The position numbers and the translations under genes were made by a program. A DNA stretch of 50,418 nt from sequence record SRR20825006_1155. One strand, given 5' to 3'. The notes under the pieces are model-generated. The model searched no databases. It had not been told where the DNA came from and worked only from the letters and a program-made list of their open reading frames with translations. Position 1 is the stretch's first letter; each line of letters starts with the position of its first letter. This document shows, piece after piece, positions 1 to 50,418 of this stretch.

Positions 1-42
1 CTCGGTATACGACTAAATCAACAGGCTGCTGTGCCACAGACG

Positions 43-1413
43 CTAGCGAGCTTGTGGCGGGATGATGTCCGCGAAGGAGTCGATCTTGGCTTGTAGCTTG
101 CTTCGGACCGCCTTTTGATCGTCGGTCAAGGATTGCAACGGAGCCTTTTCGTTGCGATCCATCTCAACGTCGAAGAACGAGCCATCGCCATACAGTTTGT
201 AGCGTTGGTTGCGAGCAAATTCGCGAGCCTTCTTGGGACGTCCGTTTCGTTCATACCACATGAACATCGATTCGCGTCCCTGTCCCTCAGTGCCACCCAG
301 CACCGGCAGAAAGCTCTGGCCATCGATTGGCAATTTCGCGGGAACTTCAGCACCCGCGACCTCACACATCGTCGGCAGAAAATCACTGAAATCGATGATT
401 TGTGAGGTCACGCGTCCCGGCTGGATCACGCTTGGCCACTTGGCGATGCAAGTCACATGGTTGCCCGCGTCGACCATCTCGCCTTTTGCACCGACGACTT
501 CGCCAAACCGCGTCTGGGTGACGATCGGTTTGTCGGTGCCATTGTCACCGGTGAAAATCAGCAACGTGTTTTCGCGAATTCCGAGCTCGCCCAACTTGCG
601 ATCGATGCGGCCGACGATCTTGTCCACGTAAGCCACCATGTCGCCGAAGTGTTCCGGTTGGCCTTTGTAAGTCTTCGAGCCGTGTGAAGTCGGATCCCAG
701 TCTTCCGAATCAGGCGTGGGACAGAACGGACAATGAACCAGCGCCATGGGGTAATACGCCAGGAACGGCTGGTCACGATTCGTTTCCATGAAGTCGCAAA
801 GGAAGTCCGCGAATAGGTCGGAAGAGAACTCGCCTTCGTCGTAGTTCTCTTCTGTTCCATTTCGCTCGAGTCGCGGGTTGGGATAGCGGGTGTCCCGTTT
901 CTGACTGTCCATTCGTCCGCGAGTGTGTTGCCACAACAGCGACTCTTCGAATCCAAAGTGCTGTGGTGAATCCAGTTCGCTTCCCAGTTGCCACTTGCCC
1001 GCGATGCAGGTCCGGTATCCAGCGGATTTCAACAGATGAGCGAACGTGGTTTGTTTTCGGTCGAGCGTTCCAAACTTCACATAATTTCGCTTGTTGGTCA
1101 TACCGGTCATCAGCTTGACTCGCGACGGTGTGCAAATGGGCTGGGAGTAACAATGTTCGAACCGCAGGCCTTCGTTGGCGATCCGGTCGATGTTGGGCGT
1201 TTGATAGTCGAGCGCACCATTGGCACCGATGCATTCAAACCCCATGTCATCCGCCATGATCAACACGATGTTGGGTCGGTCACTCGATCGTTGCGGGGCG
1301 GGTTCTTGGGCCGCAACCGCCGCGACGAAGACCAAAGAGCAAATCCAGACGGCAAACGTGGCCGATACGGTTCGCTTGAGCATCAGGTATTGTGAATCAG
1401 TGTTTTCGCTCAT
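43..1413 (-). CDS. Secreted sulfatase (arylsulfatase family, Cys/formylglycine type)
   Basis: Signal-peptide-like N-terminus. Contains RPNIVLIMADD, the CxPxR signature (CTPSR..LMTG), GKWQLG and GDNG motifs. Confidence 0.95.
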   Translation of the reverse strand: MSENTDSQYLMLKRTVSATFAVWICSLVFVAAVAAQEPAPQRSSDRPNIVLIMADDMGFECIGANGALDYQTPNIDRIANEGLRFEHCYSQPICTPSRVKLMTGMTNKRNYVKFGTLDRKQTTFAHLLKSAGYRTCIAGKWQLGSELDSPQHFGFEESLLWQHTRGRMDSQKRDTRYPNPRLERNGTEENYDEGEFSSDLFADFLCDFMETNRDQPFLAYYPMALVHCPFCPTPDSEDWDPTSHGSKTYKGQPEHFGDMVAYVDKIVGRIDRKLGELGIRENTLLIFTGDNGTDKPIVTQTRFGEVVGAKGEMVDAGNHVTCIAKWPSVIQPGRVTSQIIDFSDFLPTMCEVAGAEVPAKLPIDGQSFLPVLGGTEGQGRESMFMWYERNGRPKKAREFARNQRYKLYGDGSFFDVEMDRNEKAPLQSLTDDQKAVRSKLQAKIDSFADIIPPQAR

Positions 1414-1434
1414 CGGTTGCTGCTCGGTTGGAGG

Positions 1435-1806
1435 TCACTTGCTTCGAAAGATTCGCATCACACCGGTCAAAAGTGCCAGTCCGCCGAGTGCAGGCGCGAT
1501 GGCCAGCAGCAATCGAGGTTGGGCGGCAACCACGACGATGCCGATCACGCCTGCGACCGCCAATCCAGGTGGCAGCCATCGGGCGGGTCGCTTGAGAGAA
1601 TCCCACGCCAGCCACAACGCTCCCAGGACCAATCCGACACGCAGCAGCGCCGCGGTGACAAAGGCATGGGTCGACGCCGAGCCGAGGGTTTCCTCGCCGA
1701 TGCCCGCGAAATAGAACGTCCCGCCCATGCACAGCATGACAGCCGAAAGGATTCCAATGGCATTTCGCCGCCAGGATCGCTCGGGTGTCGAAGCGGAAGT
1801 GTCCAC
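1435..1806 (-). CDS. Small hypothetical membrane protein (about 4 TM helices)
   Basis: Hydrophobic helices lie in the distal part of ORF 1435..2034. It ends 21 bp upstream of the co-directional sulfatase. The GTG at 1806 was chosen as start and is uncertain. Confidence 0.7.
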   Translation of the reverse strand: MDTSASTPERSWRRNAIGILSAVMLCMGGTFYFAGIGEETLGSASTHAFVTAALLRVGLVLGALWLAWDSLKRPARWLPPGLAVAGVIGIVVVAAQPRLLLAIAPALGGLALLTGVMRIFRSK

Positions 1807-2042
1807 CGGTTCACGTTTTTTCCCGCTCTCTTCACGCGAAGTTTCTACCGCTGCGGCGATTATCTTCAGTGCGATGCGTGAATAGTTTGGCATGGCCACT
1901 CTGGGCGGGATTCTCGGAGGAAAGCAATTCCTGGAGTATACTGACAATCCGCTGAAGGTGCCCCCGCAATCCGCAGGTCGTGCCCTGGCACCGTCCCCGT
2001 TCAGCATGAATTTGCTTTCCCCCCATCCAAACAATCCATCGA

Positions 2043-3392
2043 ATGATGAAATCCTTTTGGCTCACGTCCCTCCGTCGTGCCCGTCCCAAGTCATGGGCGA
2101 TCGCTACCTTGATCTGCGCTGGCGCCTGCAGTGGTCACCTTGCCAGCGCCGATGATGCACCGAAACAACCCACGCCCGCAAAGACCGAATCACAAGCCCC
2201 CGCGAGCGAAATGCAATCGCTCTTCGACGGCAAGTCGCTCAGCGGTTGGACCAACCCTTACGAATGGGGCAAGACCGAAGTGGTTGATGGCGAGATCCAT
2301 CTGACCGCCGACAAGAAGTTCTTCTTGGTGACCGAGAAGATTTTCCATGACTACGAGTTTGAGGGCGAAGTCAAACTTCCCGAAGGCAAGTCCAACAGTG
2401 GCTTCATGGCTCGTGGCCAAGTTTCACCGAACAAGGTCTTTGGCTACCAAGCGGAAGCGGACCCGACCGACCGTCGATGGTCGGGCGGTTTGTACGACGA
2501 AGGTCGCCGGCAATGGCTCAATCCTTTGTGGGAACAACCCGAAGCCCAAGCCGCCTTCGATCGCGATCGCTGGAACCGATATCGGATTCGCTGTGTCGGC
2601 AATCACTTGCAGTTCTTCATCAATGATGTGCCCACCACCGACTACTTTGACCCCGTTGATCTGAGCGGCCGAATCGGACTGCAGCACCACGGCGAAAAAG
2701 GCCAGACGTACCGCTTCCGTAATTTGAAAGTTCGCAACCTGGGCAGCCACGAGTGGAAGCCTTTGTTCGACGGCAAGTCATTGGACGGCTGGGAAACCGT
2801 CGGCGGTGGCACCTGGACAGTGGTCGATGGAATCCTGCAAGGCCGCGCCAGCAGCGAAGCCAACGAACCCAACGGCATGCTGTACAGCAAGCATCCGATG
2901 ACCGATGGAACCTATCGGATCGAGTATCGATTCAAAAAGGGCGACAGCGGCTTCTTTGTTCGCAGTGAGATCACCGAGAACAAACCGTTCGCCAAAGGCG
3001 TTCAGTGCGAAATTGACAACTCCGATGAAGTTGGCGGCCTGTACCAAACGGGCGGAGCAGGGTGGTTGGTGCGTCCGCTGCATTACCTTGAAACGGGTTT
3101 CCCCAAAGACCGTCACGCCGTCGTCAATCGTCACTGGAAACAAGCCCGGGAAGGTTTGCAACTCGACAAGAAACCTGTGGTTTCAGACGACGATGAAACG
3201 CCTTGGAACATGATGACCGTCAGCGTTCATGGTAAACGCATCGTCGTTCACTTGAACGATTGTTTGGCTGTCGACCATGTGGTGGAAGACTTGGCTGATT
3301 CCGGAGTGATCGCCCTGCAACTGCATGGCAACCAAGACCTCGAAGTCGACTTCCGTAAAGTCGAAATGCTGGTCCCAACCAGCGAAGAGTAG
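2043..3392 (+). CDS. Exported protein with two tandem DUF1080 (3-keto-disaccharide hydrolase-like) domains
   Basis: Two copies of the pattern LFDGKSL.GW ... N/DSGF ... GGLY ... WN ... G.I.LQ.H ... FR. N-terminal signal region. Confidence 0.9.
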   Translation: MMKSFWLTSLRRARPKSWAIATLICAGACSGHLASADDAPKQPTPAKTESQAPASEMQSLFDGKSLSGWTNPYEWGKTEVVDGEIHLTADKKFFLVTEKIFHDYEFEGEVKLPEGKSNSGFMARGQVSPNKVFGYQAEADPTDRRWSGGLYDEGRRQWLNPLWEQPEAQAAFDRDRWNRYRIRCVGNHLQFFINDVPTTDYFDPVDLSGRIGLQHHGEKGQTYRFRNLKVRNLGSHEWKPLFDGKSLDGWETVGGGTWTVVDGILQGRASSEANEPNGMLYSKHPMTDGTYRIEYRFKKGDSGFFVRSEITENKPFAKGVQCEIDNSDEVGGLYQTGGAGWLVRPLHYLETGFPKDRHAVVNRHWKQAREGLQLDKKPVVSDDDETPWNMMTVSVHGKRIVVHLNDCLAVDHVVEDLADSGVIALQLHGNQDLEVDFRKVEMLVPTSEE

Positions 3393-3412
3393 AGCTCGGC
3401 AGAGTTAGCGAC

Positions 3413-3771
3413 GTAGGCCAGGTTCTACCTGGCGTTGGTGATTGGCCGTTGGATCAGCCCCGTCAAAAGAAGGCTGAAAGGCGATCACGCCTCGCTTCTG
3501 CCGAAGCATCGGCGCGAGTGCCAGGTGAGACCTGGACTACGTTGCCGAACCGGATGAGCGATCGCAAAACCGATCGCTCATTTTCGTTCTGGCTAGTTCA
3601 AACCGCCCACGCCAAATCAACCTAGCGTTCTGCCCAAGAACGCGTAGGCCAGGTTCTACCTGGCAATGGTAAATCGCCGCTGGATCTGCCCCGCCAAAAG
3701 AAGCCCGGGTTCCGCCAACGCCTCGCGTCCACCGGAACATCAGAACGTATGTCAGGTCAGACCTGACCTAC
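3413..3771. repeat. Two REPIN/BIME-like units made of four 21-bp GTAG-type REP palindromes
   Basis: GTAGGCCAGGTTCTACCTGGC occurs at 3413-3433 and 3644-3664. Inverted partners are GCCAGGTGAGACCTGGACTAC (3520-3540) and GTCAGGTCAGACCTGACCTAC (3751-3771). Each unit is 128 bp and the period is 231 bp. The array lies between convergent genes. Confidence 0.85.
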
Positions 3772-3785
3772 TTCAAACCGAACCA

Positions 3786-4634
3786 TCACGCGTTGGCGGC
3801 GGCCCAGGCGGCGAAGTTGGTGACAGTGTCGTCCTCGCGGTTGCCGACTGGCAGACTGCTTTGCACAAACTCGCTGACATCGCAAAGCTCAGCGATCGAG
3901 TCGACAATCACGTCGGGCCCGTAAGCGAATTGGCCTAGGTCTTCTTTGTTCGTGCCACCGGACAACGTCAGCACGGTTCGGTAGCCCATTTGGACGCCGC
4001 CCAGAATGTCGGTTTCCATCGTGTCGCCGACCATCACGGTTTGGGACGTGGCTAGCTTCAGTTCCTTGCGAGCTGCTCGCATCATGATGGGACTGGGTTT
4101 CCCCACGCTAAAGGCTTTGCGTCCGGTGACCGCCTCGAGGTAAGCGACGGTGGCTCCACAACCCGGTCGTGTGCCGTTTTTGGTTGGGCAACTAGGATCC
4201 AAGTTGGTGGCAATCAGCTTGGCACCACCAAGGATCATGTCGACCGCCGATTCCAACGCATTGAGCGTGATCGTGCGTCCTTCGCCGACAACAACAAAGT
4301 CGGGCGAGTGATCTACGATGGAGAATCCGTTTTGATGCATTGCCTGCAGCAGACCGCCTTCACCAATGATGTACGCGGTGCCATTGGGTTTCAGTTTGGC
4401 GAGGAACCTCGCCGTTGCCATCGCACAGGTGAAGATATGAGACTCTTCCACGAAGATCCCCATCCGATGGAGTTTGGTTTGAACGTCGCGCCGAGTCCTT
4501 TGGCTGTTGTTGGTCAAGAACAGGAAAGGAATATCCTGACGAATCAATACGTCGATGAACTGATCGGCTCCTGGGATCAGTTCACTGCCGCGGTAGATGA
4601 CGCCATCCATGTCGATCAAAAAGCCCGTTTTCAT
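3786..4634 (-). CDS. HAD-superfamily subfamily IIA hydrolase (NagD-like phosphatase)
   Basis: FLIDMDGVIY (motif I), FLTNNS, GKPSP and MVGDTMETDI motifs. Start placed at MKTGFLID. Confidence 0.93.
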   Translation of the reverse strand: MKTGFLIDMDGVIYRGSELIPGADQFIDVLIRQDIPFLFLTNNSQRTRRDVQTKLHRMGIFVEESHIFTCAMATARFLAKLKPNGTAYIIGEGGLLQAMHQNGFSIVDHSPDFVVVGEGRTITLNALESAVDMILGGAKLIATNLDPSCPTKNGTRPGCGATVAYLEAVTGRKAFSVGKPSPIMMRAARKELKLATSQTVMVGDTMETDILGGVQMGYRTVLTLSGGTNKEDLGQFAYGPDVIVDSIAELCDVSEFVQSSLPVGNREDDTVTNFAAWAAANA

Positions 4635-4711
4635 CAAATCACTGCAAGAGGTTCGGGAGTCGAAAACTTGATTGACAATGGTTTGCCAATCTTGAGATCT
4701 CATCCTTAAAC

Positions 4712-4726
4712 GCAGCTTTCATACCA
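4712..4726 (-). promoter_or_regulatory. Possible sigma-54 (-24/-12) promoter
   Basis: Minus-strand TGGTATGAAAGCTGC fits the GG-N10-GC spacing about 80 bp upstream of the HAD start. It is only a partial match to TGGCACG-N4-TTGC. Confidence 0.25.
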
Positions 4727-4872
4727 ATGATCTAACGGTAGATTCGTGCCCGCTGTATATCAGCACGGTCGGACGACCGAACACGTGCGTGAACCTTGAA
4801 CACCCCCCTGCTCAATTCAACAGCACATTGCACTGGAATGAAAAAGCAGAGTGAATCGTCGAGCAATCCTCC

Positions 4873-7800
4873 TCACTTCACCTCGAGTGCATGGCTTTCG
4901 CTGTGGCTGTTGTACTGAGGTGCATACATCGATTCGATGCTTGCCATCCCAGTCTGATAGTTGCCGCGAAGCTGCACACGGCACCGCGATTCCAACACAT
5001 AGGTGCCTTTTCTGAGGTAGCCAATGAAGAAATGCTCGGCCGCGTCTCGAGTGCTTTGGTAATACCCCAACGCATCTTGCCGACGGTATTGGGACAGCAC
5101 GTTGATTGGCTCGGTGCCACTGCCGCGATGATCTCGAAGGTGCAAGAATTCCATGTCGCGATCACTGCGAATGATCAGTCTGGAGACCAGTTCATCGCCA
5201 ACTCGAACGGGTTCGTCCCCAATAGGACGCAGCACGGGGCCGGAATCCGTCGCACGGACGACAAACAGTTGCTTTTCGATTTGCAATGGCGTCCCATCGT
5301 GCGGCGTGATGTTTTCGATGTTCTCGAAGTACTGCCAGTGGACTCCGCCCCAAGCGATGCCTGAGGTGGTCTTCTTGACCTGAATCGATCCCATCTCGGG
5401 CGTGATCTCATCCGCCGAGAAACGATGCTGGTAGAAACCGGTGCCGGCTTCCACATTGCCCTTGGGGACTTCCTGTTGCCCCACCGCGATGTCGACGACT
5501 TCATCAGATGCCAGTTTGTCGGTGCCTCGCAGCAGCAACGCGTACACCGCATCGGCGGTGGATTTCGTGGTTTCCCAAGACTGAGTTTCTTTCTGACGCA
5601 GCAACCAAGCTTGGCAGAGTTCGACCCGCTGGAGATCGCCGGCGACTTCGTCGAGTACCTCAATCATCATGGCCTGCGTTTCAATGGGTGCTTGGTGCCA
5701 CCACCAGCCTGAGTTGGCATCGTTCCAGTGCATGCCCTGCTCATCGACCACCGATCGTTCGATCAATGACGCGACGATTCCTTTGGCCTCATTGAGTCGC
5801 CCCAATCGGTGCAAGGCAATCGCTGCATGCCCTTGGCTCATTCGACTCGACAACGACAACCAATGTTCTGCGAGCTGGTTGGTCCAGTATTCAACCGCTT
5901 CCTTGTGCTCGGGTGCGGTCGGTTGATCCTTGTAGAAACTGCGGCCATACAACAGCATCGCGACCGTCGGCGAGACATGTGCCTTGCTGCGGTTTTCTGG
6001 CTTGATGCGTTCATAGAGCTTGGTCGCGTAAGCGTCCAAGTGCTTGAGCGCTTTCATCGCCACCTGCATGTCGACCTCGACGCCCAGATGTTGCAGTCGA
6101 CCGAATCCTGTGACAATCAGCATGGTGATGGTGTCGTTGGAAGGGCCACCATCAAACCAAGCGAAGCTGCCATCCTCTTTTTGCAGTTCGATCAAACGCC
6201 GCGTCAATCGGTCGGCTTGATCGTTGACACGATTGGTGTCAAACAAGATCCCAACGTTGCGACGTGCCTCCGATTCGGACTTGGATTGCAACACCCAAGG
6301 TGTTTCGGTGAGCGCGATCGACTTCAGCTCTTCGTTCTGAGCCAGAGGACTATCCAGCGTGACTCGACCAGCCGCCTCGGGTTGATTTCGCCACTGTTCA
6401 AACACACGCTGAATCCGAGGGTCAGACGTAGCGATGTGCCGAGCCAGCAAGTTCGCATACAAGCGATGGAACGTTTGCTCGCTGCATTCGTGGGGATATT
6501 CCATCAAGTACGGCAGTGCCATCACGGCGTACCAAGCCGGATTGGAAGTCATTTGAATGGTCAGCGATTCGCTCGACAGCGTGTCGCTGTTTCCTTCCAA
6601 CAACTTCGGCAGCTTGAAGGTTTTCGTTTCGGCACCGTCGATCGGCAGCGAAATGGATTCGTGCACCAAGACGCGACGAGTCAGAACCGGCAGGTAACCT
6701 TCTTCGCCATCGGACAACCGTCCGGTCGAACCGACCGCCTTGTAGACCAAGTAACCAATGCCATCGGGCACTTGGATTCGCCAAGAGAATGTCTTGGACT
6801 GGCCGGCGGGAATTTCAAACGATTGCTTGGGCTGGGAATTGCCGACTTGAGCATCGACGGATTCACCGCTGGCCGCCGACGACAGGTTCAACGCCACCAC
6901 GCCCGTTTGTGTTGCGGCGGATTGGTTGCTGACTTTGACTGTCAGTTCAATCTCGTCACCTTCCCGCAACGTTCGAGGCGGGTTGGGTTGAACCATCAAG
7001 TCTTTACTGGTGACTGCGGTGCCTGAAATGGTTCCGGAGGCAAGGTTGGCACCGTGGGCGAATCCCAACAACTGCCAACGAGTCAATGCTTCTGGCATGG
7101 TGAACTTCATTTTCACCGCACCGTTTTCGTCCGCGATCAATTCGGGGAAGAAGAAAGCGGTCTCGTTCAGATTCTTTCGTGGCGGAATGCCGGACAGATC
7201 GATCTCGGGACCATTGGATTCGGGGGGAGCATCATCGGCTTCTTCGGAATCGCTTGTGATCTCGCTGCCACCCACCATCAAAGGAGCGGCTTGTTTCCGC
7301 ATGGGAGCGGATGCGGCCATCGCCCCATCAGCCATCATCATGTCGGATTCCGCAAAGGCCATCCCGCGTGCCATTGGCATGGGGCGTCCGTAGAATTGGT
7401 TCAACTGCAATTCAGAAACCCAATCGGGATAACTCAGTTCGCCGCCGGGATAACTACGGTGTGACCACATGACGACCGTTGTCAAACCTTGCCATCCGTT
7501 GTTCAAATACGGGCTTCGCGTGCTTCGGTCTCGATAGAAGACGTTGAAGCCGGTCGCGAAACGATGCTTCGCGAAAACGTCGAGCGAGGCGTCGTAAAGC
7601 GTTGCCACCATTTCCATGATGGAATCCTGTTTGGCCTTGGTCGATTCATCCACCACCTTGGGCTCGATGACCGCGGTCCAAGTTTCTTCCGCACCGGGTT
7701 TGAGTTTGGAAACGAAACGTCCCCAGCGGATCGACCAATCTTTGTTCGTCCAGGGAACGTTGACGATCTGTTGATGCAAATGCAGCCGGTTCTCGTGAAC

Positions 7801-10800
7801 CATCATCACGCGGACAACAAAGCCACCTCGCATCGATTCATCGATCGCTTGTGTGATCTCGATTTGAGTCTTGTCGCCGGAGGTCCAGTATTGCTGCAAG
7901 ATCTCGCCGCGATGCTCGACTTCCACCAAGGCCTTGGCGTCCTCGTAACCGCTGCCCCAAACCGCGGTGAATGTTTCGCCTGGTTCCCACTGCGATTGAG
8001 GCGTCACAAACAGGCTGGCGATCGGCAGACCAAGTTGATCCGCTTTGGGATCAAACACTCGCAGCGGCAACAAGGCCGAGACCGAGTTGCCGGCTGAATC
8101 GACGGCCGACAAGACCGCACGGTAGTGTCCCTTGGGAAGCGACACTTCCCACGAACCATGTCCATTGGCATCGGTTTGCAAAGTCTTTGAGGACTGCAAT
8201 TCATCCAGCGGCCATGAATTTGGATCCTCGGGACGAACTCGTTTCGCTTCGCCATCCGCATCCGCTGGCAGCGGTTGATAAGCTCCCCAACGCGGTTGCG
8301 GAACGACCTCGGGAGCCTTCAGCGACCAGACTTCGATTTTGACTTCAGCGGCTTGTGCTTCGCCATCGAGCGAGGTTGTGTGAACCTGAATGTCGACTGG
8401 TTCTTGCTCCGTCAACCAATCGGGACGAGCGACGCTCATTCGAGCTGACATCGTCGTGTAACCCGCCGTGACCGTGCGTTTATCCGAGCGAGTTTCGCCG
8501 GTGGTGTCGACCACGTCAGCGGTGATCACGTATCGGAACGTGGGCTCGCTGTCTCGATCAACCGATGCGTCAGGTACGGCATCGAACGAAACATCAAAAC
8601 GTCCCAGTTCATCCGTGGTTGTTTCGCCTTGCACGATCGTTTGTGGTTCGGCGGGAGGCGTTGGAATCCACCAGCATCGCCATCCCCACCAAATCGGATA
8701 TTGGACTTGTCGTACGACCGTGTAGCGAACGGTTGCGTCGTTGATCGCGGCGCCGGTGTAGGCGGTTGCGCGACCGGAGACCGTCACAGATTCTTCCAGG
8801 CGGACCGGATCTTTGGGAGCATCCAGTGTGACTTCGAATTTGGGACGTTTGTACTCTTCCACACGAACGGTGGCGGTGCCTCGCGGGAACTCTCGAACGA
8901 CCAATCGCATTTGGCCGGTCAACCCCGACGTCGGCAGATGAAAACTGCCGTGACAACTGCCGCGGTCGTTGGTGGTCAAGTCCAACGTTTCAACGACTTG
9001 GTTGTTGGGGTCAAACAGTTGAACCTGCAACGATTTGCGATTGTGAGTTTCGTACAGGTTTTTTGATTGGTCGTACGTCGTTGCGATCGCTTTGAAGCGA
9101 AGCGTTTGCCCCGGTCGGTAGATCGCTCGGTCGGTGAAGAACACCGTGCGACCGCTGAGTTGATTCGAAGTTCGCGTGGGACGAATGGAATGATGCTGCT
9201 GGGCCGGAAGGCGATCCTTGCCGTTTTGAGCCAGCAACAACAGGTTGTTCAGGTTGGCCCCCTTCTCCGCTTTCAACTCGAAGCGACCGTTTTGATCTGT
9301 GGTCAGCGACGGCAGCGACCGGTATCGGTAGCCATTGTTGAAATTGTTCCGCCGCTGGCCATCGTTGACCCAGGTCCAAACGGCAACGGTGGCCTGCGGA
9401 ATGGGTTCGCCGGTGTTGGAATCCAGCACGTGACCTTCGAGTGTGCCTTGGTTCCATCGCCCGTCGGTGACAAGTGCCAATTCACTCACCCAAACCTGTT
9501 TGCCCGCCAGGTAGTTCTCTTTCCAAACGAAGTCTTTGTTGACGCTGGCGATCAGCATGTAGCTTCCCTTTGCCAGGTCTTTGGGGACATCGATTCGGTG
9601 AACGCTGGTTTTGAAATCGGCGGTTTCTTTCAAGTCGACCGACCACTGCTGCACGGCGGGTTCTTCGCCAAACTTCCTTAACCAATCGTGCTCGTTGTTC
9701 TGAACCATTTGCCCTGAACTGAGCAGTTGGTCAAAGCTCATTGGAACCAGTCGAAAGTGCACCTGGGTGATGTTCTTGTAGCTGATTTCGATTTCTGCTT
9801 GAGCGGACTCGGCCAGGACCGGGTTCCAAACACGTTCGGTCGCGATGTTGAGCTGGGGGGCTTCGATCTGTTCGATCAACGCGGCACATTGGCGACCGCC
9901 AAAACTATCTGGATGAGCTGATACGGCTGTCTTGGCAATTTGATGGGCTCGAACAAATTCTTCTTGTCCCATTTCTTTCTGCGCGAGCTGGAAACTGGCT
10001 CGGGTGCTGATCGGATGGTTTGCGTTCTCACTGAGGAAACGCTGCATCGCGGTTTGTGAGCGTTCGTCTTTGGTCGTGCCAACTGCGTTCTGTTCCGCGA
10101 AACGCAAACGGTTCCAGTTCGCGTCCAAGAAAGCGTCTTGTTGTTCGTCAGCTTTGGATTGACGGAATTGAACCCAATCCTGCATCAATTCTGTGGCTCG
10201 GCGAAGCGGCGATTCAAGATCGGTTTCCGGGATCTCCCAACCGAGGAAATCGGCGACGGGATCCAAGATTGGCGAGTTCGCTTCCAGTTCGAAACGCTCG
10301 ATCGGTCCGCTGTAGATCGAATGGGCGTCGACGAAGTGATCGATTGCTTGGTTGACCAAGAAGTCATAGACCGTCGGGCGATAAGACTCGGGGGCGTTGC
10401 CTCCCGTGATCAATCGCTGGATCGATGTCAGTTCGGTTGTTTGAAGCGTTTCAGCGTTTTCCAAAGCTTGATCGAACAGCCCACCGGCGTGGCGAATGAT
10501 CCGCTGGGCACTCCACGTTTTCAGGTCATCCGCTGACTTGATCGGCGCCGTGTCGTCCTCGCGAGTTTCGATCTCGGTGCGGTTTTGGAAACGCCATTGG
10601 TTTTGTTGCTGATACGAATAGAACCAACTGGCCAGCACCGCCTGCAGCAGCGGTTTGGCGGCCTCCGGTGCGGCAGCCAAGTCTTCCTGAAGATGCAGGA
10701 TCCGGTCTTCCGCACCGCCTCCATCGAGTTGTCCTCGCAGGGAGGCTCGCATCCCCATGGCCAAGATCGCGTCATCGTGGTCTTCTTCGGCGATCGCGGC

Positions 10801-11004
10801 GGGTACGATGGCGTCGTAGTGTTTGATCGCTGTTTTTGGCAGCCCTTTTTCCAACGCTTCTTTCGCGGCGTCAAATTGCTGTTTCCGCCATGAGGCATCT
10901 TGTTTGGGTTCAGCGGCCATGGAGAGTCTCAGGGGTAAATAGAGCAACCCGAGCAACAGACTCAGAACAACAACGACGTAAGTCACGGTACGAAATTGCC
11001 GCAT
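4873..11004 (-). CDS. Bacterial alpha-2-macroglobulin family protein (2043 aa)
   Basis: MG2 signature FFTDRAIYRPGQ and EEYKRPKFEV. A2M domain RKNLNETAFFFP...MPEALTRW. Thioester motif YPHECSEQ and C-terminal ESMYAP. Confidence 0.95.
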   Translation of the reverse strand: MRQFRTVTYVVVVLSLLLGLLYLPLRLSMAAEPKQDASWRKQQFDAAKEALEKGLPKTAIKHYDAIVPAAIAEEDHDDAILAMGMRASLRGQLDGGGAEDRILHLQEDLAAAPEAAKPLLQAVLASWFYSYQQQNQWRFQNRTEIETREDDTAPIKSADDLKTWSAQRIIRHAGGLFDQALENAETLQTTELTSIQRLITGGNAPESYRPTVYDFLVNQAIDHFVDAHSIYSGPIERFELEANSPILDPVADFLGWEIPETDLESPLRRATELMQDWVQFRQSKADEQQDAFLDANWNRLRFAEQNAVGTTKDERSQTAMQRFLSENANHPISTRASFQLAQKEMGQEEFVRAHQIAKTAVSAHPDSFGGRQCAALIEQIEAPQLNIATERVWNPVLAESAQAEIEISYKNITQVHFRLVPMSFDQLLSSGQMVQNNEHDWLRKFGEEPAVQQWSVDLKETADFKTSVHRIDVPKDLAKGSYMLIASVNKDFVWKENYLAGKQVWVSELALVTDGRWNQGTLEGHVLDSNTGEPIPQATVAVWTWVNDGQRRNNFNNGYRYRSLPSLTTDQNGRFELKAEKGANLNNLLLLAQNGKDRLPAQQHHSIRPTRTSNQLSGRTVFFTDRAIYRPGQTLRFKAIATTYDQSKNLYETHNRKSLQVQLFDPNNQVVETLDLTTNDRGSCHGSFHLPTSGLTGQMRLVVREFPRGTATVRVEEYKRPKFEVTLDAPKDPVRLEESVTVSGRATAYTGAAINDATVRYTVVRQVQYPIWWGWRCWWIPTPPAEPQTIVQGETTTDELGRFDVSFDAVPDASVDRDSEPTFRYVITADVVDTTGETRSDKRTVTAGYTTMSARMSVARPDWLTEQEPVDIQVHTTSLDGEAQAAEVKIEVWSLKAPEVVPQPRWGAYQPLPADADGEAKRVRPEDPNSWPLDELQSSKTLQTDANGHGSWEVSLPKGHYRAVLSAVDSAGNSVSALLPLRVFDPKADQLGLPIASLFVTPQSQWEPGETFTAVWGSGYEDAKALVEVEHRGEILQQYWTSGDKTQIEITQAIDESMRGGFVVRVMMVHENRLHLHQQIVNVPWTNKDWSIRWGRFVSKLKPGAEETWTAVIEPKVVDESTKAKQDSIMEMVATLYDASLDVFAKHRFATGFNVFYRDRSTRSPYLNNGWQGLTTVVMWSHRSYPGGELSYPDWVSELQLNQFYGRPMPMARGMAFAESDMMMADGAMAASAPMRKQAAPLMVGGSEITSDSEEADDAPPESNGPEIDLSGIPPRKNLNETAFFFPELIADENGAVKMKFTMPEALTRWQLLGFAHGANLASGTISGTAVTSKDLMVQPNPPRTLREGDEIELTVKVSNQSAATQTGVVALNLSSAASGESVDAQVGNSQPKQSFEIPAGQSKTFSWRIQVPDGIGYLVYKAVGSTGRLSDGEEGYLPVLTRRVLVHESISLPIDGAETKTFKLPKLLEGNSDTLSSESLTIQMTSNPAWYAVMALPYLMEYPHECSEQTFHRLYANLLARHIATSDPRIQRVFEQWRNQPEAAGRVTLDSPLAQNEELKSIALTETPWVLQSKSESEARRNVGILFDTNRVNDQADRLTRRLIELQKEDGSFAWFDGGPSNDTITMLIVTGFGRLQHLGVEVDMQVAMKALKHLDAYATKLYERIKPENRSKAHVSPTVAMLLYGRSFYKDQPTAPEHKEAVEYWTNQLAEHWLSLSSRMSQGHAAIALHRLGRLNEAKGIVASLIERSVVDEQGMHWNDANSGWWWHQAPIETQAMMIEVLDEVAGDLQRVELCQAWLLRQKETQSWETTKSTADAVYALLLRGTDKLASDEVVDIAVGQQEVPKGNVEAGTGFYQHRFSADEITPEMGSIQVKKTTSGIAWGGVHWQYFENIENITPHDGTPLQIEKQLFVVRATDSGPVLRPIGDEPVRVGDELVSRLIIRSDRDMEFLHLRDHRGSGTEPINVLSQYRRQDALGYYQSTRDAAEHFFIGYLRKGTYVLESRCRVQLRGNYQTGMASIESMYAPQYNSHSESHALEVK

Positions 11005-11068
11005 AGCGGATCACCTCAAGAAGCTGCAAAGAAAAGACACTGCCACTCAGGGTAACGATTGAACGAGC

Positions 11069-11914
11069 ATGTTATTAGGCGGAAAGTTTTGGATCGTCGC
11101 ATGGTTCTTTTTAGCCGCCCTGGTGTACAGCAGCGCAGGCTTCGGCGGAGGGTCCACGTACACCGCGTTGCTAGTACTCAACGATGTTGATCATCGCGTT
11201 TTGCCGATGCTTTCGTTGGCTTGCAATTTGTTGGTGGTTTCGGGCGCCTGCCTGCGTTTCACGCAACAACAGCAAATGCCTTGGTCACGATGTGTCCCTC
11301 TGGTGATTGGGTCCGTTCCAATGGCCTGGGTCGGCGGATCGGTTCCCCTGGACCGGGATGTGTTTGTGCCTCTTTTGTCGGGCACGCTGATCGTCGCTGG
11401 TGTGTTGCTCTTGCTGGGCGGCCGAAGGAATCGCGAGGTGGATGCTGCAGCAGTGCAGAATGGATCCGAGCAGCCTGCGCTCGCGAATCAGTCTTGCACC
11501 ATTTCAATGAAATTCGGGTGGAGATTCGATGTGATTTGGCAGACGGTCCTGGGCGCTGGGCTGGGGTTGCTTGCAGGACTGGTTGGCATCGGAGGAGGCA
11601 TTTTTTTGTCGCCCGTGCTGCATCTGACTCGTTGGAGTCACGCTCGCGACATCGCCGCGACCAGTTCGTTGTTCATCCTGGTCAACTCGTTGGCGGGATT
11701 GGTCGGGCAAGCCAGCAAGCATGGTTGGTCCGTCAGCGAAATCATGACGGAGTTTCAAACGCATGCTCCGTGGTGGCCGTGGCTGTTTGTCAGCGTCTTG
11801 ATTGGAGGCCAGATCGGAAACCGAGCCGCGGCGAGTTGGTTGTCCCACCTCACTCTCCGCCGAATCACCGCCGTGATCGTGCTGGCGGCGGGCATTCGCC
11901 TGGGCTGGATGTAG
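11069..11914 (+). CDS. Sulfite exporter TauE/SafE family membrane protein
   Basis: Duplicated Gly-rich motifs SSAGFGGG and GLVGIGGGIFLSP. About 8 hydrophobic helices. Confidence 0.9.
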   Translation: MLLGGKFWIVAWFFLAALVYSSAGFGGGSTYTALLVLNDVDHRVLPMLSLACNLLVVSGACLRFTQQQQMPWSRCVPLVIGSVPMAWVGGSVPLDRDVFVPLLSGTLIVAGVLLLLGGRRNREVDAAAVQNGSEQPALANQSCTISMKFGWRFDVIWQTVLGAGLGLLAGLVGIGGGIFLSPVLHLTRWSHARDIAATSSLFILVNSLAGLVGQASKHGWSVSEIMTEFQTHAPWWPWLFVSVLIGGQIGNRAAASWLSHLTLRRITAVIVLAAGIRLGWM

Positions 11915-11932
11915 GCAAAAGTGGGATAGGTT

Positions 11933-13120
11933 TCAACCAACCAACTTCTGGTGCGATGCGATCAGTTGATCTGCAGCGGAGTTGATTTCGTCGGCTGTGT
12001 TGAATCGCCCGACACCGAACCGCACGCTTCGGCGAGCTTCCGATTCGGTCAGCCCCATCGCCAGAAGCACGTGACTGGGAAGAGCCTCGGTGCTGCTGCA
12101 CGCCGATCCACTGCTGAATGCGACTTCCGGAGTGGCGGCCATCCAAGCTTCGCCTTCCACATCCCGCAAACGCACGTTCAGATTGCCTGGCAAGCGAACC
12201 GACGAATCGTCATGCCAATTGGCACCATTGAGTTGCAAACCATCAATCGATTCGTGCAGGCGTCCCCAAAGCAATTCACGCAGTGTAAGAATCCGCGAGG
12301 TATCGCTTTCCATTTCATCGATTGCGATTCGCAGTGCCGTTGCCATTGCGACGATGCTGGCGGGATTGAGCGTTCCACCACGAAGCCCTCGTTGTTGGCC
12401 ACCGCCGACGATTTGGGGACGCAGTCGCACGCGTCGGTTGCCGTTGCCAACGACCAGGAAACCAGTGCTTTTAGGCCCATAGAATTTGTGTGCCGACGCG
12501 GTCAGCAAATCAACGTCCGACGCGAGCGCGTCCACCGGCAATCGCCCGACCGCTTGGGTCGCATCGCAGTGCAGCAGTGCGCCTGCTTCGTGAGTGATTT
12601 CCGCGATCGTTTTGATCGGCGCGACGGAGCCAATTTCATTGTTTGCCCACATGATCGAAACCAATGCGGTCTGATCGTTGACCGCGGCACGCAACTGATC
12701 CAAGTCGACTTGTCCGGCCGAGGGATGATCGTGTGGATGGACTCCGACGCGAATGATTTCGATGGGCTGACCGCTAGCAGAAAGCTGCTTGGACAAATCG
12801 CCTGCCACTTCCAAAACCGCTGGATGTTCGGTTTCGCAAACAACCACTTGGTGTCGTTTGCAACGCGGGTGCATCAACACACCTCGCATGGCCAGGTTGA
12901 TGCTCTCGGTGGCGCCAGACGTGATGACAACGCTTTCGCGGGGAGCATTCAGGATTGCCGCCATGGAATCGATCGATTGGTCAATCGCTCGGCGAACTTC
13001 ACGTCCGGCTTCGTGAGAATCACTGTGCGGGTTGCCAAAGTGCTGCGTCAGATAGGGCAACATTGCCTCCACGACGCGAGGGTCGCAAGGCGTCGTCGCA
13101 TGATGGTCGAGATAGATCAT
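11933..13120 (-). CDS. iscS: Cysteine desulfurase (IscS/NifS-like, PLP-dependent)
   Basis: MIYLDHHATTP, FGNPHS, TSGATES, HCDATQ, SAHKFYGPK (PLP lysine) and SSGSACSS (catalytic Cys). Confidence 0.9.
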   Translation of the reverse strand: MIYLDHHATTPCDPRVVEAMLPYLTQHFGNPHSDSHEAGREVRRAIDQSIDSMAAILNAPRESVVITSGATESINLAMRGVLMHPRCKRHQVVVCETEHPAVLEVAGDLSKQLSASGQPIEIIRVGVHPHDHPSAGQVDLDQLRAAVNDQTALVSIMWANNEIGSVAPIKTIAEITHEAGALLHCDATQAVGRLPVDALASDVDLLTASAHKFYGPKSTGFLVVGNGNRRVRLRPQIVGGGQQRGLRGGTLNPASIVAMATALRIAIDEMESDTSRILTLRELLWGRLHESIDGLQLNGANWHDDSSVRLPGNLNVRLRDVEGEAWMAATPEVAFSSGSACSSTEALPSHVLLAMGLTESEARRSVRFGVGRFNTADEINSAADQLIASHQKLVG

Positions 13121-13146
13121 CGGAAACCGCGGTTTGGAATCGTCAG

Positions 13147-14388
13147 CTAGCGAAGCGTTTTGCCGCTTGGTAGCGACGCTTGTTGCACAACGGCTTGATC
13201 CAGCGTCGCTTGATTTGCAATCGGGGATCCCTCCAGTGCCGAGAACTCTGCGTACACCGGCAAGTAACTGGACACGGTTTGTGCTTCGGAAAGGCTGAGA
13301 TTGTACACACGCAAGAAGTCATAGACCCCGCCGCGACCGATCGCTTCGGCAGTTGATTTGAAATCAAACACGATGTTCTCGGTTTGATGCCGGCCAAAGA
13401 TATCGGTGGGCGTGCTGGACACCGCGGCACGGACCGAGCGTCCCGCGATTGTGGGCAACAGATACGCATCGTCGGCCTGGAACAATCCCATCATCAAGAT
13501 GTCGTCTTCGCCGCGGCCATCGTCCCGGATGGAATCGAACAGCTGCCCCAGCAAAGCGACTTCACTGGGAGCACGTCCCAAATCGATTCTCACATTGGCA
13601 ACCGTGAACGTCCACGCCCGCGATGCACTTGGTTGGGCTGCACGAAACCATGCCACCAACGGGTCATACAGCATTTGCTGGTCAGGATCAGCGACCGTGT
13701 AAGTTTGGGTTCGATCCACACGAATGCGATCAGGACGGAACAAAATCACCATCTGCTCGCCGCGTTCGGCGGGACCGGTTGGTCCACCAAGCACGTAGTC
13801 GTAGACCGGACCTCCATTGCCGAGCGAACTTTCGTTGATCGCATCGACCATTCGTGGAACGAGATCTTGGTGCACAGACGAAACTTGTTGCAACGCGACC
13901 ATGTCGAACTGACGAACGACGCGAATCAAATTCATTCGGCAAATATTGCTGGCCAACTTCGTCGGACCAAATCCGTCCAGCGACCATGAAGCGATGCGAA
14001 GATTCTTGAACTGAGCAGGACGCTTTGCAGAGATCTGCTCGGCCGGCGCAGAACCATTGCCGTCGTAAACCGGATTCCCCCAGGCACGATCAGCCGTCGA
14101 CGGGCCCGATCGCAACATGTCGCTGGGACTGTAGATCACCGGGTCGGCCTCGATGGGATTGCCCGATTCGTCGACCGGCCAGTCCAACGATTCGCGAGCG
14201 TCGGTGGAAGAAGTGAACGTGAATGGATCGTCGAGTTTCTCCCAGGCGAATTCCGCCTTGGGTTTGATCGCGACTCCGTCCAATCCGTCGATGTTGTAAT
14301 GTTTGAAGAAGTACCATCCCCCGCCGATCAACAACACGACGATCAAAGCCATTTGAATCGGATGGCCTTTCTCGGGTGCATCGGACAT
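13147..14388 (-). CDS. Membrane-anchored DNase I-like endonuclease/exonuclease/phosphatase-fold protein, apparently lacking catalytic residues
   Basis: N-terminal TM segment (ALIVVLLIGGGWYFF). DNase I-like scaffold LRIASW...FG, VRQFDMVALQQV, P.VAWFR, DDILMMG and YLPVYAEF. Start uncertain (ORF track begins at 14556). Confidence 0.8.
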   Translation of the reverse strand: MSDAPEKGHPIQMALIVVLLIGGGWYFFKHYNIDGLDGVAIKPKAEFAWEKLDDPFTFTSSTDARESLDWPVDESGNPIEADPVIYSPSDMLRSGPSTADRAWGNPVYDGNGSAPAEQISAKRPAQFKNLRIASWSLDGFGPTKLASNICRMNLIRVVRQFDMVALQQVSSVHQDLVPRMVDAINESSLGNGGPVYDYVLGGPTGPAERGEQMVILFRPDRIRVDRTQTYTVADPDQQMLYDPLVAWFRAAQPSASRAWTFTVANVRIDLGRAPSEVALLGQLFDSIRDDGRGEDDILMMGLFQADDAYLLPTIAGRSVRAAVSSTPTDIFGRHQTENIVFDFKSTAEAIGRGGVYDFLRVYNLSLSEAQTVSSYLPVYAEFSALEGSPIANQATLDQAVVQQASLPSGKTLR

Positions 14389-14718
14389 GACTGCCTCCGG
14401 GACTTTTGGGGCGGATGTGGGGCGAAAAACGTACTTCAGGGCATGCTTCTGTTCGTGGCGAACCAATTCAATCGGCCACCATCGTTTTGAATCGGCGCCC
14501 ACATCGTTGCAGCCCAAAAAAAGGACACTGATCCCCCCCTCCCTCACAACCGGCAAACTTCCTGGGGTGCTGGTCGAGACATTGCCCAGAAACCTTGGTC
14601 AATCTTCGATCCCGAAGGAGCCAAACACCTGTTACGCGGCTGACACTGTGCGATCGGCTCGTTATTCTGGTTGCTCGTACCGTCCCAGCTTTTTCTATCA
14701 AGTGGTTGAAACGTTCCC

Positions 14719-16026
14719 GTGAGCGACATCATTCCCGTCGAAGTTCCTACCGTTGGCGAGTCGATCAGCGAAGTGCAAATCGGCAATTGGCTCAAACAAG
14801 AAGGCGACTGGGTCAAAAGCGGCGAAGACCTCGTCGAAATTGAAACAGAAAAAGCGTCGGTGCAAATCCCCGCTCCCGCCAGCGGATACTTGCAGTCGAT
14901 CACCAAACAATCCGACGAATTCGCAGAAGTCGGCCAACAAATCGCCTCGATCCAAGTCGCTGAACAACCCGCTGGCGGCGACGGCGGATCCTCCAACGGC
15001 GGTTCGGCTCCCGCAGCCGGAAACACCGCTTCGGCACCTGCCCCGACGGCATCAGCGCCGGCACCATCCAGTCCAGCCAAGAGCGGCGGCGGATTTGTCA
15101 TGCCCGCTGCACAGCGAGTGCTCGACGAACACAAACTGGACGCATCGCAAGTTCCCGCGACCGGCCCCGGTGGTCGGTTGTTGAAGGAAGACGTGCTGGC
15201 CTACATCCGCAACGGATCTTCGCGACCCGCGCCCGCCGCACCACCGGCTGCTCCCACCGCACCAGCTGCTCCGACACAGCAAATGTCTTCACCTGAAACT
15301 GCATCGCTGATGACCAGCGGTGGCTACCGATCCGAAGAAGTCAAGCCGATGAGCATGCTGCGTCGCACAATCGCGTCGCGACTCGTCCAGGCTCAGCAAA
15401 CCGCCGCTTTGTTGACCACATTCAATGAGATCAACATGGCACCCGTCATGGCGATCCGCAGCAAATACAAAGACGCTTTCGCGAAGAAGCACGGCGTCAA
15501 GCTTGGCTTCATGTCGTTCTTTGCAAAAGCGACCGTCGAAGCCCTCCGACGTTATCCCGCCGTCAACGCGGAAATCCGCGGCGACTCGATGGTCTATCGC
15601 AACTACCAAGACATCGGCATCGCAATCGGTGGTGGCAAAGGCTTGGTCGTTCCGGTCCTTCGCAACGTGGAACGCATGTCGTTTGCCGAAGTCGAAGGCA
15701 GCATTGCCGAGTACGCTCGTCTGGCCGGCGAAAACCGATTGCAACCAAGCGACTTGATGGGCGGCACGTTCACGATCAGCAATGGTGGCATCTATGGATC
15801 GCTGCTCAGCACTCCAATCGTCAACCCACCACAAAGCGGCATCTTGGGTTTGCACTCGATCCAAGAACGACCCGTCGCGGAAGATGGCCAAGTCGTCATC
15901 CGCCCAATGATGTACGTGGCGCTGACTTACGATCACCGCATCGTTGACGGTCGCGAAGCGGTTGGCTTTTTGGTCGCGATCAAAGAAACAATCGAAGATC
16001 CAGCTCGATTGTTCTTGGAAGTCTGA
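14719..16026 (+). CDS. sucB: 2-oxoglutarate dehydrogenase E2, dihydrolipoamide succinyltransferase
   Basis: Lipoyl domain (VGESISE..EIETEK), E3-binding domain ([12 protein letters not shown]) and catalytic domain ([14 protein letters not shown]). Confidence 0.96.
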
Positions 16027-16113
16027 TCAAGCCGCGGGCTTCATCCAGCTCGCACGTTCGACAGAAGGTTGCCCGCGGTTCCTGCCATGGCAACCGGACC
16101 TAACGGCCGTTGC

Positions 16114-16803
16114 TTACTTTTGAAGTCGTTTCACGACTTCGGTGTGGCCGTTGCTGCTAGCAAAGTCAATTGCGGTTTCGCCGTCGATGTCGGCTTTGGT
16201 TGGATCGGCCCCCGCCTCGAGCAACAACTCGACCACCGCCATTTGACCTTCCGCCGCTGCGAACATCAGCGGTGAAAAGTGTTCTTCGCTGTCGACCAAG
16301 TCCACCGCCGCACCGGCGTCGAGCAATAGCTTGACCGTTTCTGCATTGTCAGCGGTGGAGGCATACATCAGTGCGGTACGACCAAACGAATCACGATGGT
16401 CAACTTCGACCTCCTGAGACAAAAACCATTCGACCACCGGTGTGTGACCGTCGAACGCAGCCATTTGCATTGCCGTGCGTTGATGCTCGTCCATCGCCGA
16501 AACATCCACGCCCTGCCCCGCGAGTCGCTTGACACCAGCCAAGTCACCAATCATCGCGGCTTCACGAAACTTGTCTTCGGGTGACTTCTCGGGAAGCGGA
16601 ACATCTTCCGAAGTTGCCATGCCTTCGGGAGCCTGAGGTGCCAGCACATCTTCTCGCTCACGCCGCGGGAAATCCTCCGGTGACAACCGCTTGGATTCGC
16701 ACCCTGAAAGTCCAATGGCCGAACCGAGGATCAAGACGCTCAAGACCGAGGACGGGCGAACGGAAACGCGACGCGTTTGAAGGGAAGAGTATTGCATGGC
16801 CAT
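16114..16803 (-). CDS. Ankyrin-repeat lipoprotein
   Basis: Lipobox-like GLSGC. Several ankyrin repeats (GRTALMYA..., SPLMFAAAEG, GETAIDFA). Confidence 0.88.
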   Translation of the reverse strand: MAMQYSSLQTRRVSVRPSSVLSVLILGSAIGLSGCESKRLSPEDFPRREREDVLAPQAPEGMATSEDVPLPEKSPEDKFREAAMIGDLAGVKRLAGQGVDVSAMDEHQRTAMQMAAFDGHTPVVEWFLSQEVEVDHRDSFGRTALMYASTADNAETVKLLLDAGAAVDLVDSEEHFSPLMFAAAEGQMAVVELLLEAGADPTKADIDGETAIDFASSNGHTEVVKRLQK

Positions 16804-16835
16804 AACATAGTCTCAGCGACTGTGGCCGGCCACGC

Positions 16836-17513
16836 TCACACGCTGAATTGGCGCAGTAGTTCAAGCGGCACGCCGATTGAAATCACGTGAACTTCGCCAG
16901 TGAAACAGGCAGCGTCCAACTTCTCAAAACCGACCTTGGGTGCGGCAAACGTCAGCGTGTGATCGGCCCGAAACGTCGTCTCGCCCGTTTCTCCCGTGTC
17001 GCCGTTCATTCCCGTTGGAATGTCCAAAGCGATTCGAATTGCGGAGCTCGCGTTGGCTGCTTCCACCACCTCAGCGTAGCGTCCTCGAAGCGGTGGCTTG
17101 GCGCCGGTGCCCAGCACGCCATCAACCACGACATCTGTTGCCGGCAAACGTCCAGCTTCGACAGCTTCTCCGACAACCTGAATCTTAATTCCCGCCGCCT
17201 CCGCGATCTTTGCTTGGATGGCAGCGTCGCCTTGCAATTCGTTCGTCGCTGCCATCGCCAGAATCATCACCTCGCGTCCGGCCAACTGCAAATGCCGAGC
17301 GATCGTGAATCCATCGCCACCGTTGTTGCCTTTGCCGCAAAGAATCAGCACGTTGCCCTCAGACGCGAGCTCCTCAATGAGTTCGGCTGCGCCACGCCCC
17401 GCATTTTCCATCAGGATGATGCCGGGCATTTGGAATTGCTCCATCGCCAAAGAATCAATTTCGCGAATCCGCTGGCACGTCATCGGCGGCAACTGCAATA
17501 CCGGTTTCATCAT
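16836..17513 (-). CDS. nnrE: NAD(P)H-hydrate epimerase (YjeF N-terminal domain only)
   Basis: LMENAGRG, CGKGNNGGDG, DGVLGTG, ALDIPTG and TLTFAAPK motifs. Start moved to MMKPV because the ORF-track extension overlaps the divergent FmdB gene. Confidence 0.9.
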   Translation of the reverse strand: MMKPVLQLPPMTCQRIREIDSLAMEQFQMPGIILMENAGRGAAELIEELASEGNVLILCGKGNNGGDGFTIARHLQLAGREVMILAMAATNELQGDAAIQAKIAEAAGIKIQVVGEAVEAGRLPATDVVVDGVLGTGAKPPLRGRYAEVVEAANASSAIRIALDIPTGMNGDTGETGETTFRADHTLTFAAPKVGFEKLDAACFTGEVHVISIGVPLELLRQFSV

Positions 17514-17698
17514 CACATCCATCAAATTTCGAACGAAGCCAGGACGGGCCGAAAGAACTTCGGGACTCATCCGGGATACAAAATACTGCTTCTTCGACCA
17601 TTCCCAGTGGCCTGAACGCCTTCCTTGAGAAACAATGGGGCTGTGGGCGTGGTGCCCACCGTTTTCTCCTTGGATTGTGTTCCTCTCGGATACCGAAG

Positions 17699-17929
17699 AT
17701 GCCTCTGTACGAATACGAATGCAAGTCGTGTGATGATGTGGTTGAGATCCTGGTTCGATCGCCAGGCGAAGAAGTGTCCTGTCCCAAGTGCCGCAACGCT
17801 GAACTGACACGTGTCCTCAGTGTCCCGTCGGCTCCCTCAATGAGCGGCGGCAGTTCGAGCCTGCCGATGGCTGGCGGCGGCGAAGCATGCGGTGCCCCGC
17901 GATGCTGCGGTGGCGGTTGCCAAATGTAG
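17699..17929 (+). CDS. FmdB-family zinc-ribbon protein
   Basis: MPLYEYECKSC ... CPKC ... RVLS with a Cys/Gly-rich C-terminus. Confidence 0.9.
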   Translation: MPLYEYECKSCDDVVEILVRSPGEEVSCPKCRNAELTRVLSVPSAPSMSGGSSSLPMAGGGEACGAPRCCGGGCQM

Positions 17930-18093
17930 CGTGGCTGAAAAGCTTCCCTTTGCAAGCTGCATGAATTCTCAAACGGGGCGTGGAATCGTTTACAATCCAC
18001 GCCCCCATCTGACGCTTTTTGTAGATGCCTGATTGGTGCCCGTGCTTTACCGAGGCATTTCCTGCGGCGTCCCTTCCAGCCAGGAGAGTTTTC

Positions 18094-19452
18094 ATGAGCC
18101 GCCTTCAACGATTGCGCGCCGTCGCACTCATCCCCGCCCTCCTTTCCACCGGCTTCGCCTCGTTCGCGAGTGTTGATGAAGCGGTCGCGAAAGAGGATCG
18201 AGAAACGATCGTTCGCAATGATCGTGAACGTGTCCTGGCGACCGGTTACTGGATCTACAACGATCTGAATGCCGCTTACGAACAAGCCCGCCAAACCGGC
18301 AAGCCGATCCTGGTCGTCTTGCGCTGCTTGCCCTGCGAAGAATGCGTCAAGTTGGACGATGACTTGGTCGAAAGCGACCCGGAACTGAAGCGTCTGCTCG
18401 ATCAGTACATTCGCGTTCGTGTTGTCGGCACCAACGGACTGGACCTGAACGTTTTCCAATATGACACGGACCAGTCCTTCGCGGTTTTCATGCTCAATGC
18501 TGACAAAACAGTCTACGGCCGCTTTGGGACGCGGTCGCACCGCACCGAATGGCTGGGTGATGTTTCTTTGGAAGGAATGGCAGCGGCGCTTCGAGAGAGC
18601 TTGAAACTGCACAAAGCCTATCCTGCCAATCGTGAATCACTGGCGGGCAAAACCGGTGCCCCATTGGAATTCGCTTCGCCGGAAAAGTACCCCACACTGA
18701 CAGACCGCCCCGACCATCTCGACTATTCAGGTCAAGTCACGAAGAGCTGCATCCATTGCCATCAAATTGGCGAAGCCCGGCGTGACTACTACTGGCAAAA
18801 AGACCAATCGATCCCCGAAGAGGTTTTGCACCCTTACCCGCACCCGAAATCGATTGGGTTGGTGCTCGACGCAAGATTCCCTGCTCGAGTGAAAAGCGTT
18901 GCCAAGGATTCCGCCGCCGCAAAAGCCGGTTTTCAGGTGGGCGATGATTTACTGAGCATCCAATCACAACCGCTGGTATCGATGGCAGACGTGCAGTGGG
19001 CATTGAATCAAATTCCTGCCAAAGGCGCCGAGGTGGACGTTCAAACCAAACGCGGCGACCAAACGCAGTCCATCACGTTGTCGTTGCCCGAAGGCTGGCG
19101 GCGATGGGACGATCCGTCGTGGCGAGTATCATCCTGGATGATGCGGCGGATCGCCGGTGGGGGAATGCGTTTACTCCCTCTGGACGAAAGTGAGCGTCAG
19201 AAACTAGATTTGCGATCGCCGATGGCACTTCGAGTCGCCAACGTCGGCAAGTACGGGCTCCACGCGACCGCTCACAAAGCCGGCGTGCGGGTGGACGACA
19301 TCTTGATCGAGTTCGACGGCCAATCGGATTTGATTCGCGAAGCGGATGTCTTTGATCACGTCAACGAGAAGTTTCGCCCGGGCGATCGAGTCCAGATGAA
19401 GTTCCTTCGCAATGGCCGCGAACGAACAGTCGAAATTCCAATCCAGAAGTGA
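18094..19452 (+). CDS. Exported thioredoxin-like / PDZ-domain protein with a CxxCH motif
   Basis: Signal-like N-terminus. Thioredoxin_7-like WIYNDL...A...GKPILVVLRCLPCEEC. CIHCH at 18748-18762. Two PDZ-like segments (SAAAKAGFQVGDDL, AHKAGVRVDDIL). Confidence 0.85.
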   Translation: MSRLQRLRAVALIPALLSTGFASFASVDEAVAKEDRETIVRNDRERVLATGYWIYNDLNAAYEQARQTGKPILVVLRCLPCEECVKLDDDLVESDPELKRLLDQYIRVRVVGTNGLDLNVFQYDTDQSFAVFMLNADKTVYGRFGTRSHRTEWLGDVSLEGMAAALRESLKLHKAYPANRESLAGKTGAPLEFASPEKYPTLTDRPDHLDYSGQVTKSCIHCHQIGEARRDYYWQKDQSIPEEVLHPYPHPKSIGLVLDARFPARVKSVAKDSAAAKAGFQVGDDLLSIQSQPLVSMADVQWALNQIPAKGAEVDVQTKRGDQTQSITLSLPEGWRRWDDPSWRVSSWMMRRIAGGGMRLLPLDESERQKLDLRSPMALRVANVGKYGLHATAHKAGVRVDDILIEFDGQSDLIREADVFDHVNEKFRPGDRVQMKFLRNGRERTVEIPIQK

Positions 19453-19486
19453 CCCGATCGATCCCATCGGGCCAACCACCTGCCCC

Positions 19487-19513
19487 GCGGCACGGACGCC
19501 GCTTTTTTATTTT
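19487..19513 (+). terminator. Probable intrinsic terminator
   Basis: GCGGC-acggac-GCCGC hairpin followed by TTTTTTATTTT, 35 bp after the stop codon. Confidence 0.6.
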
Positions 19514-20085
19514 CTCTCGGCAGTCGCAGACGCTTACCTTCGGTTTGTGACTGCCCTGAATCAAGCAAGACGGTGCGTTCCGCTACAAACTCGCGCTCCG
19601 TCGCCCTTGAATCTGAAAGGCCGGTCTTTTCTCTCGCCGTGACAACTGCAACCGAACTGGCATCGCAGGCTGCTGATTGCTGCAAATGACTCTTGATCGA
19701 CATCGATTAAGGAGCGACTGACATCCGTTCCTGCCGGGTTACTTTCCGACATGTCCGCAGCATCGACACTGTGCTGATTTGCTTGCATTGATCGCAGGAA
19801 CGCCCACCGTGGTTGGAAACTGCTGCCAAAGACTGCAAGACGGAACCGAAGACGAACAATGATTCGGTTCATCTCGCTCGAAATGCATGCCCCATCCAGC
19901 CGGGCTGCTTGCAATGCTAGCAAACGACGCGCGGGTGCACTTCGACTCGCGCCAGCCGAGGAAAATGACGTCCATCGGCGCCGGCCCGTCGCAGAAATGG
20001 AAGTCAATCTTGTGCTGCCGATCGCTCCCTGAGTAGATTCCGAGATTGCTTAGCAAAATCTTCAGTCAGCAAAAACTACGATCAC

Positions 20086-21999
20086 ATGAACCACTCAGCT
20101 TCGCGTCGGAAGGTGGACGACCTATTCAGTGCAACGGCACATCGTGCACGCAAGTTGAGTCGTCGCCTCAGTCTCAAAAGACTCGCACGAAACGTCTGGC
20201 CTTCAAAACGTAGAAAAGGTGTCCGACGGTTCGCGGATCCTTCGCTTGGTCGCCAGGGATTGTTCCAAGCCCTGAACGACCGCAACGTCAATTATGTCGT
20301 CTTGCGTTGGTTCGAAAATGTACCCGAATGGCCCGAAGGGGAAGACATCGATCTGTTGATTGATGTCGCTGACCTGCACTTGGTGGATGATCTATTTGTC
20401 ACCAATAGCCGAGAAATCCCTTGCGACGTCTACGGCACTGGACCAGCCAAAAACGCATGTTGGAAAGGTTTGTCGTACTATCCTCCCTACCTTGCTGAAG
20501 AGATCATCCAATCTCGAACCTTCCACCGGGACCTCTGCTACATCCCGAACGAAGAACATTACTTCTTATCGCTGGCGTACCATGCGCTCTACCACAAGGG
20601 CAACGCATCGGGTTTGCCGTGGGACGACAATGAGGCAACTCAGCGACAGGGCAAACAAAACAGCGACCACGACTACGCTGACCGCTTGCGGGCAGCCGCC
20701 CCAGCAAAGTTCCAAAACACATCAATGACGATGGAAGGTTTGGAGCGCCTGTTGACGAGCGAATCTTGGAATCCACCGGTGGATACATTGCGACGATATG
20801 CGTCACTCCGTCCGGAACTGGCCCAATTCCTTCCACCTGCGATCGACAATCAACACGGCGAACTCATCGTTGTGCTGTTTCGACAATCCGCAGTCGACAA
20901 CCAGATTTTGGACGAGGCCATTTCACTATTCCGTCAAAAGCATCGCCTAGAAGTCATTGGCCAACATGAGCTTTCCGCTAAAGCTGCCCAGCTGGCTTCA
21001 AAACACATCCGAGGCGGGAACTGGGATGAAGGCCCGTTCCCTCAGTCCGGTGGATTACCTGCCGTTGCATTGGCGTTGTTTGATTTTCACCCAATCGAAC
21101 CCACGCCCGCTGAAAAGGAACAGTACCCCTACATACAAAACCGTCGTGTACTGTTCAAAAAGGAAATCCGACGACTGCTTAACAAGCGATTGCCCAAAAC
21201 GCAGTGGAGCAATTGCGTGCATTCTAGCGATGACGAACTCGAAGGTCTGGAATACCTTGAAATCATCGACTCGTCGTTTCACACAGAAGTACAAACTCAC
21301 GTCGACCACTTGCGTCGCAGCTACAAAACACCTGAACCAGTCATTCGATCGCTTCGCAAACCCGCCAACCGTTCGAAAACGGAACTCATCCAGTGGAACG
21401 GGCAAGAAGCCGTCCGAAAAACATTTCGTCCTAGTTTCAAACGATTCTGTGATCGCGAAATATTCATCTACCAAACCTTGGGACCTCGATTATCCACGGT
21501 CCCGGAAGTACTGGAATTCAGCGACTACAGCTTCGTGCTTCCAAAGTATGAAAATTGCTTGGCCAACTTGTCTCTTCGCAAACAAGGCAAACTGCTGAAA
21601 CCTTACGCGAGCCAAGTTCTCGAATTGCTTCGAGCAACATTCGCGTTGAAACGCGTCATCATCGATTTCCATCCAGGCAATTTGATCCTCACACCAGGAG
21701 GCGACCTCCATTTCGTCGACTTTGAATTCACTCAGCCTCTTTCGGATTGGCCAAACTCATTCATGCAGTCGCCGGACCTCGTCGGTTTGCCATCCGGTTT
21801 CTCCGGGGACCGTCCCAGCAATTTGCCGCAGAACGGTTACACCTATGACGATTTCTGGAAGCCCATCTTCCAGTGCAGCTTAGAGACGCTCATCAAGCAA
21901 TGCGGAATTGACACTTCACCCGCTGTCATGGAGAAATTGTCGATCACTGATTTCAAGTCAGGCGAGCAATCCACTTCATCGCTCCGCGAAGCCGGCTAG
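20086..21999 (+). CDS. Hypothetical multidomain enzyme: nucleotidyltransferase-like + NDP-kinase-like + APH/choline-kinase-like
   Basis: 637-aa ORF with YVVLRW...GEDIDLLID, then IVVLFRQSAV...NCVHSSDD, then DFHPGNLIL...FVDFEF. Domain calls are by eye. Confidence 0.7.
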   Translation: MNHSASRRKVDDLFSATAHRARKLSRRLSLKRLARNVWPSKRRKGVRRFADPSLGRQGLFQALNDRNVNYVVLRWFENVPEWPEGEDIDLLIDVADLHLVDDLFVTNSREIPCDVYGTGPAKNACWKGLSYYPPYLAEEIIQSRTFHRDLCYIPNEEHYFLSLAYHALYHKGNASGLPWDDNEATQRQGKQNSDHDYADRLRAAAPAKFQNTSMTMEGLERLLTSESWNPPVDTLRRYASLRPELAQFLPPAIDNQHGELIVVLFRQSAVDNQILDEAISLFRQKHRLEVIGQHELSAKAAQLASKHIRGGNWDEGPFPQSGGLPAVALALFDFHPIEPTPAEKEQYPYIQNRRVLFKKEIRRLLNKRLPKTQWSNCVHSSDDELEGLEYLEIIDSSFHTEVQTHVDHLRRSYKTPEPVIRSLRKPANRSKTELIQWNGQEAVRKTFRPSFKRFCDREIFIYQTLGPRLSTVPEVLEFSDYSFVLPKYENCLANLSLRKQGKLLKPYASQVLELLRATFALKRVIIDFHPGNLILTPGGDLHFVDFEFTQPLSDWPNSFMQSPDLVGLPSGFSGDRPSNLPQNGYTYDDFWKPIFQCSLETLIKQCGIDTSPAVMEKLSITDFKSGEQSTSSLREAG

Positions 22000-22291
22000 A
22001 GTCATTCTGACTCCAACGCCCACCTGAGAAAGAGATGTTCCGATCGAGGTTGAGCCGGCGGAACACTCTTGGCCCGTGTTCCGTCATATCAACGACGCCA
22101 CAACATTCGAAAACAGGCCATCTCGACCAAGGCACGCGAGACGGTCCATTTCACATCGTCTCGCGAGCGTTTTTAAAACTGATGTCAAGTTGGTTAAGAA
22201 TAGATAAAACGGCAAAGCCTACATTGCTACTCAGATGGGACAGTCCTACGATTCGCGTAGCAACAAATCCCTCTGACTGAATCGGTCCCAA

Positions 22292-23266
22292 ATGATTAGC
22301 AAGTGCAATGTTGGCACGACGCTCCAGCCAACGTTGGCCACGCTGGAAACAAGCTTTTCTCCAGAGTGTCCTCCACTCCAAAAATCCAATCTGACCACCC
22401 CTGCCAATCCCTCAGCCCCCTCCCCTGCACTTTCCTATTCCGAAAAAGAATCGGCAGGACGACGGTTAGTGCGACTACCTAAGGCGATCCTCCAGAAGCT
22501 GACTGGTGGAAGAATCGCTCAGGCGTGCTTGAATCGGAATGCAATCATTTCTCAAAGAATGATGGGCATCGGAGCAGGTGCTGGAGTACTAAACAGTGGG
22601 GAGGCCGCGGTATTCCCATTGCTACCCCGACAATCGCGTGAACCTTTGGTCGTATTCGACGTGGGTTCGAATCGCGGACAGTTTTTGAACCTGGCACGTA
22701 AATCTTTGGCAGGCAGAGACTTCCACATCCATTGCTTTGAACCTGGCCAGAAAACTTTTGAATCACTTTCAAGTCAGGCGACTGATTCGAGGGTCACTCT
22801 CAACAACGTCGCGGTGGGAAATTGCGAAGAATCTCGCACACTGTATTACGACCGATGCGGGTCGGGCATGGCGTCACTGACCAAGCGGGAACTCAAACAT
22901 CGAGGCATCCAGTTTGACCAATTCGAAGAAGTCTCTGTAACCACGATTGACCGCTACTGCGAAACGCACGGCATCGAAGGCATTGACTTGCTCAAATTGG
23001 ACATTGAGGGGCATGAGTTAGATGCACTCAAGGGAGCCGAAAAAACATTCAGCCAGAACGCGATCCGGTTGGTCACGTTTGAAATGGGCGGTTGCAACAT
23101 CGACACGCGAACTTTCTTCCGCGATTTCTGGAACTTCTTCACGGATCAGAAAATGACGTTGCATCGAATCACTCCATCCGGGAGCCTGATTGAAATTCGT
23201 CGTTACAAGGAAACCCACGAACAGTTTCGCACCACGAACTTCGTTGCCATTCGCCAAGATCGTTGA
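22292..23266 (+). CDS. FkbM-family SAM-dependent methyltransferase
   Basis: VFDVGSNRG, HCFEP, IDLLKLDIEGHE and VTFE motifs. True start probably downstream of 22292. Confidence 0.92.
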   Translation: MISKCNVGTTLQPTLATLETSFSPECPPLQKSNLTTPANPSAPSPALSYSEKESAGRRLVRLPKAILQKLTGGRIAQACLNRNAIISQRMMGIGAGAGVLNSGEAAVFPLLPRQSREPLVVFDVGSNRGQFLNLARKSLAGRDFHIHCFEPGQKTFESLSSQATDSRVTLNNVAVGNCEESRTLYYDRCGSGMASLTKRELKHRGIQFDQFEEVSVTTIDRYCETHGIEGIDLLKLDIEGHELDALKGAEKTFSQNAIRLVTFEMGGCNIDTRTFFRDFWNFFTDQKMTLHRITPSGSLIEIRRYKETHEQFRTTNFVAIRQDR

Positions 23267-23393
23267 AACGCGAGCGATCCAAGCTTGGCGAGTCCTTCAA
23301 AAATGTCGAGTCAATCTTGCCGTCTGACTCGACAATTCGGTACGAACGAGTGTTCCACTACCTCGCCAGGGGCGCTCAGCGGATCGAAACAGC

Positions 23394-24227
23394 ATGGCAA
23401 TACCGACGAAACCTCGAATCAGCGTGATCATCACGACATTCAATGCCCCGGACGAGCTCTGGCTTGTACTGGTTGGCTACCAGATGCAGACAGAACGTGA
23501 TTTCGAGATTCTGATCGCTGACGATGGATCCGATTCGAGAACGGCCGCCGTAGTCGAACGGTTCCGAAACTCTTGCGACATCGAAACCCATCATGTCTGG
23601 CATGAGAACGATGGCTTTCGCAAATGTGAAATCCTCAATCGCGCCATTGAGCAGGCCAATAGTGACTACCTGCTCTTCACCGACGGTGATTGCATCCCCA
23701 GACCAGATTTTCTTGCAGTCCATCTGCGTGAAGCTGAACCAAAACGATTTCTTTCAGGCACCTACAACAATTTGCCGGAATCGTTCAAAGGGTTGATTAC
23801 CGAAGCCAATGTTCGGTCCGGTCTCGCATTCCGCCTCAAATGGCTTCGCACGAATGGCCTCCCGTTCAGTTCGAAGTGTCTCCGCCTGGTACGCAACAAG
23901 ACCTTCACTTCGGTTATGAACCGCCTCACCACAACCCGGCCAACCTGGAATGGGTGCAACGTATCAGGCTGGAAGTCAGATATCGAAGCTGTCAACGGAT
24001 ACGATGAACGAATGCGTTACGGAGGCCTGGATCGCGAAATCGGCTTGCGGATGAACAACCGAGGAATTCGCGGGAAGCAGATTCGATTCAAAGCCATTTG
24101 CTTGCACGTCGACCACCCGCGGGGTTACATGAATGACGAAGATCTTCAAAGAAACCTGTCTATTCGCAATGACACGATCCGCAGCAAGCTGACGCGAACA
24201 CCCTATGGCATTCGGCGAGCCGCGTAA
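23394..24227 (+). CDS. Glycosyltransferase family 2 (with a Glyco_transf_7C-like C-terminus)
   Basis: ISVIITTFN, IADDGSD, FTDGDC and NGYDERMRYGGLDRE motifs. Confidence 0.93.
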   Translation: MAIPTKPRISVIITTFNAPDELWLVLVGYQMQTERDFEILIADDGSDSRTAAVVERFRNSCDIETHHVWHENDGFRKCEILNRAIEQANSDYLLFTDGDCIPRPDFLAVHLREAEPKRFLSGTYNNLPESFKGLITEANVRSGLAFRLKWLRTNGLPFSSKCLRLVRNKTFTSVMNRLTTTRPTWNGCNVSGWKSDIEAVNGYDERMRYGGLDREIGLRMNNRGIRGKQIRFKAICLHVDHPRGYMNDEDLQRNLSIRNDTIRSKLTRTPYGIRRAA

Positions 24228-25177
24228 TGGCGACTTCAGTTCACCCCCATCTTTCCAATGAGAAGCAGCCCCTCGACTCCAAGGCAAGCGATCGAGATTG
24301 CACGACGACAGAAGCAAGTGCATCGGACAAAACTTGTACGATATCGATCAGTGGCGGGCTCGGCAATCAAATGCTGCAGTACGCGGCGGGCCGAGCACTT
24401 TCGATTCACCATGACTGCCCGCTTCAACTCGACTTGAAATTCTATTCCAGCAAGCGGCATCGATCCTATGAGCTCGATGCGTTCCCGATTCAAGCACATC
24501 GATCGATCAAGCCTAGTTTCTTCAGCCAGATCCTAAGCAAGATCCAAAGCGAATCGAAACACGTCCCAACCTATCAAGAACAATCGAAACGGTTTGATCC
24601 GGCTTTCTTCAACACGGAACCGCCGGTCAAGATTCGCGGCTATTTCTTCTCGGAGAAATACTTCTCGCCATACGCCGATCAGATTCGGACTGAATTGACG
24701 CCTCCCATTCCACCGGACCAACCCGCTCGCGACATGGCGATTCGGCTGAAGGAATGCGTGTCGACTTCTCTGCATGTCCGCCGAGGCGACTACGTAACCA
24801 ATGCAAACGCACGGCAGCGATTTTGGAGCTGCACCAGCGAATACTTCGAAGCCGCGATAGAGCGACTCCCCACAGACTCGACTGTATTTGTCTTCTCCGA
24901 TGACATCGAATGGGCCAAGCAAAACATTCGTTCATCTCGGACGACCATATATGTCAACGATGAACTGAAGCAGGCCGGCTCTCCGGAAACGGGTTTGAGA
25001 GACTTGTGGCTGATGACCCACGCAAAGTCTCACATCATCGCAAATTCTTCATTCAGTTGGTGGGGTGCGTGGCTCGCAAACTCTGAAGCGAACTTGACGA
25101 TAGCCCCTAAAAAGTGGTTTAACGACCCTGAGATTGATGACTCCGACATTGTCCCATCAAGTTGGCATCGAATTTAA
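24227..25177 (+). CDS. Glycosyltransferase family 11 (alpha-1,2-fucosyltransferase-like)
   Basis: GGLGNQM, LHVRRGDY, FSDDIEW and NSSFSWWGAWL motifs. The start overlaps the GT2 stop (TAATG). Confidence 0.95.
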   Translation: MATSVHPHLSNEKQPLDSKASDRDCTTTEASASDKTCTISISGGLGNQMLQYAAGRALSIHHDCPLQLDLKFYSSKRHRSYELDAFPIQAHRSIKPSFFSQILSKIQSESKHVPTYQEQSKRFDPAFFNTEPPVKIRGYFFSEKYFSPYADQIRTELTPPIPPDQPARDMAIRLKECVSTSLHVRRGDYVTNANARQRFWSCTSEYFEAAIERLPTDSTVFVFSDDIEWAKQNIRSSRTTIYVNDELKQAGSPETGLRDLWLMTHAKSHIIANSSFSWWGAWLANSEANLTIAPKKWFNDPEIDDSDIVPSSWHRI

Positions 25178-25242
25178 GCGGCTACCGCAATGAAGACATC
25201 CAACTCCGGCACGTGCTTTTTCTCACGATCGGTCTGAAATAA

Positions 25243-25938
25243 ATGTTCAACTACCTGTTAAAATATGCCCGCCGCAAAACGGACCCGATTTCGCTGCTTC
25301 AACAGCTAACAAAGGGTAGCAGCGAATATCGCACTCTCGTTCACGTTGGTGCTCACCTGGGCCAAGAACGAACAAACTATGAATCCAAAGGCTATCAGAA
25401 GATACTTTGGATCGAAGGTTCTGAAGAAATACACGCAAAGCTGGCTGACTCACTTCGCCAACACGACGGCCCTGCTGAACACAGCACCGCATGTGCCTTG
25501 CTGAGCGATCGCGATGGAGAGGAAATTGGCCTTCGATGTTTTAGCAATAACGGCATGTCGAATTCCATCTTTGCCCCTGCGGAACAGCTAACGAGTCGGT
25601 GGCCTACGGTAAAAGAAACCGGCGAAATCGAGATGCAACGCTCCGTCAGCCTCGATCGCCTTTTGGCGAATACTCCATTCGCCAACGACTGCGACGTTTT
25701 AGTTGTGGATGTCCAAGGTGCCGAACTACTCGTCCTCAAAGGCGGACTAACGACACTGAGTCGCGTCAAAGCGGTTGTCTGTGAAGTATCCACCGTGCCC
25801 TATTACGAGGGTGGCGTGCTGTTCAAAGAGTTGAACCAGTTCATGGAATCCCATGGATTCCATGCAATGTCCACGCCTCGTCGTCATGGCGACATGCTCT
25901 TCATGCCAAAAGCGGCTCAAAGCAAACTAGCTGCTTAG
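25243..25938 (+). CDS. FkbM-family methyltransferase
   Basis: VHVGAHLGQE, WIEG, VVDVQGAELLVLKG and CEVS...YEG motifs. Confidence 0.9.
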   Translation: MFNYLLKYARRKTDPISLLQQLTKGSSEYRTLVHVGAHLGQERTNYESKGYQKILWIEGSEEIHAKLADSLRQHDGPAEHSTACALLSDRDGEEIGLRCFSNNGMSNSIFAPAEQLTSRWPTVKETGEIEMQRSVSLDRLLANTPFANDCDVLVVDVQGAELLVLKGGLTTLSRVKAVVCEVSTVPYYEGGVLFKELNQFMESHGFHAMSTPRRHGDMLFMPKAAQSKLAA

Positions 25939-25992
25939 CATCGCAACTTCACCTCATATACGCCCTCAGCTACTCGATCTCGGAACACTCCC

Positions 25993-26796
25993 ATGGCGAA
26001 TCAAATCAAACAGCTAAAACAGACCTGGCGGCTTTGCAGCTCGGTGGCAAACGCTTTCAAAGGCAAGATTCGCACGACACTCGGCATTCGCAAGCCAACC
26101 AAGACATGCCAGATCCCCGAACTCAAACGCATTGTCGACGAAACGTTTCCCGAAGACGAACGCGGTGTGTTTGTAGAAGTTGGTGCATATGACGGCGAAC
26201 GATTCTCCAACACATCATGGCTTGCTGATGCCGGATGGCGGGGTTTGTATGTCGAACCGTCAAAACAATTTTCACGGTGGTGCCGCCTCCGTCATATGCT
26301 CAACCGAGTGACGGTCCTCAATGTTGCCGCAGGAAACGAGAACACCAGCGCGACGCTTCAGCAAATCGGATCGCTCAGCACCATGAGCCAAGCGACGTTC
26401 GAAGAGTACGATCGAATCGATTGGGCTAAGCAACAAATCGCCAAAGAGTGCAAGCAACAGCAAACAGAAGTTCTCAAACTCGACAAGATCCTTGCAGACC
26501 AAAAGATCCCAGAGGCATTTGATGTTCTCGTCGTTGATGTTGAAGGTTACGAAGAGAACGTCTTTTCTGGCTTCTCCCTCGCCCAATGGAAACCGAAGCT
26601 GATCATCGTCGAACTGTGCGACATCCACCCAGATTTCCAAGACAACTTGGAACTCGTCGAGTCAGCGGGCCGTGTTCGCCAAACGATTCTGGCGGCAGGG
26701 TATCGAGAAAAATACAGCGACAGTATCAACACGGTCTTTGAAGTTGACGCTGCGTCGTCGTGCAGCGAATCAAAAGACAGCCGAATCGCAGCCTAG
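25993..26796 (+). CDS. FkbM-family methyltransferase
   Basis: FVEVGAYDG..SNT, GWRGLYVEP, VVDVEGYE and PKLIIVE motifs. Confidence 0.92.
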   Translation: MANQIKQLKQTWRLCSSVANAFKGKIRTTLGIRKPTKTCQIPELKRIVDETFPEDERGVFVEVGAYDGERFSNTSWLADAGWRGLYVEPSKQFSRWCRLRHMLNRVTVLNVAAGNENTSATLQQIGSLSTMSQATFEEYDRIDWAKQQIAKECKQQQTEVLKLDKILADQKIPEAFDVLVVDVEGYEENVFSGFSLAQWKPKLIIVELCDIHPDFQDNLELVESAGRVRQTILAAGYREKYSDSINTVFEVDAASSCSESKDSRIAA

Positions 26797-26906
26797 CAAG
26801 GCTTGGCGAGTCGACCTGAACCGATGTCCGAATACAGGCGGCACACTCTTTTCGGACATTGGGACCAAACAGCAGGCTCTCTACAAGGCGTCTGCTTTGC
26901 TCAACC

Positions 26907-27887
26907 TCAGCTGGTGACGAGATCCCAGTTGGCTGAGGCTTTAACTGCTTCGGTGATCGAGACGTCTGCGAAGCTACTTAGAATCGCTGCGTCACGAGCG
27001 TTCTGAAGACGATCCTTTGTCGAGACGATTGCTTTGAAGCGTCGCCAAACCGACGGGGATACTGAACGTTGCAACTCTGCAACACGTAAAGTCGATGCTC
27101 GATCCGACTCAACCGTCTTCAATCGCTTTGCGTAGCGGCTGTTCGGATTTTGGTCAAGCTCGTAGTTCCCAAAGCCATGGTCTGGCTTTAGGTACTTCAA
27201 ATGCCAGTAAAGGAAGCCGACGAACTTGCGAGGCAGGTTTCCACGATGAAAACGTTCGAAGCGACGATCGTGTGTGAAATAGGTTTCCTCGCTAACCGGA
27301 AAGAAACCAATATCGCCCCCACCCGAAATTGAATCATCCAAGGGCACCGACAAATCGCCGTTCTCATTCAACAGAAGATTGGGTCCGGAGAAACAATGCA
27401 TTTCATTGAACGCCGAACCGAGCATTCGTATCGAGTCCGTCGCTTCTTTTGTTGCTTGTCCAATCGCAAGATGATCGTCATCTAGCTTCGTAGCAACCTG
27501 ATAACGGGTAGCCGCGAGCGAAAAATTGTAATAGTTCACCAAGCTGTTCGGCGAATCACCCGGAGTTTCAATGTGCCCAGTGCTGCCCGGTGGATATACC
27601 CGGTCGGTGTAGTGAATCACCCGCAATTTTTCTTCACCAAACTCCGCCTGCAAGCTTTCTAGTATCTCCACCGAACGATCAGTGCATTGATTGTGCACTG
27701 CAACGATCTCATCAAAGTAGGAGATATGGCTGCGGATCGTTGCTTCCAAAAATGCCTCGCCATTGCGAATTCGCATGAATGCGGAGATCCCCGGCAAACG
27801 GCCAGTGACATTCAAGTGATCTCGTTCGAAACGATAGCCTGAAACGGTCGACCCCAGACTACTTATCGGTGTTTTAGTATCACGCAA
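26907..27887 (-). CDS. GT-A fold glycosyltransferase resembling the Campylobacter CgtA (beta-1,4-GalNAc transferase) family
   Basis: SAFMRIRNGEAFLEATI, HNQCTDRSVEI, LVNYYNF and KLDDDH parallel the CgtA motifs as I recall them (FIRVKNE, YNDCTDGSEEI, LY.YYN, KIDVDH). Confidence 0.75.
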   Translation of the reverse strand: MRDTKTPISSLGSTVSGYRFERDHLNVTGRLPGISAFMRIRNGEAFLEATIRSHISYFDEIVAVHNQCTDRSVEILESLQAEFGEEKLRVIHYTDRVYPPGSTGHIETPGDSPNSLVNYYNFSLAATRYQVATKLDDDHLAIGQATKEATDSIRMLGSAFNEMHCFSGPNLLLNENGDLSVPLDDSISGGGDIGFFPVSEETYFTHDRRFERFHRGNLPRKFVGFLYWHLKYLKPDHGFGNYELDQNPNSRYAKRLKTVESDRASTLRVAELQRSVSPSVWRRFKAIVSTKDRLQNARDAAILSSFADVSITEAVKASANWDLVTS

Positions 27888-27996
27888 ACTTCAATACCGC
27901 ATACATGTTGACGCTGAGAGATGCCATACCGTCGAACAAAGACTTCGCGCCGAATCCGCTGACGATGGTGACCACGTGTGACTAAATAATGAACAA

Positions 27997-28070
27997 GAAA
28001 TAAGTGTCAGGTGCCTTTTGTGCGAAGCACCCCATGGTCTTTCCGGCAAAAGGTACCTGACACTTATTTC
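27997..28070. repeat. 74-bp palindromic element (24-bp inverted repeats, 26-bp spacer); MITE/REP-like, possibly a terminator
   Basis: GAAATAAGTGTCAGGTGCCTTTTG (27997-28020) and CAAAAGGTACCTGACACTTATTTC (28047-28070) are complementary at 23 of 24 positions. Confidence 0.85.
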
Positions 28071-28080
28071 CCAACCGTTC

Positions 28081-29091
28081 TTAAGCCGCCTTGGCGAACG
28101 CGGGCGTTTGAAGTTGATCGATCCATTGGCACACGTGTTCGACACCGATCCGGTTGATGGCTTCCCGTCGTGGTGATCCACCGCGAGAATTGGCTTCGAT
28201 TGCCATCGCATGTTGCTGGTACGGACCGCGTGCGGAAGGCGATTCGGCTCCATTGTGTGGGCCATACAAACCAACAACGTTAGCGCCAGCAGCGACCGAA
28301 GCATGCAACATCGGCGTGTCCTCCGCGATCACCACTCGGACCAATGGACTGAGTGCTGCGGACAATGATAGCGTCATGTCGGGTGCCAGCGAAGCGGCGT
28401 CCCCGGCGCAGGCTACGATCTGCTCTGCCTTCAGGCGTTCCTCGAATGTTCGCCAAGTCACGATAGAGTGCATTTGAAACCGGTCCGCCAAATAGCGAGC
28501 CGTCGCTGCATAGCGATCAAACATCCATCCGACCGAAGACGAGACTCTTCCGGAGTCCATCATGGCCAGATCTTGCCCGGCCCAGCGGTGGCGGTATCGC
28601 ATCGCCCAACGGTGATCGGCGGATTCCACTGGCCAGTCAAAGCTGGCTTGCGGACGATCGATCGCGAGCGGTGCCAGCAGTTCCAACCGACGATCGACCA
28701 CGTGGTGAAACACCGGTGTCACTAATTCATTGAGTAGACGGCGTCTTGGTGCAAATCGCGGCATCGTGTCCCAGCCAATCCGGCGTGCAGCGGCCGACAA
28801 CTGACACACAAGTGCGGACACAAACGACTCGTCGCAATCGATGGCCACGTCAAAATCTTTGGCATTCAACTTTTGTTTGACGCTGCGAATGCCTCGTGGT
28901 GACCGATTCCAGCGGGTCGGCAGTTCAACGACTTCATCGATAGCAGAATGCTGCTCCAAGAAGTCCGCTTTTTCGACGCCGACCGCAATCGTGACATGCG
29001 AATTCGGGAAATACTCTTTCAGCGAACAAGCGACCGGCAGCGTCAAAATGCAGTCGGACAGATCACCCGTTTGGCTGAGCAGAATCCGCAT
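28081..29091 (-). CDS. Glycosyltransferase family 9 (heptosyltransferase-like), divergent
   Basis: MRILL...DCILTLP, FDVAID, HVVDR.L.LL.PL and DT.MLH...A.G..VVGLYGP motifs. Start uncertain (29091-29151). Confidence 0.85.
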   Translation of the reverse strand: MRILLSQTGDLSDCILTLPVACSLKEYFPNSHVTIAVGVEKADFLEQHSAIDEVVELPTRWNRSPRGIRSVKQKLNAKDFDVAIDCDESFVSALVCQLSAAARRIGWDTMPRFAPRRRLLNELVTPVFHHVVDRRLELLAPLAIDRPQASFDWPVESADHRWAMRYRHRWAGQDLAMMDSGRVSSSVGWMFDRYAATARYLADRFQMHSIVTWRTFEERLKAEQIVACAGDAASLAPDMTLSLSAALSPLVRVVIAEDTPMLHASVAAGANVVGLYGPHNGAESPSARGPYQQHAMAIEANSRGGSPRREAINRIGVEHVCQWIDQLQTPAFAKAA

Positions 29092-29172
29092 GGGAGAAGA
29101 TGACTCAAGAGACATAATCAAAATCAGTTGGAAAGCAGAATTCGTGATCAACGCGTTCGACGCGAAACGCCA

Positions 29173-31494
29173 CTATCGACTGGAAATGGAACGGAACGCA
29201 CGAATGCGAGCCCGCGGGGCCAACCCCCGAGTGTCCACCGGTTGATCGAGCACGTAACTGCCGACATTGCCGGCTTGGTCCGTGGCATCGATCCGCAAAT
29301 AGATCTGACGTGGCAATTGAGGGTCCGCGGGCCAAACGTAGTCGCCCAGGTTTCGCAGACCTGCGGCGATGGTTGTCCAAGGACCTTCAGGTGTATCACT
29401 AAAGGAAAGCGTGATTGGACGCGACATCAAATATTGATCTTGGCACCGATACGCGATCACCAACGACCCGGCGCGGTCGGCCTCTCCGTAGCGAGCACCG
29501 GTGATGCTGACCTCGGGTCCGGTCTGGTCGACCACCACCACGATATCGGGTGCATCACCGCTCAGCGGTCGCGGGCTGGTCAAACCGTTCGCTGCAACGA
29601 CCACGATCTGAAATCCAAAAATCCCTTCGCCGTTGGTTTCGATATCAAAAGGACTGGCTTTGTCGGGGTCAGTTCCCCAACGATTCCAAGTGATGCCGCC
29701 GTCTGTGGTTCCGTAAAGCTCGATTGCTTCCACGCCACGACCACCAATCGCCTCGATTTCAAAATCCAAGCTGAATCGATTGCTGTCGCTGTGACGGATT
29801 ACGGAGCGTTCCGCCAATCGCTTCAAGTCCAGTGTTTCACGCGGATCCAGTGTTGTGCGTTCCATCGTTGCGGAACTGGCCCTTTGCGACTCGTATCGCA
29901 TCTCGGTTGGAGTTTCCGCTGAGCGCCCACTTGGTTGATTTCCCGCTGAACCACCGAGCGACAGCGAGTCGCGACTTTTGCGATCTCCGGTGATAGGCGA
30001 CCAAGGCGACTGCACAGGTTCTTTGGAATTCTGAATCTTGTCGACCGGCGAAGTCGGCTCGGGAGCATTCAGTTGCGACGGCGCGTTGGTGTTCAAACCT
30101 GCCGGTGCAGGAATGGACTCAGGCAGGGACGGCCCTACATGAAACGGCGTCTCGGGTTCCGCCGACGATGAACCACCTGGTGTTCCCAGCGTTCGCGACT
30201 GTGCCTGTGGCGTTTGCAAGCCTGGCGGCTGAGCTTGAGAACTGGGGACCTGAGGACTGGTCACCTGAGGACGGGGCAACTGAGAGCTGGGTAATTGTGG
30301 CGTCCCGGTGGCCGGCGAAGGCCCCTGCGTCTGCGGTGCGGGTGCATCGAGCGGTCGCATCGCTTCGGCGGGAGTCTGCGGACGCGACGGTGCGGGCAAC
30401 GATTCCGCTTCCGGCGTTGCAATATTTTCAATGCTTCGCCCCGCTCCCATTGCCGACTGGTGTGGCTGCTGCCCGGCTGCATTTTCAACGACAGGTCCAA
30501 CGGGCTCGGACATCATCCCGGATGGCAATGGCAACATTTCGGGACCTTGCGACGCTGCCTCGCTGCTTCCAGCGGGCGTCTGGCCCGGCAAATCACCAAA
30601 CCCCTGAAAAATTCCTTGCCCAAACGAGGGACCGTATCCATTGGGTCCCGATGCAAATCGCGTGGTGGGCTTGGATGCGACCCGCGGTTTTTGAACCAGC
30701 TCACTGACGATGGTTTCGTTGCCAGCCTGATCGAGAGCACGCAGACGCAACGACAATTGTTTCCAATCGTCCTTCGGATGCAGTTGCAACCTTCCGGTAT
30801 TTCCTTCTCGTTCGACCGTGGCGACTTCCCATCGACGAGTCGTATCGGTGACGTAGTGAACGGTCAGCTGGCGAGTTTCTGTTGCATCACGAATTGTGAA
30901 CTTCGCAACAACGCGGCCATCGGCGTCGGAATCCGCTTCCAGGTCGATTTGGGGTCCTTGCGTATCAACCACGACTTTCAACTCAGGAACGATTGGTCCC
31001 GGTGGAAACGGCCGACCATTGGCGTCCACCGTACGGGTGGCGAACCAGAACGTCCCTTCGCCGGATTCACGAATGTGAAACTGCCGAGCGTCCGGCGGCT
31101 GCCGATCCAACAACTTCCACTGTCCGGGGGCAATTGCCACCGATGTCCGGGCACCGGCTTGGGTGTATGGGTTCTGCTGAGGCAATGGCCCCGATTGCGT
31201 CGCCGGGACGTTCTCGCGAGATGTTTCCGTCTGATCGGCTGGATTGGGTTGGTTTGCGGGAACCGCCACGTACAATTGCACCTCGACGGGCGCTGTTCCT
31301 GCTGTCGCAATGTTGAACGGAATCTGGAACGAGTCCGAATTCATGATCACATCGGCAACTTCTTGTGCCGAGGTGGCACGCGAATCCGCGACCGTGCCAC
31401 CGGCCAATCCTGCCGTCACCATTGCCGCAACCAATGCCCGCCGAAACGCGGTGGAGCGACGAATCAAACGACTTTGGTGCTGGTCAAATCGCAT
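29173..31494 (-). CDS. Large secreted hypothetical protein with two homologous beta-rich domains and a Pro/Gln/Ser-rich linker
   Basis: Signal-like RRALVAAMVTAGLAG. Internal repeat SDSFQIPF...GEGTFWF...VVVDTQGP versus SNRFSLDF...GEGIFGF...VVVDQTGP. Start placed at MRFDQ so that it does not overlap mnmG. Confidence 0.8.
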   Translation of the reverse strand: MRFDQHQSRLIRRSTAFRRALVAAMVTAGLAGGTVADSRATSAQEVADVIMNSDSFQIPFNIATAGTAPVEVQLYVAVPANQPNPADQTETSRENVPATQSGPLPQQNPYTQAGARTSVAIAPGQWKLLDRQPPDARQFHIRESGEGTFWFATRTVDANGRPFPPGPIVPELKVVVDTQGPQIDLEADSDADGRVVAKFTIRDATETRQLTVHYVTDTTRRWEVATVEREGNTGRLQLHPKDDWKQLSLRLRALDQAGNETIVSELVQKPRVASKPTTRFASGPNGYGPSFGQGIFQGFGDLPGQTPAGSSEAASQGPEMLPLPSGMMSEPVGPVVENAAGQQPHQSAMGAGRSIENIATPEAESLPAPSRPQTPAEAMRPLDAPAPQTQGPSPATGTPQLPSSQLPRPQVTSPQVPSSQAQPPGLQTPQAQSRTLGTPGGSSSAEPETPFHVGPSLPESIPAPAGLNTNAPSQLNAPEPTSPVDKIQNSKEPVQSPWSPITGDRKSRDSLSLGGSAGNQPSGRSAETPTEMRYESQRASSATMERTTLDPRETLDLKRLAERSVIRHSDSNRFSLDFEIEAIGGRGVEAIELYGTTDGGITWNRWGTDPDKASPFDIETNGEGIFGFQIVVVAANGLTSPRPLSGDAPDIVVVVDQTGPEVSITGARYGEADRAGSLVIAYRCQDQYLMSRPITLSFSDTPEGPWTTIAAGLRNLGDYVWPADPQLPRQIYLRIDATDQAGNVGSYVLDQPVDTRGLAPRARIRAFRSISSR
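30241..30300. repeat. Four degenerate 15-bp tandem repeats inside the Pro-rich linker
   Basis: actggggacctgagg / actggtcacctgagg / acggggcaactgaga / gctgggtaattgtgg, encoding PQLPS-SQLPR-PQVTS-PQVPS on the minus strand. Confidence 0.7.
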
Positions 31495-31608
31495 GGTTTG
31501 GTCAAAATTTGGGTTGGCGTGAATTCGTTTGGCGTCAACTCGAGCGTCACCGCGCATTGACAATCCGTGTTTCGAACATCGGCGTTTCCCGACTGTGGAC
31601 TTCAACCA

Positions 31609-33570
31609 TTGACCGCTAACAATCCTCAAAATCGCTACGACTACGATGTCGTCGTTATCGGAGCCGGTCACGCGGGAACAGAAGCCGCCGCCGCTGCAGC
31701 GCGTCTGGGTGCGAAAACCGCACTGCTAACAACCAACCTGGATACGGTCGGACAAATGTCCTGCAACCCAGCGATTGGCGGCGTGGCGAAAGGTCAAATC
31801 GTTCGCGAAGTCGACGCATTGGGCGGCCTGATGGGCGAAGCGATCGACGCAACAGGGATCCAGTTTCGGATGCTCAACCGCCGCAAAGGACCGGCGATGC
31901 ACAGCCCGCGTGCTCAGGCGGACAAAAAGGCCTATCAAAACTTCATCAAATATCGGATTGAAACCCAAGACAATTTGGACCTCCGGCAAGAAACCGTCGA
32001 GGACCTGATCACCGAACCGATCGCCGGTGGACAAGACCGATTGGCAAACCAACGGGTGATTGGTGTTCGAGTTCGCGGAGATGCGGTTTACCACGCGCCG
32101 ACCGTGATTCTGACGACCGGGACGTTCTTGCAAGCGATCATGCACACGGGCAAATCGCAATCCGCGGGAGGACGAGCGGGAGAAGGAACCACGGCCGGAC
32201 TCAGCGGCGCGCTGAAACGCATGGGTTTCACGCTGGATCGATTCAAGACCGGAACGCCGCCACGACTCAACGCTCGAACAATCGATTACTCGGGATTGGA
32301 AGAGCAACCCGGTGACGATGACCCGCAACCATTCAGCTATCTCAACGACGCGATCAGCTCACCACAGATGGCTTGTCACATCGCTCACACTAACCAACGT
32401 GTGCATGACTTGATCCGAGCGAACTTGGACCGGGCTCCGATGTACAGCGGCCAAATCGATTCTCGCGGCCCGCGATACTGTCCATCGATCGAAGACAAAG
32501 TGGTCCGCTTCGCTGACAAATCCAGCCACCAGCTGTTCTTGGAACCGGAAGGCCGACAAACTTGTGAAGTCTACGTCAACGGGATCTCAACCAGCCTGCC
32601 CCGAGACGTTCAAGACGCGATGTTCCGCTGCATTCCAGGTTTGGAAAAGGCCGCGATCATGCGCTACGGCTATGCGGTTGAGTACGACTACTGCCCGCCG
32701 ACTCAGTTGTGGCCACACCTCGAATCCAAATCCGTCTCGGGGCTGTTCTTTGCCGGCCAAATCAACGGCACCACCGGATACGAAGAAGCGGCTGGACAAG
32801 GTTTGATCGCTGGCCTGAACGCAGCGAGAACGGCTGCGTCCCAAACACCGTGGGTACCCTCTCGGCAAGACGCTTACATAGGCGTGCTCGTCGACGACTT
32901 GGTGACCAGCGGCACTGACGAACCCTACCGAATGTTCACCAGCCGAGCCGAGTATCGGTTGCTGCTGCGACAGGACAACGCCGATCGTCGGTTGACCTCT
33001 CAAGCCGATGAACTGGGCCTGATCGACGCCGCTCGACGCGAACGTTTCCACCAGAAGCTAGCCGAGATCGAACGCGGGACCGAGCTACTGAAGCAAGCCA
33101 AATTCCAACCGGAAACGGGTCCCACCGTTCGCGGCGACGTCTACCTGCGACGGCCGGAGGTGACTTGGGACGTAATCGCTGAACAAGTCCCTGAGCTAGC
33201 AAGCATTGGACGTGAAGCAGCCGAACAGTGTTCGATCGACATTAAATACGCGGGCTACATCGACCGGCAACAAGCCGAAGTTCACAAGCAATCGCGACAC
33301 GCTGAAAAGTCGATCCCGGTTTCGTTTGACTACGACAAGATCGGGCCGCTTCGCAATGAAGCAAAAGAAAAGCTGACAAAGGTTCGCCCGCTGAACTTGG
33401 GCCAAGCCAAACGAATCAGCGGAATCACTCCTGCGGACTTGGCGTTGGTTCTCGCCCACATCGAAAACAACTCGCTCTCTCAAACCAAATCGTCCGAGCC
33501 GGATGACAATCGTGCGTCGTCCGACAACGAACCCTCTCGACCAACCTCCTCTGCTTCGGATTCCCTTTGA
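31609..33570 (+). CDS. mnmG: tRNA uridine-5-carboxymethylaminomethyl modification enzyme MnmG (GidA)
   Basis: [54 protein letters not shown] and [12 protein letters not shown] motifs. Start TTG 31609 or GTG 31567. Confidence 0.97.
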
Positions 33571-34655
33571 CCGCCGATCCAAACACGCAAAGCTCCAACC
33601 AACAAAGTTCCTTTGCAATGATGTGCTGCGCCCACGGCGCCGAGACTTTGGTCAAAGAACAAATTGCCAGCGAAGGATGGCGGCTCGCATTTTCGCGTCC
33701 CGGTTTTGTCACCGCCAAACATGATCAAAACAAACGGCCGCCGACCGGAGTTTTCATTCGAACCGCCGCCCGTTCACTGGGATCGGCCAAGAGTGATCAC
33801 TCGTCAGCGATGATTCAGAAACTGCAGCAAGCCATCTCATCTGAAACGGTGCCGTTTGATCAGCTGCATGTATGGCCTCGAGACCGCACCGCAATCGGGC
33901 GTTTCGATTTCGAACCCGGCATCGACGAAGTTTCCGCCGCGGTTGCGGATGAAATCTGGGCAGCTCTTCACGATGGCTCAGCTTCCAACGGCCCTGGGCT
34001 GACTTGTGCGCGACCCAATCAAATCGCTGAAAACGGCCAACGGATTTTGGACGTGGTCTTGGTTGATCCGTCGCAGTGGTTCTTTGGAACTCATGAGGCG
34101 ACGACACTGCCAACACGCTGGCCCGGCGGAGTCCAACCGATCGAACCCGCGTACGAACCCATTTCTCGGGCGTACTTCAAAGCCGCCGAATCGATCGCAT
34201 GGAGTGGCTTTGACATGCGGCCAGGCGATTTGGCCGTCGAAGTCGGCAGTGCCCCCGGCGGAGCCTGCGGCCGCCTTTTGGAATTGGGCATGCAAGTCAT
34301 TGGTGTGGATCCAGCCGACATGGATCCTCGAATCGCTGACCATCCGCGATTCATTCACTACCCCGCCCGCGCCGGTGACCTGCCCCGCCGAGTCTTTCGC
34401 GGAGCCAAGTGGTTGCTGGTCGATTCAACGGTGAAGCCCGATGCAACGCTCAGCACAGTCCGAAACATGGTGGACAGTCGCGAAACGAGTTTTCGCGGTT
34501 TGCTGATCACGATGAAATTGGGCGAATACGAAAACGCGACTCACCTAGAACGCTGGTGCAACTTCATTCGAACCTGGGGCGTCGAGCGTTTGGAAGTCCG
34601 TCAATTGGCCCGCAACCGGTGCGAAGTCTGTGCGGCCGTCACGCTGCCGGCCTGA
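33567..34655 (+). CDS. RlmM/FtsJ-like SAM-dependent RNA 2'-O-methyltransferase
   Basis: [29 protein letters not shown] and ITMKL motifs. Start overlaps the mnmG stop (TTGA). Confidence 0.8.
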
Positions 34656-34699
34656 TCAAACGGTTTCACCTCGGCGTTCCGCAGTGGACACTTTCGCGA

Positions 34700-35101
34700 T
34701 CAACGGATCTCGTCGTAAATGACCTGTTCGCCCAGCCAAACCCGGAAACGCCGGATTGCCAAAGTTCGAGAGAACTCAATTTCTCCATGAACGGTCTGGC
34801 TAGACTCTGCGGCGGAATACAAATCGCCGGCCGGGGTCAGTTCTTCAGGCAATTCGAACTCGAACCGAGAGTGAATGCGAAGCCAGCTGATTCTGAACCA
34901 ACAGGGCACCGCATTGATCGTGATGACCTGCTTGAACCACCACCCGTTGTATACAAACGTTCCCTGAAACGGCTTTTCGAACTGGATATCGCGGTATAGA
35001 AACGAGCGTCGGTGAAGTGTCGCGCACTCTGAAAACACGCCTTTTTCGAGCGAGCTTTGCGCAGAAACGCTGTAAGGGTTGAGCTGAGCCAATTCACGCA
35101 T
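34700..35101 (-). CDS. Hypothetical protein
   Basis: Fills the gap between genes. Aromatic-rich, beta-strand-like sequence that does not look like a shadow ORF. Confidence 0.6.
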   Translation of the reverse strand: MRELAQLNPYSVSAQSSLEKGVFSECATLHRRSFLYRDIQFEKPFQGTFVYNGWWFKQVITINAVPCWFRISWLRIHSRFEFELPEELTPAGDLYSAAESSQTVHGEIEFSRTLAIRRFRVWLGEQVIYDEIR

Positions 35102-35317
35102 CTTTCATACAACGAATCTTGTCCTTGCCCCTCATCCTGCCTACACTTCGTTCGCACAACTTACCCAATCTCCCACATTTTCGATTTTCTCGGTGATTTT
35201 GCCGTGACTTCCGGGGGGATTCGGACAAAACTGTTGTTCGTCTGAGCGCGGATTCCATTTCGAGTCAGACTAGAATTGAATTTTAGGCAATTGAGACACC
35301 CTAACCAGAGACACACC

Positions 35318-36559
35318 ATGAAACGCTTTGCTGCCTTTGCCGGCATGCTTGCGATGACGATGACCATCGCCGTCGCTCAAGACTCGAACGTCAAACTGAA
35401 TGATCACCTGACGGTTCCTCAATGGGTCAACCCAGCCGTTGCCGGCGAACTGACCGGTCGTCTGATCCTTCCTTCGACAGACGGATCCTCCGAAACGATC
35501 GCGGACGCGACCATTGTTTTGACCGACGCATCGGGCAAGACCTTGCGTTCGAAGAGCAATGAAGAAGGCGACTTCACTTTCACCGGTGTTGCACCTGGCG
35601 TTTACGCTCTTTCCGCTCGTGCAGACGGTGCCTTCGCATGCTGTGCGATGCACGTTGTCAGCAACGACATGGCTTCTTCGGAAATGTACCCTAAGACGGC
35701 CGAAATCGCTGCCGCTGGCATCGACTACTCGATCATCAAATCGTCGATCATTCGCTACTTGCCACCAGCTGGCAAAGACAGCCTGACTTCGATCGCAAAC
35801 GCTGACCTGAAGGGAATTTCGAGCCAAGTTGTTGGCGAGAACCTCTTCCGCGTTGCACAATCCAACGGTGGCATGAAGGGCCGCATCCACATGGCTGGTG
35901 CCGAAGGCCGCAGCCTCACCGACGCCGGACTCTTGAACATCTTCCTGATCCACGATGGCGAAACAGTTGACCGAGTTGTCAGCAATCGCGACGGATCGTT
36001 CGAATTCGCTGATGTCGCTCCCGGCGAATACTCGATCTTGGCAATCGGCCTGTCGGGATTGGGAATGGCTGGATTCGAATTGGTTGACGAAGCAACTGCC
36101 AACGCAGAAACCGCTTTGCTCAACAACAACGGTGAAACCTTTGTCGGCTTCGGACACAACAACGACGCTTGCTGCTGCTGTTGCCCACAATTCTCAATGC
36201 AAGTTGCTCCATTGCCAATGGCAATCGAAGCTTGCAACGAAGTTGTGATTGGCGAATCAATCGTTGTTGAAGAAACCATTGTCGAAGACGGCATGATCGT
36301 TGACGACGGCTTCGGAACCGCTGTGGATGCCTTCGGCAACCCCGTCGACGCATTCGGTAACCCAATCGGTGGCGGCGGATTCGCTGGTGGTGGCGGAAGC
36401 TACGGCGGTGGATTTGGTGGCGGCGGAGGCGGTGGCTTCGGCGGCGGACTTGGCGGAATCGCTTCGCTCGCTGGCTTGGGCATCATCGCAGCATCGCTGG
36501 ATGACGACGACAACGACAACGTCTTCCCACCACAACCTGCCAGCCCAATCGTTCCCTGA
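35318..36559 (+). CDS. Secreted protein with two carboxypeptidase-regulatory-like (prealbumin-fold) domains and a Gly-rich C-terminal tail
   Basis: Signal peptide MKRFAAFAGML...AVA. Repeated pattern SNEEGDFTFTGVAPGVYAL / SNRDGSFEFADVAPGEYSI. Confidence 0.85.
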   Translation: MKRFAAFAGMLAMTMTIAVAQDSNVKLNDHLTVPQWVNPAVAGELTGRLILPSTDGSSETIADATIVLTDASGKTLRSKSNEEGDFTFTGVAPGVYALSARADGAFACCAMHVVSNDMASSEMYPKTAEIAAAGIDYSIIKSSIIRYLPPAGKDSLTSIANADLKGISSQVVGENLFRVAQSNGGMKGRIHMAGAEGRSLTDAGLLNIFLIHDGETVDRVVSNRDGSFEFADVAPGEYSILAIGLSGLGMAGFELVDEATANAETALLNNNGETFVGFGHNNDACCCCCPQFSMQVAPLPMAIEACNEVVIGESIVVEETIVEDGMIVDDGFGTAVDAFGNPVDAFGNPIGGGGFAGGGGSYGGGFGGGGGGGFGGGLGGIASLAGLGIIAASLDDDDNDNVFPPQPASPIVP

Positions 36560-36586
36560 TCGAATTCGTTCGATTCGGACTCACTC

Positions 36587-36626
36587 AAAAAAGGTCGCGG
36601 GACCGTCTCAACCCGCGGCCTTTTTT
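36587..36626. terminator. Bidirectional-type intrinsic terminator
   Basis: AAAAAAGGTCGCGGG-loop-CCCGCGGCCTTTTTT, 27 bp after the stop codon. Confidence 0.85.
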
Positions 36627-36723
36627 CGTGCGCCGATCGTCGACGGCTTCCCTTTCTGGCATAATGCTGGAAACTCTGACCTTCCCTTCCCCTCCTCTCG
36701 CCCCATTCCCACCTGAGGACCCT

Positions 36724-37866
36724 ATGAGTCTTGTTGAAGGTGCTCCCGCTCCAATCAATCCCGAAGTCCAAGCCGCCGCGGCGAAGGCACTCGATCAACT
36801 CAATGAACACACGCTGAAAACTGTGCATTGGCACTTCAGCGACGACACGGGATCTCCGTTCTGGTTGGAAAAGAAAGCGGAACTCAACTTCGACCCGCTC
36901 ACGGATGTGAAGTCATTTGATGACCTAAAAAAGTTCCCCCACTTCGAAGACGAGTGGCTGCGTGGCGGGCCGATCAATCGCTGGGTGCCCAAAGGCCATG
37001 CGGGCAAACCCGTTTATGTTTTCGAAACCGGGGGCACAACGGGAATTCCGAAAAGCCGGATGGTGATCGAGGACCACTGGAAAGATTACGAGCTCTTCAG
37101 CGACACGCTGCCGGACGAACACTTCCCCAAAGGTGCCAATTGGTTGATGCTCGGCCCCAGCGGTCCGCGTCGTCTGCGTTTGGCGGTGGAGCACCTTGCA
37201 CAGCACCGAGGTGGGATCTGTTTCTGCATCGACCTGGACCCTCGTTGGGTTGTCAAGTTGATCAAGAAAGGTTGGATGGATCACCTCGAAGAGTACAAGA
37301 AACACTGCGTCGATCAGGCTGTCACGATTTTGACCGCCGGCCACGATGTGAAGTGCATGTTCGCGACTCCTAAATTGCTGGAATTGCTCGGCGAAGCCCT
37401 GGAAGAAAAAGGGACTTCGTTGGCGGAGGTCGGGATCAAAGGGATATTTTCCGGCGGCACGGAGTTTACACCTCAGTGGACTCGATTCGCTGTGGAAGAA
37501 ATGCTCGGCGGACCTCCTGAAGAAGGCGGCGTGTTCATGACTCCCACCTACGGCAACACTCTGATGGGGCTGGCCTGCAGCAAACCCATCACAGCAGCGG
37601 ATGGGTACAAGATCAGTTACTACGCACCGCAACCTCGCGCGGTCACCGAGGTCGTTCAGTTTGACGACTACAACGCGAAAGTCGGCTACGGAGAGACGGG
37701 GCGTGTGAAGCTTTACACGCTGACGGATGAGTTCTTTGTCCCCGGATTCATGGAACGCGACGAAGGTGAACGCGAACAACCATTTGAAACCTATCCCTGG
37801 GATGGGGTCAGCGGCGTGCGTCCGTTCCACGAACTGGCGAGCGCCACGACCGTCGGCGTTTATTGA
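36724..37866 (+). CDS. Short adenylate-forming (ANL) enzyme, EhpF / LuxE / PaaK-like
   Basis: HFS...GSPFW, P-loop ETGGTTGIPK, YGNTL, GETGRV and ERDEG motifs. About 380 aa with no obvious C-terminal ANL subdomain. Confidence 0.8.
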   Translation: MSLVEGAPAPINPEVQAAAAKALDQLNEHTLKTVHWHFSDDTGSPFWLEKKAELNFDPLTDVKSFDDLKKFPHFEDEWLRGGPINRWVPKGHAGKPVYVFETGGTTGIPKSRMVIEDHWKDYELFSDTLPDEHFPKGANWLMLGPSGPRRLRLAVEHLAQHRGGICFCIDLDPRWVVKLIKKGWMDHLEEYKKHCVDQAVTILTAGHDVKCMFATPKLLELLGEALEEKGTSLAEVGIKGIFSGGTEFTPQWTRFAVEEMLGGPPEEGGVFMTPTYGNTLMGLACSKPITAADGYKISYYAPQPRAVTEVVQFDDYNAKVGYGETGRVKLYTLTDEFFVPGFMERDEGEREQPFETYPWDGVSGVRPFHELASATTVGVY

Positions 37867-37930
37867 TTGACGCCGACGTTTGGCTCCTCGACATCACCCT
37901 CGTTCCACCTCCGATTTCATCTCGACTTCC

Positions 37931-39370
37931 ATGATCACACTGAATCCTCTTCGTTGGGGCAAGCAATACGAGTCCCTCGAATTCAACGACGTCGTTCACT
38001 TTGACACGGGCGAGCCAATCGCACGCATTGGAACAGTCGGCGGTGGCATCGTCGGCCGCGACCTGCGAGTGGCTCACAAGGCCCGCGAAGCACTGCTTGA
38101 GGTGCCAACCAACGAACTGTTGCAGATGTGCCGCAAGGCAGCCGAACTGTTCGAGAAAGAGACGCTGTCGGTTGGTGATTCGCAACAAACCGTTGACGAC
38201 TTCATCCACCAGCAATCGGCCAGCACGGGATTGCCCGAGCACATGTGTCGGTCCAACATGTCGAAGAACAGTTTCGTGCTTAGCAACATGGAACAGATTC
38301 TGGACTGCCTGACGCGTGGTTTGGACTTGTCGATTTTGTCCAAGGGCTACGGAGAAGAAGGTCGCGGCGTCACGGTCAGCTACCAAGCTCAGACACCAAT
38401 TCTCGGAGCGATCCTTCCAAACAACTCGCCGGGTGTCCACACGCTATGGCTACCAGCGATTCCGATGCAGATCGGATTGGCACTCAAACCAGGTTCGCAA
38501 GAGCCATGGACGCCATACCGAATGGTCTCCGCGTTCATCGAAGCCGGTGTTCCATCGGCTGCATTTGGTTTGTACCCCGGTGGACACGACGCCGGTGGAG
38601 CAATCATGGCGAAGACCGCACGCAGCATGATCTTCGGCAGCGCCCAAACGATCGCTCAACACGCGGGCAACCCAAAGGTTCAGCCGCACGGCCCTGGATT
38701 CTCCAAGATTTTGCTCGGCGACGACATTGTCGACGATTGGGAGATGTTCTTGGATGTGATGGTGGAAAGCGTGCTGAGCAATTCCGGTCGCAGTTGCATC
38801 AACTGCTCCGGCATCTGGGCCAGTCGTCATACACGAGAAATCGCAGCTGCGATCGCGGAGCGAATCGGACCAGTCGATGTTCGCCCACCAAGCGACCCCG
38901 AGGCCCAGTTGGCAGCCTTCACGGTCCCCGCCATGGCGACCGGAACTTACGCCATGATCCAACAAGACTTGGCCGAAAGCGGCGTGACGGATATGACCGC
39001 TGAGTATGGCGAGAAGCTGATCGAACGCGAGCACTGTGCCTACCTTCGTCCGATGGTCGTCCATGCTGATTCGCCTGACCGAGGTGTCGCGGCGAAGGAA
39101 TACATGTTCCCATTCGTCAGCGTCGTCGAATGCCCGCAGGATCAAATGCTTTCTCGCATCGGCACCAGCCTGATTGGCACAGTGATCACATCGGATGAGA
39201 AATTCATCCAAGATGCATCCCGCTGCGTGGACATCGATCGACTGAACATTGGCCCGCTACCGACCAACCGACTGAATTGGTTGCAACCGCACGAAGGCAA
39301 TATCATCGAGTTCCTGTTCGCCAACCGTGCGTATCAAATCGAACCGATGCCAGCTACCACCAGCGTCTGA
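37931..39370 (+). CDS. Aldehyde dehydrogenase-fold protein, LuxC/EhpG-like acyl reductase type
   Basis: LPNNSP, LKPGSQEP, IFGS, NSGRSCINCSG (catalytic Cys) and EYMFPFVSV motifs. HGPGFSK replaces the ELGGK motif. Confidence 0.8.
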   Translation: MITLNPLRWGKQYESLEFNDVVHFDTGEPIARIGTVGGGIVGRDLRVAHKAREALLEVPTNELLQMCRKAAELFEKETLSVGDSQQTVDDFIHQQSASTGLPEHMCRSNMSKNSFVLSNMEQILDCLTRGLDLSILSKGYGEEGRGVTVSYQAQTPILGAILPNNSPGVHTLWLPAIPMQIGLALKPGSQEPWTPYRMVSAFIEAGVPSAAFGLYPGGHDAGGAIMAKTARSMIFGSAQTIAQHAGNPKVQPHGPGFSKILLGDDIVDDWEMFLDVMVESVLSNSGRSCINCSGIWASRHTREIAAAIAERIGPVDVRPPSDPEAQLAAFTVPAMATGTYAMIQQDLAESGVTDMTAEYGEKLIEREHCAYLRPMVVHADSPDRGVAAKEYMFPFVSVVECPQDQMLSRIGTSLIGTVITSDEKFIQDASRCVDIDRLNIGPLPTNRLNWLQPHEGNIIEFLFANRAYQIEPMPATTSV

Positions 39371-39417
39371 CCTGCACCAGATGTGATCTGAGTCGCACGA
39401 GCTCATCGATAGCTTCC

Positions 39418-39457
39418 AAACGCCGCGAAAGCAATTTGCTTTCGCGGCGTTTTTTTT
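39418..39457 (+). terminator. Strong intrinsic terminator
   Basis: Perfect 17-bp inverted repeat AAACGCCGCGAAAGCAA-t-TTGCTTTCGCGGCGTTT running into a T8 tract. Confidence 0.9.
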
Positions 39458-39713
39458 GGGCTAGTCCAATGTTGAAACGCTTTTGGCGATGCCTTCGCCC
39501 TCAATCGCAGGACTGCGAAGGGCGGGTTGAATCGATTGTTCCGGTTTCGCCGGCGTGTTGCGGAAACACCTCAAGAATCAAGCGGTCGTTGCAGCCTGCC
39601 CACAAACGTGACCTACCTTTCAGCAGACCAATTTCGATCGTCAGCACGGTTTTCGGTCGGCGAGCACAATCGCCGTAGCGAACGGTCCACTGAAACCGCG
39701 GGGTACGCCAAAC

Positions 39714-39959
39714 ATGATCAAGCTCACTCGACTCGACGGCGAAGCCTTCGTCTTGAACGCCGAACTGATTCGATATGTCGAACGACGCGGCGACACGTTC
39801 GTCACGCTGACCAACGGCGAACGTCTGGCCGTTAAAGAAACGATGGACGAGGTCGTCGACCGATCCATCGCCTACCAACAACGCAAACATTTTTTGCCGC
39901 CGATGCCAGCCGTGCTTCAGTCAGCACCAACGGATTCCATCCCTCACACGACTTCCTAG
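39714..39959 (+). CDS. flbD: Flagellar protein FlbD
   Basis: MIKLTRLDG..FVLNAELI.YVE...DT.VTLTNG...VKE. Located directly before motA. Confidence 0.92.
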   Translation: MIKLTRLDGEAFVLNAELIRYVERRGDTFVTLTNGERLAVKETMDEVVDRSIAYQQRKHFLPPMPAVLQSAPTDSIPHTTS

Positions 39960-39977
39960 TTCGAAGAAACCAATCCA

Positions 39978-40739
39978 ATGGACATCGCCAGTCTGCTCGG
40001 TCTGATCTTCGCGATCGGCTTGATCCTCGTCTCCATCCTGCTTGGCAACGCACCCTTCTCAGCCTTCATCGACATTCCGTCGGGATTGGTGGTGGTTGGT
40101 GGTGCATTCGCGGCCGCTTTGATCTGCTTCCCAATGGGATCGATTTTGAAGAGCCCGATCATCGCATTGAAAGTGATCTTGAATAAAGGCGAAGATCGTC
40201 TGGCTTTGATCAAATCAATCGTCGAACTCGCAGAGATCGCACGCCGTGATGGATTGCTGGCTTTGGAATCAAAGATCGGCGAGATCAACAACTCACTCGT
40301 GAAGACCGGACTGCAAATGGCAGTCGACGGAACGGCACCCGAGATCGTGGAAGAAGTCCTTCGCACCGAAGTCGCTGGGATGGCGATGCGTCACCGCGAA
40401 GGCAAATCCATCATGGATCAACTCGGTCGATTCGCTCCGGCGTACGGGATGATCGGGACGCTGATGGGACTGATCATGATGCTCCAAGACATGTCCGATC
40501 CTTCGGGAATTGGAGCCGGTATGGCGGTCGCACTGATCACGACGCTGTACGGAGCCATCGTGGCCAACGTGTTCTTCAGCCCCTTCGCTGAAAAGCTGGG
40601 ACTGATGAGCCGCAACGAACAACTCAGCATGGAGATCGCCATCCGTGGCGTCATGGCCATTCAGTCTGGCGAGAGCCCACGAGCAATTGACCAGAAACTG
40701 CAGACCTATCTGCCTGCCAAACAAAGGGAACTGCAGTAA
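39978..40739 (+). CDS. motA: Flagellar stator subunit MotA/PomA
   Basis: ARRDGLLALE, GLQMAVDG, APAYGMIGTLMGLI and MAVALITTLYG motifs. Confidence 0.95.
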   Translation: MDIASLLGLIFAIGLILVSILLGNAPFSAFIDIPSGLVVVGGAFAAALICFPMGSILKSPIIALKVILNKGEDRLALIKSIVELAEIARRDGLLALESKIGEINNSLVKTGLQMAVDGTAPEIVEEVLRTEVAGMAMRHREGKSIMDQLGRFAPAYGMIGTLMGLIMMLQDMSDPSGIGAGMAVALITTLYGAIVANVFFSPFAEKLGLMSRNEQLSMEIAIRGVMAIQSGESPRAIDQKLQTYLPAKQRELQ

Positions 40740-41494
40740 TGGACGATGAACCAGAAGAAATCGGCATTCCCGAATGGGTTGTCACGTTCGGTGACATGAT
40801 GAGTTTGCTTTTGACGTTCTTCATCATGTTGGTCTCGCTCAGTGAGATCAAAGAAGAAGAAACCTATCAAGCGCTCGTCGATTCGATGCAGCAACAGTTC
40901 GGCTACAAACGCACACTCGAAGCGTTGGCACCTGGCGATGCGAAACCGCGTTCGATGGAATTCTCCGTTCTCTCGACCACTGGCCGAGCCAAGAAAAAGG
41001 ACACCGCCCGAGGTGGCGTTCCCGAGAAGGCTCCGATTGGTGAAGAGCATCATGTTCGCATTGTTCGACCGGGTCACATGACCGCGGTTGGCAGCGTTGT
41101 GTTCTTTGAAGTCGGCAGTGATCTGCTAACACCGGCCAGCCAACGCATCTTGGAACAAACAGCACAGCAGCTTCGTGGCAAACCACAACGCATCGAAGTG
41201 CGCGGTCACGTGTCGGCAGAGTTTGCCGCTCGTACCGTTGGAACCGATGAGGCAATGTTGTTGGCCATTCGTCGTGCCGCTGCCGTCAAACGCTACTTGG
41301 TTTCCAAGCAAGGGATCGCCTCGGATCGCTTCCGAGTCTCCTCAGCCGAAGCAACCGAACCAATCACTCGTAACGCAACGATCACCAAATTCGGCAACGA
41401 CTCGCGTGTCGAAGTGTTCCTGCTCGATGAAACAGTGGAGGACCCCAAAGGGACCTCTGATTCCGACTCCAACGACCAAAGTCCTCAGGCTTAA
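40739..41494 (+). CDS. motB: Flagellar stator subunit MotB/PomB
   Basis: Plug/TM motif WVVTFGDMMSLLLTFFIML with the conserved Asp. OmpA-like C-terminal domain (IEVRGH, RA..V, RVEV). Confidence 0.93.
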   Translation: MDDEPEEIGIPEWVVTFGDMMSLLLTFFIMLVSLSEIKEEETYQALVDSMQQQFGYKRTLEALAPGDAKPRSMEFSVLSTTGRAKKKDTARGGVPEKAPIGEEHHVRIVRPGHMTAVGSVVFFEVGSDLLTPASQRILEQTAQQLRGKPQRIEVRGHVSAEFAARTVGTDEAMLLAIRRAAAVKRYLVSKQGIASDRFRVSSAEATEPITRNATITKFGNDSRVEVFLLDETVEDPKGTSDSDSNDQSPQA

Positions 41495-41503
41495 GACAAT
41501 CCG

Positions 41504-42061
41504 ATGGCCGACGAAAACAAAACCGACGACAAACCTGAACTCGAGGATGCTCCGTCAAAACCTCGCAGTAACACCAGTCTGATCGTTCTGTTCGTGGGAA
41601 TGGTGGTCGTCCTGGAAACCGGGATGTTCTTCTTCCTCGTCCCGAGCGCAGAACAGGTCAGCGCTCTCGCAGAAGCGGAACTGATCCAGTCGGTCCAAGA
41701 GGGGGCCGAAAAAGCTGAACAGGAACAATCCGATGAAAATCAAGAAATTGAATTTGATTTGGGTGCGTTCGGCGAGACCTTCAGCCCGATCGAAACCGAA
41801 CGGTCTTTCCGAGTGGAATTGAAGCTCTACGGGCTGATTCGCAAGAAAAACCGCGATAAAATGACGAAGGAGTTCGACGCCAAAAACGGCCGTCTTCGCC
41901 ATGCAATCCGAATGAAGATCCGAAACAGTGAACTGAACGAGCTCACCGAAAACCAATTGGGCTTGCTACAGCGTCGAATTTTGACGACATGTAACCATCT
42001 TCTGGATGAAGATTTATTGCTGGGTGTCGGGTTTCACGAATTCCAGCTGATCGAGGAGTGA
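41504..42061 (+). CDS. fliL: Flagellar basal body-associated FliL-family protein
   Basis: Single N-terminal TM helix, size, and position between motB and fliN. Confidence 0.75.
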   Translation: MADENKTDDKPELEDAPSKPRSNTSLIVLFVGMVVVLETGMFFFLVPSAEQVSALAEAELIQSVQEGAEKAEQEQSDENQEIEFDLGAFGETFSPIETERSFRVELKLYGLIRKKNRDKMTKEFDAKNGRLRHAIRMKIRNSELNELTENQLGLLQRRILTTCNHLLDEDLLLGVGFHEFQLIEE

Positions 42062-42077
42062 CACGGAGTGCACGATC

Positions 42078-42503
42078 GTGAGCGAGACGGAGAATCAAAC
42101 GGAATCCAGCGAACAACTCAATACGGATGATATTGAGGCGTTGCTCAATGAAGCATCGCAGTCCCTCGCTGCTGCAACCGGCGACAAAGAATCCACCGAA
42201 CGCGATGTGCCGCGACCATTCGCCCTTGGCGATCTCTCGCCAAACTCACTCGGTGAAGCCGCCCACGATGTCGATCTTCTCGGCGAAGTCGAGATGGATC
42301 TTCGCATCGAACTGGGACGCACCCAAATGCGACTCGAAGAAGTCCTGCGTCTACGTGCAGGCAGCGTCGTTGCTCTGGACAAGCTAGCCGGTGACCCCGT
42401 CGACATTTACGTCAACGGTCGACTCATCGCTCGCGGCGAAGTCTTGGTCATGAACGACAACTTCTGCGTGCGAGTGACTGAATTGATCGGAGCCTCCTCA
42501 TGA
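42078..42503 (+). CDS. fliN: Flagellar motor switch protein FliN
   Basis: SpoA domain: IELGRT..., GSVVALDKLAGDPVDIYVNGRLIARGEV..NF.VRVTE. Confidence 0.95.
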   Translation: MSETENQTESSEQLNTDDIEALLNEASQSLAAATGDKESTERDVPRPFALGDLSPNSLGEAAHDVDLLGEVEMDLRIELGRTQMRLEEVLRLRAGSVVALDKLAGDPVDIYVNGRLIARGEVLVMNDNFCVRVTELIGASS

Positions 42504-43201
42504 TCCGTCTCATCACCGGTACGAATCGACATCTGTGGTTGGCGTTGATCGCGATTGTTTGCTTTGGTGAAACCGCCGTCGCGGATCAAACCTACCTCAG
42601 CGACACGCTTCCTACGCACAACGCTTCACCAGAACCACCCAAAGTCGTCGGGCGTGGTTTCCCCGCTCTCTCAATGCGTGCGGAGGAGCAAGAATCCTCC
42701 GCCTACCAATTGCCATCCGGTAACCCAACATCCGGACTCGAACTCAACCCGGATAATGAATCTTCGCGTTCGAAAACCATCGCTCCGTTGGTCACGGTTG
42801 GATCGAGCCTCGCAATCGTACTCGCGTTGTTCTGTGGTTTGGTCTGGGTTAGCCGTCGGTTCGGTGGCGGTTCAGCCGCATCCAAACCGCTTTCGCCCGC
42901 CACACTCAGCCCTCTCGGGCACATCATGCTCGATCCACGAACCAAACTGCTGCTAGTCAAATGCGGCCGTCGGGTGCTCGTGCTCAGCCAAACGTCGACT
43001 GGTGTCACACCGATCTCAGAAGTCACCGATCCAGACGAAGTTCGCGAATTGATCGCAAGTTGTTCCGGCGAAGCTCGTGCCGTCTTTGAGCAAACGATGC
43101 GTCAAATCGAACGCGAACCAGTTGCGTCGGGATTCGTTGAACGGCCTGCCGCTTCCGAACCCGTCCCTTCTAAACCACGTCGACTGTTTGCTTCCGCGTA
43201 G
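42500..43201 (+). CDS. fliO: Flagellar biogenesis protein FliO/FliZ
   Basis: TM helix SLAIVLALFCGLVW followed by LDPRTKLLLVKCGRRVLVL. Directly follows fliN with an ATGA overlap. Confidence 0.85.
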   Translation: MIRLITGTNRHLWLALIAIVCFGETAVADQTYLSDTLPTHNASPEPPKVVGRGFPALSMRAEEQESSAYQLPSGNPTSGLELNPDNESSRSKTIAPLVTVGSSLAIVLALFCGLVWVSRRFGGGSAASKPLSPATLSPLGHIMLDPRTKLLLVKCGRRVLVLSQTSTGVTPISEVTDPDEVRELIASCSGEARAVFEQTMRQIEREPVASGFVERPAASEPVPSKPRRLFASA

Positions 43202-45683
43202 AAGCGCCAGCCAAACTGTCGCGATCCGGTGCCGCTCGATCAATCGTGGCGTGCCGCAAGATGGCTCCCGCCATCGCCATCCCACTCAAGAAGGCACCTT
43301 CGACTCGCGGCCCGCCACACCAATCACCGCAGGCACCCAATCCGGTGGTTCGATCCCACAAACAATCGTGGTCCAACGGCGACACAGGATTCGCGTATCG
43401 CCAACGATGAGCCTGGCTCTCGATCACTCGCTGAAAACGTCGCCCCGTCGCCTGCTCCAGTGCACCAAGCAATTCTTTCGCGACCCAATCAGCCGGCCGT
43501 TGCAGATGCTCCTGCGACCAATCCGTCGAGGCATGCAACACCCACGAACTGGCCGATTCGTCGGTTCGCTCGCGACCTGGCTTCGCGTCGTTGCGTGCAA
43601 TCCATGACAGAGGGCCTTCGTTGATAAAGGCGCCCACAAACCCAAGGTCAGACAAACCCTCGCCGCGAACCATTACGGACCAACACGGCAACATCTCGAC
43701 CTGCTTGGCAGTGGCTTCCAAATCCGAGTGTCCTGCCAACAACGAGGCTGCTTGGGCAGGCGGGCAGTTCATGATCACGCAATCGAATTCACCGCTTTCA
43801 ATACTCGTTGCTTGATCACTGGAGGAAGAACCACCAGCGTTCTCGACCTGCAGCTTCCAGCGTTCTCCGGCTTGGTTCAACGAAACAACGGTCGTTTGCA
43901 ACTGAACATCGAGGTCGGCTGCCAAGTGTTTGCCAATCGCACTCATTCCAGGAACACCTACATACCGAGGCGTTCCGCACTTTTCCTCCACAACCTTCCC
44001 GCCGGGCTGCAGTTCCACGATCGGCTGAAGCCAAGGCTCGACCAACCCCTGTTGGATCCAACTCCTCACGTGTCTGGCGAATCGATCATCACGAACGGTG
44101 AAGTACTGAGCTCCATGGTCGAATCCCCCACCCGAATCGCTACGTCGCGTCGCCAATCGGCCGCCAACGCCGCGTGATTTTTCAAACACCTGAACGTCCA
44201 ATCCATGATCCTGCAGGGTGCGTGCGGCGACCAGCCCGGCCAACCCCGCACCCACGATCGCAACTCGCGGCAATCCTGCTGCGACCGGACGGTTGATCCA
44301 TTCGGCAACCTGAGACTGATCGATGCGTTTGCCCTGCTCTTCGATGGTACGTGAACGCACCTTTCCATAAATCGGTTGCTCTGGTTCAGAAGGGCGATCG
44401 AACTGACCAAAGGACCACAGAATTCCGCTGTAGCTGATTGGGCTTCGCCCATCGATCGCATACCGATGGTTTAAGTCAATGCACTGAGCGAGTGCCTGAC
44501 AGGGTTGCGATGTCATTGCCAAAAAAGCTTTGCCCCAAGTCATCCGCAGATTGTGATGCAACTCTCCGTGTCTCAGCAGACTCCTCTGGGCCAGGTTCCA
44601 CAACGACTGCGACGACTTCCCGCGTGCAAGTGTCTCCCAATCCAAGACTTCGTCTCGAGAATCCTCGGCATGTTTTTCGAGCGTCTCGCGTGACCATTTG
44701 GGCAGCACGGCCATGGTGTCGAGATCTTCCACATGTTCCAGACAAAATCGGAACACCATTTCACGCCATACAACGAGTTCGTCGACGTACTTCCTCGCTC
44801 CCATCGCAGCGGCTTCTCGTGCGATGCGAAATGGGCTGATCATCCCGTAATGCAAGTAACCACTTAAACGACTGACACCCAATGGATCGTCAGGATGATT
44901 GCGTTGCCTGGAGTACTGAGTCAAAGACTTTTCACGAAAACGATCCCAACGAGCGTAGCCAGCCCGCGTGCCCCCGGGCGTATCCGCGACCGGGCCGACC
45001 GAATGATCGACTTTGCACTGGCTGATCAATTCAGCCAAGTCGACGTCCTGCAGATCAATCGGGTCGAACCCCAACGGTCCGGTGAACTTCGCTGGCAGCA
45101 GGTTGGCAGGCAATTCTTCGTACGGACGAGACAGACGATTCTCGAGATCACTTTGGATCAATCGTCGAAACTCAAACGCTCGCGTCGGGACGGCATCGAC
45201 AGACTGAGATGGCACAATGCAACTTGTGTCGACCAACATGATCGGTGTTGTCACCAAACTACGCAGCCGCTCGACCCAACATGCTATTGGTGCAACAGGC
45301 ATTTCCTCACTGACCAACACCGCAGCCCGGCGGCACAAATCCCTCAGGTGTGGCCCACGCTGCCCATGACGCTCCAAGTGAAACGCGTAGGTAATCCCCC
45401 GTGCCTGCAATTCTCGCTGAACGTCTCGGGCACCCTGCATGATAAACGCGTGATGGCGATCTGACGCGTAGGGATATTTTTCAGACAACCCGTGATAAAC
45501 CAACAGTGGCAATCCGGTTTTGTGAGCCATCCAAATCGCCGCGTCCAATGCTGGATTTTCATGCCCCCGCAAAGCGTTATGCATCCAGTACAGCACCATC
45601 TCACCTGGCGGGTGATCGGTTTGATTGGGTGCAACCACCCAACGCCGGCGCTCAGCCAAAGATGCGGGGATCATTTGATCCAC
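43170..45683 (-). CDS. Fusion: class II CPD photolyase-like domain + renalase-like FAD/NAD(P)-dependent oxidoreductase
   Basis: N-half has VLYWM..ALR..ENPALD, SRLSGYLHYGMISP, ELVVWRE, LHHNLRMTWGK and LNHRYAIDGR. C-half has IVGAGLAG, FEKSRGVGGRLATRR, FDHGAQYFT, HRWRYA and CGDWC...VEGAFLSG. Confidence 0.88.
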   Translation of the reverse strand: MDQMIPASLAERRRWVVAPNQTDHPPGEMVLYWMHNALRGHENPALDAAIWMAHKTGLPLLVYHGLSEKYPYASDRHHAFIMQGARDVQRELQARGITYAFHLERHGQRGPHLRDLCRRAAVLVSEEMPVAPIACWVERLRSLVTTPIMLVDTSCIVPSQSVDAVPTRAFEFRRLIQSDLENRLSRPYEELPANLLPAKFTGPLGFDPIDLQDVDLAELISQCKVDHSVGPVADTPGGTRAGYARWDRFREKSLTQYSRQRNHPDDPLGVSRLSGYLHYGMISPFRIAREAAAMGARKYVDELVVWREMVFRFCLEHVEDLDTMAVLPKWSRETLEKHAEDSRDEVLDWETLARGKSSQSLWNLAQRSLLRHGELHHNLRMTWGKAFLAMTSQPCQALAQCIDLNHRYAIDGRSPISYSGILWSFGQFDRPSEPEQPIYGKVRSRTIEEQGKRIDQSQVAEWINRPVAAGLPRVAIVGAGLAGLVAARTLQDHGLDVQVFEKSRGVGGRLATRRSDSGGGFDHGAQYFTVRDDRFARHVRSWIQQGLVEPWLQPIVELQPGGKVVEEKCGTPRYVGVPGMSAIGKHLAADLDVQLQTTVVSLNQAGERWKLQVENAGGSSSSDQATSIESGEFDCVIMNCPPAQAASLLAGHSDLEATAKQVEMLPCWSVMVRGEGLSDLGFVGAFINEGPLSWIARNDAKPGRERTDESASSWVLHASTDWSQEHLQRPADWVAKELLGALEQATGRRFQRVIESQAHRWRYANPVSPLDHDCLWDRTTGLGACGDWCGGPRVEGAFLSGMAMAGAILRHATIDRAAPDRDSLAGASTRKQTVDVV

Positions 45684-45770
45684 AATGGTTTACTCCAGAA
45701 AAAATGGGTCGGTCGATTCAATACGGTAGACGCACGGCAAACGAAGTCACTCAGCCTCCAATCACCCTGG

Positions 45771-47189
45771 CTACCGGATCATTTGGCGGGCCAGCCAACC
45801 TCGCTTCAATTCCTTTGGAACGCTCAGCTCCTCTGTCCCCCTCGCGACCAATGATTCCAACACTGAGTTGGCTGCCAATTGCCCACTGATCGCCGCTCCT
45901 TCCATCGTCGCCGGCCATCCCGTCGCAACTGCATCTCCCGCCAAATGAAGCCCCGGACAAGACGTCTTCGATGCGGGCCGCCGCACCTGAGTCTCTGGAC
46001 TAACGGAAAAAACGGCATGCGGATCGGTCACAACACGGCTCTTCAACACTTTCGGCATTCCCGCTTTGGGAAACGCCTCGGACAGTTCCCGCACCACTTG
46101 AGAAACCAATTTCTCTTTCGGCCAATCACTCCCGGAATGCTGACCGCTGATCACCACTTGATGATAGACACCTTCCGTAGGCGACGCATTTCCGATCGTT
46201 TGGATCGGGTCTTGAAAGAACCATTGGGCCAACGTTCCCACCATCACCACATGAGGCATGGGTGTCAATGAACGGTCGAGCCAAAGGTGCAACCCGGTGA
46301 TTGGCGAGGATGAGAATGATGTCGATTGCTCACCCCAAATCTCCGGAAACCATCGGCGACTGACATGCCAGGGCGTTGCCACGATCACATGGTCAGCAAG
46401 CAGAGATTCGGCACCAGAGCGTTCGATGGTCCACCGGTTGGATTTGGCATTCCAGTTCAATTCACGAACAGCATGCCCCAGCTCAAACGCGACCCCGCGC
46501 TGATCCAATGGTTTTCGAAACCCATCGCCAAAGATTTCAGACAAAGGACGCCGAGGCACCCAAACATCACTCGCGCGCCTCGCACCCGCGAATCCATCGA
46601 TCATCACTTTTCTGGCAGCGGCCATGGAGACTCGTTTTGGAATGTCTCCCAGAGCGCTGATCAAAATCACGTCCCAAAATCTTTCGAGCGTGTCTTCGGA
46701 TTGTCCATTGGCTTGCAACCAAACCGCAGCGGTGACATCGATCAACTCGGACTCCGGCGTCCTCATCAGACGCCACAAGGCAGCCCGGATCTCGCCTTGG
46801 TTCTGTCGCGACAAATGTTTCAATGAAGAGAGCGCTGATGAAAGATGCAACGGCGGGGGCAACCAACGACTTGGACGAAATCGGCTGAACCCATGCTGCG
46901 GATGATAGAACGTCAACTCGCTGTAACACTGAAAGCGATCCAGCAGCCCCATCCGCTGGAGCAGATCCAACAAGGTCGTGCAGCACCCCATCGCAACGTG
47001 CTGGCAATAGTCGACCGTTTGACCAGAGCGAGACTCAACAAATGATCCCGCTCTGCCTCCCGTATTGCGTCGCGATTCTGCCACCACAACTTGCATTTCA
47101 CCACGATGAAAAACACCGGTCCGCGAAAGTGCTTCGGCGGCAGATAGTCCAGCGATTCCTCCACCGACAATGACGACTCGACTCGTCAT
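45771..47189 (-). CDS. hpnE: Hydroxysqualene dehydroxylase HpnE
   Basis: IVGGGIAGL, GGRAGSF, DYCQHVAMGCCT and AGD...TGWPATMEGA..SG motifs. Third gene of the hpnCDE block. Confidence 0.9.
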   Translation of the reverse strand: MTSRVVIVGGGIAGLSAAEALSRTGVFHRGEMQVVVAESRRNTGGRAGSFVESRSGQTVDYCQHVAMGCCTTLLDLLQRMGLLDRFQCYSELTFYHPQHGFSRFRPSRWLPPPLHLSSALSSLKHLSRQNQGEIRAALWRLMRTPESELIDVTAAVWLQANGQSEDTLERFWDVILISALGDIPKRVSMAAARKVMIDGFAGARRASDVWVPRRPLSEIFGDGFRKPLDQRGVAFELGHAVRELNWNAKSNRWTIERSGAESLLADHVIVATPWHVSRRWFPEIWGEQSTSFSSSPITGLHLWLDRSLTPMPHVVMVGTLAQWFFQDPIQTIGNASPTEGVYHQVVISGQHSGSDWPKEKLVSQVVRELSEAFPKAGMPKVLKSRVVTDPHAVFSVSPETQVRRPASKTSCPGLHLAGDAVATGWPATMEGAAISGQLAANSVLESLVARGTEELSVPKELKRGWLARQMIR

Positions 47190-48196
47190 ACCGGTTCATC
47201 ACCACGAGTTGAAACTGGCTCTTCGACCGTCATCAACTCAAGCGGTGGAACGGGCAGACGTCGGTACAATGGCCCCACAAAATGATGAGACACGATGCCA
47301 ATTCGATCCCGCATCCCGAGCGAGACACGGCGAGAGACCACAGCATCCGGATCATCAATGATCCGCTGCAACAGTTTCCGATACGTCCGCCACATCATGC
47401 TGAACATTGGGCGACCATCGTCGTGCAACGAATCCCAAACACGCCACCCTGAATCAAACAGCTCCGCCGCGCGACGGGTTTCGTCGAGCAACAAACAACG
47501 CAGCCTCGCGTCTTTTCGCGGATTCAACAAATCATCTTCTTCTAAACCATGTTGTTCATAGTGCTGACGAGGAAGATAAATCCGTCCCCGCGCGGCGTCT
47601 TCACTGACATCTCGCAAAATATTGGTCAACTGGAATGCCAAACCGCAGTCCACGGCGGCTTGCATCGGCAACGGCGAACGGAAGCCCCAAATATGCAAGC
47701 ACGCGATTCCAACCGCTGAAGCGACCAAGTAACAATAGTGTTCAAGTTGCTCAAACGTATCAAACCGGTTCTTCTGTTGATCCGCCATCACGCCATCGAT
47801 AATCTCGAGTAGATATCGAGACGGTATTTGATAGCGATCTGCCGCATGCCGCAGTGCTGGCATGATCTCCGTGGCATGTCGAACCAAATCGACGGACGAA
47901 TTGGGAGGAATGTTCTCGACACCATCCGCCAATCGGATCGGCTGGCTTCCTTCTCCGATTAAATTCATCGCCGTGGTTTGACGCCACCACTGCAGCCAAC
48001 TTCTACGCAAAGCAAGCGGTTCGTCGCAGTCACCCAAATCATCGGTCACGCGCGCGAAGGCATACAGCGCCGACATCGCGTCGCGTTTCGCTCGCGGCAA
48101 CAACCAAAACGAGCGATAAAAGCTGCTTCCCGACCGACGCGAAATTCTTCGCACCGCCGCGTAGCTGGACATCAGTTGTTTGTGATCAGATGTCAT
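47186..48196 (-). CDS. hpnD: Presqualene diphosphate synthase HpnD (squalene/phytoene synthase family)
   Basis: SSFY.SF.LLP, LYAFAR.TDDLGD, YCY.VAS.VG and FQLTNILRDV.ED..RGRIYLP motifs. Confidence 0.88.
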   Translation of the reverse strand: MTSDHKQLMSSYAAVRRISRRSGSSFYRSFWLLPRAKRDAMSALYAFARVTDDLGDCDEPLALRRSWLQWWRQTTAMNLIGEGSQPIRLADGVENIPPNSSVDLVRHATEIMPALRHAADRYQIPSRYLLEIIDGVMADQQKNRFDTFEQLEHYCYLVASAVGIACLHIWGFRSPLPMQAAVDCGLAFQLTNILRDVSEDAARGRIYLPRQHYEQHGLEEDDLLNPRKDARLRCLLLDETRRAAELFDSGWRVWDSLHDDGRPMFSMMWRTYRKLLQRIIDDPDAVVSRRVSLGMRDRIGIVSHHFVGPLYRRLPVPPLELMTVEEPVSTRGDEPV

Positions 48197-49272
48197 CGCG
48201 ATGTTTCTCCACGAACACGTCCTGACCTAAACCGTTGCCACATCGCTTGACCGAGCAATCGCAGTTGCGTTGAACGACGAACGACCGGACGAACTCTTAA
48301 CACGTCAAAATCAATCGCTTCAATCGCGTCGACGGTTGCGAGACCGCCCTCGACGAATAGCTTTAGGTCCGCACTCAACCAACCCGGAACCCGATCCACC
48401 AAGGGCACCCCGCGGTGAAAGCGTTCTCGTGTTCGTTCGCACAGGAACTTGATCGCCTCGCGAACTTCGCTCGGAGTGGTTTGCCCCGAATCCAAACCCC
48501 GGCGAATGGTTTCTTCTTCAAACCCGAACCGGTGCATGATCGACTCCGGGAGATACACCCGACCGATCAAGCGGTCCCGCGAAACATCTTGCCAAAAATT
48601 CACCAACTGAAGCGCCGTGCAAATTTCGTCGGACAACAACGCATTTTCATCGCTATCCGCATCCGCGAGTCGCAGGATCATTCGCCCGACCGGATTGGCC
48701 GACCGGCGACAGTAATCAAGCAATTGTTCTTCGTCGCGGTAACGCACGACCGATTGATCCTGGACAAATGCGTCCAAGAGATCATCCAGCAGCTGCCTAG
48801 GGATCGAGAATCGATGCACCGTGTCCGCCAACGCCACAAAAATGCCGGCAATTTGGCCATCTTGCCGTTCAACGGTATACATCGCCGCAACCGCCTGCCG
48901 ATACTCCGCCAACGCTTGGACGGCTTTTTCTGGTGTGCCCGACTCATCGGCGAGATCATCTGCCGTGCGGCAAAAGGCATACAAATCGTAGAAAGGCTGC
49001 CTTACACCCCGCGGCAACAAACAGGTCGCCACGAGGAAATTCTCCCGGCTCGCTTTCGCAATCGCCCGGCATTCGGCTCGCGAATCCGCCAAACCGTCGC
49101 GAAAGCATCCGCGTCCGTCCTCTCCGTGAATGATCGAGGTGCTTTTTGCTACAGAACGCCCCGACCCAGTGTTTTCCGATTCGGTGCCCCCAGACTCTGA
49201 GCGTCCCGAATCGGCGCAACCCGAACCTCGATTGGGCTCATCCGTGCGATCGAAGGTGGTGGCTGGGGGCAA
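48193..49272 (-). CDS. hpnC: Hydroxysqualene synthase HpnC
   Basis: ENFLVA, YAFCRTADDLADE, LLDAFVQD, YCRRSANPVGR and LQLVNFWQD motifs. Start uncertain because of a low-complexity N-terminal extension. Confidence 0.9.
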   Translation of the reverse strand: MPPATTFDRTDEPNRGSGCADSGRSESGGTESENTGSGRSVAKSTSIIHGEDGRGCFRDGLADSRAECRAIAKASRENFLVATCLLPRGVRQPFYDLYAFCRTADDLADESGTPEKAVQALAEYRQAVAAMYTVERQDGQIAGIFVALADTVHRFSIPRQLLDDLLDAFVQDQSVVRYRDEEQLLDYCRRSANPVGRMILRLADADSDENALLSDEICTALQLVNFWQDVSRDRLIGRVYLPESIMHRFGFEEETIRRGLDSGQTTPSEVREAIKFLCERTRERFHRGVPLVDRVPGWLSADLKLFVEGGLATVDAIEAIDFDVLRVRPVVRRSTQLRLLGQAMWQRFRSGRVRGETSR

Positions 49273-49420
49273 CGAGATACCTGGCTGAGGTCAACGTGAA
49301 ATTGGGCCGTTGGACGTTTTGGGGCTTCTGCGGTTATTCTAGCGGATGACCAACTCATCAAGAACAAACACGCTGATGCCCCCGTTTTGACGCCATCAGC
49401 GACCTCAAAAATTGACACCC

Positions 49421-50371
49421 ATGAAAATCATTTTGGCGGCTCCCCGAGGTTTCTGTGCCGGGGTCAACATGGCAATTGATTCGCTGGATCTGACGCTGCA
49501 GAAATTTGGGCCGCCGGTCTACGTTTACCACGAGATCGTCCACAACCAATTCGTGGTCAAGACTTTTCGCGAAAAAGGAGCGGTCTTTGTCGATACCATC
49601 GACGAAGTCCCTGAGGGCGGCGTGTTGCTGTTCTCCGCTCACGGAGTGTCGCCCGAGATACGCAAGGCTGCCCAAGCCCGCAAGTTGCACGCACTCGATG
49701 CCACCTGCCCACTAGTCACCAAAGTGCACTTGGAGGCGATCAAGTACGCCAAAGCCGGTTACACAATCATCTTGATCGGCCACGAAGGCCACGATGAAGT
49801 GCTCGGCACGATGGGTGAAGCTCCCGAAGCGATTGTGTTGGTTGAAGACGAAGCCGATGTTGATCGCTTGGAATTCGAACCAGGCACCCAACTGGCCTAC
49901 CTCACCCAAACAACTCTGTCTGTCGATGATGCCGGCCGAGTTATCCGCCGTCTTCGCGAACGCTTCCCTGAAATTCATTCGCCACCGAAGGACGACATTT
50001 GTTACGCGACTCAAAACCGGCAGGAAGCCGTCAAACTGCTTCGAGAGGACGCCGATGTCATCGTTGTCCTCGGCAGCCAAAACAGCAGCAACAGTCAACG
50101 ACTTAAGGAACTCGCGGCTGAACAAGGCAAACGAGCAATGCTGGTCGACGGCCCACAAGACCTCGCGGTCGATCAATTTTCTGATGACGACCGAGTGCTG
50201 ATCACCGCGGGTGCCAGTGCTCCCGAATCAGTGGTTCAGTCAACCATCGATTGGCTGAAAGACAACTTCGATGCGTCAGTGGACACACAAGTCGTCCGGG
50301 AAGAAGACGTGCAATTCCCACTGCCCAAACCCCTGCGAGCTTTCGCGGCCGAACAAGCCGCCGCAAAATGA
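49421..50371 (+). CDS. ispH: 4-hydroxy-3-methylbut-2-enyl diphosphate reductase IspH
   Basis: PRGFCAGV, HEIVHN, FSAHGV, DATCPLVTKVH, QTTLS, DICYATQNRQ, NSSNS and TAGASAP motifs. Confidence 0.97.
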   Translation: MKIILAAPRGFCAGVNMAIDSLDLTLQKFGPPVYVYHEIVHNQFVVKTFREKGAVFVDTIDEVPEGGVLLFSAHGVSPEIRKAAQARKLHALDATCPLVTKVHLEAIKYAKAGYTIILIGHEGHDEVLGTMGEAPEAIVLVEDEADVDRLEFEPGTQLAYLTQTTLSVDDAGRVIRRLRERFPEIHSPPKDDICYATQNRQEAVKLLREDADVIVVLGSQNSSNSQRLKELAAEQGKRAMLVDGPQDLAVDQFSDDDRVLITAGASAPESVVQSTIDWLKDNFDASVDTQVVREEDVQFPLPKPLRAFAAEQAAAK

Positions 50372-50418
50372 GTGCCTGAATCAGTGGCATAGGCTTCCAG
50401 CCTTTTTATACCCCACAT

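Follow-up and report, generated by a model that had tools for sequence, protein, structure and literature searches.

Surface-glycan loci are rich in enzymes without an assigned role, and the locus described here raises the question of what a single protein that appears to carry three different transferase domains would do among glycosyltransferase genes. The window (the whole 50,418-nucleotide stretch of sequence record SRR20825006_1155 that was analysed) contains a planctomycete gene whose open reading frame, at 20086..21999 on the plus strand, opens at the first possible start codon past a stop. The earlier note had read its product as a fusion of a nucleotidyltransferase (NTase), a domain like nucleoside-diphosphate kinase (NDK) and a small-molecule kinase, at the head of a glycan-modification locus. 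A copy with 99% identity is found in the nearest genome (G001) and one with 84% identity in Rhodopirellula sp. JC737. The features of the protein are listed below, with conservation counted over 100 aligned homologues for the NTase and NDK-like residues and over 43 for the kinase residues.

20086..21999, plus strand: whole reading frame, P0001, 637 aa, NTase + NDK-like + kinase
20086..20238, plus strand: N-terminal stretch, residues 1-51, basic and poorly conserved
20239..20808, plus strand: Pol-beta-superfamily nucleotidyltransferase domain, NTP_transf_5-like, residues 52-241 (AF2, VIA, hhalign)
20344..20352, plus strand: DxD metal-binding motif D87-I-D89 (100/100)
20425..20427, plus strand: D114, candidate third catalytic carboxylate (D 98/100, E 2/100)
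20581..20598, plus strand: H166...H170-K171 motif in the helical half of the NTase domain (H166 100/100, H170 99/100, K171 100/100)
20854..21297, plus strand: divergent NDK-fold domain, residues 257-404 (Foldseek, VIA, hhalign)
21007..21024, plus strand: family-specific IRGGNW motif, I308-W313 (R309 98/100, G310 and G311 97/100, W313 99/100)
21211..21231, plus strand: NxxHSSD motif N376-D382 with putative phospho-acceptor H379 (N376 97/100, H379 98/100, D382 98/100)
21331..21945, plus strand: minimal protein-kinase-like kinase domain, residues 416 to about 610-620 (AF2, Foldseek, VIA)
21418..21420, plus strand: K445, ATP-anchoring lysine (43/43)
21664..21681, plus strand: catalytic loop D527-x4-N532 (D527 41/43, N532 41/43)
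21718..21726, plus strand: DFE (DFG-like) metal-binding motif D545-E547 (D545 42/43, E547 43/43)

In a Pfam scan the window protein reached no family cut-off, and NDK and NTP_transf_5 gave no match at E<=1. The direct Pfam and NCBIfam search returned a weak APH match, weak matches to a lanthionine-synthetase kinase domain and nothing else. A PDB search with the single sequence gave no useful match, and the ESM Atlas matches were unnamed clusters only. Most relatives carry an N-terminal extension domain of about 125 aa, in place of which the window protein has residues 1-51; the family profile match to it begins at profile position 123, residue 30.

The AF2 model of the NTase and NDK-like pair has a pLDDT of 94.8 and a pTM of 0.92, and the VIA lists for this two-domain model are dominated by NDKs. 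For the NTase domain the VIA fold search places first the toxin MenT1 (8an4_A, Z 7.3, rmsd 3.8, 131 aligned), with ANT(2'') (4xje_A, Z 6.2), TM1012 (Z 5.8) and LnuA (Z 5.1) as further matches. These fold matches are middling in strength (Z <= 7.3) and are backed by an hhalign comparison to 25 PF14907 (NTP_transf_5) proteins, which gave 96.1% and E 3.4e-9 over 153 columns and aligned D87-I-D89 with the DvD, and H166...H170-K171 with the H...H helix, of that family. Fold matches and profile comparison together identify a minimal NTase fold with a helical subdomain. Pol-beta-superfamily nucleotidyltransferases have an hG[GS] motif before the DxD; this motif is absent here, and at the site of the LKG of PF14907 the present family differs in having an invariant L73-R74-W75 (100/100). 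Among relatives the Pfam NTP_transf_5 model matches below threshold only, in 3/38 standalone members (best 4.4e-4) and 1/43 long members (0.0097).

For the NDK-like domain, Foldseek returned NDK at E 1.5e-4 with prob 1.00, and VIA returned 2dxd_A (Z 10.7, rmsd 3.5, 127/154 residues aligned) and 1xqi_A (Z 10.2), so that the likeness covers almost the whole NDK chain. The best 50 VIA rows are all NDKs, ferredoxin-like rows other than NDKs stay at Z <= 6.1, and NDK-like domains in larger proteins lie between (RP2, 3bh6_B, Z 7.4; axonemal chains, Z 6.9-9.2). The hhalign comparison to 28 canonical NDKs gave 95.7% (E 9e-9), whereas four cross-wise negative controls of the profile comparison gave 0.1-1.8%, against the above values for NDK and NTP_transf_5. 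The Pfam NDK model is matched below threshold only among relatives, in 14/38 standalone and 2/43 long members.

The residues that bind nucleotide in NDK are the Lys of KPD, the Tyr of HY, the Phe of KPF, two Arg, a Thr, an Asn and a Glu. Several have equivalents here in the profile alignment: the Lys of KPD corresponds to R266 (98/100), the base-stacking Phe of KPF aligns with W313, the Arg of TIRGD corresponds to R362 (96/100), and N376, H379, S381 and D382 stand for the N, H, S and D of NxxHxSD, the columns of N376-x-x-H379-S-S381-D382 and of NxxH[GA]SD coinciding throughout in hhalign. This conservation argues for a nucleotide as ligand. Three positions are without equivalent in the hhalign profile alignment, where S305 stands opposite the Tyr of HY, P341 opposite the Arg of vR.mlGaT and Y390 opposite the active-site Glu; the NDK Thr aligns to Q351, with the invariant N352 beside it. 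In addition, a Gly-rich IRGGNW...SGG segment takes the place of the NDK helix-hairpin region, and there are insertions ahead of the His motif. The three missing positions and the Gly-rich segment suggest that the acceptor may not be ordinary NDP. The domain also differs from NDK in setting, NDK being a free-standing oligomeric housekeeping enzyme and the present domain always being joined to the NTase.

The loss of several canonical NDK residues, the lack of a Pfam NDK match in the window protein and the presence of the RP2 domain among the fold matches would also agree with an NDK-like domain that is not catalytic, and that serves as a nucleotide-binding or scaffold domain as in RP2, regulating an NTase which modifies the glycan along with the kinase. 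We consider this improbable. A scaffold role would not be expected to conserve the phospho-transfer motif, yet of 100 homologues H379, D382 and R266 are kept in 98, N376 in 97 and R362 in 96, and the single sequence without the His (P0108) has also lost IRGGNW, like a decayed enzyme.

The third domain is a very short kinase of about 190 aa, with an AF2 pLDDT of 92.0. Foldseek matched it to protein kinases at E ~2e-7, and VIA to Rio1 (1zp9_A, Z 12.9, rmsd 3.1, 166 aligned), to Rio2 (Z 12.7) and in all to 232 chains at Z>=8. The bilobal fold is found together with the catalytic Lys, the helix-C Glu (E458, 42/43), the D-x4-N loop and the DFG-like Asp. The protein-kinase-like fold and the full catalytic set are shared with Kdo/WaaP (PF06293), RIO/Bud32 and APH kinases, from which the window domain differs by its small size and by reaching the curated cut-off of no single named subfamily (APH PF01636, Kdo-WaaP PF06293 or RIO); Pfam APH gave E 0.0048 and 17.1 bits, below the cut-off of 23.2. 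The family profile matches Ser/Thr kinases of the PDB at 1.2e-7, and kinase-type Pfam matches among 43 relatives are all weak (Pkinase 9, APH 3, ABC1 2, Kdo 1); the relative P0086 has APH above the cut-off (29.2 bits) plus a Kdo match.

The likeness to Ser/Thr kinases in sequence and fold, with Pfam Pkinase in 9/43 members, and the MenT1 toxin as best solved NTase match raise a different explanation, in which the substrate is a protein or RNA, for example if a MenT-like toxin NTase worked with a Ser/Thr kinase in conflict or in signalling, and the glycan genes are near by coincidence. The kinase fold matches do not single out protein kinases. They are tied at Z 10.7-12.9, and protein kinases and small-molecule kinases are therefore not separated by them. 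The gene neighbourhoods, given below, also bear on this explanation.

The motif blocks lie where the earlier note had put them, with YVVLRW...GEDIDLLID (Y70-D93) at 20293-20364, NCVHSSD (N376-D382) at 21211-21231 and the C-terminal AVRK, DFHPGN and DFE pattern at K445, D527-N532 and D545-E547. The domain limits proposed there (55-250, 255-410 and 420-620) agree with the fold-search ranges (52-241, 257-404 and 416-~610). The three domain identities are borne out by the predicted structures, the fold searches, the profile comparisons and the conserved residues; a missing NDK or NTase fold, or an unconserved His or DxD, had been named as counting against them, and both folds were matched, with D87 and D89 in 100/100 and H379 in 98/100 homologues. 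Chance motifs are ruled out by the residue conservation, the profile statistics and the low scores of the negative controls. As far as sequence and predicted structure go, we are thus confident that the product of the reading frame is a single polypeptide and that its three domains are all equipped for catalysis.

The genes around the reading frame are as follows.

19487..19512, plus strand: terminator-like GC hairpin with T-run, 35 nt past the upstream Trx7/PDZ gene
22292..23266, plus strand: FkbM-family methyltransferase (Pfam 3.6e-21; TIGR01444)
23394..24227, plus strand: GT2 glycosyltransferase (Pfam 9e-18; cluster c1)
24227..25177, plus strand: GT11 (fucosyltransferase-family) glycosyltransferase (Pfam 4.6e-29)
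25243..25938, plus strand: FkbM-family methyltransferase
25993..26796, plus strand: FkbM-family methyltransferase
26907..27887, minus strand: weak GT2-like protein (Pfam 5.5e-4, below cut-off; cluster c23; syntenic in loci L036 and L037)
28081..29151, minus strand: GT9 heptosyltransferase-family protein (Pfam 1.3e-21; TIGR02193 8.2e-23, below the equivalog cut-off)

The hairpin is only suggestive of a new transcription unit opening with the reading frame, since terminator-like sites in the region (12) are in no excess over shuffles (12.8). The glycan-locus context described in the earlier note holds, with three FkbM genes, GT2, GT11, the weak GT2-like gene and GT9 downstream. The set of GT2, GT11, GT9 and FkbM genes recurs in L037 (49% identity). 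The GT2 belongs to cluster c1, a subfamily that accompanies the family elsewhere (35 loci), and is 45-51% identical to the GT2 that adjoins the family gene at each of seven further loci. The predicted complex of the whole protein with this GT2, run without alignments, scored 0.00 and 0.00, which speaks neither for nor against binding. A supply of GDP-fucose by the 637-aa protein for a missing de novo route found no support: G001 has gmd, and salvage is thus not required as a source of GDP-fucose.

The survey of homologue neighbourhoods that the note had proposed shows that the glycan context recurs across the family. A GT2 gene is directly adjacent to the family gene in 34/73 loci (on the same strand in 25) and within three genes of it in 46/73, compared with a background of 3/173 genes more than five positions away. 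The NTase and NDK-like module is also found covalently fused to TPR+GT41+FkbM (P0220), to TPR+GT41 plus kinase (P0224), to GT4 (P0192) and to a Wzx-type flippase (P0239), and no antitoxin-like or defence gene was seen among the annotated recurrent neighbour clusters. Such systematic adjacency and such fusions are not what a coincidence of glycan genes with a toxin or signalling system would give, and we regard a protein or RNA substrate as very improbable. We are confident, on the other hand, that the NTase and NDK-like module and the kinase are associated, in surface-glycan loci, with glycosyltransferases of the Leloir type. Because this combination of domains is found in many bacteria next to enzymes that transfer sugars, or fused to them, the protein probably performs a step of cell-surface sugar synthesis that has not been described. 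The evidence for a glycan role is good; the chemistry we infer.

At E<=1e-30 the family comprises 710 representative clusters, and its 79 genome loci include Planctomycetota, Cyanobacteria, Actinomycetota, Bacillota, Gemmatimonadota, Alphaproteobacteria, Spirochaetota, Kiritimatiellia and Rhodothermales. No Pfam model covers it, and a targeted literature search found no paper on it. Standalone proteins of ~360-450 aa align to query residues 45-410 and no further, that is, the NTase and NDK-like pair without the kinase. The kinase is in cis in 44/73 loci and in a neighbouring protein in 9 more, 8 of these being fused to GT2. There is little doubt in our minds that the pair has long existed as a module and is kept intact, with the kinase as an optional partner. 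The three-enzyme fusion of the earlier note therefore stands as to its three catalytic domains, but in evolutionary terms it consists of two units. Some planctomycete frames of ~400 aa with split Pfam NDK matches were considered as members and rejected, blastp and the family profile showing no similarity to the module.

In comparison to known systems, kinases joined to nucleotidyltransferases occur in other glycan pathways (HldE, Bacteroides FKP), and WbdD joins a kinase to a modifying enzyme. The nucleotidyltransferases of HldE, FKP and LicC are Rossmann-like, unlike the Pol-beta NTase here, and we know of no NDK-fold domain in HldE, FKP, WbdD or LicA/LicC/LicD. The analogy to LicA/LicC/LicD drawn in the note holds at most for fold classes, that of the kinase (LicA) and that of the Pol-beta/NTP_transf_5-like NTase (LicD transferase); it does not hold for the LicC-type transferase, LicC not being of this fold class, and is thus only loose. 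No NTP_transferase-type Pfam match, as expected of a LicC-type (Rossmann-like NTP_transferase) cytidylyltransferase, was found in the window protein and 43 relatives, and no LicD match in the window protein, the long members or the standalone members. A LicD sequence was present in 1/121 sampled genomes.

Among minimal Pol-beta NTases, the likeness of the present domain to MenT and ANT(2'') lies in the fold, and that to NTP_transf_5 also in the aligned DxD and H...H motifs. To our knowledge no NTP_transf_5 protein, MenT or ANT(2'') has been described as fused to an NDK-like domain. A functional precedent is PsmN, from the pseudomycoidin cluster and probably a PF14907 member. PsmN is placed in an uncharacterised nucleotidyltransferase family whose predicted structure resembles ANT(2''), acts after a kinase and is required for hexose addition to the phosphate that the kinase installs, its DxD residues being needed (PMC6993621); unlike the family here, it is not described with an NDK-like fusion partner.

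This precedent, together with the similar match of our NTase domain to ANT(2''), brings us to the main alternative for the chemistry, a decoration of glycan phosphate. The kinase would phosphorylate a sugar of the nascent, probably lipid-linked glycan, and the NTase-like domain would attach a nucleotide, sugar or alcohol to the phosphate. The NDK-like domain would either turn the phosphate into a diphosphate via its phospho-His or supply NTP. The substituent would thus be linked through a phosphodiester or a pyrophosphate, and could afterwards be methylated by the FkbM enzymes. The kinases of split systems that are fused to GT2 match Kdo/WaaP (PF06293) at 50.3 and 42.7 bits against a cut-off of 21.3 (against the Kdo-kinase model they reach 9.5e-12, below its cut-off), and WaaP and KdkA phosphorylate a sugar residue of the glycan. 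The Gly-rich segment in place of the NDK helix hairpin would leave room for a non-nucleotide acceptor. A GT9 heptosyltransferase-family gene in the window, and the methyltransferase+TCAD9 proteins and ABC exporters of actinobacterial loci, also fit such a decoration. Nevertheless, the equivalents of base and ribose contacts (W313, R266 and N376) are kept, so that a nucleotide fits the NDK-like domain better than a glycan does, and the constant joining of NTase and NDK-like domain is explained less simply than by a cycle of nucleotide regeneration. We hold the decoration to be possible and somewhat unlikely.

The reading that we tentatively prefer, in agreement with the single-chain activation machine proposed in the note, is that the protein runs a local sugar-activation cycle for the adjacent glycosyltransferases, in which NTP is regenerated from the NDP released. 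The kinase would phosphorylate a sugar or similar small substituent using ATP. The NTase would then join the phosphate ester to NMP from NTP, giving an NDP-activated donor and PPi, and a glycosyltransferase would consume the donor and release NDP. Finally, the NDK-like domain, via phospho-H379, would spend ATP to convert NDP to NTP, which it would hand to the fused NTase. The nucleotide would be catalytic in such a cycle, and every domain would do the chemistry typical of its fold. Points in support are the domain identities, the NDK-type nucleotide positions that are kept, the unity of the NTase and NDK-like pair, the glycosyltransferase and FkbM genes of the locus itself, the adjacency or fusion to glycosyltransferases that release NDP, and the kinase in cis or neighbouring.

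Other observations count against the cycle. G001 and 40/41 sampled planctomycete genomes have a canonical housekeeping ndk; general NTP regeneration is thus not lacking. The gmd gene of G001, by which GDP-fucose does not depend on salvage, is another such observation. The sugar-1-phosphate nucleotidyltransferases known so far have the Rossmann-like NTP_transferase fold, not Pol-beta. Kdo/WaaP-family kinases phosphorylate sugars already in a glycan, not free sugars, and the PF06293 match of the split-system kinase (50.3 bits) therefore also speaks against it. The same holds for the Pfam cut-offs that are not reached, the middling NTase fold matches and the three NDK binding positions without equivalent.

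The architecture NTase + NDK-like + kinase is an uncharacterised combination, by which one chain in a surface-glycan locus is predicted to combine three phosphoryl- or nucleotidyl-transfer chemistries. The permanent joining of an NDK fold to a nucleotidyltransferase may mean either that activated donors are made or recycled beside a glycosyltransferase in a novel manner or that the glycan receives a novel phosphate-linked decoration. In both cases uncharacterised NTP_transf_5-like transferases would gain a function, and a compact enzyme for one-pot glycan synthesis could be at hand. More specifically, and more doubtfully, the module may be an undescribed nucleotide-recycling engine, in which the NDK-fold domain passes NTP directly to the Pol-beta-fold transferase, and the latter re-makes the donor from the substrate phosphorylated by the kinase. 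If true, the module would be without precedent both as a Pol-beta-fold enzyme that makes NDP-activated donors and as an NDK-fold domain that serves glycan synthesis alone, and this would apply to a family of about 700-1000 sequence clusters over many phyla.

The open reading frame at 20086..21999 (+) encodes 637 aa, counted from the first start codon that follows a stop. The earlier note had read its product as a fusion of a nucleotidyltransferase (NTase), an NDK-like domain and a small-molecule kinase, and the three motif blocks on which it relied were found where it had placed them: Y70-D93 at 20293-20364, N376-D382 at 21211-21231, and the C-terminal kinase pattern at K445, D527-N532 and D545-E547. 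The sole Pfam match of the protein was APH at E 0.0048, under the cut-off, while NCBIfam matched only the kinase part of lanthionine synthetases and a PDB search with this sequence alone gave nothing useful. Since the family searches were nearly silent, simple annotation could not confirm the domain calls, and predicted structures and profiles were needed.

The AlphaFold2 model of residues 41-415, built on a 100-sequence alignment, had pLDDT 94.8 and pTM 0.92, and the predicted model of residues 416-637 had pLDDT 92.0. The NDK, NTase and kinase folds proposed from the motifs were all recovered in these models by fold searches. In Foldseek, NDKs held the top rank for residues 257-404 (E 1.5e-4, probability 1.00). 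VIA, a structure search against solved chains that is independent of Foldseek and scored by Z, gave for the same residues the NDKs of Pyrobaculum (Z 10.2, rmsd 3.4, 123 aligned), mimivirus (Z 9.5) and S. aureus (Z 9.4), then NDK-like domains inside larger proteins (RP2, axonemal chains; Z 6.9-9.2), with non-NDK ferredoxin-like entries (ACT domains, ribosomal protein S6) at Z 6.1 or below. In a second VIA look, NDKs accounted for all 50 matches listed (Z 10.1-10.7), one of them with 127 of 154 residues aligned. The NTase domain (52-241) matched the minimal Pol-beta nucleotidyltransferases MenT1 (Z 7.3), ANT(2'') (Z 6.2), TM1012 (Z 5.8) and LnuA (Z 5.1), values that are middling when taken alone. 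Residues 416 to about 610 matched protein-kinase-like folds in Foldseek (E about 2e-7), and in VIA they matched Rio1 (Z 12.9), Rio2 (Z 12.7) and then many kinases, with Bud32 and the RNA kinase Ark1 at Z about 11. As these VIA matches are effectively tied, protein and small-molecule substrates are not separable by fold search.

Profile comparisons agreed with the structural assignments. With hhalign, the NDK-like columns of the family aligned to 28 canonical NDKs from planctomycete genomes identified through PF00334, at 95.7% probability (E 9e-9, 128 columns), and the NTase columns aligned to 25 PF14907 (NTP_transf_5) proteins at 96.1% (E 3.4e-9, 153 columns); the four cross-wise controls gave 0.1-1.8%. 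In Pfam scans, NDK was matched below threshold in 14 of 38 standalone members and 2 of 43 long members, and NTP_transf_5 in 3/38 and 1/43, respectively. Kinase-type matches among the 43 long members were Pkinase (9), APH (3), ABC1 (2) and Kdo (1), and the family profile reached Ser/Thr kinases in the PDB at 1.2e-7 through its kinase part only. Another planctomycete protein type of about 390-440 aa (loci L031-L035, e.g. G033:C1:2078585-2079166) also has a Pfam NDK match, but in two parts (positions 1-51 and 67-128) with about 65-80 aa inserted between them. These proteins were rejected as family members, as neither blastp nor the profile found similarity to the NTase/NDK-like pair, hereafter module A.

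The earlier note had made its reading depend on conservation of the DxD and His residues, and both are conserved. In the NTase domain, D87, D89, H166 and K171 occur in all 100 sequences, H170 in 99 and D114 in 98; the invariant L73-R74-W75 occupies the position of LKG in NTP_transf_5. In the NDK-like domain the counts per 100 are R266 98, R309 98, W313 99, N352 98, K358 98, R362 96, N376 97, H379 98, S381 83 and D382 98. The hhalign alignment places R266 at the Lys of the 'KPD' strand, W313 at the Phe of 'KPF' and R362 at the Arg of 'TIRGD', and matches NxxHxSD with N376, H379, S381 and D382. Other residues with known roles in canonical NDKs, including the Glu that pairs with the His, have no equivalent in this alignment: the Tyr of 'HY' lies at S305, the Arg of 'vR.mlGaT' at P341 and the Glu at Y390. 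A Gly-rich IRGGNW...SGG segment stands in place of the NDK helix-hairpin region, and in P0108, the one relative without the His, IRGGNW is gone as well. Judged from this alignment, the substrate pocket of the NDK-like domain is remodelled. A domain that kept the NDK fold for a non-catalytic role is the less likely reading, since it does not fit the conserved phospho-transfer motif. The kinase residues are likewise retained among 43 sequences (K445 43, E458 42, D527 41, N532 41, D545 42, E547 43). From these conserved residues, all three domains look equipped for catalysis. A housekeeping NDK role for the window protein was ruled out, as a canonical ndk lies elsewhere in G001, the nearest related genome compared, and in 40 of 41 sampled planctomycete genomes.

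A word-indexed search returned 110 relatives, all unnamed or hypothetical and almost devoid of precomputed Pfam domains. The closest are a metagenome protein (99% identical) and a Rhodopirellula sp. JC737 protein (84%); G001 has a single copy of the gene, 99% identical to the window protein. By BLAST coverage, long relatives (570-816 aa) span query residues of about 45-603 and short ones (about 360-560 aa) only about 45-410. The family profile of 711 positions resolves into an N-terminal extension (about 3-125), which the window protein lacks, module A (about 125-505) and the kinase (about 510-706). Four architectures occur: module A alone, extension + A, A + kinase (as in the window), and extension + A + kinase. 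Together with the BLAST coverage, they indicate that NTase and NDK-like domains are one travelling unit with an optional kinase. The proposed three-enzyme fusion thus stands as to its three domains, while in evolutionary terms it consists of two units. The extension (about 125-160 aa; relatives P0010-P0035) is conserved in most members and carries an 'IE...YLG...NNADVL(V/I)L.G' pattern and a hydrophobic stretch; Pfam found no match in it except one weak Methyltransf_23 (0.0085) in locus L104. When representative proteins were searched exhaustively with a profile of 38 module-A sequences, 710 matched at E<=1e-30, 1067 at E<=1e-10 and 1894 at E<=0.001, though ordinary NDKs or NTases may be among the weakest matches. 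The family's occurrence across Planctomycetota is patchy: of 121 genomes sampled evenly, only 2 gave a match at E<=1e-20, as would suit an accessory gene belonging to variable surface-glycan loci.

In the window, the gene is followed on the same strand by an FkbM methyltransferase, GT2, GT11 and two further FkbM genes; a weak GT2-like gene and a GT9 heptosyltransferase-family gene lie on the opposite strand. The upstream gene and three other ORFs of the window are as follows.

18025-19452 (+), upstream Trx7/PDZ gene; NCBIfam NF041199 'Trx7/PDZ domain-containing (seleno)protein', 417.7 bits
22035-22280 (+), 81-aa ORF that takes up most of the 293 bp separating the fusion gene from the first FkbM gene; no Pfam match
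4873-11004 (-), 2043-aa ORF
29173-31671 (-), 832-aa ORF without Pfam or NCBIfam match; it overlaps, at its 5' end, the start predicted for the mnmG-like gene at 31567

A GC-rich hairpin and T-run lie 35 nt past the Trx7/PDZ gene; since the region as a whole shows no enrichment of terminator-like sites, this is only suggestive of a terminator. The same gene set occurs in Rhodopirellula europaea (L036) and, rearranged, in another Pirellulaceae locus (L037), where the family protein is 49% identical.

We surveyed the neighbourhoods of homologues, as the earlier note had proposed. A scan of species-representative genomes gave 79 loci from Planctomycetota, Cyanobacteria, Actinomycetota, Bacillota, Gemmatimonadota, Alphaproteobacteria, Spirochaetota, Kiritimatiellia, Rhodothermales, Balneolales and others. 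Seven of the 79 were dropped as no family gene was called, and 73 loci were counted, window included; neighbours were defined by a simple custom ORF caller and BLAST clustering, so that gene calls are crude, and contig ends cut some loci. The glycan-gene context recurs. Both of the two largest neighbour clusters are GT2, which directly adjoins the family gene in 34/73 loci (same strand in 25), lies at most two genes away in 43 and at most three in 46, and makes up 3 of 173 genes more than five positions off. Further recurrent neighbours are GT4, GT61, ABC exporters, Wzx-type flippase, sugar epimerase/dehydratases, DUF6807, GFO/IDH/MocA oxidoreductases, very large PKD/LamG proteins and, in actinobacteria, methyltransferase+TCAD9 proteins. 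The last are 553-660 aa long with class-I methyltransferase and TCAD9 matches (e.g. L050:9830-11812 (-), L072:7608-9425 (-)) and adjoin the family gene, GT2 genes and ABC exporters, an arrangement that we take to recall WbdD methyltransferase-kinase chain terminators. In Pirellulales (L042, L058, L063, L065, L066, L080), a conserved block of MFS sugar transporter, NDH-2-like oxidoreductase, GFO/IDH/MocA oxidoreductases, DUF6807 and a glucuronyl-esterase-like protein lies ahead of the GT2 and family genes in several genomes. In seven other loci, the GT2 adjoining the family gene shares 45-51% identity with the window GT2 (23394-24227); these loci include one from the alphaproteobacterium Nitratireductor (L090:9719-10540, 47%). 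Such likeness, in view of the few Planctomycetota genomes that have the family, hints that the gene pair may have moved between phyla.

Some of the longer relatives join module A to glycan enzymes in one chain:

P0220, TPR + GT41 + FkbM + module A
P0224, TPR + GT41 + module A + kinase
P0192, GT4 + module A
P0239, Polysacc_synt_3 flippase + module A

A kinase is present in cis in 44/73 loci. In nine, the family protein lacks it and a neighbour has a kinase-like domain, fused to GT2 in eight; two such neighbour kinases scanned matched the Kdo/WaaP family above the cut-off (50.3 and 42.7 bits against 21.3). In the remaining 20 no kinase was found within the DNA fetched around the family gene. That kinase, module A, methyltransferase and glycosyltransferase are joined in several different ways is strong evidence that they share one pathway. 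A toxin or signalling role is less likely, as it does not fit the fusions to glycan enzymes.

At the level of sequence and predicted structure, the data show three folds, conserved catalytic residues, a constant NTase/NDK-like pairing and an association with Leloir glycosyltransferases and kinases. The reading we prefer, at somewhat less than an even chance, is that each domain does its fold-typical chemistry, linked in a nucleotide cycle. The kinase would make a phosphate ester, which the NTase would join to NMP from an NTP to give an NDP-activated donor; the glycosyltransferase would consume the donor and release NDP, and the NDK-like domain, via phospho-H379, would rephosphorylate NDP and hand NTP back to the NTase. 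Such a cycle would account for the unbroken pairing of NTase and NDK-like domains, for a kinase that is frequent but can be separated, and for an NDP-releasing transferase next to the protein or fused to it. It faces several objections: the known sugar-1-phosphate nucleotidyltransferases have, to our knowledge, another fold, the NDK pocket appears remodelled, the kinases of the split systems appear to be of the Kdo/WaaP kind, and a housekeeping NDK exists, with gmd also present in G001. The main rival, which we rate somewhat less probable, puts the phosphorylation on a sugar that is already part of the glycan: the kinase would act there, the NTase-like domain would decorate the resulting phosphate, and the NDK-like domain would either extend this phosphate or supply NTP. 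A precedent for this rival is PsmN, probably a PF14907 member. In one study, PsmN is an uncharacterised nucleotidyltransferase modelled on ANT(2''), needed for hexose addition to a kinase-installed phosphate, and its activity is lost on DxD mutation (PMC6993621). The one paper found to name PF14907 does so solely because this uncharacterised family adjoins a phosphonate gene (PMC8942020). Full-text searches of freely available literature found no paper on NDK-like + nucleotidyltransferase proteins, NDK-like/glycosyltransferase fusions or NTP_transf_5.

Overall, the observation of the earlier note holds, and its domain interpretation is supported by folds, profiles and conservation; the single-chain function that it proposed for the window protein is a plausible hypothesis. 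The family of the window protein is sizeable and unnamed. Its core, dedicated to the assembly of glycans, couples an NTase to an NDK-fold domain; the protein itself is a multi-domain glycan-pathway enzyme of clear interest to glycobiology and enzyme discovery.
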